Notes under the pieces: generated by a model
The model's input: the letters and a program-made list of their open reading frames with translations, nothing else
Database searches by the model: none
Told to the model about the DNA's origin: nothing
Shown here: positions 1 to 64,000 of the stretch, piece by piece
How positions within the stretch are numbered: position 1 is the stretch's first letter
Layout of the letters: every line of letters starts with the position of its first letter
Origin: Ranitomeya imitator
Lineage: Eukaryota
Direction: 5' to 3'
DNA length: 64,000 nt
Assembly: GCF_032444005.1 (NCBI RefSeq)
Contig: NC_091286.1
Location: 405,604,001 to 405,668,000 of the forward strand
Position numbers and translations under genes: made by a program

Positions 1-2046
1 TTTCCCATTGGGTGGCGAAAAATTTCAGTCTGCCCCCTACTGGTATATCCTCAGAATTTATTGTCTTTTGGGGGGTTGGGTCTTCTAAACATGGTACCTC
101 TTTGCCTGTCCTCTTTAGCAGTCCATGTTGTAGACCTATCCGTTTGCCTCCTTTTACCAAACGGTCTCCTCTTAAAGGCTCTCCTGTAAAAGGGAATGGA
201 GGAATCAGGGAAAGCTTTCTTCCTGTCCTTTGCCTTTTTGAGTATATCATCTAAGGTCTTGCCAAAGAGGTACTCACCCTCGCATGGGATTGCGCATATT
301 TTGGATTTAGACTGCGCGTCCCCTTTCCAGCTTTTCATCCAAAGTGCGCGTCTTGCATTATTCACAAGACCTGCGGATCTCGCTGCTAATCGAAGAGAGT
401 CGGCAGATGCGTCCGCCATAAAAGCTGCTGCTCCACGTATTAAGGGGATGGCCGCTCGAAGTTTCTCTCTCGAAACTTTATTTTCGATCTGCTGGTCCAA
501 CTGATCAATCCAAATGATCATTGACCGGGCAGCGCAGGTGCTGGCTACTGCAGGTTTAAAAATTCCAGTAGCCGCCTCCCAAGATCGCTTAAGGGATGAT
601 TCAGCTTTGCGATCTAATGGATCGACCAGAAGTCCCGCATCCTCCACAGGCAGAGTGGATTGCTTGGAGGTAGAAGCTACGGCTGCATCGACCTTAGGCA
701 CTTTGGTCCATGTAAGGAGCTCCTCATCACTAAACGGATATTTACGTTTAGACGCGGAGGGCAAAAAGCTTCTTTGATCCTGCTTCTCCCACTCTCTTTT
801 AATTAATGCTTTCACCGCTGGTATAACCGGAAAACATCTCCTCTTTCTCTCTGCCAAACCCGCAAACATAATTTCCTGCGTGGTTTGCGCACCCTTTACC
901 TCCTCACACCCCATGGTATTGCGGATTGATTTTACCAAGTTGTCCACACTGTCTAAGGGGAAACATGAACGCCCCTCGATTTCTGAGGAAGATGATGATG
1001 ATGATGATAGGGAGGCTTCTGACAGTAAGTGTTGGTGTTTTTGACTTAGCTTTACGCGGTTTTTCCTGGGTCATATTTTTAAGCTCCTCTCTAATAATGG
1101 CCCGTAAGTCCGTAAGGGACACTGTCGCTCCCTGAGTTGTTTCCTTAAAACAGTCTTTGCACAGTTTTTTTGCACAGTCCTTATGCTTGGACTTTTGTCG
1201 TTTTTTTGACTGGGCGTAAAAAGTAGCGAGAGAGAGAGAAAAGAGAGAGAAATAGGGAGACAGCGTCAGCTTAATAGGCAGAGTTTAACCACTCACCCAG
1301 TGAAGCGAATAGTACCGGATCAGAAGGCCGAGATCCTGTTCTGGAACCGTCACTCTTACGAGCGGACTCCGAGGATCCTTTGGTGTGATCTTTGGTGGGG
1401 GGCACTGGATCTCCAGCTGTGGGGTCCATGGCACCTGGGGATGACATCTCTGCATCGCCGCATTATTGTTTCTGGGCGTTTTTAAATAGTGCGCCCATTT
1501 CCTCTTTTTTTTTTTTTTTCTTTTTTTTTCTCTCTCCCCGCTGCGCAATGCGCATGCGCGGGTTGCCGCTGGCTCCCCCGCCCCAGATCCGGCCTAGGCG
1601 CCCCGGAAGTGACTCCTTCAGTTCCGGGGTAGCCAGTATTGCGGCAGTCGGCGCATGCGCGGTCCGGGATTCAGCGCCGGACCGCAATGGAGGTTGTCTT
1701 ACCCGGCTCCTTGCCGCACCGCACGCCGGAGAAGACGCCGGGCGGCCCTCCCCGGACCCGGCCGTCTGCTCCATCCACCAGCTGAGGAGGGAGCCGTCTA
1801 ACGGAACTCCCCCGACGCTGCTTCTGAGCTGCAGCCCCTGCCGTTCTCACGGACACCGCACAGGCGGCATGCTAGCCCAGGTATGTTGAAGTCGTCCTGT
1901 TGTTCCTGGATTGTTCCCGCAGGAACAGGAAACCTAAACTGAGGAGGAGAGGTGGACCGCCCCCTTTTATTTCTCGGTAGGTTTCCTGTTCCTGCGGGGC
2001 GGATCCCTCTCTCCAGTGGGGTGCTGTCGTGGCGAAAGGGAAAAAA
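1..2046 (-). mobile_element. DIRS1-type tyrosine-recombinase retrotransposon, 5' half (left terminus, ORF1, start of pol); continues beyond the left window edge
   Basis: ORF1 resembles LAP2alpha-like DIRS gag. The pol start PVGGRLKFFATQWE is read at 43->2, immediately after the ORF1 stop. The terminus on the - strand begins TTTTTTCCCTTTCGCCACG at 2046. Confidence 0.8.
51..947 (-). CDS. DIRS1 ORF1 (gag-like, LAP2alpha-related domain); upstream part frameshifted (continues to ~1200)
   Basis: 298-aa ORF with motifs typical of amphibian DIRS ORF1 (VPKVDAAV, DPLDRKAE, ARRALWMKSW, LFGKTLDDIL). Confidence 0.8.
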   Translation of the reverse strand: MDNLVKSIRNTMGCEEVKGAQTTQEIMFAGLAERKRRCFPVIPAVKALIKREWEKQDQRSFLPSASKRKYPFSDEELLTWTKVPKVDAAVASTSKQSTLPVEDAGLLVDPLDRKAESSLKRSWEAATGIFKPAVASTCAARSMIIWIDQLDQQIENKVSREKLRAAIPLIRGAAAFMADASADSLRLAARSAGLVNNARRALWMKSWKGDAQSKSKICAIPCEGEYLFGKTLDDILKKAKDRKKAFPDSSIPFYRRAFKRRPFGKRRQTDRSTTWTAKEDRQRGTMFRRPNPPKDNKF

Positions 2047-2129
2047 GTGATTGCCCCCCCTTCAAACATAAATTAACTGTACTTTATCACATCTTTGAGA
2101 AACCGAGTTCAAATTCGCTATCCAGACTC

Positions 2130-2987
2130 AGGCCTGATTACTGTCATACCTGTTTTCAATCAAGAAAACACTAAAATTGGACTTGCCTGTCAAAGTGAAG
2201 TAGACCAAAATATTCTCAAAAGCTAGGCACCAAGCCACAATGCAAAGTAATTCTGGAAAAAAAAGAGAAAAAGCAATTGAGATCCATCAGTCTGGAGAAG
2301 GTTATAAAGCCATATCTAAAGCTTTGGGACTCCAGTGAACCACAGTAAGAGCCATTATGCACAAATGGCAAAAACACGGAACAGTCGTGAACCATCCCAG
2401 GAGTGGCTGGCTGACCAAAATTATCCTGAGAGTGCAGCAACTGCTCATCCAAGAGGTCACAAAAGATCCCACAACAACATCCAAAGAACTGCATGCCTCA
2501 CTTGCATCAGTTAAGGTCAGTGTTCATGATTCCACCATAAGAAAGAGACCGACCAAAAATGGCCTGCATGGCAGAGTTCCAAGACAAAAACCATTGCTGA
2601 ACAATAAGAACATCAAGGCTTGTTTCAGTGTTGCCAGAAAACATCTTGATGATGGGAAAATACTCTGTGGACTGACAGCAAAAGTTGAACTATTTGGAAG
2701 ATGTATGTCCCATTACATCTGGTGTAGAAGTAACACAGCATTTCAGAAAAGGAACATCATACCAACAGTAAAATATGGTGTTGGTCTCTGGCTGTTTTGC
2801 AGCTTCAGGACATGGAAGACTTGCTGTGGTAAATGGAACCGTGAATTCTCCTGTCTACCAAAAAATCCTGAAGGAGCATGTCCATTTGTTCATGACCTCA
2901 AGCTGAAAAGCACATGTGTTATGCAGCCGGACAATGATACAAAACACACCAGCAAGTCCACCTATGAAAGGCTTAAGAAAAACAAAA
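2130..2987 (+). pseudogene. Decayed Tc1/mariner transposase
   Basis: ORF 2357-3061 has Tc1 paired/HTH and DDE-region motifs (PRSGxxTKI, STIRKR, GRVPRQKPLL, QPDNDTKH). The native start is mutated, there are internal deletions, and the 3' end is cut by a MITE at TTAA 2988. Confidence 0.85.
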
Positions 2988-2991
2988 TTAA

Positions 2992-3310
2992 AGTGAACCT
3001 GTCACCAGGTTTGGCCGATATAACATACGGCCACCGCCTTTCAGGGCTTAGCATTCTATAATACTGCAGATAAGCCCCCGATCCGACCTGAAAGAATAGA
3101 AAAATAAGTTTTATTATACTCACCCGGGGGGTTTTCTGGTCTGATGGGTGTCGCAGGTCCGGGTCCAGCGCCTCTCATCTTCTTATGATCGCCACCCTCC
3201 TGCTTGCTTCATGGCTCCCCGGCATCGCGCTTCTGTGCAGGAGTACTTATCTGCCCTATTGAGGGCAGAGCAAAGTACTGCAGTGCGCAGGCGCTGGGCC
3301 TCTCCGACCT
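2992..3310. mobile_element. Kolobok/T2-type MITE, truncated
   Basis: TTAA at 2988-2991 followed by AGTGAACCTGTCACC, a terminus similar to the MITEs at 18909 and ~51195. Confidence 0.6.
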
Positions 3311-5764
3311 TTTTCTACTGTACAAGCACCGCCATCTTGATGGAGCCTAATTTTTTTTTTCTAGCAAAATTACGTCAGTGGCGGTGCCTGGCGTTCCGAT
3401 AGATGCTATTGCGGAGGTGCGACCATTTTGATGAAGCCTATTTTTTTCTCTGTCAAAATGATAGTGCCTGAGCCATTTTGTTTGAAAAAAATTCTTAGCT
3501 CCTTTACCCATGAGGGTGGTTTACATGTTAATGACCGGGCCAATTTTTACAATTATGACCACTGTCACTTTATGAGGTAATAACTATGGAAAGTTTCAAC
3601 TGATCCTGGTGATTCTGTGATTGTTGTTTTGTGATATATTGCACTTCATGATAGTGGTAAAATTTATTCGGTATGACTTGCGTTTATTTGTAAAAAAAAA
3701 AAAAAAACGAAATTTGGCGAAAATTTGGAAAATTTCACAATTTTCCAACTTTGAATTTTCATGCCCTTAAATCAGAGAGATATGTCACACAAAATAGTTA
3801 ATAAATAACATTTCCCATATGTCTACTTTATATCAGCACAATTTGTAACCCAATTTTTTTTTTGTTAGGAAGTTATAAGGGTTAAAAGTTGACCAGCGAT
3901 TTATCATTCTTCCAACAAAATTTACAAAAAAATTTTTTTAGGGACCACATCATATTTGAAGTCACTTTGAGGGGTCTATATGACAGAAGATACCCAAAAG
4001 TGACACCATTCTAAAAACTGCACCCCTCGAGGTGCTCAAAACCACATTCAAGAAGTTTATTAACCCTTCAGGTGCTTCACATGAATTTTTTGAAAAAAAA
4101 AATTAACATTTAACTTTTTTCACAAAAAATTAACTTGAGATCCAATTTTTTTCTTAATTTGACAAGGGTAACAGGAAAAATGGACCCCAAAATTTGTTGT
4201 ATAATTTTTTCTGAGTATGCCGATACCCCCATATGAGGGAGAAAACCACTGTTTGGGCACACGGCAGAGGTCAGAAGGGATGGAGCACCAATGCAAAATT
4301 TGATAGCACAGTTGGCTGACGCCATGTTGCATTTGGAGAGCCTCTGATGTGCCTAAATAGTGAAAATCCCCCACAAAAGACACCATTTTGGAAACTAGAC
4401 CCCTCAGGGAACTTATCTATATGTGTGGTGAGCATATTTAACCCAAAGATGCTTCACAGAAGTTTATAATGTTGAGCCATAAAAACCAAATTTTACCCAC
4501 AAATATGTTTTCAACACAAAATAATCGATTTTCATAAGGGTAACTGGAGAAATTGCACCATAGAATTTGTTGTTCAATTTCTCCTGAGTATGTCGATGCC
4601 CAACATGAAGAAAATTACTGTTTGGGCGCACGGCAGGGCTTGGAAGGGAAGGAGCGCCATTTGACTTTTTGAATGTAAAATTTCCTGGAATCATTAGTGG
4701 ACATCATGACCCATTTGGAGAGCCCCTCATGTGCCTAAACAGTGAAAATCTCCCACAAGTTACATCATTTTGGAAACTAGACCCCTCAGGGAAGTGATCT
4801 AGATGTGTGGTGAGCACACTGAACCATCAGGTGATTCACAGAAGTTTATAACACTGAGCCGTGAAAATAATAAAATCACATTTTCCTCACAAAAATGTTG
4901 TTTTAGCCCTAAGAGTTTATTTTTTCTAAGGGCTAATAGGAATTTTTTGTACAAACTGAGGTCCATTATTTCCTGAGTGCGTCAATACCCTACATGTAAT
5001 CGAGAAATATTTTTCAGGCACAGTGCAAAGCTCAGAAGGCAAAGAGCACCAGATTTTACTGTTATGGTTTGCAGGTCCGATGTCCTACTGGGAGAGCCCG
5101 AGGTGCCAGAACAGCAGAAACCCCCATAAGTGATCTTATTTTACAAAAGAAAAGGAAGAGGAGAATTTGCTGAATTTATTTTGGCAGGTGAGGAGCCATT
5201 TTGCTTTTCCAGAGCTTTTGCGCTACCAGTAACATGGAAGACCCCTATAATTCCGTTAACAGATGACGGACCTGAGTGATGGCTTGCTTTTTTTGTGGAT
5301 TTAATTGAAGCTTTTATTGGGAACATTTTACATAACGTTTGTGATCACAGTTATCCGGTGCTCTACACTTAGCACTTACTGTACTTTAGGGTTTCCATCT
5401 AAATCTCTGAGTGACGTGATTCAGATGAAACCCCCGAGGGATCTGTTTACTATAATAAGGAAAGAGAGTTACTCTGAACTCCGTCTGGCCTCTTTTCAGC
5501 AGTGTCCTTTTCAGAAGTGCACAAAACTGTGGCCGACGGCACTTTTATGCAATCCTAAAAAGACAGACACTGCTGGATCAGAGGTCAGACGGCATCCACA
5601 GCGTCTCCATCTGCCTCATTACAGGAATCTTCTGCCAGGGGTTCCGTCTGATTCACATATTTCAGAGATTTACACAGAAACCCTGGTGTAAGCACTCAGC
5701 GCAGAGCGCAGGATAAATGTGCACCGATACTCTCAAAGAATTATATCGGCACGAGGTGCATACA

Positions 5765-6936
5765 GCTTAAATCATAAAGTAGACCTCAGAAAATATATAA
5801 AACCACTATTTATTGCTTAAAATCAAGGCGACAAACCCAACCCATAGTGACCAATAAACAAAACAAACCAAAAATACAAAACGTGCTATAAAAACACCAT
5901 TGAACTAATGGGGAAGGTTATATCACCCTAGCCAGGTCATCTAGATGCTCCCCTACCTGGCTGCGGAGGTAGACACCCTAGGGGGAAACGTACTGGCGCC
6001 CCCGCTCCACGATGACTATCCCTAGGGGCCCTAGTGTGCGCTACAACACCTAGTGACAACCTCTACCCAGCATCTAAAGGGTCCTCTAGCACTATACAAA
6101 GATCTACTGTGCTAGGGAATGCCTATACCCCAAAACGAACAAGGAAGACAATAGACACCTATGGCGGTAGGTGAAGTAAATATATCAACACAACGGATAG
6201 TACTACGGACTGGGTGGGCAATAAAGGGTAGCTCACATAAGATTGGATATATTGCTACCAGACAGATCTTCCTGATTCACACCGACTGGAGCACCCTTAT
6301 TAAGTACCCCTGATACACCACCAATTCCTGTGTCATTCCCAATATATCAATATATATGGAGACCATGAGTACTCATCTGTCGGCATGTCCACACTACCGC
6401 CATCTATTATGAACGCTTCAACGCGTTTCGCCTGCCACGGCTCTTCAGGAGGCCAGATATCATGATACGTAGTGTCACTTATGATAATGGATAGCTTAAG
6501 CGCCCAGTCTCACCTTATCTACTTATATATCTGCCGCCAGCCATGCTCGCTCGAGGTGCCGTCTGACCACTTCCTGTGGCGTGCCCCAAGTTGCACTGCG
6601 CATGTCCACTCCGATCTGCGCACAGGGGACATCAAATAGCAGCCTCCTGCGCAGGTATCCCTATGTGTGTCCGAAGCGGGAGGTTTAAAAACACTACTGC
6701 GCATGTCAATATCACGTCACACAATGCCGCTGACCAACTGGATAGATACAGCGGAGGCACCGCCTGTCGGATTAATAAGGCAGCAAAAGCAGCACAGAGT
6801 GATATATGTGTCTGAAGCGGGAGGTTTAAAAACATTACTGCGCATGTCAATATCACACCGCACAGGGTAATGCCGCTGACCATCTGGATAAATACAGCGG
6901 AGGCACCGCCTGCCGGATTAATGAGGCAGCAAAAGC
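5765..6936 (-). repeat. PLE1 3' pLTR arm (inverted partner 16064-17234); includes two ~141-bp tandem units at ~6665-6940
   Basis: AGCTTAAATCATAAAGTAGACCTCAG (5765) is the reverse complement of 17209-17234, and the match extends along the whole arm (~98% by eye). Confidence 0.9.
6415..6453 (-). ncRNA. Minimal type I hammerhead ribozyme in the PLE1 pLTR (helix I carries a mismatch)
   Basis: - strand reads GCCTC CTGAAGA GCC GTGGCA GGC GAAA CGCG TT GAAGC. Confidence 0.75.
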
Positions 6937-7527
6937 CGCACAGGGAGATAGCTATTCTTATCTGCTAGAGGTCTATAAACTCCTCTACTAATATGCAAAT
7001 CTTACTTTCATCACTATATAAACGTTCGTGGTCTAATTTCCACCTTGATTGTAGAATAACATCAGCTGTACTTATCTCTCAAGATTAATATAATAGATCA
7101 CAGGGCACAGCATAATTCTAGGTGTATCAATATAAGCCAACACCACGTACGTAATATGTCACAGCCACAAATGCCCACCTATTGGATACAGAGCATAGTA
7201 CTTTAGTACATGTTGGGCATAGGGCATGATAAACATGTTGCAAGTTGTCTGTTTTATAGGATGAAAGATTGCACACATTGGGCCACCAGACCCAAGGCAC
7301 CTAGAGAGGATATAAAGCTATACTACGGCAATAGCAGATGGTAGAAGGTGAGATAAGGATAAATCCTAGGAATGCAATGCATACTAGATATGTCATGGAA
7401 ATCCATGTGAATCCTCAAAAATGAGGACCCCATCGAAAACAATGGTTTAGCCATAGAATTCTTAAAACCGAACCTATAAAAAGTATAGGATTACACATCC
7501 CGAAGGTATAGCACTATAAGTTGTTAA

Positions 7528-9648
7528 TTACAGAAAACATGTATACGATATTTGCTCGTTAATTCCCTTCGGTTCAAGAGACTCCATCCTAAAAATCCAT
7601 TCACATTCACGTCTCAAAATCAATCTATCCAGATTGCCTTCTCTCGGGTTCACTTTCACCACCTCTAAGATAGTGAATCTAACCCCTGTTGGATCTTCAC
7701 TATGGTGAGTGTGCATATGTTTTGCCAATGGGGTATCCCTCTTATGGCGAACGTCGCCCATATGCTCCCCCACTCTTCTCCTAAACTCCCTCTTGGTTTT
7801 CCCAACATAATCCTTTGGGCAGGAGCAGGACGCCACATACACCACATCATTAGTTTTACAGTTTGAAAAATCACGTTGGTGAAAAATTCTACCTGTAGTG
7901 GAGCTCTGAACCTGTTTACACGGTCTCATCCACTGACACAGACTACAGTCTCCGCACCTAAAAAAGCCACAAGGCCTCCTATCCAACCAGGTCCCACCGG
8001 ATTTAGGTTGCTGGTACTGGCTATGTACCAACATATCTTTAATGGAGCGGCCCTTCCTGAATGTAATGTTAGGGCGTTCACCCGCCACGTCCATCAAATC
8101 CGGATCTAGTTTCAGGATATCCCAGTGTCTAGCAAAGGCCTTTCTGACCTCTTGATGCTGTGTGTCAAAAGTGCCAATGACCCTTATAGTATCATCGACC
8201 CCCGTCCTCCTATGTTTCTGCAACAACCCTTGTCTATCGGTCCTCCTTTCAAAGTCATAGGCCCTGCTCACGACAGGTCTCGGGTACCCCTTCTCTCTGA
8301 ACCTGTCGAACATATCACCAGACTGGCTCATAAAGGTATCCTCCCTGGAACAATTCCTCCTAAGCCTGAGGAATTGCCCCTTAGGTATCCCACTCTTCAG
8401 GGAGACCGGATGGTGACTGTCCCAGTGTAACAGACTGTTAGTGCTTGTCGGCTTTCTATAAATGCTTGTAGCTACTTGTCCACGTGCTTCTTTCACAATT
8501 TTCAAGTCCAGAAACGCCAACTCTATCTCACTGATCTCCGATGTAAATTTCAGGCCCACCTTATTTATGTTCAAACACCCCATAAACATTGTGAACTCCT
8601 CTTTTGTGCCAGTCCATACCATAAAAACATCGTCAATATATCTGTACCAGATGGATATAAGTTTATGCCACCACCTCTCTTCATCTCCAAAAACGATGGT
8701 CTCCTCCCACCAGCCCAGGAACAAATTAGCATACGACGGGGCACAAGGACACCCCATCGCTGTGCCCCTGAGCTGGTGGAAGTGTTTGCCATCGAAGGTA
8801 AATGCATTATGGGTGAGTATATATTCAAGCAATGTTATGACGAAATCGTTATGTTCCCTGCATCTGATTGATCTTTGTTGCAGAAAACACCTAGCTCCCT
8901 CAATACCTGCCCGATGCGGGATACTACTATATAATGCTTCTATGTCAATGGAAGTTAGCCAGGAGTCCTCTCCCAAATGCACCCCCTCCAGTTTTAGAAG
9001 CAAATCAGACGTATCCCTGAGGTAAGATGGCATAGCAGTGACGAATGGGCGGAGGACTTGGTCAACATACAGTCCACAATTTTGTGTCAGGGAATCCACC
9101 CCAGACACAATGGGACGCCCCTTCATGGGATGATATCCCTTATGCACCATAGGTAGTGCGTAAAAGGTTGCAGTTAAGTGAAATTGTGGTAGCATGAAAT
9201 CAAATTCACCCCGTGAGATAAGTTGGCGCGACAGCGCCTCTTCCAAAATTGATCTCAGATCATTTTTAAACATCTCAAGTGGGTTAGTGGTGAGTACTTC
9301 ATATGTAGTCCTGTCTTGTAGGATAGAGACACAGAGAGCTCGGTACTCGGGATGATCCATGATCACTAAATTCCCCCCTTTATCAGAGGGCTTTATGATC
9401 AACAGATCATTACTCTTAAGGCCATCTAATGCTCTTCGTTCATCCTCTGTGAGATTGTCCCCGGTCCGCCAATCCGTTTTCCTCAGTTTTTTAAGATCTC
9501 TTTCCACCAGAAGAGAAAATAGATCGATGTTACTCGTGTCACCTCGTGGTGGCATCTTCACACTTTTGTTTTTCAATGAGGTGAACGGGCCTTTACCTTC
9601 CTCCGGTGTCATATTAGGCTCCAGGAGTAGCCCACATAGGGCCTCATA
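7528..9648 (-). CDS. PLE1 reverse transcriptase + GIY-YIG endonuclease (C-terminal 704 aa plus the duplicated YE codons)
   Basis: RT motifs KPSDKGG, GRPIVS, DIEALYSSI, GTAMG, YIDD. Neptune-type Cys cluster CGFFRCGDCSLC. GIY-YIG-like VYVASCSCPKDYVGKT...RRRVGEH. No internal stops. Confidence 0.92.
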   Translation of the reverse strand, partial: YEALCGLLLEPNMTPEEGKGPFTSLKNKSVKMPPRGDTSNIDLFSLLVERDLKKLRKTDWRTGDNLTEDERRALDGLKSNDLLIIKPSDKGGNLVIMDHPEYRALCVSILQDRTTYEVLTTNPLEMFKNDLRSILEEALSRQLISRGEFDFMLPQFHLTATFYALPMVHKGYHPMKGRPIVSGVDSLTQNCGLYVDQVLRPFVTAMPSYLRDTSDLLLKLEGVHLGEDSWLTSIDIEALYSSIPHRAGIEGARCFLQQRSIRCREHNDFVITLLEYILTHNAFTFDGKHFHQLRGTAMGCPCAPSYANLFLGWWEETIVFGDEERWWHKLISIWYRYIDDVFMVWTGTKEEFTMFMGCLNINKVGLKFTSEISEIELAFLDLKIVKEARGQVATSIYRKPTSTNSLLHWDSHHPVSLKSGIPKGQFLRLRRNCSREDTFMSQSGDMFDRFREKGYPRPVVSRAYDFERRTDRQGLLQKHRRTGVDDTIRVIGTFDTQHQEVRKAFARHWDILKLDPDLMDVAGERPNITFRKGRSIKDMLVHSQYQQPKSGGTWLDRRPCGFFRCGDCSLCQWMRPCKQVQSSTTGRIFHQRDFSNCKTNDVVYVASCSCPKDYVGKTKREFRRRVGEHMGDVRHKRDTPLAKHMHTHHSEDPTGVRFTILEVVKVNPREGNLDRLILRRECEWIFRMESLEPKGINEQISYTCFL

Positions 9649-12600
9649 TGTTGTGAATTCTGTTGTCAAGCTCCCTCCTGTGGTCATGAATGGTACTTCG
9701 GCTGGTTCTGTCCATGGGCTTCCTCTGGTGGTTGTGAGTGGGGCTGCGGCTTCTGAGTTTCCTTCCACAGGTGACGAGGTTAATTCGTTAGCTGGCTGCT
9801 CTATTTAACTCCACTTAGATCATTGCCCCATGCCACCTGTCAATGTTCCAGTATTGGTCTGTTCACTCCTGGATCGTTCTTGTGACCTGTCTTCTCCAGC
9901 AGAAGCTAAGTTCCTGTTTGTTTTTCTCTTGTTTGCTATTTTTCTGTCCAGCTTGCTATTTTGATTTTTGTCTTGCTTGCTGGAAGCTCTGGGACGCAGA
10001 GGGAGCGCCCCCGCACCGTGAGTCGGTGCGGAGGGTCTTTTGCGCCCTCTGCGTGGTTTTTTTGTAGTTTTTGTGCTGACCGCAAAGTCACCTTTCCTAT
10101 CCTCTGTCTGTTCAGTAAGTCGGGCCTCTCTTTGCTAAATCTATTTCATCTCTGTGTTTGTGATTTTCATCTTAACTCACAGTCATATGTGGGGGGCTGC
10201 CTTTTCCTTTGGGGAATTTCTCTGAGGCAAGGTAGGCTTATTTTTCTATCTTTAGGGCTAGCTAGTTCCTTAGGCTGTGACGAGTTGCATAGGGAGCATT
10301 AGGAGCAATCCACGGCTATTTCTAGTGTGTGTGATAGGATTAGGGATTGCGGTCAGCAGAGTTCCCACGTCCCAGAGCTTGACCTGTATTATTGTAACGA
10401 TCAGGTCTTTCTGTGTGCACTTAACCACCAGGTCCATTATTGTCCTAACCACCAGGTCATAACAGTACAGGTGGCCCAAAGTATTAATGCATCTCAATAG
10501 AGGGATAAGAGAAGTTCTGAGACCATTTTTTTTTCTTTGCACTGTGTTTTGCCTTTCTTTTCCCCTAGACCTCTGGGTGGTTCAGGATACAGGTGTAGAG
10601 ATGGATATTCAAGGTCTGTCCTCTTGGATGGATAATCTCACTGCAAGTGTACAAAACATTCAAGATTTTGTGGTTCAGAATCCGATGTCAGGGCCTAAGA
10701 TTCCAATTCCTGATTTGTTTTTTGGGGATAGATCTAAGTTTCTGAATTTCAAAAATAATTGTAAATTGTTTCTTGCTTTGAAACCTCGCTCCTCAGGTGA
10801 CCCTGTTCAACAAGTGAAAATCATTATTTCTTTGTTACGTGGCGACCCTCAAGACTGGGCATTTTCCCTTGCGCCAGGAGATCCGGCATTGCGTGATGTT
10901 GATGCGTTTTTTCTGGCGCTTGGATTGCTTTATGATGAACCAAATTCAGTGGATCAGGCAGAGAAATTCAAGATTTTGTGGTTCAGAATCCGATGTCAGG
11001 GCCTAAGATTCCAATTCCTGATTTGTTTTTTGGGGATAGATCTAAGTTTCTGAATTTCAAAAATAATTGTAAATTGTTTCTTGCTTTGAAACCTCGCTCC
11101 TCAGGTGACCCTGTTCAACAAGTGAAAATCATTATTTCTTTGTTACGTGGCGACCCTCAAGACTGGGCATTTTCCCTTGCGCCAGGAGATCCGGCATTGC
11201 GTGATGTTGATGCGTTTTTTTCTGGCGCTTGGATTGCTTTATGATGAACCAAATTCAGTGGATCAGGCAGAGAAAATCTTGCTGGCTCTGTGTCAGGGTC
11301 AGGATGAGGTAGAGATATATTGTCAGAAGTTTAGGAAGTGGTCTGTACTCACTCAGTGGAATGAGTGCGCCCTGGCAGCAATTTTCAGAAAGGGTCTCTC
11401 TGAAGCCCTTAAGGATGTCATGGTGGGATTTCCCATGCCTGCTGGTCTGAATGAGTCTATGTCTTTGGCCATTCAGATCGATCGACGCTTGCGTGAGCGT
11501 AAAGCTGTGCACCATTTGGCGGTATTATCTGAGCATAGACCTGAGCCTATGCAATGTGATAGGACTTTGACCAGAGCTGAACGGCAAGAACACAGACGTC
11601 GGAATGGGCTGTGTTTTTACTGTGGTGATTCCACTCATGCTATTTCCGATTGCCCTAAGCGCACTAAGCGGTTCGCTAGGTCTGCCACCATTGGTACGGT
11701 ACAGTCGAAATTTCTTTTGTCCGTTACTCTGATTTGTTCTTTGTCATCCTATTCTGTTATGGCATTTGTGGATTCAGGCGCTGCCCTGAATTTGATGGAC
11801 TTGGAGTTTGCTAGGCGCTGTGGTTTTTTCTTGGAGCCCTTGCAGTATCCTATTCCATTGAGAGGAATTGATGCTACGCCTTTGGCCAAGAATAAGCCTC
11901 AGTACTGGACCCAATTGACCATGTGCATGGCTCCTGCACATCAGGAGGATATTCGCTTTTTGGTGTTGCATAATCTGCATGATGTGGTCGTTTTGGGGTT
12001 GCCATGGCTACAGGTCCATAATCCAGTATTGGATTGGAAATCTATGTCTGTGTCCAACTGGGGTTGTCAGGGAGTACATGGTGATGTTCCATTTTTGTCA
12101 ATTTCGTCGTCCACTCCTTCTGAAGTCCCGGAGTTTTTGTCGGATTACCGGGATGTATTTGATGAGCCCAAATCCAGTGCCTTACCTCCTCATAGGGATT
12201 GCGATTGTGCTATTAATTTGATTCCTGGTAGTAAGTTTCCTAAGGGCCGACTGTTCAATTTGTCTGTGCCAGAACACGCCGCTATGCGGAGTTATATAAA
12301 GGAATCCTTGGAGAAGGGTCATATTCGCCCGTCGTCGTCACCATTGGGAGCAGGGTTCTTTTTTGTGGCCAAGAAGGATGGTTCTTTGAGACCTTGTATT
12401 GATTACCGCCTTCTTAATAAAATTACAGTCAGGTTTCAGTATCCTTTGCCGCTGCTGTCTGATTTGTTTGCTCGTATTAAAGGGGCTAGTTGGTTCACCA
12501 AGATAGATCTTCGAGGGGCGTATAATCTTGTGCGTATTAAACAGGGCGATGAATGGAAAACAGCATTTAATATGCCCGAGGGCCATTTTGAGTACCTGGT

Positions 12601-15600
12601 TATGCCATTCGAGCTTTCCAATGCTCCATCAGTATTTCAGTCCTTTATGCATGACATCTTCCGAGAGTACCTGGATAAATTCCTGATTGTATATTTGGAT
12701 GATATTTTGGTCTTTTCGGATGATTGGGAGTCTCACGTGAAGCTGGTCAGAATGGTGTTCCAGGTCCTTCGTGCGAATTCTTTGTTTGTGAAGGGGTCAA
12801 AGTGTCTCTTTGGAGTTCAGAAGGTTTCATTTTTGGGGTTCATTTTTTCCCCTTCTACTATCGAGATGGACCCTGTTAAAGTCCAGGCCATTTATGATTG
12901 GACTCAGCCGACATCTGTGAAGAGCCTGCAAAAGTTCCTGGGCTTTGCTAATTTTTATCGTCGCTTCATCAGTAGTTTTTCTAGTGTTGCTAAACCGTTG
13001 ACTGATTTGACCAAGAAAGGTGCTGATGTGGTCAATTGGTCCTCTGCGGCTGTAGAGGCTTTTCAGGAGCTGAAGCGTCGTTTTTCTTCTGCCCCTGTGT
13101 TGTGCCAGCCAGATGTTTCGCTCCCATTTCAGGTCGAGGTTGATGCTTCTGAGATTGGAGCAGGGGCTGTTTTGTCGCAAAGAAGTTTTGATGGCTCAGT
13201 GATGAAACCATGTGCCTTCTTTTCTAGAAAGTTTTTGCCTGCTGAGCGCAATTATGATGTTGGCAATCGAGAGTTGTTGGCCATGAAGTGGGCATTCGAG
13301 GAGTGGCGTCATTGGCTTGAAGGAGCCAAGCATCGCGTGGTGGTCTTGACGGATCACAAGAATTTGACTTATCTCGAGTCTGCCAAACGGTTGAATCCTA
13401 GACAGGCTCGATGGTCACTATTTTTCTCCCGTTTTGATTTTGTGGTTTCGTACCTTCTGGGCTCTAAGAATGTGAAGGCTGATGCCCTGTCAAGGAGTTT
13501 TGTGCCCGACTCTCCGGGTGTTCCTGAGCTGGCGGGTATTCTCAAAGAGGGGGTAATTTTGTCTGCCATCTCCCCTGATTTGCGGCGGGTGCTGCAAAAA
13601 TTTCAGGCTGATAGACCTGACCGTTGCCCAGCGGAGAAACTGTTTGTCCCTGATAAATGGACTAGTAGAGTTATCTCTGAGGTTCATTGTTCGGTGTTGG
13701 CTGGTCATCCTGGAATCTTTGGTACCAGAGATTTGGTGGCTAGATCCTTTTGGTGGCCGTCTTTGTCACGGGATGTGCGTTCTTTTGTGCAGTCCTGTGG
13801 GACTTGTGCTCGGGCTAAGCCCTGCTGTTCTCGTGCCAGTGGGTTGCTTTTGCCCTTGCCAGTCCCGAAGAGGCCCTGGACGCATATTTCTATGGATTTT
13901 ATTTCGGATCTCCCTGTCTCTCAAAGGATGTCGGTCATTTGGGTGGTTTGTGATCGCTTCTCTAAGATGGTCCATTTGGTACCCTTGTCTAAATTGCCTT
14001 CCTCCTCTGATTTGGTGCCATTGTTTTTCCAGCATGTGGTCCGTTTACATGGCATTCCGGAGAACATCGTTTCGGACAGAGGTTCCCAGTTTGTTTCGAG
14101 GTTTTAGCGATCCTTTTGTGCTAGGATGGGCATTGATTTGTCTTTTTCCTCGGCTTTCCATCCTCAGACAAATGGCCAAACCGAACGAACTAATCAGACT
14201 TTGGAAACATATCTGAGATTCTTTGTTTCTGCTGATCAGGATGATTGGGTGTCCTTTTTGCCTTTGGCTGAGTTCGCCCTTAATAATCGGGCCAGCTCGG
14301 CCACTTTGGTTTCGCCGTTTTTCTGCAATTCTGGTTTCCATCCTCGTTTCTCTTCAGGGCAGGTTGAGTCTTCGGACTGTCCTGGTGTAGATACTGTGGT
14401 GGATAGGTTGCAGCGGATTTGGACTCATGTGGTGGACAATTTGACATTGTCCCAGGAGAAGGCTCAACGTTTCGCTAACCGCCAGCGCTGTGTGGGTCCC
14501 CGACTTCGTGTTGGGGATTTGGTTTGGTTGTCGTCTCGTTATGTTCCTATGAAGGTTTCCTCTCCTAAGTTTAAGCCTCGTTTCATTGGTCCGTATAAGA
14601 TTTCTGAGGTTCTCAATCCTGTGTCATTTAGTTTGACCCTTCCAGCTTCTTTTGCCATCCATAATGTGTTCCATAGGTCGTTGTTGCGGAGATACGTGGC
14701 GCCTGTGGTTCCATCCGTTGATCCTCCTGCCCCGGTGTTGGTTGAGGGGGAGTTGGAGTATGTGGTGGAGAAGATTTTGGATTCTCGTATTTCGAGACGG
14801 AAACTCTAGTACCTGGTCAAGTGGAAGGGTTATGGTCAGGAAGATAATTCCTGGGTCTTTGCCTCTGATGTTCATGCTGCCGATCTGGTTCGTGCCTTTC
14901 ATTTGGCTCGTCCTGGTCGACCTGGGGGCTCTGGTGAGGGTTCGGTGACCCCTCCTCAAGGGGGGGGGGGTACTGTTGTGAATTCTGTTGACAAGCTCCC
15001 TCCTGTGGTCATGAATGGTACTTTGGCTGGTTCTGTCCATGGGCTTCCTCTGGTGGTTGTGAGTGGGGCTGCGGCTTCTGAGTTTCCTTCCACAGGTGAC
15101 GAGGTTAATTTGTTAGCTGGCTGCTCTATTTAACTCCACTTAGATCTTTGCTCCATGCCACCTGTCAATGTTCCAGTATTGGTCTGTTCGCTCCTGGATC
15201 GTTCTTGTGACCTGTCTTCTCCAGCAGAAGCTAAGTTCCTGTTTGTTTTTCTCTTGTTTGCTATTTTTCTGTCCAGCTTGCTATTTTGATTTTTGTCTTG
15301 CTTGCTGGAAGCTCTGGGACGCAGAGGGAGCGCCCCCGCACCGTGAGTCGGTGCGGAGGGTCTTTTGCGCCCTCTGCGTGGTTTTTTTGTAGTTTTTGTG
15401 CTGACCGCAAAGTCACCTTTCCTATCCTCTGTCTGTTCAGTAAGTCGGGCCTCTCTTTGCTAAATCTATTTCATCTCTGTGTTTGTGATTTTCATCTTAA
15501 CTCACAGTCATATGTGGGGGGCTGCCTTTTCCTTTGGGGAATTTCTCTGAGGCAAGGTAGGCTTATTTTTCTATCTTTAGGGCTAGCTAGTTCCTTAGGC

Positions 15601-15789
15601 TGTGACGAGTTGCATAGGGAGCATTAGGAGCAATCCACGGCTATTTCTAGTGTGTGTGATAGGATTAGGGATTGCGGTCAGCAGAGTTCCCACGTCCCAG
15701 AGCTTGACCTGTATTATTGTAACGATCAGGTCTTTCTGTGTGCACTTAACCACCAGGTCCATTATTGTCCTAACCACCAGGTCATAACA
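9649..15789 (+). mobile_element. Gypsy 1: full-length chromovirus (sushi/Tf1-like) LTR retrotransposon
   Basis: 816-bp TG...CA LTRs at 9649-10464 and 14974-15789 (about 6 substitutions counted). PPT at 14958-14970. 6-bp TSD CTCATA at 9643-9648 and 15790-15795. Confidence 0.97.
10601..14973 (+). pseudogene. Gypsy 1 single-frame gag-pol (gag, CCHC, protease, RT, RNase H, integrase, chromodomain), disabled
   Basis: Motifs [32 protein letters not shown]...C, DRGSQF and chromodomain EYVVEKILDSR...YLVKWKGY. Disrupted by a 308-bp gag duplication and stops at 14105-14107 and 14807-14809. Confidence 0.95.
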
Positions 15790-16062
15790 CTCATACCCCT
15801 CCATATCTTCCTGGTCCAGCCCTAAACTCTCACATTCTTCACGAGTCTTATGTTTGAAAAACTTTTTCCATTTTAACTTTCTAGTGAACAAATTGAGGTC
15901 TTTTAACCACTCGAAACAGTCAAAATTATTTCTTGGGACAAAGTTGAGGCCTCTCTGCAGGACATCATACTCATGTCTGGAGAGTACATGCGAGGACAGG
16001 TTAATAATATGGCCCCTATTCAATTGAGCCGGGTTCTTAGTTGATACCCTGTTCTCGCACCC
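15790..16062 (-). CDS. PLE1 ORF N-terminal segment (5'-truncated, no ATG)
   Basis: IINLSSHVLSRHEYDVLQRGLNFVP is a typical PLE N-terminal motif. It joins the RT in frame (EGYE|ALCGLL) when the Gypsy and one TSD copy are removed. Confidence 0.9.
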
Positions 16063-16063
16063 T

Positions 16064-17234
16064 GCTTTTGCTGCCTTATTAATCCGGCAGGCGGTGCCTC
16101 CGCTGTATTTATCCAGATGGTCAGCGGCATTACCCTGTGCGGTGTGATATTGACATGCGCAGTAATGTTTTTAAACCTCCCGCTTCAGACTCATATATCT
16201 CTCTGTGCGGCTTTTGCTGCCTTATTAATCCGACAGGCGGTGCCTCCGCTGTATCTATCCAGTTGGTCAACGGCATTGTGCGACGTGATATTGACATGCG
16301 CAGTAGTGTTTTTAAACCTCCCGCTTCGGACACACATAGGGATACCTGCGCAGGAGGCTGCTATTTGATGTCCCCTGTGCGCAGATCGGAGTGGACATGC
16401 GCAGTGCAACTTGGGGCACGCCACAGGAAGTGGTCAGACGGCACCTCGAGCGAGCATGGCTGGCGGCAGATATATAAGTAGATAAGGTGAGACTGGGCGC
16501 TTAAGCTATCCATTATCATAAGTGACACTACGTATCATGATATCTGGCCTCCTGAAGAGCCGTGGCAGGCGAAACGCGTTGAGGCGTTCATTATAGATGG
16601 CGGTAGTGTGGACATGCCGACAGATGAGTACTCATGGTCTCCATATATATTGATATATTGGGAATGACACAGGAATTGGTGGTGTATCAGGGGTACTTAA
16701 TAAGGGTGCTTCAGTCGGTGTGAATCAGGAAGATCTGTCTGGTAGCAATATATCCAATCTTATGTGAGCTACCCTTTATTGCCCACCCAGTCCGTAGTAC
16801 TATCCGTTGTGTTGATATATTTACTTCACCTACCGCCATAGGTGTCTATTGCCTTCCTTGTTCGTTTTGGGGTATAGGCATTCCCTAGCACAGTAGATCT
16901 TTGTATAGTGCTAGAGGACCCTTTAGATGCTGGGTAGAGGTTGTCACTAGGTGTTGTAGGGCACACTAGGGCCCCTAGAGTTAGTCATCGTGGAGCGGGG
17001 GCGCCAGTACGTTTCCCCCTAGGGTGTCTACCTCCGCAGCCAGGAAGGGGAGCATCTAGATGACCTGGCTAGGGTGATATAGCCTTCCCCATTAGTTCAA
17101 TGGTGTTTTTATAGCAAGTTTTGTATTTTTGGTTTGTTTTGCTTATTGGTCACTATGGGTTGGGTTCGTCGCCTTGATTTTAAGCAATAAAGTGGTTTTA
17201 TATATTTTCTGAGGTCTACTTTATGATTTAAGCT
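16064..17234 (+). repeat. PLE1 5'-inverted pLTR arm
   Basis: Reverse complement of 5765-6936. Confidence 0.9.
16547..16585 (+). ncRNA. Minimal type I hammerhead ribozyme (intact helix I GCCTC/GAGGC)
   Basis: GCCTC CTGAAGA GCC GTGGCA GGC GAAA CGCG TT GAGGC: core CUGANGA and GAAA, palindromic helix III, GUU site. Confidence 0.85.
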
Positions 17235-17254
17235 AAATGTGCACCGAGCCTTAA

Positions 17255-17973
17255 GGTACCGTCACACATAACGATATCGTTAACGATATCATTGCTTTTT
17301 GTGACGTAGCAACAATATCGTTAACGAAATCGTTATGTGTGACAGCGACCAACGATCAGGCCCCTGCTGGGAGATCGTTGGTCGCTGGGGAAAGTCCAGG
17401 ACTTTATTTCGTCGCTGGATCTCCTGCTGACATCGCTGAATCGGCGTGTGTGACGCCGATTCAGCGATGTCTTCACTGGTAACCAGGGTAAACATCGGGT
17501 TACTAAGCGCAGGGCCGCGCTTAGTAACCCGATGTTTACCCTGGTTACCATTGTAAAAGTAAAAAAAAAACACTACATACTTACATTCCTGTCACGTTCC
17601 TCAGCGTCAGCTTCCCTGCGTTCCCCAGTGTCAGCACCGGCCGTAAAGCAAAGCACAGCGGTGACGTCACCGCTGTGCTTTCCGGCCTACGCTTACACAG
17701 TGCAGGGAAGCTGAGGCCGGAGGACGCGACAGGAATGTAAGTATGAAGTGTTTTTGTTTTACTTTTACAATGGTAACCAGGGTAAACATTGGGTTACTAA
17801 GTGCGTCCCTGCGCTTAGTAACCCGATGTTTACCCTGGTTACCTGGGGACTTCGGGATCGTTGGTCGCTGGAGAGCTGTCTGTGTGACAGCACTCCAGCG
17901 ACCAAACAGCGACGCTGCAGCGATCGGCATCGTTGTCTAGATCGCTGCAGCGTCGCTTAATGTGACAGTACCT
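17255..17973. mobile_element. Harbinger-like MITE (GGTACCGTCACAC family); other copies at 24217-24952 and 38232-38665
   Basis: TIRs GGTACCGTCACAC / TGTGACAGTACC, and internal GGTAACCAGGGTAAACATCGGGTTACTAAGCGC hairpins at ~17477 and ~17772. Confidence 0.8.
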
Positions 17974-18908
17974 TTACTGCGATCTTTGGGATGCAGAATG
18001 AAAAAAATCAACAGCATGTGAAGAATTGTTTTTATTTTTTATACCGTTCCTCATGCGGTATAAATGATTAGGCGACTTTATTATTCAGGTCAGTGAGATT
18101 ACATCGATAACAGATTTGTATAGGGTTTTTATGTTTGGCTGCTGTCACACACTAAAAGACATTTTTTATTGCAAAAAATAGTTTTTGCATCACATTTTAA
18201 AAGCTATATTTTTTCCATATTTTGGCCCATAGAACCATGTGAGGTCTTGTTATTTGTTGGATGAGTTGATGTTTTTATTGGTACCATTTTCGGGCACATG
18301 ACATTTTATCGCTTTCTATTTTGATTTTTGGGAGGCAGAATTAACAAAAACCAGCAACTCAGTATAAGGCAGTTTTATTCTTCGGGCCAGTATGATTACA
18401 GCGATACCTCATTTATATAGTTTTTTTTTTCATGTTTTGGTGCTTTTATACAATACAAAATAGAAATAAAAAAATAGAAAAAATAATTATGTTCGCATTG
18501 CTTCATTCTGAGAGCTATAACTTTTTTATTTCTCTGCTGATGGAGAAGTATGGTGGCTTGTTTTTTGCTGAACAAGATGATGTTTTCAGTGGTACCATCT
18601 TTTTAATCGCATTTTATTCCACTTTTTGTTCGGCAGTATGATGATAAAGCATTGGTTTTTGCCTTGTTTTTAATTTTTTTATGGTATTCACTAAAGGGGT
18701 TAACTAGTGGGACAGTTTTATAGGTCTTGTACAAAAAGAAAAAAAAAGAGCATGAACCGCACATCCCAAAATCATACGTTGATCTAAAGCCGCTAGGCAA
18801 AAATTTATATACTGAACATGCGATACATATATGCTAGCCACCTTAGGGAGAGACCCAAGTTGGGCTAAATGTAGCGGGACGAAAGAGACCGAAAAGCCCT
18901 CTACTTAA

Positions 18909-19236
18909 AGGGACACTGTCACCTGGATTTGGAGGGAACAATCTTCCGCCATGGAGGCGGGGTTTTGGGGTTTTTGATTCACCCTTTCCTTACCCGCTGG
19001 CTGCATGCTGGCTGCAATATTGGATTGAAGTTCATTCTCTGTCCTCCATAGTACACGCCTGCGCAAGGCAAGATTGCCTTGTGCAGGCATGTACTACGGA
19101 GGACAGAGAATGAACTTCAATCCAATATTGCAGCCAGCATGCAGCCAGCGGGTAAGGAAAGGGTGAATCAAAAACCCCAAAACCCCGCCTCCATGGCTGA
19201 AGATTGTTCCCTCCAAATCCAGGTGACAGTGTCCCT
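18909..19236. mobile_element. Kolobok/T2-type palindromic MITE
   Basis: TTAA at 18905-18908 and 19237-19240, and near-perfect TIRs AGGGACACTGTCACCTGGATTTGGAGGG. The empty site is seen at 19621. Confidence 0.9.
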
Positions 19237-19449
19237 TTAAAGGAAATACATAGTGGATGCTTTCCTGAAACGGAAAGTACTTGCAAGCAGCATAATACAA
19301 AGAATAGCAGGTTTACCCAGAATCCTTTGCAGTAGGCGGAGCTATGCAAATCATCTCTTTCCACCCCAGTCTAATCCACAGCGCTTGGAACCGCCAAGCG
19401 TGCAATGCTGCGGATTAGTTTCTAAATTTACACAGCCAACTAATTCCTA

Positions 19450-19493
19450 CCTGTGGACACGTGTTTCGGGCTTTAGGCCCTCATCAGCACAGG
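19450..19493 (-). ncRNA. Type I hammerhead ribozyme
   Basis: - strand reads CCTGTG CTGATGA GGGC CTAAA GCCC GAAA CACGTG TC CACAGG. All helices pair, the site is GUC, and helix I is extended by ACAGCCAACTAATTCC / GGAATTGGTTGGCTGT. Confidence 0.92.
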
Positions 19494-20499
19494 GCTGGAA
19501 TTGGTTGGCTGTATGGAGTGGGGCTCGGTGAGCAAGCGATACATATATGCTAGCCACCTTAGGGAGAGACCCAAGTTGGGCTAAATGTAGCGGGACGAAA
19601 GAGACCGAAAAGCCCTCTACTTAAAGGAAATACATAGTGCCCGAAACACGTGTCCACAGGTAGGAATTGGTTGGCTGTGTAAATTTAGAAACTAATCCGC
19701 AGCATTGCACGCTTGGCGGTTCCAAGTGCTGTGGATTAGACTGGGGTGGAAAGAGATGATTTGCATAGCTCCGCCTACTGCAAAGGATTCTGGGTAAACC
19801 TGCTATTCTTTGTATTATGCTGCTTGCAAGTACTTTCCGTTTCAGGAAAGCATCCACTATATACTGAACATGAGGTTTTCAGTTTAACATTCTGATCGGA
19901 CTGTATGAAGCCCACTGCCACTTCACGGCAAACCTCATAGTGGGTCCTACCGCCCTAACGGAGCGGAGCCGTGCGGCGACCACCGCACAGCGGCCATGCA
20001 CCAGCAGGGCGGACGGCCTGTTGCCCCACAACACCGATACTGCGAGACTGAGCCCCCATGACTCCAGACCACGTCGCCCCACCAGCACAAAGCCACAGCA
20101 ACATTGACCGCCACACAGCACCAAAATGAAAGGAGCATTGAAACTCACCTTCCTCCAGCTCTTCAGTGAGAGCAAAAATAGGCTAGACCCCTTATTTTGC
20201 AGTCTCCTGCTAATTAAAATCACCTGTGCCAAATGGGAGGAGTGCTGGTCTAAGAAAGAGACAAGAACATGTTTTGTACAAAAAGAAAAAAAAGAGTGAG
20301 GTTTTCAGTTTAACATTCTGATCAGACTGTATGAAGCCCACTGCCACTTCACGGCAAAACTCGTAGTGGGTCCTACCGCCCTAACGGAGCGGAGCCGTGC
20401 GGCGACCACCGCCACAGCGGCCATGCACCAGCAGGGCGGACGGCCTGTTGCCCCACAGCACCCATGCTGCGAGACTGAGCCCCCATGACTCCAGACCGC

Positions 20500-20807
20500 A
20501 TCAAAAAAGAAGAAAAAGAAATAGACCAAAAATCGGGGATGACCTTGATGGCTCCATTTTGGGCCTAAGTGTACCATGTATAGGTCACATGGATGACCAA
20601 TGTTTTAAATGTTTTTAATGTGTGCTCTATGTGGTTTTCTGTGTCCGTCTATGCACTTTTGAATAAAATTTGCTCTTTTTACTTGATCCGTGCCTCCGGT
20701 GATCCCCGATTTTTGGTCTATTTCTTTTTCTTCTTTTTTGATATGGTTCATATCATATAGACCTGGTTGGATCCCTTGGTATCTGCGGTGCCCCCTCTCT
20801 TTCTTAT
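20500..20807 (+). mobile_element. 308-bp PLE-type 3'-tail insertion with 5' inversion
   Basis: 16-bp TSD CATGACTCCAGACCGC at 20484-20499 and 20808-20823. 41-bp inverted repeat 20500-20540 / 20702-20742. Confidence 0.7.
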
Positions 20808-22878
20808 CATGACTCCAGACCGCGCCGCCCCACCAGCACAATGCCACAGCAACAATGACCGCCACACAGCACAGGTGATTTTAATTAGCAAGAGACTGCA
20901 AAGTAAGGGGTCTAGCCCATTTTGGCTCTCACTGAAGAGCTGGAGGAAGGTGAGTTTCAATGCTCCTTTCATTTTGGTGCTGGTGCTGTGTGGCGGCCAT
21001 TGCTGCTGTGGCTTTGTGCTGGTGGGGCGGCGCGGTCTGGAGTCATGGGGGCTCAGTCTCGCAGCATGGGTGCTGTGGGGCAACAGGCCGTCCGCCCTGC
21101 TGGTGCATGGCCGTTGTGGCGGTGGTCACCGCACGGCTCCGCTCCGTTAGGGCGGTAGGACCCACTACGAGTTTTGCCGTGAAGTGGCAGTGGGCTTCAT
21201 ACAGTCTGATCAGAATGTTAAACTGAAAACCTCATGTTCAGTATATAAATTTTTGCCTAGCGGCTTTAGATCAACGTATGATTTTGGGATGTGCGGTTCA
21301 TGCTCTTTTTTTTCTTTTTGTACAAAGTTTTATAGGTCTTGTCGTGGCGGACACGGCGATTCCAAATATGTGTACTTTTATTGTTATTTTTTTCATTCAA
21401 ATATTTATTTAGATATACAATATCTTTTGATATTATTTATTATTATTTTTACAATTATTTTACTTTTTTTAAACTATTTCCCACTATGGGACAATCATTT
21501 TTTGCAGGCTGATCGCTTCTACAGAATAGGATTGCAGCAGTATCCCCATGCTGTAGAAATTTTCAGCTCTGCACTGACAAACTTGCTCATAATGAACTGC
21601 GCATGATCAGCAAGTTTCCTAGGTCTTGTAACCCGGATGTTGTCATGACGACATTTGATCACCATGGCAACAAGTGAAAGGCAAAGGGTCCGTCAGCCCT
21701 CTGCCGGCTTTTCAAATGCTGCGATCGTCCTCAATCGCATTTCAGGGGTTAATAAATGTGCCCGGAGTGATCTGTGACCGCTCCTGGAATTTAGTGCCGG
21801 GTGTCAGCTGTCAGACTCAGCTCACACCCTGCGACGATTGCCCCCCCATGTGCACGGGCGATCGCAAAGATGTGGTGAGTAAGACAAAATGTATAATTTT
21901 TCAGAAATCTGTGAATCCAAAATGCCAGTGATATTTTCCCTGAAATGTGTTTATATGTAGATATATCTTTGTTTACATTTATGTAGATATATCTTTGTTT
22001 ACATTTTTGGGCCTTTTAAAAAATATAATTGATACAGGAAAGATATATACCTTTGTACCGTGTTAGCCAGTAGATAGAAAAATATTTAGACGTGAGAGTC
22101 CTCAGTGGTTTATACCTATTAATGGCTAACTGAAAAGATGGTAACAAATTGCAAGTTTTCGAGACTACGCTGGACCCTTCATCAGGCATAGACTAAAGCA
22201 AATTCTGAAGAATCGCATACTTATATACAACACAGCACAGAGAGAAAGAAGGCAATAGATAAGACACATAACGAGAAGCAGAATGATCATGTGAGAGGGA
22301 TAGCCAAATATATTGGAACACTTCATAGATAAGGAAGTCTTAATGTTTTATGGTACTCTGAATGGGTCTGGTTCTATGTTGTGATGACCCCAGAAGGTCT
22401 GAAAATTCCTTAACTGATGTATGATACAGGAAAGAAATATATCTTGGTACCGTGTTAATGTAAAAAGACATAAATCCATGCGACACATTCATTCCTGCAC
22501 TGTGTCAAAGGTCCTCATGAGTTTATACTCACAGAATATTCTGTCTTTCTGAGATTTGAAATTACCTTTTAAAACAAGTAATTTCATGTCTATGATGCTA
22601 TGACAGGGATACAAGAATGTTTTGCTACCGGTAGGTCCATTCTTTTTTCTCTTATTGTGTGGCGATGAGAATTCATTCTTGTTCTAAGTTTTTGCCCTGT
22701 CTCCCACACATACAGACCCCCAGTTGGACATTTAGTACAAATAATTAAATACACCACATTAGATGTGATGCAGCTGAAAGTACCTGGGATCTTGTAGTCC
22801 TGATGTGATTTGGGGATCTTTATCTTGCCTGTGGTCATTATAAATGGACAAGTTTTACATTTCTTCTGGTTGCAAGGA

Positions 22879-25800
22879 ATAATAATAATAATTTTTATTT
22901 ATATAGCGCCAACATATTCCGCAGCACTTTATAATTAAGCGGGGACATGTACAAACAATAAATTTGGTACGAGTTAAGACAATTTAAACAGTGACATTAG
23001 GAGTGAGGTCCCTGCTCGCAAGCTTACAATCTACAAGGAAATGGGGGGACACAATAGGTGAAAAGTGATTATTTCAGGTCTGGCAATTATAATAAATAGG
23101 GATTTTCATACAAAGCTGCATAATCCGGTCATCAGCCCGTGTGTTTAAGTGCAATAGTCAAGTATCAAGTGCAGTTATCATGTGCATGGAGGGTGTGGAG
23201 ACAGAAGAATAGTAGGGTGAAGATTCAGAATAATATTTGGAAGGAGGGAACAGGGCAAAGTTAGTTTACTGAGTAGTTGATGTGGTGGGCTTGTTTGAAG
23301 AGATGGGTTTTCAAAGCGCGCTTGAATAGGTCGGGGCTAGGTATCAGTCTGATCATCTGGGGAAGTGCATTCCAGAGAGCTGGCGCAGCACAAGAGAAGT
23401 CTTGGAGACGGAGGTCTGAGGTTCGGATTACAGGGGATGTTAGTCTTAGGTCATTTGTAGAATGGAGGGCACGTGTAGGGCGATAGAGAGAGGAAATATA
23501 AGGTGGTGCAGAACTGTGGATAGCTTTGTGGGTGAGAGAGATGAGTTTATACTGGACCCTGTAGCAAATGGGTAGCCAGTGTAATGACTGGCACAAGACG
23601 GAGGCATTAGTGAAGCGGCTGGACAGAAATATGACTCTGGTTGCAGCATTCAAGATGGATTGGAGAGGAGAAAGTTTGGTAAGAGGGAGACCGATCAGAA
23701 GAGAGTTGCAGTAGTCCAGACAGGAATGAATAAGAACGACAGTAAGAGTCTTAGCAGTTTCAACGGTGAGAAAAGGTCGGATTCTGGAGATGTTTTTAAG
23801 ATGCAGGTGACAAGAGCGAGTGAGTGATTGGATATAGGGAGTAAAGGAAAGTTCGGTATCGAATATGACCCCAAGACAGCGGGCATGCTGCTTGGGAGTT
23901 ATGGTTGAACCCTCCAGGGTAATTTCGATGTTGGGTAGAGTGAGGTTAGTAGAAGGGAGAAACACAAGAAGTTCCGTTTTGGAGAGATTTAGTTTCAGGT
24001 AGAGGGAAGACATGATGTTAGAGACAGCAGAAAGACAATCCTTGGTATTTTGAATTTGGGTAGGGGTGATTTCAGGGGAAGAAGTGTATAATTGGGTGTC
24101 ATCAGCATAGAGATGATACTGGAACCCAAATCTGCTGATTGTTTGTCCAATAGGGGCCGTGTAAAGAGAGAAGAGGAGGGGGCCTAGGACTGAGCCTTGC
24201 AGAACCCTGATAGTAAGGGTACCGTCACACTAAAACGACGCTGCAGCGATACGACAATGATGCCGATCGCTGCAGCGTCGCTGTTTGGTCGCTGGAGAGC
24301 TGTCACACAGACAGCTCTCCAGCGACCAACGGTCCCGAAGTCCCCGGGTAACCAGGGTAAACATCGGGTTACTAAGCGCAGGGCCGCGCTTAGTAACCCG
24401 ATGTTTACCCTGGTTACCAGCGTAAACGTAAAAAAAAACAAACACTACATACTTACATTCCTGTCGCGTCCCTCGGCGCTGTGCTTCTCTGCACTGACAG
24501 TGAGCGCCGGACAGCCGGAAAGCAGAGCGGTGACGTCACCGCTGTACTTTACGGCTGGCCGGCGCTCACCAGTCAGTGCGGGAAGCTGAAGGCGAGGGAC
24601 ATGACCAGACACCGGGAATGTAAGTATGTAGTGTTTTTTTTTTTTTACATTTACACTGGCAACCAGGGTAAATATCGGGTTACTAAGCGCGGCCCTGCGC
24701 TTAGTAACCCGATGTTTACCCTGGTTACCAGTGAAGACATCACTGAATCGGCGTCACACACGCCGATTCAGCGATGTCAGCGGGAGATCCAGTGACGAAA
24801 TAAAGTTTCAAACGATCTGCTACGACGTACGATTCTCAGCGGGGTCCCTGATCGCAGTAGCGTGTCAGACACAGCGAGATCGTAAGGATATCGCTGGAAC
24901 GTCACGGATCGTGCCGTCCTAGCGATCAAAGTGCCACTGTGTGACGGTACCCTTAGGGGACGAGGAGAGGAAGAGGAGTCGGCAAAAGATACAGTGAAGG
25001 AGCAGTCAGAGAGGTAGGAGGAGAACCAGGAGAGGGCTGTGTCCTTGAGGCCTATAGAGCGGAGCATAGTGAGGAGGAGCTGGTGATCCACAGTGTCAAA
25101 TGCGGCAGAGAGATCCAGGAGAATCAGCCGAGAGCAATGACCTTTGGATTTAGCTGTTATTAGATCATTAGAGACTTTAGTGAGGGCAGTTTCAGTGGAG
25201 TGTAAAGAGCGGAAACCAGATTGGTAAGGGGTCAAGAAGAGAGTTATCCAAGAAATAGCGGATTAGACGGGAGTGGACCAAGCGTTCCAGGAGTTTAGAG
25301 ATGAAGGAAAGGTTAGAGACAGGTCTGTAGTTAGCAGTGCAGTTCTGGTCCAAGGATGGCTTTCTAAGTAAAGGGGTTATGATGGCATGTTTAAATGAGG
25401 AGGGAAAGATACCTGAAGAAAGAGAGAGGTTAAATATTTTAGTCAGGTGAGTGGTGACTACTGGTGAGAGAGACTGCAGGATATGTGAAGGAATGGGGTC
25501 ACTGTTGCAGGTTGTAGGCCAAGCAGAAGCGAGGAGCTTGGAAACTTCTTCTTCTGAAACAGGCTCAAAGATGTCTAGTGAGCTTGAGGTGCGGCAGGGA
25601 AGGGGATCCAGGCACTGAGGAGATTGCGCTGAGATATTCTGATGGATGTGGTTGATTTTTTCTAAGAAATAAGTGGCCAGATCCTCACCGCTGAGGTTGG
25701 TGATGGGGGCCTGTACTTTAGGTTTCAGGAGGGAGTTTAAGGTTTCAAAAAGTCGTTTTGGGTTGTTGGATAGTGAGGTGATGAGGGTGGTGAAGTAGGA

Positions 25801-27450
25801 TGTTTAGCCAGATGAAGGGCAGAGTTATAGGTTTTGAGCATGAACTTATAGTGGATGAAGTCTTCTGCTAAGAGATTTTCTCCACTGCCGCTCTGCAAAC
25901 CTTGAGCAACACTGTAGAAAGCGTGTTTGCATAGTGTGCCAGGGCTGCCGTTGTCTGTGTCGGGTCTTTCTGCATGTAGAAGGTGCTGCTTCATCTAGGG
26001 CATTCTTCAGTGTATTATTGAAGTGTGACAATGCTAAGTCTGGACAGGAGAGGGAGGAGATGGGGGCTAGAGATGTGTGGAGATTGTCCACAAGCTGCTG
26101 GGTATTAATGGTACCTGTATTCCGATAAGTGTGGTAAGTGGGGGTGTCCCGGGTGAGGAGACAATTCTTGACAGAGAAGGAAAGAAGGTTGTGGTCCGAG
26201 AGCGGGAGAGGGAAGTTAATAAAGTCGTGCAGCAAGCCGGGACGGGAGAAAACCAGGTCCAGAGTATTCCCATCCTCATGCGTAGGAGAATTAGTAAACT
26301 GTGAGAGGCCGAATGAAGAAGTTAGAGAAAGAAGATAAGAGGCAGATTGGGAGAAGGGATCATTGATGGGGATGTTAAAGTCTCCCATGATGAGGGCGGG
26401 GATGTCACAGGATAGAAAGTGAGTAAGCCAGGTGACAAAGTGGTCTAGAAACTGGCGGAAGAAGCCTGGAGGGCGATAAACAACCGCCACTCACAAGGAG
26501 AAGGGCTTAAAGAGTCTGACAGCGTGGGCTTCAAACGAAGGAAATGTGAGTGAGGGAACCGGGGGAATGACCTGGAAAGCACATTGTGATGAAAGGAGCA
26601 AATCAATACCTCCACCCTGTCTGTTCTTAGGTCTGGTGGTATGTGGAAATTTCAGCCCACCAAACGCGAGTGCGGCAGCGGTGTTGGTGTCTGAATGCTG
26701 GATCCAGGTTTCTGTAATAGCCAGAAGGTTAAGGGAATTAGGAAAAGATTGTGAATGTAAGTTAGTTTGTTACACACAGACCGTGCATTCCAGAGAGCAC
26801 AGTGGAAAGCGATATGAGAAGGCATGCACTGAATGTTAATAAAATTAGCAGGGTTTCTATATGTAGCTGGAGGAGAGTAATGTATGCTGGTGGAGGGAGG
26901 CCCAGGGTTGGGGGAGATGTCACCTGCAACTAGTAGAAGGAGAAAAAACAGAAAGAGCAGGTGGTGGGATGATTTGTATGAACATTTTGAGTGCTGCATG
27001 GTGGAAGTGGCTGGTTTGGAATGGGTAAGAAATGTCAGTAGAGAGCCTCAGAGTTATACATGGGAGAGGGGAGAAGGGAGGGGTGGATATAGAGAGAGTG
27101 CCCAGAATGTGTTAAAGGGCGGGCGAGTTGTGAGAAAGCAGAAGTAAGAACAAATAAGAAGCAGATTGAAATGATCAATGCATAATGTAGTATGACTGAC
27201 CAAGAAGCATGATTGTTTGAAAAACGTATGCACCTTACCTGTCTCCCGCCCAACTGCCATTGTCTAACTGCCAAGCACTTTAAACTGTTGCACTTAAATC
27301 TGTTGCACACGCGAACCCGCACGCTTGCTATCCCAGCCACACTAAATATATATGAAATGGAGTGACTGCTAGCATCAGGAACCAAATGGTCACAATCAGT
27401 AATTAACCAATTAGCATAAGGCCAGAGCAGGCATTACTATGGAGGGTAAA
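22879..27450 (-). mobile_element. L2-clade LINE 1 (APE + RT, frameshifted), inserted in PLE2
   Basis: APE (VVYRPPG...GDFNI), RT (QSGFR...TETAL...[13 protein letters not shown]-terminal SRLQDFS...WNALP), and an (ATT)n tail at 22879-22892. AAGGAA occurs at both junctions. Confidence 0.88.
24217..24952. mobile_element. Harbinger-like MITE inserted in the L2 RT
   Basis: GGGTACCGTCACAC / GTGTGACGGTACCC TIRs; L2 RT sequence resumes on both sides. Confidence 0.85.
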
Positions 27451-27973
27451 AGGAAGGGTACCTGCAGCTGTTTGAGAGGACAGGGAGCTTCTGACAATGA
27501 TGCTTCTTAAATTTGAGGGCTGCCTAAAACACAGTAGTGGGGGGGTCTAGAAAAATGGATTGTAATTGGGCATCTTTTTGTAGTAAAGGTTGTAATTTCC
27601 GTGCAGCTCACCTTAGCATCTCCAGATTTGGATTGTAGGTGACTACTAGAGGCACCCGATTATTTTCTTCTTTAGCTTTGTGATGTAGCAGGTGATTCCT
27701 TGATATTCTGGTGGCTCTGGTAATTTGGTTTTCAATTGTTCTTGGATTGTAGCCCTGATTAAAAAAAAAAAAGTCTTTTTGAGGTAACCAAGGTGTTCAT
27801 TTCTATCCATGAGGTTGGAACATATACGATTGTATCTGATGGCTTGGTTGTAGACAATAGTTTTTTATGTGTTTTGGATGGAAACTGTCCCATTTAAGGT
27901 ATGTTGGACAGTTGATTGGCTTCTTATACAGGGATGTTTCTATTTCATTGTACTTTAGCTTAATGATGGTGTC

Positions 27974-28467
27974 TAGGGTTGAGCGACCTTGACTTTTTTA
28001 GGGTCGAGCCGGGTTGAGCGAAACCCGACTATCTCAAAAGTCGAGTCGAGTGAAATCGGCCGATTATGGCGAAAAGTCGAGGATCGACCGAAACACGAAA
28101 CCCAATGCAAAGCCAATGGGAATAAATTTTTTTTTTCTCTCTCTCTCTCTCTCACTCCCTCTCTCTCTCTCTCTCTCTCCCGTCCCTGAACTGAAAAGCT
28201 GGTGTTACACAGTGCAAATCGCTACAGCGCACAAGCGACAACATGGCGATAGGCGTCCACGCCCCTAAGACCTATGTCATCACTCTGCCCACGCCCCTTC
28301 ATTGGCTGAAAATGGCGCCAAGCGCGTCATACGAAACGCGACTTTGGCGCGAAAGTCGCGTACCGCATGGCCGACCCCACACAGGGATCGGGTCAGGTTT
28401 CATGAAACCCGACTTTGCCAAAAGTCGGCGACTTTTGAAAATGAACGATCCGTTTCGCTCAACCCTA
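27974..28467. mobile_element. hAT MITE inserted in the PLE2 RT
   Basis: TIR TAGGGTTGAGCGA / TCGCTCAACCCTA and 8-bp TSD ATGGTGTC at 27966-27973 and 28468-28475. Confidence 0.9.
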
Positions 28468-28693
28468 ATGGTGTCCAAAAAGTTAATTTCAGTGCTGGAG
28501 TAGTTGAGTGTTAAGTTGATGGTGGGATGAAATTGATTACACTTTTCGTGGAACGTCTTTAGCTGTGGCTCAGACTCCATCCAGATAATTAAAATATCAT
28601 CTATATGTAGCGGTAGTAGGCCAGATAGTTTATTCAATAGGTCAGTTGTGTCCTGAATGTAGCTGGGTGTATCCTTTACCAGGGGTTTAAGAA

Positions 28694-28840
28694 TACGCGG
28701 GCAGGGTCCTCATTCCTCCTGTACCAGTTATGATTTGTATTGTTTAAGATTATTGTACTTGTTTTTATTATGCATACCCCTCCTCACATGTAAAGCGCCA
28801 TGGAATAAATGGCGCTATAACAATAAATAATAATAATAAT
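28694..28840 (+). mobile_element. Severely 5'-truncated L2 3' end
   Basis: TGTAAAGCGCCATGGAATAAATGGCGCTATAACAATAAA(TAA)n stem-loop plus microsatellite tail. Confidence 0.7.
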
Positions 28841-29119
28841 ACCCTCTACCCATCCAGATACCTGCTCAGTAAGGGTGCCCACATGAAATAATTGGCCTCT
28901 CTGGATTTCCAGATTTGTGGATTTTGGGAAGTATCTAGAATGTCCCTATCAGACGTAGTCTGATCCATACATCTTTTAATTTCCATCTTTTAAATTACAT
29001 ATTTTTAATTACTTTGAATTACACTGAATTCTAGAATGCATTTGGCTACTCATCACTGCTACAATATTATGATCATCATCATCTGTACCATCTAATCGAG
29101 CTGTTTTCCTCTTCCCACA

Positions 29120-29376
29120 GGTATGCACTGACTTTCCCCAGCTCTCCCTAGCTCCTGAATGTCTCTGTATATTGCATTGACCTTCTATGGTATGCATTGA
29201 CTTTCCCCAGCTCTCCCTGGCTCCTGAATCTCTGTATATTGCATTGATTTTCTATGGTATGCACTGACTTTCCCAGCTCTCCCTGGCTTCTGAATGTCGC
29301 TGTATGTTGCATTGATTTTCTATGGTATGCACTGACTTTCCCCAGCTCTCCCTGGCTCCTGAATGTCTCTGTATAT
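29120..29376. repeat. ~68-bp tandem repeat, ~3.8 copies
   Basis: GGTATGCA unit starts at 29120, 29189, 29256 and 29324. Confidence 0.85.
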
Positions 29377-30758
29377 CTGAATGGTCAGTGTAATCCCTCC
29401 CCCATTTTTATGGCCTTTGTTTTAAATGTGAACATGTGTTCTGGCCCCACACACCCATATTCTCTCACAGCTGAGCAGTGTTAATCCTAGATATATTCTG
29501 AGCCATGAGTCTGCTCCAGACGTAGTCCACACATCTTTTAACTTACATCTTTTAAATTACATATTTTTAATTACTTTGAATTAGACTGAATTGGACTGGA
29601 AGGTAACAGAATACTAAACCACTACAATGTTTCGGCTTTTTTTCTCTTTCACACCCACACTACTTTCCTTCTTACAATCTCCTGCAATCCCTCCACCTAG
29701 TAAAGAACTAGTCATTTCTTCTTCAATCCTCCCCAGCCATCTCTCCTTCTCCTCAGAACTTTTCCTCCACATACAATCCCTTTTCTCCAGACACACACGG
29801 CCGCATCATGTCCTATCCTGCTCCCACTTTCTAACGCTCTGTCTGCTACTCCTCATCTCTGGTGACGTATCCTCAAATCCTGGCCCTCCTCAACACATCC
29901 CCACTCATTTCTAACCCCCTGCCACAATCCTTTGCACGTTTTCCCAACCATGATAACCTCATACCCATCCAGCCCCCTCTCACCTGGCTCCCCTGCCTGG
30001 TGCACTATGGAACGCACGCTCCGTCTGCAACAAACTGCCATTTATCCATGACCTCTTCATCACCAACAAACTATCCTTCCTTGGCATAACTGAAACCTGG
30101 CTCACCCCCCCTCTGACTCAGCCTCTCCAGCTGCACTTTCCTATGGCGGATTCCACCTCTCTCATACCCCTCGCTCCATTAACAAACGCGATGGAGGGGT
30201 TGGCTTGCTCCTGTCTGACATCTGCTCCTTTACTCCAATCTCGCTACCACCCTACGCTACTCTTCCCTTGTTTGAGGTGCACTCCGTCAGCATCTATTCC
30301 ACTTCCAACCTCCAGCTTGCTGTCATCTACCACCCCCTGAACTAGCCATCTCCACCTTTCTCGACCACCTCACCACCTAGCTACTTCATTTCCTCTCTGC
30401 TGACATCCCAACTATCATCATGGGTGACTTCAATATCCCCATTGACACTTCCACCTCAGTCCTCAGTAGTATCTAAACTTTTATCACTGACTGCCTCCTT
30501 TGGCCTCACTCAATGGTCCTCTGAGGCCACTCACAAAGATGGCCACAAGCTGGACCTCATCTTCACCCACCACTGCTCCCTTATTAATCTCATTAACTCA
30601 CCCCTCCCCCAGTCTGACCACAACTTACTGACATTCTCTTCCCTCTCCTCTCCCAGTGTGCAACCCCCACTCCACAAACTCACTCACCCTCACAGAAATC
30701 TCAAACACCTCAACTTACAATCACTCTCTGAGTCCCTTTTCCCTCTTACAGACATAGC

Positions 30759-33700
30759 TGTTATGAACAGGTGATTCAGAACCACAATGGACCTAGTGGT
30801 TAAGAGCACACAAAGTGACCTGATAGATACTAACATAGGACGAGCTCTGAGACGTGGGAACTCTGCTGACCGCAATCCCTAATCCTATCATACCACACTA
30901 GAGGTAGCCGTGGATTGCGCCTAACGCTCCCTATGCAACTCGGCACAGCCTGAGAAACTAGCTAGCCCTGAAGACAGAAAAATAAGCCTACCTTGCCTCA
31001 GAGAAATTCCCCAAAGGAAAAGGCAGCCCCCCACATATAATGACTGTGAGTTAAGATGAAAATACAAACACAGAGATGAAATAGATTTTAGCAAAGTGAG
31101 GCCCGACTTACTGAATAGACCGAGGATAGGAAAGATAGCTTTGCGGTCAGCACAAAAACCTACAAACAACCACGCAGAGGGGGCAAAAAGACCCTCCGCA
31201 CCGACTAACGGTACGGAGGTGCTCCCTCTGCGTCTCAGAGCTTCCAGCAAGCAAGAAAAACCAATATAGCAAGCTGGACAGAAAATATAGCAAACAAAAG
31301 TAACACAAGCAAAACTTAGCTTATGCAGGGCAGACAGGCCACAAGAATGATCCAGGAGAAAGCAAGACCAATACTGGAACATTGGCTGGAGGCCAGGAAC
31401 AAAGAACTAGGTGGAGTTAAATAGAGCAGCACCTAACGACTTAACCTCGTCACCTGAGGAAGGAAACCCAGAAGCCGCAGCCCCACTCACATCCACCAGA
31501 GGAAGCTCACAGACAGAACCAGCCGAAGCACCACCCATGACCACAGGAGGGAGCTTGACCACAGAATTCACAACAGTACCCCCCTTGAGGAGGGGTCACC
31601 GAACCCTCACCAGAGCCCCCAGGCCGACCAGGATGAGCCAAATGAAAGGCACGAACCAGATCGGCAGCATGAACATCAGAGGCAAAGACCCAGGAATTAT
31701 CTTCCTGACCATAACCCTTCCACTTAACCAGGTACTGGAGTTTCCGTCTCGAAATACGAGAATCCAAAATCTTCTCCACTATATACTCCAACTCCCCCTC
31801 AACCAAAACCGGAGCAGGAGGATCAACGGATGGAACCACAGGTGCCACGTATCTCCGCAACAATGACCTATGGAATACGTTATGGATGGAAAAAGAAGCT
31901 GGAAGGGTCAAACGAAAAGACACAGGATTAAGAACCTCAGAAATCCTATACGGACCAATGAAACGAGGCTTAAACTTAGGAGAGGAAACTTTCATAGGAA
32001 TATAGCGAGATGACAACCAAACCAAATCCCCAACACGAAGTCGGGGACCCACACAGCGCCTGCGGTTAGCGAAACGTTGAGCCTTCTCCTGAGACAATGT
32101 CAAATTGTCCACCACATGAGTCCAAATCTGCTGCAACCTATCCACCACAGTATCCACACCAGGACAGTCAGAAGACTCAACCTGTCCTGAAGAGAAACGA
32201 GGATGGAAACCAGAATTGCAGAAAAACGGCGAAACCAAAGTAGCCGAGCTGGCCCGATTATTAAGGGCGAACTCAGCCAAAGGCAAAAAGGACACCCAAT
32301 CATCCTGATCGGCAGAAACAAAACATCTCAGATATGTTTCCAAGGTCTGATTGGTTCGTTCAGTCTGGCCATTTGTCTGAGGATGGAAAGCCGAGGAAAA
32401 AGACAAATCAATGCCCATCCTAGCACAAAAGGATCGCCAAAACCTCGAAACAAACTGGGAACCTCTGTCAGAAACGATGTTCTCCGGAATGCCATGTAAA
32501 CGAACCACATGCTGGAAGAACAAGGGCACCAAATCAGAGGAGGAAGGCAATTTAGACAAGGGTACCAAATGGACCATCTTAGAGAAGCGATCACAAACAA
32601 CCCAAATGACCGACATTTTTTGAGAGACGGGGAGATCCGAAATAAAATCCATAGAGATATGTGTCCAGGGCCTCTTCGGGACTGGCAAGGGCAAAAGCAA
32701 CCCACTGGCACGAGAACAGCAGGGCTTAGCCCAAGCACAAATCCCACAGGACTGCACAAACGAACGCACATCCCGCGACAGAGACGGCCACCAAAAGGAT
32801 CTAGCCACCAAATCTCTGGTACCAAAGATTCCAGGATGACCAGCCAACACCGAACAATGAACCTCAGAGATAACTCTACTCGTCCATTTATCAGGGACAA
32901 AAAGTTTCTCCGCTGGGCAACGGTCAGGTCTATTAGCCTGAAATTTTTGCAGCACCCGCCGCAAATCAGGGGAGATGGCAGACAAAATTACCCCCTCTTT
33001 GAGAATACCCGCCGGCTCAGACAAACCCGGAGAGTCGGCCACAAAACTCCTAGACAGGGCATCCGCCTTCACATTTTTAGAGCCCGGAAGGTACGAAACC
33101 ACAAAGTCAAAACGGGAGAAAAACAGCGACCAACGAGCCTGTCTAGGATTCAACCGTTTGGCAGACTGGAGATAAGTCAAGTTCTTGTGATCAGTCAAGA
33201 CCACCACGCGATGCTTAGCTCCTTCTAGCCAATGACGCCACTCCTCGAATGCCCACTTCATGGCCAGCAACTCTCGATTGCCAACATCATAATTACGCTC
33301 AGCAGGCGAAAACTTCCTGGAAAAGAAGGCGCATGGTTTCATCACCGAGCCATCAGAACTTCTTTGCGACAAAACAGCCCCTGCTCCAATCTCAGAAGCA
33401 TCAACCTCGACCTGGAACGGGAGCGTAACATCTGGTTGGCACAACACAGGGGCAGAAGAAAAACGACGCTTCAACTCTTGAAAAGCTTCCACAGCAGCAG
33501 AAGACCAATTGACCACATCAGCACCCTTCTTGGTTAACTCAGTCAACGGTTTAGCAATACTAGAAAAATTATTGATGAAGCGACGATAAGAATTAGCAAA
33601 GCCCAGGAACTTTTGCAGACTCTTCAGAGATGTCGGCTGAGTCCAATCATAAATGGCCTGAACTTTAACAGGGTCCATCTCGATAGTAGAAGGGGAAAAA

Positions 33701-36563
33701 ATGAACCCTAAAAATGAAACCTTCTGAACACCAAAGAGACACTTTGACCCCTTCACAAACAAAGAATTCGCACGCAGAACCTAGAACACCATTCTGACCT
33801 GCTTCACGTGAGACTCCCAATCATCCGAGAAGACCAAAATATCATCCAAGTATACAATCAGGAATTTATCCAGGTACTCTCGGAAGATGTCATGCATAAA
33901 GGACTGAAACACTGATGGAGCATTAGAAAGCCCGAATGGCATAACCAGGTACTCAAAATGGCCTTCGGGCGTATTAAATGCTGTTTTCCATTCATCGCCC
34001 TGTTTAATACGCACAAGATTATACGCACCACGAAGATCTATCTTGGTGAACCAACTAGCCCCCTTAATCCGAGCAAACAAATCAGACAGAAGCGGCAAGG
34101 GGTACTGAAATTTGACCGTGATTTTATTTAGAAGGCGGTAATCAATACAAGGTCTCAGCGAACCATCCTTCTTGGCCACTAAAAAGAACCCTGCTCCCAA
34201 TGGCGACGACGACGGGCGAATATGACCCTTCTCCAAGGATTCCTTTACGTAACTCCGCATAGCGGCATGCTCAGGCACAGACAAATTAAACAGTCGACCC
34301 TTAGGAAACTTACTACCAGGAATCAAATCGATAGCACAATCACAATCCTTATGTGGAGGTAGGGCACTGGACTTGGGCTCATCAAATACATCCCGGTAAT
34401 CTGACAAGAACTCTGGGACCTCAGAAGGGGTGGATGATGAAATAGACAGAAAAGGAACATCACCATGTACCCCCCGACAACCCCAGCTGGACACAGACAT
34501 TGATTTCCAATCCAATACTGGGTTATGGACTTGTAGCCATGGCAACCCCAACACGACCACATCATGCAGATTATGCAACACCAAAAAGCGAATATCCTCC
34601 TGATGCGCAGGAGCCATGCACATGGTCAGCTGGGTCCAGTACTGAGGCTTATTCTTGGCCAAAGGAGTAGCATCAATTCCTCTCAATGGAATAGGATACT
34701 GCAAGGGCTCCAAGAAAAAACCACAGCGCCTAGCATACTCCAAGTCCATCAAATTCAGGGCAGCGCCTGAATCCACAAATGCCATGACAGAATAGGATGA
34801 CAAAGAGCAGATCAAAGTAACGGACAAAAGAAATTTCGACTGTACCGTACCAATGGTGGCAGACCTAGCGAACCGCTTAGTGCGCTTAGGACAATCGGAG
34901 ATAGCATGAGTGGAATCACCACAGTAAAAACACAGCCCATTCTGACGTCTGTGTTCTTGCCGTTCAGCTCTGGTCAAAGTCCTATCGCACTGCATAGGCT
35001 CAGGTCCATGCTCAGATAATACCGCCAAATGGTGCACAGTTTTACGCTCACGCAAGCGTCGACCGATCTGAATGGCCAAAGACATAGACTCATTCAGACC
35101 AGCAGGCATAGGAAATCCCACCATGACATCCTTAAGGGCTTCAGAGAGACCTTTTCTGAAAATTGCTGCCAGCGCACATTCATTCCATTAAGTGAGCATA
35201 GACCACTTCCTAAACTTCTGACAATATATCTCTACCTCATCCTGACCCTGAGACAGAGCCAGCAAATTTTTCTCTGCCTGATCCACTGAATTGGGTTCAT
35301 CATACAGCAATCCGAGCGCCAGAAAAAACGCATCAATATTACATAATGCAGGATCTCCTGGCGCAAGGGAAAATGCCCAGTCTTGAGGGTCGCCACGTAA
35401 TAAAGAAATAATGATCTTAACTTGTTGAACTGGGTCACCAGAGGAGCGGGGTTTCAAAGCCAGAAACAGTTTACAATTATTCTTAAAACTCAGAAACTTA
35501 GCTCTATCTCCAGAAAACAAATCAGGAATAGAAATTCTTGGCTCTAACATAGAATTCTGAACCACAAAGTCTTGAATATTTTGTACTCTTGCAGTGAGAT
35601 GATCCACACAAGAAGACAGATCTTTAATGTCCATCACTACACCTGTGTCCTGAACCACCCAAATGTCTAGGGGAAAAGAAAGACAAAACACAGTACAGAG
35701 AAAAAAAAAATGGTCTCAGAACTTCTCTTTTCCCTCTATTGAGAAGCATTAGTACTTTGGGCCTCCAGTACTGTTATGAACAGGTGATTCAGAACCACAA
35801 TGGACCTAGTGGTTAAGAGCACACAAAGTGACCTGATAGTTACTAACATAGGACGAGCTCTGAGACGTGGGAACTCTGCTGACCGCAATCCCTAATCCTA
35901 TCATACCACACTAGAGGTAGCCGTGGATTGCGCCTAATGCTCCCTATGCAACTCGGCACAGCCTGAGAAACTAGCCCTGAAGACAGAAAAATAAGCCTAC
36001 CTTGCCTCAGAGAAATTCCCCAAAGGAAAAGGCAGCCCCCCACATATAATGACTGTGAGTTAAGATGAAAATACAAACACAGAGATGAAATAGTCTTTAG
36101 CAAAGTGAGGCCCGACTTACTGAATAGACCGAGGATAGGAAAGATAGCTTTGCGGTCAGCACAAAAACCTACAAACAACCACGCAGAGGGGGCAAAAAGA
36201 CCCTCTGCACCGACTATGCGTCTCAGAGCTTCAAGCAAGCAAGAAAAACCAATATAGCAAGCTGGACAGAAAATATAGCAAACAAAAGTAACACAAGCAA
36301 AACTTAGCTTATGCAGGGCAGACAGGCCACAAGAATGATCCAGGAGAAAGCAAGACCAATACAGGAACATTGGCTGGAGGCCAGGAACAAAGAACTAGGT
36401 GGAGTTAAATAGAGCAGCACCTAACGACTTAACCTCGTCACCTGAGGAAGGAAACCCAGAAGCCGCAGCCCCACTCACATCCACCAGAGGAAGCTCACAG
36501 ACAGAACCAGCCGAAGCACCACCCATGACCACAGGAGGGAGCTTGACCACAGAATTCACAACA
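30759..36563 (-). mobile_element. Gypsy 2: full-length chromovirus, sister subfamily of Gypsy 1
   Basis: LTRs at 35772-36563 (5', 792 bp) and 30759-31575 (3', 817 bp). PPT CAAGGGGGG. 6-bp TSD CATAGC at 30753-30758 and 36564-36569. Confidence 0.97.
31507..35634 (-). pseudogene. Gypsy 2 gag-pol with chromodomain; two in-frame nonsense codons
   Basis: ORFs 35188-35691, 33781-35124 and 31507-33762 are separated by single TAA/TAG codons where Gypsy 1 has CAG. Same domains as Gypsy 1. Confidence 0.95.
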
Positions 36564-38231
36564 CATAGCCTCCCTTCATGACCCAGACGCTGCTGCCACT
36601 TTTTATAACACCACAATAACAGCAACACTCGATTCGGCAGCACTGCTCATGCATAGAAAAACTCATACACTCAACAGGCAGCCCTGGCGGACAAGCTTGA
36701 CCAAAGAACTGAGACGGGCTTCCAGGATTGCTGAGCGGAGATGGAAGCGATCCCGCTCTACAGACCACTTCACTGCATACAAGCATCCCCTCGCCAGCTT
36801 CAAGTCTGCGCTCACTGCTGCAAAACAAACTTACTTCTCATCTCTCATATCCTCCCTGTCTCATAACCCTAAACAGCTTTTCAACACTTTTAATTCTCTA
36901 CTCCGTCCCCTGCACCCCCTCCCTCCCCTCCTCCTTCTGCTGACGACTTTGCCTCCTTCTTTAAACAGAAGATCGATACGATCAGAGAAAGCTTTGGCCC
37001 ACAGCACCCAATGCCCCTCTTAGCTGCTCAACACTGTTCCTCCAAAACCAGCTTCTCCACCATGGCAGAAGATCAGCTCTCCACCCTCCTGTCAAGATCA
37101 CACCTCACCACTTGCACGCTCGACCCGCTCCCGTCCCACCTCATCCCTAACCTCACCACACTCTTCATCCCAACCCTAACATATCTCTTCAACCTATCAC
37201 TCACAACAGGTGTCTTCCCCATATCCTTCAAACATGCCAAGATCACACCCATCCTCAAAAAGCCCTCCCTCGACCCATCCTCTGTATCTAGTTATCGCCC
37301 GATATCTATTCTCCCTTATGCCTCAAAATTGCTGGAACAACATGTCTATCTTGAACTGTCCTCCCACCTCTCCTCCTGCTCCCTCTTTGCCCGGTTCCAA
37401 TCTGGCTTCCGACTCCAACACTCAACTGAAACTGCCCTAACTAAAGTCACCAATGACCTACTAACTGCCTAAAGCAAGGGACACTACTCTGTCCTCCTCC
37501 TCCTGGACCTGTCTTTTGCCTTTGACACTGTAGACCACTCCCTTCTGCTGCAGATCCTCTCATCTCTTGCATCACAGACTTGGCCCTATCCTGGATCTCA
37601 TATCTGACAAACCGAACATTCAGTGTCTCCCTCCCCCACCACCTCCTCACTCCGTCCCATGTTTGTCGGTGTTCCTCAAGGCTCTGTTCTAGGACCCCTA
37701 CTCTTCTCCATCTACACCTTCAGCCTGGGACAGCTCATAGAATCCGACGGTATGCAGTATCATCTCTATGCCGATGAAACGCAGATCTACCTATCCGGAC
37801 CTGACCTCATCTACTTACTCACCAAAATCCCTCACTGTCTTTCTGCTATCTCAGCCTTCTTTTCTGCTCGCATTCTAAAACTGAACATAGACAAAACAGA
37901 ATTCATCATCTTTCCCCCATCTCACTCTACCCCTCCACCAGACCTGTCTGTCAATGTCAATGGCTGCTCAGTTTCCCCAGTCCCTCACGCCAAGTGCCTC
38001 GGGGTGATCCTCAACTCTGCCCTCTCTTTCAAGCCACATATCCAAGCCCTTGCCTCCTCCTGCCATCTCAAACTCAAAAATATCTCCCGGATCCGGGCAC
38101 TCCTTGACCACGACACCACAAAAACACCAGTGCATGCCCTTATCATCTCCCGCCTTGACTACTGCAACCTCCTACTCTCTGGCCTCCCCTCTAGCACTCT
38201 GGCACCACTCCAATCCATTCTACACTCTGCT

Positions 38232-38665
38232 GTGACGTCACCGCTGTGCTCTGCTTTACGGCCGGCGCTGACACAGTCAGTGCAAGGAAGCTGACGGCGG
38301 GGGACGTGACAGACATCAGAATGTGAGTATGTAATTTTTTTTTTTTTTTTAACTTTTACAATGGTAACCAGGGTAAATATTGGGTTACTAAGCGCGGCCC
38401 TGCACTTAGTAACCCGATGTTTACCCTGGTTACAAGTGAACACATCGCTGGATCGGCGTCACACACGCCGATCCAGCGATGACAGCGGGTGATCAGCGAC
38501 CAAAAAAAGGTCCTGATCATTCCCCAACGACCATCGATCTCCCAGCAGGGGCCTGATTGTTGGTCGCTGTCACACATAACGAGATCGTTAGCGGGATCGT
38601 TGCTACGTCACAAAAAGCGTGACGTTGCAACGATATCGTTAACGATATCGTTATGTGTGAAGGTA
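38232..38665. mobile_element. Harbinger-like MITE, one end missing
   Basis: Same family as 17255; ends ...TGTGAAGGTACC followed by TTAA. Confidence 0.75.
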
Positions 38666-38940
38666 CCTTAAGACTTCCTATCCTTATCTATGAAGTGTTC
38701 CCATATCTATGGCTATCCCTCTAACATAATGATCATTCTGCTTCACGTCATGTGTCTTATGTATTACCTTCTCTCTGTACTTTGTTGTGTATAAGTCTGC
38801 GATTCTTCAGAATTTGCTTTAGTCTATGCCTGATGAAGGGACCTGCGTAGTCTCGAAAGTTTGCAATTTGTTACCATCTTTTCAGTTAGCCATTAAAAGG
38901 TATCAACCACTGAGGAGGACTCTCACATCTAAAAATGTTT
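38666..38940 (+). repeat. Inverted copy of the PLE2 pLTR (partner ~22085-22340), with a hammerhead-like motif at 38826-38866
   Basis: Reverse complement of 22085-22340 (~90% by eye). ATGC CTGATGA A GGGAC CTGCGTA GTCTC GAAA GTTT GCAAT. Confidence 0.8.
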
Positions 38941-39199
38941 CAAAAAAATAATTGTATGTATAATTAATAAGCAGTTTCCTAGCGGAAGTCACCGTAAGAA
39001 CTGTGCACACGGTCAGTAATTGGCAGCGCTTTGGAAGCAGCACATGTCTGCTGCATCACTTTCCTATAAATTATACATTTTGCTTTTAAGAAATAGACTA
39101 CATAACAATGGAAATAGTACAACAGCAATACTCAACGGATGCCAAGAAAATGATGCTGTAAAGCGCATTTGTATCTAGACTGGGCAAGGACAATTTTTT

Positions 39200-39870
39200 T
39201 TTTTTTTAGAAATTATAAATGGCAACCTCCAAATGTAACACTTTTCCAATATTGCATCCCAGCAATAATAGTAGTAAAAAGTGCTAAAATGTAATGGCTA
39301 TTGAGATCAGTGTGCATTTTATGTAAAAGGGATAGCAGTGATTTGGCAAGATGGCAAGATTTTGGAAAATTGCTACTCAAGCTAATCTGTTTGTTTGTGT
39401 TTTTTTTTTTTACACATTTTTGAATTCTTTTCATCACTTAAATAAAAAAAGAAAGCAAGTGTGGTACCGTCGTAATCGTACTGACCTAGCCAACCATGTT
39501 TCCAGGCCACTTTTTTTTGCTGCATAATGAATGGCGAAAAATCAAAGCCCAAAAAACAATTGTGGAAATGCGGGTTTTTATCCCGCAATTTCACTTCAAT
39601 TCAAATTCTTTCCCATTTTCCAGTAAATTGTATAAAATGGATGGTGTCATTCAAAAGTACAACTAGTCTCACAAAAAAGCGAGCCCTCGTATGGTTTTGT
39701 TAGTGGGAAAAAATAAAAAAAGTTACGTCTCTTCGAAGAGGGAAAAATTAAAGTACAAAATCGAAAAATAGCTCGATCCCAGAGGTCAAATAATAAAAAA
39801 AAATAGAAGTTTGGTATAGCTGTAACTGCACCGACATGGAGAATCAGGTTTGCAGCACAATGAGCGCTGT
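39200..39870. mobile_element. Degenerate AT-rich non-autonomous DNA-transposon fragment (resembles the 3.5-21.9 kb scaffold family)
   Basis: Shared-looking subterminal motifs; recognition only. Confidence 0.35.
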
Positions 39871-40125
39871 GAAAACAAAACCTGTGTGCACACCTGGGTG
39901 TGGTGCCGAGCCGGCCGCTGCTTGGCGTTGTACACGGGCGCCAGAGCTGCCCTCTCATTGGAAGCATTGTTCTGGGCTGGAACATGGATGAACATAGTGC
40001 AGTTGCCATTTTTTTCCACACAGGCCATTGCGCAACGTGTAAAATCGACCATGTGCACTGGCTATAATGGGGCCGAGCACCTCCTTGGCGCGCACAGACC
40101 ACCCTCCCATCTGAACGAGCCCTTA

Positions 40126-40860
40126 GGCCGGCCTCACACTAGCGAGTTATACGGACGTATGAGAGGCGCAGAAAATATGGATTGCATACGGTACAATGAT
40201 TCTCTATGGCCCAGCTCCTATCTGCCGTATTTTACTGATCCGTATTATACGGTCTTCTACGGCCGTAGAAAATCGCAGCATGCTGCGTTTGTCACCGTAT
40301 TGCGCAAAAAATCCACCAATGAAAGTCTATGGGGGCGAGAAAAAAACGGATTACACACGGACCAGCAGTGTGACTTGCGAGAAATACGCCAGACATCTCC
40401 AGGTGCAAGGAATTATGGCAAACCCTCAATCAGGAAGCTCAGACATGCTAATTAGCTGAAAAAGCCAGACAGACATCCCGGAAGTCTGGTGCTCGCCTCC
40501 ACGGAGTTCAAAACAGCATGGCAAGCATCATAAACATTGAAATGCACCTCATCCAGATGCAACAACCACAAAATGGCCATATGGGAGGGTGCCACCTGTT
40601 GTAGAGGCCTTAAATAGGGTTGCTGATGGTGATTTAAAGAAATTGCAGCTCAAAACCGTTAAATGTCCATTTTGTCAGGTTGCGTGAAAAAAAACGCATT
40701 ACGGTTGGCATATGGATTACACACGCAACATTACATGCGCAAAATACGCGACCACACCTTGCCTACGGATTACATACGGAACACCAGTTTTGGAATTTTG
40801 TGGTGTATTACGGCCGTAAAAAACGGACCGTATTTTCATACGCTAAGTGTGATGCCGGCC
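40126..40860. mobile_element. Harbinger-like MITE
   Basis: TIR GGCCGGCCTCACACT / AGTGTGATGCCGGCC and TTA TSD at 40123-40125 and 40861-40863. Confidence 0.85.
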
Positions 40861-41039
40861 TTAGGCTTTAATATTATTAATTTGGTGCCTTAGTTCTGTA
40901 ATTCACGATTGAGACTCCATTTTCACATTGCTCAAGGAAGCAACTATAGCCAAGTGACTGGAGCAGGAGCTACACCCTGCAGGCGTGACACGCCAGGCAC
41001 ACAGCACTTGCTCTGCCAGAACAATTACTTTGCCAGTCA

Positions 41040-41300
41040 CACCCAGGCCTAAAATGGCCTCACTCTGCTCTCCACACAGAACGTTCCAGAGGGTGCTGCC
41101 GCAGCACGGCCGTGTGGGCGTGGCCCAGCAGGAGGCCATCCCGCTCGCCTCTTTGATAGTACAGTCACGCCTCTCTTAGCCCCATTGAATTCTGGGAGAT
41201 GAAGTCCGTTATGTGTATCATACTGAAGCTGCTAAGAGAAAAAGAACTACATTTCCCGACATACTCAGAACTACAGCCAGCCTCTGCTGACACTGAGCAG
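41040..41300. promoter_or_regulatory. abcc5: Probable abcc5 promoter (CpG-rich; ZNF143/THAP11-type ACTACAnnTCCC motifs in opposite orientations)
   Basis: ACTACATTTCCC at 41246-41257 (+). GGACTTCATCTCCCAGAATTC at 41187-41207 (-). YY1-like AAAATGGC at 41051. First non-TE, CpG-rich island upstream of the coding exon. Confidence 0.6.
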
Positions 41301-41437
41301 GCGCAATGCATCCCTCTCTGGACTCTCCCCGCTGCCCGGCTGCTTGTTTTCGTGAGTTGAAGAGCCGCAGTGGAAGAGACAGGACCGGAGCTTGTGATAG
41401 CACCGAACCTCAGCTACCTGCGCTCACAACTTGCCAG
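41300..41437 (+). other. abcc5: Probable non-coding exon 1 of abcc5 (5' boundary approximate)
   Basis: Donor CCAG|GTAACT at 41437/41438 just downstream of the promoter motifs. Human ABCC5 also has a non-coding first exon. Confidence 0.55.
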
Positions 41438-41748
41438 GTAACTGGGCCCGGGAGCGGTGCTCCTAAACGTCACTGACATCAACGGGGCGTGAGGTAGACT
41501 GAGGCGTTCGGGGGCTTAGCCAGGTCTCCCCTATATCCGGTCCCACAGTGTCAGAATCCTCCCATTGTTACCCGACACCTGAGGCACCAGCAGCAAAACA
41601 CAACAGTATGGAGCCGGTCTCCAATGTCGTCCTTCTACTGACAGAGGTGACATTGCGGAGGCCGAGCTTCATAATCCGGGCACTTCACGGGCAGTGCCGT
41701 AGAGTTAACCCAATAGTGTCCCTGAGGGATGCAAGCAGCCCCCTTCAG

Positions 41749-44700
41749 AGGGATGTTGTCAGAGGCAGGCTGCTCCAGAACACAGGGATGTAGTCAGAGG
41801 TAGGCTGCTCCAGAACACAGGGATGTAGTCAGAGGCAGGCTGCTCCAGAACACAGGGATGTAGTCAGAGGCAGGCTGCTCCAGAACACAGGGATGTAGTC
41901 AGAGACAGGCTGCTCCAGACACAGGGATGTAGTCAGCGGCAGGCTGCTCCAGAACACAGGGATGTAGTCAGAGACAGGCTGCTCCAGGACACAGGGATGG
42001 TGTCAGAGGCAGGCTGCTCCAGAACACAGGGATGTAGTCAGAGGCAGGCTGCTCCAGGACACAGGGATGTAGTCAGAGGCAGGCTGCTCCAGAACACAGG
42101 GATGTAGTCAGAGGCAGGCTGCTCCAGGACACAGGGATGTAGTCAGAGGCAGGCTGCTCCAGGACACAGGGATGGTGTCAGAGGCAGGCTGCTCCAGAAC
42201 ACAGGGATGTAGTCAGAGGCAGGATGCTCCAGGACACAGGGATGTAGTCAGAGGTAGGCTGCTCCAGAACACAGGGATGTAGTCAGAGACAGGCTGCTCC
42301 AGACACAGGGATGTAGTCAGCGGCAGGCTGCTCCAGAACACAGGGATGTAGTCAGAGGCAGGCTGCTCCAGAACACAGGGATGTAGTCAGAGGCAGGCTG
42401 CTCCAGGACACAGGGATGTAGTCAGAGGCAGGCTGCTCCAGGACACAGGGATGGTGTCAGAGGCAGGCTGCTCCAGAACACAGGGATGTAGTCAGAGGCA
42501 GGATGCTCCAGGACACAGGGATGTAGTCAGAGGTAGGCTGCTCCAGAACACAGGGATGTAGTCAGAGGCAGGCTGCTCCAGAACACAGGGATGTAGTCAG
42601 AGGCAGGCTGCTCCAGAACACAGGGATGTAGTCAGAGGCAGGCTGCTCCAGAACACAGGGATGTAGTCAGAGACAGGCTGCTCCAGAACACAGGGATGTA
42701 GTCAGCGGCAGGCTGCTCCAGAACACAGGGATGTAGTCAGAGGTAGGCTGCTCCAGAACACAGGGATGTAGTCAGAGGTAGGCTGCTCCAGAACACAGGG
42801 ATGTAGTCAGAGGCAGGCTGCTCCAGAACACAGGGATGTAGTCAGAGGCAGGCTGCTCCAGAACACAGGGATGTAGTCAGAGACAGGCTGCTCCAGACAC
42901 AGGGATGTAGTCAGCGGCAGGCTGCTCCAGAACACAGGGATGTAGTCAGAGGCAGGCTGCTCCAGAACACAGGGATGTAGTCAGAGGCAGGCTGCTCCAG
43001 AACACAGGGATGTAGTCAGAGGCAGGCTGCTCCAGGACACAGGGATGGTGTCAGAGGCAGGCTGCTCCAGAACACAGGGATGTAGTCAGAGGCAGGCTGC
43101 TCCAGGACACAGGGATGTAGTCAGAGGCAGGCTGCTCCAGAACACAGGGATGTAGTCAGAGGCAGGCTGCTCCAGGACACAGGGATGTAGTCAGAGGCAG
43201 GCTGCTCCAGGACACAGGGATGGTGTCAGAGGCAGGCTGCTCCAGAACACAGGGATGTAGTCAGAGGCAGGATGCTCCAGGACACAGGGATGTAGTCAGA
43301 GGTAGGCTGCTCCAGAACACAGGGATGTAGTCAGAGACAGGCTGCTCCAGACACAGGGATGTAGTCAGCGGCAGGCTGCTCCAGAACACAGGGATGTAGT
43401 CAGAGGCAGGCTGCTCCAGAACACAGGGATGTAGTCAGAGGCAGGCTGCTCCAGGACACAGGGATGTAGTCAGAGGCAGGCTGCTCCAGGACACAGGGAT
43501 GGTGTCAGAGGCAGGCTGCTCCAGAACACAGGGATGTAGTCAGAGGCAGGATGCTCCAGGACACAGGGATGTAGTCAGAGGTAGGCTGCTCCAGAACACA
43601 GGGATGTAGTCAGAGGCAGGCTGCTCCAGAACACAGGGATGTAGTCAGAGGCAGGCTGCTCCAGAACACAGGGATGTAGTCAGAGGCAGGCTGCTCCAGA
43701 ACACAGGGATGTAGTCAGAGACAGGCTGCTCCAGAACACAGGGATGTAGTCAGCGGCAGGCTGCTCCAGAACACAGGGATGTAGTCAGAGGCAGGCTGCT
43801 CCAGAACACAGGGATGTAGTCAGAGGCAGGCTGCTCCAGGACACAGGGATGGTGTCAGAGGCAGGCTGCTCCAGAACACAGGGATGTAGTCAGAGGCAGG
43901 ATGCTCCAGGACACAGGGATGTAGTCAGAGGTAGGCTGCTCCAGAACACAGGGATGTTGTCAGAGGCAGGCTGCTCCAGAACACAGGGATGTAGTCAGAG
44001 GCAGGCTGCTCCAGAACACAGGGATGTAGTCAGAGGCAGGCTGCTCCAGAACACAGGGATGTAGTCAGCGGCAAGCTGCTCCAGAACACAGGGATGTAGT
44101 CAGAGGCAGGCTGCTCCAGAACACAGGGATGTAGTCAGAGGCAGGCTGCTCCAGAACACAGGGATGTAGTCAGAGGTAGGCTGCTCCAGAACACAGGGAT
44201 GTAGTCAGAGGCAGGCTGCTCCAGAACACAGGGATGTAGTCAGAGGCAGGCTGCTCCAGAACACAGGGATGTAGTCAGAGGCAGGCTGCTCCAGAACACA
44301 GGGATGTAGTCAGAGACAGGCTGCTCCAGACACAGGGATGTAGTCAGCGGCAGGCTGCTCCAGAACACAGGGATGTAGTCAGAGGCAGGCTGCTCCAGAA
44401 CACAGGGATGTAGTCAGAGGCAGGCTGCTCCAGGACACAGGGATGTAGTCAGAGGCAGGCTGCTCCAGGACACAGGGATGGTGTCAGAGGCAGGCTGCTC
44501 CAGAACACAGGGATGTAGTCAGAGGCAGGATGCTCCAGGACACAGGGATGTTGTCAGAGGCAGGCTGCTCCAGAACACAGGGATGTAGTCAGAGGCAGGC
44601 TGCTCCAGAACACAGGGATGTAGTCAGAGGCAGGCTGCTCCAGAACACAGGGATGTAGTCAGCGGCAAGCTGCTCCAGAACACAGGGATGTAGTCAGAGG

Positions 44701-47700
44701 CAGGCTGCTCCAGAACACAGGGATGTAGTCAGAGGCAGGATGCTCCAGAACACAGGGATGTAGTCAGAGGCAGGTTGCTCCAGAACACAGGGATGTTGTC
44801 GGAAGCCGTCTGCTCCAGGGCACAGGGATGTTGTCGGAAGCCGTCTGCTCCAGGGCACAAGGATGTTGTCGGAAGCAGAACACAGGGATGTTATCAGAGG
44901 CAGGCTGCTCCAGAACACAGGGATGTTGTCAGAGGCAGGCTGCTCCAGAACACAGGGATGTAGTCAGAGGCAGCCTGCTCCAGAACACAGGGATGTAGTC
45001 AGAGGCAGGCTGCTCCAGAACACAGGGATGTTGTCAAAGGCAGGCTGCTCCAGAATACAGGGATGTAGTCAGAGGCAGGTTGCTCCAGAACACAGGGATG
45101 TTGTCGGAAGCCGTCTGTTCCAGGGCACAGGGATGTTGTCGGAAGCAGGCTGCTCCAGAACACAGGGATGTAGTCAGAGGCAGGCTGCTCCAGAACACAG
45201 GGATGTAGTCAGAGGCAGGCTGCTCCAGAACACAGGGATGTAGTCAGAGGCAGGCTGCTCCAGAACACAGGGATGTAGTCAGAGGCAGGCTGCTCCAGAA
45301 CAGAGGGATGTAGTCAGAGGCAGGCTGCTCCAGAACACAGGGATGTAGTCAGAGACAGGTTGCTCCAGAACACAGGGATGTAGTCAGAGGCAGGTTGCTC
45401 CAGAACACAGGGATGTAGTCAGAGGCAGGCTGCTCCAGAACACAGGGATGTAGTCAGAGGCAGGCTGCTCCAGGACACAGGGATGGTGTCAGAGGCAGGC
45501 TGCTCCAGAACACAGGGATGTAGTCAGAGGCAGGATGCTCCAGGACACAGGGATGTAGTCAGAGGTAGGCTGCTCCAGAACACAGGGATGCAGTCAGAGG
45601 CAGGCTGCTCCAGAACACAGGGATGTAGTCAGAGGCAGGCTGCTCCAGAACACAGGGATGTAGTCAGAGGCAGGATGCTCCAGAACACAGGGATGTAGTC
45701 AGAGACAGGCTGCTACAGAACACAGGGATGTTGTCAGAGGCAGGCTGCTCCAGACCACAGGGATAGTGTCAGAGGCAAGCTGCTCCAGAACACAGGGATG
45801 TTGTCAGAGGCAGTCTGCTCCAGAACACAGGGATGTTGTCGGAGGCAGGCTGCTCCAGAACACAGGGATGTAGCCAGAGGCAGGCTGCTCCAGAACACAG
45901 GGATGTTGTCAAAGGCAGGCTGCTCCAGAACACAGGGATGTAGTCAGAGACAGGCTGCTCCAGAACACAGGGATGTAGTCAGAGACAGGTTGCTCCAGAA
46001 CAGAGGGATGTAGTCCGAGGCAGGCTGCTCCAGAACACAGGGATGTAGTCAGAGACAGGTTGCTCCAGAACACAGGGATGTAGTCAGAGGCAGGTTGCTC
46101 CAGAACACAGGGATGTAGTCAGAGGCAGGCTGCTCCAGAACACAGGGATGTAGTCAGAGGCAGGCTGCTCCATGACACAGGGATGTAGTCAGAGGCAGGC
46201 TGCTCCAGAACACAGGGATGGTGTCAGAGGCAGGCTGCTCCAGAACACAGGGATGTAGTCAGAGGCAGGATGCTCCAGGACACAGGGATGTAGTCAGAGG
46301 TAGGCTGCTCCAGAACACAGGGATGTAGTCAGAGGCAGGCTGCTCCAGAACACAGGGATGTAGTCAGAGGCAGGATGCTCCAGAACACAGGGATGTAGTC
46401 AGAGGCAGGTTGCTCCAGAACACCGGGATGTTGTCGGAAGCCGTCTGCTCCAGGGCACAGGGATGTTGTCGGAAGCCGTCTGCTCCAGGGCACAAGGATG
46501 TTGTCGGAAGCAGAACACAGGGATGTTATCAGAGGCAGGCTGCTCCAGAACACAGGGATGTTGTCAGAGGCAGGCTGCTCCAGAACACAGGGATGTAGTC
46601 AGAGGCAGCCTGCTCCAGAACACAGGGATGTAGTCAGAGGCAGGCTGCTCCAGAACACAGGGATGTTGTCAGAGGCAGGCTGCTCCAGAACACAGGGATG
46701 TTGTCAGAGGCAGGCTGCTCCAGAACACAGGGATGTTGTAGGAGGCAGACTGCTCCAGAACACAGGGATGTAGTCAGAGGCAGGATGCTTCAGAACACAG
46801 GGATGTAGTCAGAGGCAGACTGCTCCAGAACACAGGGATGTTGTCAGAGGCAGACTGCTCCAGAACACAGGGATGTTGTCGGAGGCAGGCTGCTCCAGAA
46901 CACAGGGATGTAGTCAGAGGCAGGCTGCTCCAGAACACAGGGATGTTGTCAGAGGCAGACTGCTCCAGAACGCAGGGATGTAGTCAGAGGCAGGCTGCTC
47001 CAGAACACAGGGATGTTGTCAGAGGCAGGCTGCTCCAGAACACAGGGATGTTGTCAGAGGCAGGCTGCTCCAGAACACAGGGATGTTGTAGGAGGCAGAC
47101 TGCTCCAGAACACAGGGATGTAGTCAGAGGCAGGATGCTCCAGAACACAGGGATGTAGTCAGAGGCAGACTGCTCCAGAACACAGGGATGTTGTCAGAGG
47201 CAGACTGCTCCAGAACACAGGGATGTTGTCGGAGGCAGGCTGCTCCAGAACACAGGGATGTAGTCAGAGGCAGGCTGCTCCAGAACACAGGGATGTTGTC
47301 AGAGGCAGACTGCTCCAGAACACAGGGATGTTGTCAGAGGCAGACTGCTCCAGAACACAGGGATGTTGTCAGAGGCAGGCTGCTCCAGAACACAGGGATT
47401 TTTGTCAGAGGCAGGCTGCTCCAGAACACAGGGATGTAGTCAGAGGCAGGTTGCTCCAGAACACAGGGATGTTGTCGGAAGCCGTCTGCTCCAGGGCACA
47501 GGGATGTTGTCGGAAGCAGGCTGCTCCAGAACACAGGGATGTTGTCGGAAGCCGTCTGCTCCAGGGCACAGGGATGTTGTCGGAAGCAGGCTGCTCCAGA
47601 ACACAGGGATGTTGTCGGAAGCCGTCTGCTCCAGGGCACAGGGATGTTGTCGGAAGCAGGCTGTTCCAGAACACAGGGATGTTGTAGGAGGCAGGTTGCT

Positions 47701-47723
47701 CCAGAACACAGGCATGTTGTCAG
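41749..47723. repeat. 35-bp minisatellite, ~170 units, in abcc5 intron 1
   Basis: Consensus AGAGGCAGGCTGCTCCAGAACACAGGGATGTAGTC, with variant units and higher-order duplications of 1048 and 1635 bp. Confidence 0.98.
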
Positions 47724-49457
47724 ATGTGTCTACATGTTCCTGTGTTGCTTCTTTTTTTTTTATTTGCTTGTGTAATGTGTATACTTGGCAGTAGGGGGCA
47801 GACTTGCCACATCTTTGGTTCCTTTCTCCTCGCGCAGTGCTGGTGGGGGTGGCACACTGTATGCTGCTATTGTATACAGTTATTACTGGCGCTGTAGTTG
47901 GCAGCATTGTCGCACTGATCAGCAGGTATTTAGGAACCCTGCGGCATGCCCGGGCACTGATGTGGAGTTTCTTGGATGCTGGGATTTATGGACTTCTAGA
48001 TTTTATGGCCTTGCTGTTTCCAATCTGTTCAATGCGAGGCGACTGAGCTTTCAAGGCCTTCGCTTACCAGCCCAGTCCTGGGCACAGTTGCTAATGTAGA
48101 CAGGAGACCTGCTCATCCAGTCAGTCATTTCCCTGCTCTGCACAGATAGAGGGGAAAAGACCCCAAAGCTGCTGTCTGTTGGGTTTTCTATCATTTAAAG
48201 GAGTCTCTGGTTCAGGAGATTGCTTCCATCCTTTTGCTTGAGACTGGTTCTCTTGTTTACCTCCTTTTTATTTTTTTCTTGCTTGATTTCTTTCCATTGT
48301 ATTTTCTTTCTTGCATGCTTTATACGTACAGTATGTAATATGCTGATCCTGAGGGGGATTTCTAATTAGTCAGTTTAGTAGCTAAAGGGAAAACTTAAAA
48401 AAAAGGAGGATTCTGTGGTTGCTCTTGGTATAAGGCTGGTGCTGTCCCCTAACTAGGGTATCGCATGGTTCCAAAGGTGTGCAAGGCTATGAAAATATAT
48501 ATTTTATTATTAGAGGGGACAGCGGACTGTTGTTACATTGTGGGTTGCAAATGTTGCTTATGGAAATCTGCATTTTGTCCATATTGTTAAGAAAGTCTTA
48601 AAAACCACTAATGACATCTAATCTTCCTATCCCTCGCTCATCCTTCGCTTTATTACTATATACTTGTTTATCCGCTTGTTGCTATATCTTCAGCCAGGCC
48701 TTGAAGTAATAATTCAAGCAAAATGCAGACAAAAATCAAATGAACTCAAAAAGAATGAAGGGATTCAGTCCGCTTCTGCTTAGTGCAGGCTTGTCCGGGC
48801 ATGTGTGTGTGTTATTGTATAAGCTTGTGGCCAAAAACAATGAAATGACTAGTATGCTTGTTTAGAAGGAGTACACTTTTTGCAATGTTTTTTTTGTGGT
48901 GCATTAAATCACTGTATTTCTGCAATATTTCTTTTCTATTAGTTTAGCTCCTGCATCTTTCAAGTGTTTCTACAGACAGCAAACTTGTGTATGGGGACCT
49001 TCCCATTGTGCTTGGAGGTGCGCACAACTCTGCGCGTGCAGATGGTTATGATCTGTGGGGCAACCAATGTGGGCACAGATCCGTCAATACCTGGATAGCA
49101 CGGCTATCCTTTTCCACCATCACCCTGCACATTCAATGTACACAGACATCGCTCTTCCTAGCGCCTGACATTGGATATGTAAATAAGAGAGAAGGGTAGT
49201 GTGGGGCAGGGAAACGTGAGCACGGACAATTTGCATACAGAAACACTTGCAAATGGTTTGAAAAATAATCAAGGATTCATAAAAGCAGAAAAATGACGCA
49301 ATGCATCCCAATGTGTTTTAATGAATGCATACATTGCCTTTAATGTGCGAGAAATGTAGAGTGCAGGTGATGCAGACATTTTTAAGTAAGATGTGTTTTT
49401 TTTGTCTATAGTTTTAGTGAACGTGGTTTCACTAGAGGCGCTCAATGCTAAGAGAAG

Positions 49458-49586
49458 ATGAAAGATTTAGATCTAGGAGTCGAATATGTCATACCCAGCC
49501 TTGGGTACAGAAATGTCCGGGAGCAAACCAACAAAGATGAGAAAAAAGAGGATGAAGACTTCAGATATTCAAAGGCGAAATCAACG
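49458..49586 (+). CDS. abcc5: ABCC5 (MRP5) first coding exon, 43 codons; later exons not found in the window
   Basis: MKDLDLGVEYVIPSLGYRNVRE... matches the human ABCC5 N-terminus MKDIDIGKEYIIPSPGYRSVRE. 129 coding nt, ending in a phase-0 donor GTTAGT at 49587. Acceptor TTTTTTTGTCTATAG at ~49411. Confidence 0.93.
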
Positions 49587-49634
49587 GTTAGTTTGACTTT
49601 GTTTGGCTTTGTAATATTGGTCTCAAGATGTTGT

Positions 49635-50838
49635 TTAAAGAGATGATTTTGAGCTATTACTGTGGGCATGCAGGTAATAGAATGATTAAACCAGTCTTAC
49701 CTGTATGCCTCATAGCTGCAGTGTAGACCTTGAGACATGTAGTTATGTTTTATGTTAATGATTTCTCCCAGGTTCCGGGGCGTGCGGTTCCTGGAAGAAA
49801 TCCCTGCCTCCTCTTCATTATAATAGCACCCCTCTCCCATGGGTGTAACACTGACCTGTGATGTGCAGTTGCGAGCTGTAATCCCGCGCATGTGCTGTCC
49901 ACTTGCACGGTTATGTGAAACTTATCCTCCCCTCTATGGGCAGAGTCTTCATTGATCTTCTGCACTGGTGAGTCACAGCACAATAGCAGAGAATTACCTG
50001 TGCAGAAGATCGATGAAGACTCTGCCCATAGACGGGCGAATAAGTTTCACATAACCACGTGGGTAGACGATGCATGCGCAGGGCTACAGCGCTGCAACTT
50101 CACATCACAGGTCAGTGTGATGCGTATGGGAGAGGGGTGCTATTATACTGAAGAGGGAAGGCAGGGATTTCTTCCATACAGAGCATGCCCTGGAGCTTGG
50201 ATGAAATCATTAACGTAAAACATTAGAACTGCATTTCTCTAGATCTACACCGCAGCTATGAGGCATACAGGTGTAAGGCTGGTTTAACCATTCGATTACC
50301 TGTATGCCCATAGTAATAGCTCAATATTGTCCATTGGGTGACAGATTCCTTTTAAAGGGATGTTCTGGGACTAAGTTTTTAGGCCCATACTAAAAAAACA
50401 AACAGGTGGTTAGTTGCTAACTACCTACTTGTTCTAACCGTCATCTGCACAGAGCGAACATTGACTGCTTCTACCAGCGATTCAGTTGATTCATATCAAT
50501 AGGAGCTCTTTCTCTTCCGGGCTGCTCTGTCAATGAACAGGACGTGACTGCCAGCGTCATGCTGATTGACATCCAGCTCCATGTAGTTAGACTGGATGGA
50601 GCTAGCTGTCAGTCAGCATAATGTCGGCAGTCACGCCTAATAGCAAAGCAGAGTGGAAGAAAACCTTCTTGATTGTTGATGTGACATCAGCGGAAGCTGA
50701 TGAATCACCGGTATGAGCGGTCTGTGACCACTCTGTGCTGGCAGAGATCGGCACCAGGCACCACAGGCAAGTAGGTAGCACCTACCTGTTAGTTTTTAGA
50801 TAAATAGTACAAAAAATGTTTGCAGATAATTCCTTTAA
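49635..50838. mobile_element. Two adjacent Kolobok/T2-type palindromic MITEs
   Basis: Long internal inverted symmetry (49660-49790 vs 50190-50320) and TTAA-bounded ends at ~50351-50354 and ~50835-50838. Confidence 0.65.
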
Positions 50839-51194
50839 AGAATGATATGCCCCGATATATTAAATACTTCATATGGGGTACAAAATAATGTAACATATAT
50901 TACAGTGGTTGCCTGGGTTGAAATAAAAAGTCTGCAATATTCTAGATGACTGCATATTGCCGAAACGTAACAGTGCGCAATTCGCTGACTGTCACAATTA
51001 CCCTGTATTCCCCACACGGTAGGTAGGTAGCACCTACCTCGTCCAACTTCTCTCAGTATAAGAAAATTGAGAAATACGGACGACCATCCACCTGCACAGA
51101 AAATACAGGAGAATTGTGACACATCGTACATTTTTATGATTCCTCAATTATTAAGTGACTGCAGAGTTTTCATTTCAGGCCCGGCAACCTCTTT

Positions 51195-51650
51195 AAACGG
51201 AATCTGTCGCCAGGTTTTTCACTATTTCATCAGCAGGACGCATGATGTGGGGGTAGAGACCCTGATTCCAGTGATTGTATCACCTACGGGGCTGCTTACT
51301 GTTTTTGATAAAAACACTGTTTGATCTGCTGCAGATGTACCAGTTCTCGGAATGCTGAGCTCTGCATAACCCCACCCCACCACTGATTGGCATCTTTCTG
51401 TGTACTGTGTGAATAGGCAGAAAGCTGTCAATCAGTGGTGGGGTTGGGGTTATAGAGCTCATGAATATGGAGGACTACATGGCAGCAGATTTCGTAGTCT
51501 TCTAGTCACAAACTCCTGCTGATGAAACTGATTTTATCAACGTTACTGCAAGCAGTCCAGTAAGTCACACATCGCTAGAATCAGGGTCTCTGTCTATATC
51601 ATGTTGCTCTTAGATGAGGTGGCAAAAACCTTTTGGCAGTTTCCCATTAA
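51195..51650. mobile_element. Kolobok/T2-type MITE
   Basis: TTAA ACGGAATCTGTCGCCAGGTTTTT ... AAAAACCTTTTGGCAGTTTCCCA TTAA. Confidence 0.65.
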
Positions 51651-52472
51651 AGAGGTTTTCTAGGAGTTTTGTTATATTTAGTGTATTTGTCTACATTTTA
51701 CATTATGAAATAAACTAGATTTACAAAGTTTTTTCTTTCCTGTAATGTTCCCCATAGGTTCTGTGTCTCGTTTTCATGGTATGTCATTTTTAGACAATGT
51801 AGCTGTAAAATATAAATCCTCAATGTGTTCTCAAACAGCTAGGTGCTATTGCATCTAATAGCATTGTGCAATGTGCTTACAGTACACGTCCGATATTGTA
51901 ATGGTACTCCGTCCAGAACACCCGAGAGCCCTAAACAGAACTGCGGAGGAGCAGTCCCACTTCTAGCCTGTTAGAAACAATGCTAGACCATTGCATGTTT
52001 GATTCATTTGGTGCAAATGCTATTTGTTTTGTTTGTTGTGTTTTCCATTTTGCTTTAAGTTTTTGGGGTTTAAAATGTTGCACAGTCCTGTCAATAAACT
52101 TTAAAATGTCATATTAGTCTTCAACTTTGGAAAAATAAGATTAGACAGATTTTGCACTCCACTTGGGTACTGGAAACATTTCAAAAAGTCTCAAATTGGC
52201 TGAAAACATCTGGATAATGTAGACCATATTCACATTGTTGAGTAAACCTAAGAAAAATGTCTGGGACTAAAAGAACTAGGTTAAAAAATTAAGGAAAAGC
52301 CACAAATAATTTTGCAGAAACATAAAATTGCCTAATAACTAATGCTTACTCCAATAAAAGTGGTAAAATGAATGAATTGAGGCCTTTAGACCACCTTTAC
52401 ATGTTCAGCATTTTGGTCAGTATTTTACATCAGTATTGTTTGTAATCCAAAACCAGGAGGAGTGGACTATAA

Positions 52473-52831
52473 GGCTAGGTTCCCATTGCGTTGATGGGAA
52501 CGCGCTAACGGACAGCGTTGCACGGCGAAATTAACGCCGTGCAACGCGTCCGTTAGCGCGCCCATTCATGGCAATGGGAACGCGCAGCACTAGCGCGTGC
52601 CATGTTCGACACGCGCTAGCGACGCGCCGGTGATTTGTGGCGCGCCGCGGACGCTGCTTGCAGCGTCCGAGGCGCGCCCGCGGTCCGTTCCCCGCTCTCG
52701 CAGATCGGGGATCTGTGAGAGCGGGGACGTTACCGCGACCCCGGAACGCAGCCCCGGTAAAAACATTGCGTTAGCGCAATCTGTTGGCGCTAGCGCTAAA
52801 CGGATTGCACTAACGCAATGTGACCCTAGCC
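52473..52831. mobile_element. Harbinger-like MITE nested in an older MITE (~52385-52940)
   Basis: TIR GGCTAGGTTCCCATTGCGTT / AACGCAATGTGACCCTAGCC and TAA TSD on both sides. Confidence 0.85.
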
Positions 52832-53065
52832 TAAGAGGGAAAGTATAATAGAAACACGTCACCACTTCTGCTTTTTTTTTTACCCACTCCTGGTTTTGGC
52901 TTACAAATACTGAGGTAAAATACTGACGAAATACTGAACTAAATAGTGAACTCTTGGCAAACTAGGTCACTATTGTCAAATGTTCAGTTCACCTTCATGT
53001 TTTCTCAACCTGGATGATAGCTGGTCATTGAATGGTCAAATGACGGTGTGAGCCCTCAGCTGTAA

Positions 53066-53948
53066 GGGCAGTCCCACACGTCCAGATAATTCCAGTACCG
53101 GAAAAATCAGTACCGGAATTATCCGTGTCTGTGTGCCCGTGCGTTTCTGTGGCACATCAGTGTGGCACACGTGCACCGCCCGTGTGCCCACTGGGTACCA
53201 CACGCACCGTGCAGGAGACAGCGCTAAAGTTTAGCGCTGTCCCCACCACTGGTGCTGAAGCCCCATTCATATCTTCCCTGCAGCAGCGTTTGCTGTAGAG
53301 AAGATATGAATATTCCTTTTTTTTTTTTTTGTTTCTCGTGTTTAAAATAAATATCCATGTCCCCACCCCCCTCCCACCCCCTGTGCGCCCACCCGCTGTT
53401 CTTAAAATACTCACCCGGCTCCCTCGCTGGCTGGCGCTGCTTCCTGTCCTGGCCGCACCTTCTACTGTATGAGCGGTCACGTGGGGCCGCTTATTTACAG
53501 TAATGAATATGCGGCTCCACCCCTATGGGTGGGGACATGGATATTTATTTTAACCACGAGAAACCAAAAAAAAGGAATATTCATACCTTCTCTACAGCAA
53601 ACGCTGCTACAGGGAAGATATGAATGGGGCTTCAGTACCAGTGGGGGGGGGGGGACAGTGCTTACTGTAGCGCTGTCTCCTGCACGGCACACGGACTGCA
53701 CACGGACAACGTCCGTGTGCGGTACGTGTTTTACACGGACCCATTGACTTTAATGGGTCCGTGTAATCCGTGCGCTCCCACGAACACTGACATGTCTCCG
53801 TGTTTGGCACACGGAGACACGGTCCGCAAAAAATCAATGACATCTGCACAGATGCATTGATTTCAATGTGTCTACGTGTGTCAGTGGCTCCGGTACGTGA
53901 GGAAACTGTCACCTCACGTATCGGAGCCACTGACGTGTGAAACCGGCC
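53066..53948. mobile_element. Harbinger-like MITE with internal inverted segments
   Basis: TAA flanks and imperfect TIR GGGCAGTCCCACACGTC / GACGTGTGAAACCGGCC. Confidence 0.7.
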
Positions 53949-54483
53949 TAATGGAATGTGAAAAGTTTACCTCCGGTCACTAGCGTCGACTGATGGGACT
54001 ACTACTCCCATTAGCCTACACCTGCTGCCGTTAATAACAGCAAGACCAGACATCGACTGATGGGAGTATTCATCAGCCTGCGCTCTAAATAAATAAATTA
54101 AAAAAAAACAACCTGTGTGGGTTTCCCTGTATTTTTGATAATGAGCCAGGCAAAACTGCACAGTTCTCTGACCGGCATTACTGATTTTACTGCTGATCAG
54201 AGGCAGTGTTTGCTGCACTGTCAAGCACACTGGATGTTCGGGCTCCCTATTCAAGTGAATGTTGTTTGGGCTCAGGTACTGTTCTGGTACCCGAACCAAC
54301 TTTTTTTTTAACTGTTTGGCTGAAGACCGAACATTTGGAGGTTCGCCCATAACTACTTATTGATCACTGTCTTCTCTGGCTTCCAGCTCTGGTTCGGTCC
54401 TTTTCTAGACTGTGTGATCCCAAATCGGACTAGCTGGATCACCAGGGGTTTATGTGTGGGCTGGAAGTTGCTTTGTCAATGTA

Positions 54484-56577
54484 AGGGTATGTGCACACGA
54501 TCAGGATTGGCTCAGTGCTTGCTCAGGATTTGACGCAGGTGAAATCTGCATCTGAGGTCACTTGCAGGTCACCTGCATTTTTTATGCATTTTTACATGCG
54601 TTTTTGATGCCTTTGATGCCTTTTTTCCACATGCGTTTTTGATGTTTTTTCAATGCATGTGTTTTTTTTGTCACTTGAAATAAAGCTAATTGAAAGTTGG
54701 CTTCTGGGAAGGAAAAAAGTTATTTCCTGTTTGCAGATTTATTGGGGTATGTTCCCACGGTCAGTAAATGCTGCGGGTTGGACGCTGCGTACATCTGCAG
54801 CATCCAACCTGCAGTATCCAGCTGTTACTTATAGTGGATGGGATTTCAAGAAATTATGTGTGCACCAATGCCCGCGGCTTACCCGCAGAGACGGTCATGT
54901 GGCGCGTCTTTCGAGACCGCAACATGTCAGTTTATGTAGCGGAGACGCTCGGTCTCCAGTGCGTAAATTACCCATAGATTTCCATTAGATGCGATAAAAC
55001 TGCATTATCTTCCTAATCACATGCGTATTAAGTGCGGGAGCGCAGCTAACTGTGCATGTGTATTTAAATAATGGTGAATCTTGGGACACAGCTGGAAGTA
55101 CATGACACAGGAAGTGGAGGAAAGCACAAATACAGGTCCCCGTCATTTTTAATACATAAGCATTTTTAAAAAAAATAGCATGGGGTCCCCCTATATATGT
55201 TAACCAGACAGAGTAAAGCAGGCTACTGGGACTGGTATTTCAGGCTAGTAAGGATCCAATATCCATGAAGCTTACCAACCTGATTAACATCAGGCTGCAG
55301 CAGTCTGCTTATTTTGGATGGTTGGCAAAAATAGTGAGATCCCCTCCAAAAAAAATAGCGTGGGGTCCCCTATTTTTGTTAACCAGCCAAGGAAAAGCAG
55401 ACAGCTGCTGCCTGGTATTCTCAGGCTGGCGAGGCCCATGGATTTTATCCCTCACCTGCTTAAAAAACAGCAGCCCACAGCTGCCCCACAATTGGCACAT
55501 CCAAAGAAGCACCAATTGTGGCGCTTTACCCAGCTCTTCCCACTTGCCCTGTAGCTGTGGCAAGTGAGATAATATTTGTGGGGTTGATGTCCCCTTTGTA
55601 TTGTCAGGTGACATCAAGCCAATGGCTTAGTAATGTAGAGGCGTCTATAAGACACCTATCCATTACTAATCTATAGTTATATGGTAAAGAAAGACACAGC
55701 CAGAATAAAGTATTTTAATTGAAATAGACTCCATTAATATTCAGAAATAATCATACTTACTGCAACGCCTAATTCCACCGAAGCCCTCGATCTCCTGTAA
55801 GAGAATTAAAGTAAAAAAGCAACAATATCCTTACCTGTCCGACGAAAAGAACTGTCCGATTGTGAGAACTGCAGGGTATGTGAACTTCCAGCTGAAACAA
55901 GGTACGCTATTATGTAAATTAGTACACATGCGTAGTAAGCTGCGTTCCCACACTTAATACGCATGTGACTAAGAATATAATGTGGTTTTACCGCATCTAA
56001 TGATAGTGAATGGGTAATTTACGCTGTGGATATGGAGCATCTCCGCAGCGTAAATAGACATCCTGCGTTTGGAAAGACGTGCCGTATGTCTGTTTACGCA
56101 GGGATGCCGGGGGCATCTCTGAACGCATAGTGGAGATGGGATTTCTTGAAATGCAACGACTATGCTAAAACATCTGGCCACTGCGGGTTGGACGCTGCAG
56201 ATGTCTAGAACACACCCTAAGTCTATGTGCACACGTTCAGGATTTCTTGCAGAAATTTCCTGAGCAAAACTGGACATTTTCTGCAAGAAACCCGCATGTG
56301 TTATTTTTGTGTTTTTCTCGCGGTTTTTGTGCGTTTTTTTCGTGTTTTTTTCCCGGAGCTTCCCAATGCATTAAATAGCGGGAAAAACGCGAAAATCCGC
56401 AAAATTAATGAACATGCTGCGTTTTTTACCGCGATACGTTTTTTCGCTGAAAAGAACGCATCATGTGCACAAAAATTGCGCAATTCATTCGAAATGATGG
56501 GATGCATAATGTATGCATTTTTTATGTGTTTTTATAGCATTTTTATAGTGAAAAAACGCAACGTGTGCACACAGCCT
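54484..56577. mobile_element. Cluster of Harbinger-like non-autonomous elements, including a ~1.5-kb element (54745-56217) with long imperfect TIRs
   Basis: GGGTATGTGCACACG / CGTGTGCACACAGCC-type ends. 54750-55070 mirrors 55920-56217. The interior resembles 62500-63020. Confidence 0.6.
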
Positions 56578-56803
56578 AAGGGTTCATGTAGATCTCCATG
56601 AAATTTGGTCTGCGTACGGATTGCAGTGCCCAGATTGGGAGACACACGTACAATCATGCTCGGACCAAATGTAACAGATGTCTGCTTGAGCTGTAAGTCT
56701 TAAGGAGCATTTGTTCTGAGGCCCCATTGACTTACTATGAGAAAGCAGCCACTGCTGCACACAGTCCCTGTGTGAGCGGGCAAAGCGGAAGAGTGGTCAC
56801 TGA

Positions 56804-58010
56804 CAGAGCCGTATTTGCCACTAGGCACTTGAGGGCACGTGCCTAGGGCGGGACGATGCGGGGGGCGGCACCTGAGTAAGTTTTTTTTTTTTTTATTTAA
56901 GTCCTGGGTCACCTCCCGACCGACCCTCGCCCGCCTGCCTCCCACCCTCCTTGAAGACGTCATACTCGCCCTGCTCCAGCGATGCCTGGTCTCAGCGCCT
57001 GCAGCTCGTCCAGAGTGAGCGGTCACGTGGTACCGCTCATTAAGGTCATGAATATGGGCATATTCATGACCTTAATGAGCGGTACCACATGACCGCTCAC
57101 ACAGGAGGAAGCTGCTGCTCTGGGAGTCGGGACAGAGCTAGAGGGATGTTCGGCGCAATGTGGAAAAGGTGAGTATGAGGGATGGGGGGGACAGGGGGGA
57201 TGAAGGAGGACGGGGAGCCGGGAGCATCATGTGTGGCCATTATACAGTATGGAGAATTGTGTGCGGCCATTATACAGTATGGAGCATCGTGTGTGGCCAT
57301 TATACAGTATGGAGCATCGTGTGTGGCCATTATACAGTATGGAGCATCATGTGTGGCCATTATACAGTATGGAGCATCATGTGTGGCCATTATACAGTAT
57401 GGAGCATCATGTGTGGCCATTATACAGTATGGAGCATCATGTGTGGCCATTATACAGTATGGAGCATCATGTGTGGCCATTATACAGTATGGAGCATCAT
57501 GTGTGGCCATTATACAGTATGGAGCATCATGTGTGGCCATTATACAGTATGGAGCATCATGTGTGGCCATATTTTTTTTGTTTATAATTATTGTTTATGA
57601 AGCAGTGTGATCAGCAGTGCTAAATAGGTGTGGTTGGGATGTGGATATAGGTGTGACTAGTTGTGAAATGGGTGTGGTCAGAGGCGTGGCCCAAAATTTG
57701 CCACGGCGCACTACGCGCGCCGCAAACTTTATGCCTCTTTCCCTTCTTCAAAAGTTGGGAGGTATGGTACCGCATTTCCCAGATCACAGCAAGTGCCGCA
57801 AATCCCATAGGGAATGAATGAGGCTAAACGCAGTGTTGCTGTAAGTGATCCGTTACGCGGCAGATGCAGAAAAACTGCCGGATCTGCTGCAAAAGGCGAC
57901 TTTCACATCAGTGATTCTTGCCAAAGTCACTGCCGATAGTGTCATACTCACCAAAGGGGGAGAAGGCACAAAAAGTGCCTAGGGCAGCAGAAACTCTAAA
58001 TATGGCCCTG
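56804..58010. mobile_element. hAT non-autonomous element carrying a 30-bp minisatellite
   Basis: TIR CAGAGCCGTATTT / AAATATGGCCCTG and 8-bp TSD GTCACTGA at 56796-56803 and 58011-58018. Confidence 0.85.
57221..57570. repeat. 30-bp minisatellite, ~11.5 units
   Basis: Unit GGAGCATCATGTGTGGCCATTATACAGTAT. Confidence 0.95.
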
Positions 58011-59104
58011 GTCACTGATCACATGAGGACCGGAGTTGCGCCGGAAACCAGAGAAAGAAGAACAGTATGTGAGAAAGAGAAGTATTTAAAAAATGATCAT
58101 AAGTGAATAGAAATGTAATACCTTTCCATAGGGGAACATATGATGGGCCTTGCGTATTTAGCACCATTGTGTAGCACCCTCTATATGTATCCTGCAACAC
58201 TGAAATCTTTAAGTACCAGTGCTGGTTTCAGTGTGCTTTGAAGCATAGAACATTGGAGAATGATTGCATTGTTCACATAGTCTATTGTTGACACCATTAG
58301 ACTTCATGTCGATGGCCGTGCACCTGTCAGTTACCCAGAGGGTATGTATTTTTAATATCCAAAGAGTGTGAATGCTCTGGATGACTACTTCACATTATTT
58401 AAGAAATGTATATCACACATTCATGCATTTTCCTATTAATTTCATACATCAACCCACACTCAAGCCTGATCATTGATGAGGCGAGGCAGAGAATCGCGTG
58501 CTTGGGCCGCTAATTAATGCAAATAAAGGAGTAGTTGCAAAACTAGTTATTGTTAGTATGCGGGTAGAAAGCAGCCGAGGAGGAGGTTTACTTTATTTAC
58601 CAAAGCCTGTTGAATGTTGGTAGCAGATGAATCGGTTCTGCAATATATTTTTCGGTCCTTGCTCCCCCCACATTATCTATCACACTCTCATTTCTCGTAC
58701 ATATGGTGTTCTCATTAACAATACAGTTCAGCCTCCATCTTGCTTGCTAGCTGTCATCCTGCATTTTATTCCTCTATGCTCTTATCAATCCCATCATGCA
58801 TCAGTGTAGCATCATATTGGCAGTTGGAGCCAGTACCATCTCTGCCTGCTGGGACTACAGAGTCATTATATTTCCTTCATATTTTCCTAAATGGAGAAAG
58901 TATAAGTATACGGTCAGGGAGGCTGAGCTGTCACCTTCTACATAACAGCTGTGTGACAGAAGCCATGCAAATTGCCTCTTCTGAGAAAAAGAGGACTTAA
59001 CTTTATAGCGCCACCTGTTGGAAGTAGCGATCCTACAAGTCACAATCAACTCTTTAACGAGTCGTGCAATATGACTTAGGATAAAAGCCAAATTAGTATC
59101 TCAA

Positions 59105-59149
59105 TTCGCAAACACGGTGTTTCGGGCTGTTGGCCCTCATCAGTGCGAA
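59105..59149 (-). ncRNA. Type I hammerhead ribozyme in a solitary retrozyme-like repeat (~58830-59230)
   Basis: - strand reads TTCGCA CTGATGA GGGC CAACA GCCC GAAA CACCGTG TT TGCGAA. Helix I is extended by GCCAAATTAGT.TCTCA / TGAGAACTAATTTGGC. Confidence 0.85.
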
Positions 59150-59814
59150 GCATGAGAACTAATTTGGCTAGGTGAGAGGCTCTGGACTGGGGTCTAAGGG
59201 GTATCGTTTCTCTTTATGGAGAGTGACATACCATGCAGTCATCATCATTACCTGGCATCTCCCCCACCCCCCACCTTATTCACCCTCGGTGAACGTCAGC
59301 GGCACGTTCCATGAAATGTCCTCATAGTCTCATTTCCGGAAACTGAGATAGTGACCCCCCCTCCTGAGGAGAATATACAGCCATGTAATTCTCAGGGAGT
59401 CACCATGAGATCATGTGATCTAACTGAAGAGGAGGAGTCCAATAATGTTCAGGGAGAAAGGAAACGCTAAATAAGCTAATACTAGCTGAATGATAATATA
59501 TAATGGGCTAGCAGGCCAGTGGTTTTATTCCTTCTAGTTTAAGAAATTTCTTATTTTCTAGAAATCAGTGACCAAGCTAGAATAGTACAGTATGTGCCCT
59601 TGATGTTTGGTTAGTGGCTGTCTGCCACTTCGGTGCATTAGCATTAAAGGGGTATTCCCATCCCAGATTCTATCCCAATATGTAGTCGGCGTAATAATAA
59701 TATTAGCAAATACCTCCAATTAGAAATGTAGTTTAGTTTTTCTGATATACTATGTTTCCTAATCCTCATGTATCTTTCCTCATGTGCAGGCATTGCAGGA
59801 CCTTAGTTATCCAT

Positions 59815-60225
59815 AGAAAACAATAGAGAGAACATAGTGGGGAAAAACATCAGCTCCCAATCTGTTGCATCACCTTGCCGGATGAAGTAACATCGTCCGG
59901 AGCCGTCCGAGTCTTGGACATCGGCGAAATAGAAAAAGGTGGGGGAAAGAAACCTCCAGCGATGAAATCAAGAAGGAAAGTTATCTTTTTTGTAAAAACT
60001 TAGTAGTACATTAAAAAAGACATAGATCCTGGTCACCACAACCTGGGATGAACAACCAACAACCTGAGTTGTTCATCCCAGGTTGTGGTGACCAGGATCC
60101 ATGTCTCTTTTTTTAATGTACTACTGTACCGAATAAAAGTTTTTTTCATATTATTTTTGCAAAAAAAGATAACTTTTCTTCTTGATTTCATCGCAGGAGG
60201 TTTCTTCCCCCACCTTTTTCTATTT
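59815..60225. mobile_element. Fold-back insertion inside a Kolobok-type MITE (~59645-60370)
   Basis: Arms 59927-60056 and 60068-60225. TATCCAT flanks both sides (59808-59814, 60229-60235), and the host MITE palindrome resumes after it. Confidence 0.65.
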
Positions 60226-62149
60226 GGGTATCCATGGTTACGACCACTGATAGTGACAGATAGCTAGTTGTTAGTGGTCATAACCATTGATACCTAAGGT
60301 CCTGTAATGCCTACACATGAGGAAAGAGACGTAGCGAAAAACTATACTGCTATAACAGAAAATGTTCTGCAGCTGGTGCAGAAGAGCTAAAAACTGCAAA
60401 GCAGAAGAGCTAAAAACTGCAAAATTCTGTGGAACTATTCCTTTTTTATGCCAGTTTTTTGGCATATTTGGGATGATAGTCTATTACTCAACAGGGCAAT
60501 CACCTGCTCACAAGTTTACATGCCTTCTCTTAGAAATGTCCCTCTCCCTATTGTGGATTAGTACATAGGGGAAGTGCCATCTGCACAGAAGAAGAAACTT
60601 CCTGGGAAGCCAGCAATGCGGAGCTCCATTTCTAGTGTATCCATCCCTTTTAGTTACAGATACAATCAGTAAGAGATGTATTATGTTAAGCCATGCAGGT
60701 TCCTAAGCAGTAAGAGCAAAAGACAGTATGTCATACATTGGGAAAGGTTTCAAAATATGGTCAAATTAGCCATCTTGTTATCATCTTCATATCGTTCTGA
60801 CAACATAAAGCTGATTCTGGTCCTTTTCATTTACTGCAGTTATGTTTCTTATGTTCATGTGGTCTAATGAGGCTCTCGTGAGTGTTAATTGTCCAGTTCT
60901 GTATTGAGAATTCTACAAGGCCCATATTCCCTTTCCACAAAGGAGACATTAATTTGGAAAACTCAGCCTAATCTAATGACCAACTGCTTTGCAACCTTAT
61001 TTTATAATATGGGAGCCATTGGGCAAACTCTTGTTAGTTGCAGCTTGTGGCCACACCTTTATACTGAGTTTTTACCCCAAGTCCATGTATGAGTTTCTAT
61101 CACATACCCATTGATCACTCTTTTCTAGACCTCTTCCATTGTACAGTTTACCATGGAGAAAGATCAACTTACGGTACTTGTATTGTATGCCTGTCCTAGT
61201 CTCCCACTCTTATCTTTGTGATGATTCATAGTTGTGGAGATGGAAGCCGTACTGAAATTATTCATATTACTCACGTGAACCTAAAGAGTCATCTGTGAAT
61301 TTACAATGGTAATGAAGGTGACCTGCTGCATTAATTCTGGTTCAGTAAGTTTTTTCCAGGCTTTAACAAATTCCTGACACAAAAGGAAAAAAACATGCAG
61401 TATATTTAGCACAATCGGGCCATTTAACACATTCCTGTGTAGGTGGCCATCGGGCCTTCAAATAGTGCAAGCAGTTTGAATCCCTTCATAGCGACCCATG
61501 AGGCTCCTACTTACTAAAGGGGCATAGACATTAGATGGCTGTTAGCCGAATGCTCGTTCATTCTACTTGGCCAAGCATGTATGTTCTCAGTAGGATGAGG
61601 GAAGTAAGCTGCTGCCACACTCCCATGGAGACTGTTTAATTCTCTTAGGCTGGTTTCACACATTTGTGAACACAGACCTCTAGGTGTGCTGATCTGAGCT
61701 GTATAATTCATAGGCATATATAAAACTATACTCTGCTACTGGACTCTGGCTGCTCCTTGGTACTGCTGTCCTGTGTCTCCCACTGGTCTTTATGCTAATT
61801 GTTGATGACGCCTCTGTAGTTTATGGCGCAATAAAACAGTTACCAATAGGTATGCCAATAGTAGTTAACGTACTAATAATGAAGTCTAAAGTTCCTGTGA
61901 CATTTAGAAAGTGGTTTCTCAGCACAGCCAAATAGATGAGCGCTACACGTGTGCCAAGCGCTATGTTTGACCCCAGCCTAAAAAATAAGAGCCCTTTAAT
62001 TTACTGTTATACATTTGGCAATTTACTATAAGCTATCACATATTGGCGCTGTAGAAGACTTTTGCAAGTTCCTTGAAAGCACATCAGGGACATCTGTTTT
62101 CATCCTTAATGCCCCCTTCACAAATCTGTTATTTATGTCCGTATGCGGT

Positions 62150-63020
62150 TCATTTTTTAAGTACCGCAAATACGGACACTAGGAAAACTATTCTATTTAA
62201 TGGCAGTGCACACATGTCAGGTTTTACACACTGACTGGGTGTCCATGTGAATAACCTGCAGACATGTCCCTTAATGTACCACGGACAAAATGCATGCTGC
62301 ACACATGAACACTGATGACATCCGTGTGATACATATCAATGCCTCGGAAAGGCAGTACAATTAGCACTGTCCCTGGATACCGGGTGCTGAATGCAGCTGT
62401 CATCATTGTCGCCTGGTCTCCCTACCCTGCAATCAGCGAGATCAAGCGATGCTAATGAGACTTGTGGTCCGCACCCGCTGTGTAGTTTGTATTAAATATA
62501 ATTAAATTAAAAAAAACTTTCCCTGTAATTTTTATAACCAGCTGAGGGAAAGCTGATGGCGGGTGCTGATGTTAATATTTTTGGAAGTGGCCAATATCCA
62601 TAAAAGTTTCTAGGCTATTACATCTCACAGCTGTTTGCTTAGCCTTTACTGGTTATTAAATAAATGACGTGGGGTCCCACCTAAATTTAGTAACCAGCAA
62701 AGGCTAAACGGACAGCTGTGAACTGATATTAATAGTCTAGGAATGGGCCATGGATATTGGCCCCCTCCCAGACTAAGAACATTAGCAATCAGCTGCCCCA
62801 GAAATTGTGCATCCATTATATGCGCCAGTTTTGGCGCTTAGCTTCGGCTCTTCCCACTGGCCCTGGTGCGGTGACAAGTGGGGTATTAGTTGTGGGGTTG
62901 ATATAAGCTGGTTTATGGCCGCTGACATCAAGCCCAGGGGTTAGTAATGGAAAGGCATCTATAAGACACCTGTTTACTAACCCGTAGTCAAATTTAATAA
63001 TGATATAGAGTAAAGTCCTT
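62150..63020. mobile_element. Non-autonomous DNA transposon remnant related to 55150-55750
   Basis: Shared blocks such as TGACATCAAGCC...TTAGTAATG...CTATAAGACACC. Confidence 0.55.
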
Positions 63021-63439
63021 TAATTGAAATAAAAACAAGTCCTTATCTGAGCACGTTCTCAGATCACTATCTCTTTGAACATCTTTAAGCCTGCTGTTCT
63101 GTAGGTATTGGCTATACACTTGTGCTGTTCGGGTCAATATGACCTGACTTATTAAAGTCTGTTAATTTTGACATTTAGCTACTCTATTATTTGAATACCA
63201 GTTGCATTGTTTAACTGTATGTGAACATGGTTGGTAAAAAAAACAAATGAAAACTAAAAATCAAAACTTCAGTTTGCTCTTTTTTTTCTCTAGAAAAGGG
63301 TTGTACAGGTTCATGCATTACTATATTCAGGCTTTCTTGCATTCTGCACAGAAATAACTCACATGTTCTTTACATAAATATTTACTATGAGTAGAACATG
63401 TAATATTTGTTTTATCACACAGAGATGGACAAATGCTGT

Positions 63440-64000
63440 ATCTTTTCCTTTTTAGTCTTTTTCTGGTGGAAGCCGTGGGTTTGCGTTGTTGAGCATGCTG
63501 CTGGGTACGGTTTTATATGGCTGCTGCTCCTTCTCTTCAGGGGTTTTGCTTTTCTTCCTAGAATAGATGGCACAACTAGTGACTTTCCTAATTCTTCCGG
63601 AAAGAGTCTTCGTATATGCAGTTTATTGGCGTTACAATCTTTTTCACGTCATAAACAAATGCATTGTAGGCAGATACATCAACAGCGTTTATAATATAAA
63701 GTGAAACCAGTGGCCACCAATTGCTTTTGCGTTTGCTTGTGTACGTAGCTATTATTTGATCTAGTGTTGTCAACTGCCCCTTGGTGGAATTATGATCTAA
63801 TATCGTCTGCAGCTTTTTGTCATCTCGACTACTTACTGCATGGTCATCGTACAGCATGCTCCTCAGAATTGCTTGTTTGTTTGTTGGGGAATGTAAGAAT
63901 CCACTGTCACCTCCAGTAAAGTAAAACGGTGAAATCTGAACATCACTTTTGCCAACGATACCTTGCTGCAGTTCAGGCTTTTTCTTACAGTGCCCAGCAT
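63440..64000 (-). pseudogene. piggyBac (PGBD-like) transposase fragment
   Basis: ILDHNSTKGQLTTLDQIIATYTSKRKSNWWPL...VDVSAYNAFV resembles the piggyBac ILDYNxTKGGVDxxD...KRKTxRWP...DISAYNAFV region. MLGTVRK lies upstream. Frameshifted. Confidence 0.8.

Follow-up and report, generated by a model that had tools for sequence, protein, structure and literature searches.

Compensatory changes between LTR and primer-binding site support self-priming in chromodomain retrotransposons of the frog Ranitomeya imitator

Do the retrotransposons at this locus use a host tRNA to begin reverse transcription, or a piece of their own RNA? The window (the whole stretch of 64,000 nucleotides that was analysed, from contig NC_091286.1 of Ranitomeya imitator) contains two Ty3/gypsy elements, G1 and G2, whose primer-binding sites (PBSs) are complementary to a short segment of their own long terminal repeats (LTRs). 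An earlier note on this DNA had pointed to two differences between G1 and G2 that are matched on both sides of the putative duplex, and had taken them as evidence for self-priming. By itself, the comparison of G1 with G2 amounts to a single phylogenetic contrast, and the remaining evidence comes from the whole genome. Given those data, we consider it very likely that G1 and G2 prime reverse transcription without a tRNA, with the 9-mer at the predicted 5′ end of their own RNA.

Two young chromodomain retrotransposons

G1 and G2 are young chromodomain Ty3/gypsy retrotransposons, probably of the Tf1/sushi type (Table 1). The domain order protease, reverse transcriptase, RNase H, integrase is present (Pfam; the best PDB match is Ty3 Gag-Pol, E = 1e-108), as are LTRs with TG...CA ends, a polypurine tract, target-site duplications (TSDs), and a CCHC motif in gag. 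Gag and pol share a single frame, which in G2 extends as far as integrase and in G1 continues over the gag-pol junction. The C-terminus of the G2 integrase carries a chromodomain (PF00385, E = 9e-13, Pfam), and the G1 frame stops within the chromodomain. In G1, a 313-bp tandem duplication in gag (10658-11278) breaks the frame, and gag-pol has stops at 14105-14107 and 14807-14809. The two elements are 85-88% alike in their LTRs and 93% alike from gag to the 3′ end. Neither AATAAA nor ATTAAA, as polyadenylation signals, occurs in the LTRs at 9649-10464 and 35772-36563.

The nearest named proteins are predictions from poison frogs (up to 97%), followed by elements of other frogs and of fish (about 55-70%) and then by fungal elements (45-50%). 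By these homolog ranks, and by a Tf2-like SH3 domain, G1 and G2 are compatible with the vertebrate chromoviruses (V-clade, Tf1/sushi group). Amphibian chromodomain integrases and vertebrate chromoviruses of the V-clade are described in PMC4131045 and PMC2774666.

Both window elements have TSDs of 6 bp, and so do all 15 readable full-length pairs (20 examined). Of 21 solo or unpaired LTRs that were examined, 20 were readable, and 17 of these also have a TSD of 6 bp. Ty3/gypsy elements usually have TSDs of 4-5 bp. Our literature search for a reported 6-bp TSD found nothing; among plant LTR elements, the frequency of 6-bp TSDs is given as only 0.4% (PMC6317226).

Table 1. Coordinates of the features of G1 and G2 in the window
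Feature	Position	Strand	Basis or remark
G1 whole element	9649-15789	+	
G1 TSD, 6 bp	left 9643..9648, right 15790-15795	+	
G1 5′ LTR, 816 bp, TG...CA	9649..10464	+	99.3% identity to 3′ LTR
G1 TATA-like box TATTTAA	9802..9808	+	
G1 predicted self-primer GCCACCTGT, predicted RNA +1..+9	9832..9840	+	TATA+30, family-wide register
G1 PBS ACAGGTGGC	10467..10475	+	2 nt past LTR end
G1 gag-pol	10601..14809	+	CCHC, protease, RT, RNase H, integrase, Tf2-like SH3
G1 polypurine tract	14958..14970	+	
G1 3′ LTR	14974..15789	+	identical 9-mer at 15157-15165
G2 whole element	36563-30759	-	
G2 TSD, 6 bp	left 36564-36569, right 30753-30758	-	
G2 5′ LTR	35772..36563	-	96% identity to its 3′ LTR
G2 TATA-like box	36405..36411	-	
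G2 predicted self-primer, core GCCTCCAG from 36381	36373..36382	-	
G2 PBS ACTGGAGGC (35769-35761) plus next C	35760..35769	-	2 nt past LTR end
G2 gag-pol, one frame	31507..35715	-	stops at 35188-35190, 33781-33783
G2 chromodomain	about 31785-31642	-	
G2 3′ LTR	30759..31575	-	

Pairing between the LTR and the PBS

The four 9-mers named in the earlier note lie where it had placed them and are exact reverse complements. In G1, the LTR 9-mer was correctly put 30 nt downstream of the TATA-like box (the T of the box is at 9802 and the core runs from 9832). By chance, a match to the G1 9-mer would arise with a probability of 0.003 over the whole LTR and of 4e-5 if only TATA+25..35 is considered. In G2, the 9-mer that had been put 29 nt past the TATA box does pair exactly, but it is one base out of the G1 register: the T of the G2 box is at 36411, and the 8-nt core that is common to both elements starts 30 nt later, at 36381. 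The G2 9-mer had been drawn one base upstream because the window copy has C at +9 (36373) and most G2 copies have T there, which gives pairing over 9-10 nt. Both LTRs of the window G2 have this C, with the PBS unchanged, which is a point against the reading proposed here. The G at 36382 is also able to pair, and a 10-nt primer is possible in G2. Of the proposed RNA starts, 9832 fits, but in G2 the start is more likely to be 36381 than about 36382. A start at 36382 is disfavoured, as the base at -1 varies (T, C, or G) in replicating sublineages while the C opposite it is fixed.

Primer positions +4 and +7 distinguish the two subfamilies, and at both of them the PBS is altered in step. The claim that neither element has a canonical TGG is true for 0-3 nt past the LTR, but there is a TGG at 4 nt in G2 and at 7 nt in G1.

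In predicted folds, the duplex between primer and PBS has P ≥ 0.5 in 15 of 23 copies; the other 8 folds do not favour it. All four matched states have a duplex energy of about -16 kcal/mol, and single mismatches leave about -11 kcal/mol. The two 'pretzel' duplexes that flank the pairing in Tf1 were not consistently recovered across the 23 folds. In its predicted fold, the window G1 has a 10-bp stem at the end of U5, and other copies show different partners.

Covariation across the genome

Within the R. imitator genome, we counted junctions as exact 22-nt patterns and asked whether the LTR and PBS letters covary. There are 5,461 junctions of the G1 type, 8,272 of the G2 type, 31 of the CTGGTGGC type, and 67 of the CAGGAGGC type, so that the two double states make up 13,733 of the 13,831 exact junctions. 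For the main types, the first 30 junctions of each by position gave 27 and 27 readable LTR 9-mers, and all 54 match the PBS at both sites.

Every copy of the rare PBS types (98) was inspected. The LTR letters were readable in 30 of the CTGGTGGC copies, where they are compensating in 7, G1-like in 12, and G2-like in 11; among the 60 readable CAGGAGGC copies, these numbers are 31, 22, and 7. Relative to 0/54 in the main types, Fisher tests give P = 4e-4 (7/30) and 3e-11 (31/60), with the caveat that copies are not independent. Mismatched copies are in the majority (23/30 for CTGGTGGC and 29/60 for CAGGAGGC), which tells against self-priming with coupled changes; they amount to about 0.1-0.4% of the parent types, and we read them as probable point mutations after insertion. 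The compensating copies imply that each pair changes separately and that all four matched states exist.

The reverse test started from the LTR and took all 70 matches of the variant 9-mer in G1 context. In 23 of these the match is a 5′ LTR with a PBS, and the PBS is compensated in 13 and not in 10, compared with a background of 32/5,493. As controls, we examined PBS variants at two other positions of the duplex. At the pair for +9, coupling was seen in 0/30 copies; these were the first 30 of 72 matches, and 8 of the 30 belong to a single duplicated array. The G-C pair for +6 gave 1/30, from the first 30 of 130 matches.

Thus, the covariation of the two 9-mers holds across the genome and splits into single-pair changes, and, as described next, it recurs in independent lineages. 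Together, about 13,800 intact junctions and the repeated single-pair compensations are a natural version of a break-and-restore experiment, and they support the self-priming that the earlier note had proposed.

Timing and independent origins of the paired changes

If the variant is in both LTRs of an element, then the change predates its insertion. We selected 20 copies and located the 3′ LTR in 16. The variant is also in the 3′ LTR of 8/8 double variants on the G1 background and of 3/4 on the G2 background, and wherever both ends are readable they have a common TSD. From the list of 70 matches, the variant is in both LTRs of 7 elements with a matched PBS and of 3 with the old PBS. At these last three loci, every LTR that was found has the variant, and the TSD confirms two of them as single insertions. 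Two copies are discordant: L112 has the variant in its 5′ LTR and PBS and the ancestral state in its 3′ LTR, all within one TSD, and L091 lies in a variant clade yet has the ancestral 9-mer.

The paired change arose several times. With the primer and PBS removed from the alignment, monophyly was rejected for the double variants on the G1 background (10 copies in a 34-row subset, p-AU = 1e-9, at least 5 changes) and for those on the G2 background (14 copies in a 37-row subset, p-AU = 1e-65, two separately starred groups). These tests used groups that were defined by state after a rough tree had been inspected, and subsets that were chosen by the analyst with long-branch rows left out; also, the number of origins may be overestimated owing to recombination and CpG homoplasy. 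Carriage of the G1-background variant on U3 from one origin is still conceivable, as the U3 signal is low, but it is not supported: the ten copies show more than one haplotype.

Other families in the genome

Two gag queries identified 51 loci of more distant families in the same genome, and the junction is readable in 49. The PBS always begins 2 nt past the LTR at these 49 loci. In family A, the PBS matches the LTR exactly in 25/40 copies, with one mismatch in 11/40, and not at all in 4/40. Family B has a match in 7/7 copies, and an internal G-C pair (3 copies) is replaced by A-U in the others (4 copies). Family D has a match at its one locus (1/1), and family C has none at its one locus. In families A and B, the partner of the PBS starts with G, 30-31 nt past the TATA box. 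Swapping sequences across families gave 0 matches, and each PBS fits the LTRs of its own family only. So, three other families (A, B, and D) keep the geometry with different letters.

The 9-nt PBS is followed by C in both window elements (10476 and 35760) and at 48 of the 49 other-family loci (L329-L379), although these families are related. This C lies opposite the predicted RNA position -1, where the cap G would be. That it pairs with the cap is speculation.

How the paired changes may arise

By analogy with Tf1 (PMC7175516), the element's RNA would start at the G (9832 in G1, 36381 in G2), and positions +1..+9 would fold onto the PBS. The element's RNase H would then cut near +9/+10, as in the Tf1 model, and leave the primer. 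When the plus strand is made, the primer would in turn be copied and so become the new PBS; a mutation in the primer would thereby rewrite the PBS in about half of the products of the following round. Flips between A-U and U-A would cost no stability and could then spread.

We lean towards the view that copying of the primer does rewrite the PBS, so that paired changes arise in one step. The basis for this proposal is that the plus strand copies the primer in Tf1 (PMC11042837) and in HIV/SIV (PMC4549124). In HIV/SIV, too, the plus-strand PBS is described as copied from the primer, which leaves a heteroduplex (PMC4549124); however, the HIV/SIV primer is a fixed host tRNA and the PBS reverts, whereas the predicted primer of the frog elements is encoded by the element, so primer and PBS could drift together. 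The repeated origins fit rewriting, as do the three loci with the variant in both LTRs and the old PBS, which correspond to the intermediate that rewriting predicts. The control positions fit less well: they tell against rewriting alone, unless such variants fail to spread. On balance, it seems somewhat probable that primer and PBS drift together by single steps and that the genome records this repeatedly, with the intermediates in place. If so, rewriting would account for the fact that PBS sequences differ from one self-priming family to the next.

An alternative is that self-priming operates just the same but that the paired changes are two separate mutations, kept together by selection. This would account for coupling at the two A-U pairs that distinguish G1 and G2 and its absence at the two control positions, and the intermediates could survive because a single mismatch leaves a pairing energy of about -11 kcal/mol. 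Several of the matched groups are amplified clades. On the other hand, there are several origins among copies that are only 1-4% apart, each of which would need a second transversion at the exact site, and the background for that second change is just about 0.1-0.4% per copy. Elements with the variant in both LTRs also have a matched PBS more often than an unmatched one (7 versus 3). We therefore view two separate mutations as possible but rather doubtful.

Alternatives to self-priming

A second possibility is that the pairing is a structural RNA stem (for folding, packaging, or translation control), that another RNA is the primer, and that the 9-mer need not be the 5′ end. Covariation does demonstrate pairing rather than priming. 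Nevertheless, a structural stem seems improbable because in 5/5 family groups examined its 3′ strand coincides exactly with the place of the PBS, 2 nt past the end of the LTR, and because in G1, G2, A, and B its 5′ strand opens with a G that lies 30-31 nt past the TATA box. Also, the base before that G varies freely while the C opposite it is fixed.

Third, a host tRNA (its 3′ end or an internal fragment) could be the primer, and the match to the LTR could be incidental. The TGG that lies 4 nt past the LTR in G2 is a point in its favour, and the first six letters there presumably resemble the start of a glutamine-tRNA PBS. Yet that TGG is missing from families A, B, C, and D and from two types of copies that did replicate, G1 and CAGGAGGC. 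In one clade that replicates, the PBS contains no TGG. A search with Rfam gave 63 matches, and ARAGORN on the retrieved loci returned only Lys and Cys genes; against these 36 tRNA sequences (Lys and Cys genes only), the best run of the PBS that is anchored at the 3′ end is 3 nt. Finally, a tRNA-primed PBS should track the tRNA and not the LTR (as PMC4549124 describes), so we regard tRNA priming as very unlikely. One cluster from this search (L387-L409, G000:C4:660.78-660.84 Mb) consists of tRNA genes arrayed in tandem, with a repeat length of about 1,008 bp.

Fourth, the paired changes could have been made at the DNA level, through repair templated by the inverted repeat, through gene conversion, or through recombination of one subfamily with the other. 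Recombination is common in LTR elements, and the LTRs of L112 are discordant. This origin is nevertheless most improbable, because the two arms measure 9 bp each and are separated by about 635 bp, the 3′ LTR has the variant as well, and such events would not explain the match in every family. Moreover, simple crossovers between G1 and G2 do not account for the double variants on the G1 background, whose U3 and leader are still of the G1 type.

Relation to known self-priming elements

Like Tf1-type elements, the frog elements are chromodomain Ty3/gypsy elements whose PBS directly follows the 5′ LTR and is complementary to the predicted 5′ end of the RNA. Such complementarity is reported for Tf1 and Tf2 of Schizosaccharomyces pombe and for Tj1, Tosmo1-3, and Tcry1 (PMC7175516, PMC4600332, PMC10085805). 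The frog primer would be 9-10 nt long, as compared to 11 nt in Tf1. The frog gag has a CCHC motif, and the fission-yeast elements are described as being without it (PMC10085805). Also, gag and pol are in one frame in the frog elements, whereas members of the Tf1/sushi group outside the fission yeasts are said to use mostly -1 frameshifting (PMC10085805). The same source gives Tf1 and Tf2 as having a single ORF, so one frame does not exclude the frog elements from the Tf1/sushi group.

Self-priming is stated to be common among Tf1/sushi elements of fungi and vertebrates alike (PMC10085805, PMC6317226, PMC4600332), and the proposal that vertebrate elements self-prime is credited to Butler et al. 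2001 (as cited in PMC10085805 and PMC6317226). In the published work that we consulted, it is proven in fission yeast and predicted from sequence for the vertebrate relatives. Because the prediction for this group is already published, the novelty of our results is modest: what is new is a natural compensatory-change test of self-priming, and no new mechanism is revealed. We found no published covariation analysis within a family, in a search that most subscription papers lay beyond; Butler et al. 2001 may show compensation between elements. For experiments, the family gives a definite prediction of where the RNA starts and how long the primer is (9-10 nt at TATA+30). The results also suggest a simple route for a PBS to diversify once it is freed from the tRNA.

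Neighbouring repeats and arrayed copies

An inverted pair of 1.17 kb, at 5764-6936 and 16064-17234 and 98% identical, flanks G1. A 758-aa open frame on the minus strand (7528-9804) has a weak match to reverse transcriptase (E = 2e-6, below the cut-off); as this frame runs into the 5′ LTR of G1, G1 may sit inside another retroelement. Elsewhere in the window, there is a long array of a 35-bp tandem repeat (from 41600 to about 47500), and many nested inverted repeats of 100-700 bp at 17250-25000 and 38200-38950 are possibly short DNA transposons.

Five pairs of junctions that share an identical rare PBS letter are just 4.5-6.3 kb apart (L068/L069, L081/L082, L271/L272, L281/L282, and L307/L308), which suggests that duplication produced tandem elements. 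Yeast is known to have Tf elements in tandem (PMC11042837). On a larger scale, one G2 junction recurs in 11 copies at L291-L298 (G000:C2:625.1-626.3 Mb), each time with an identical rare PBS letter and at intervals of 80-170 kb, which is likely a large segmental array.
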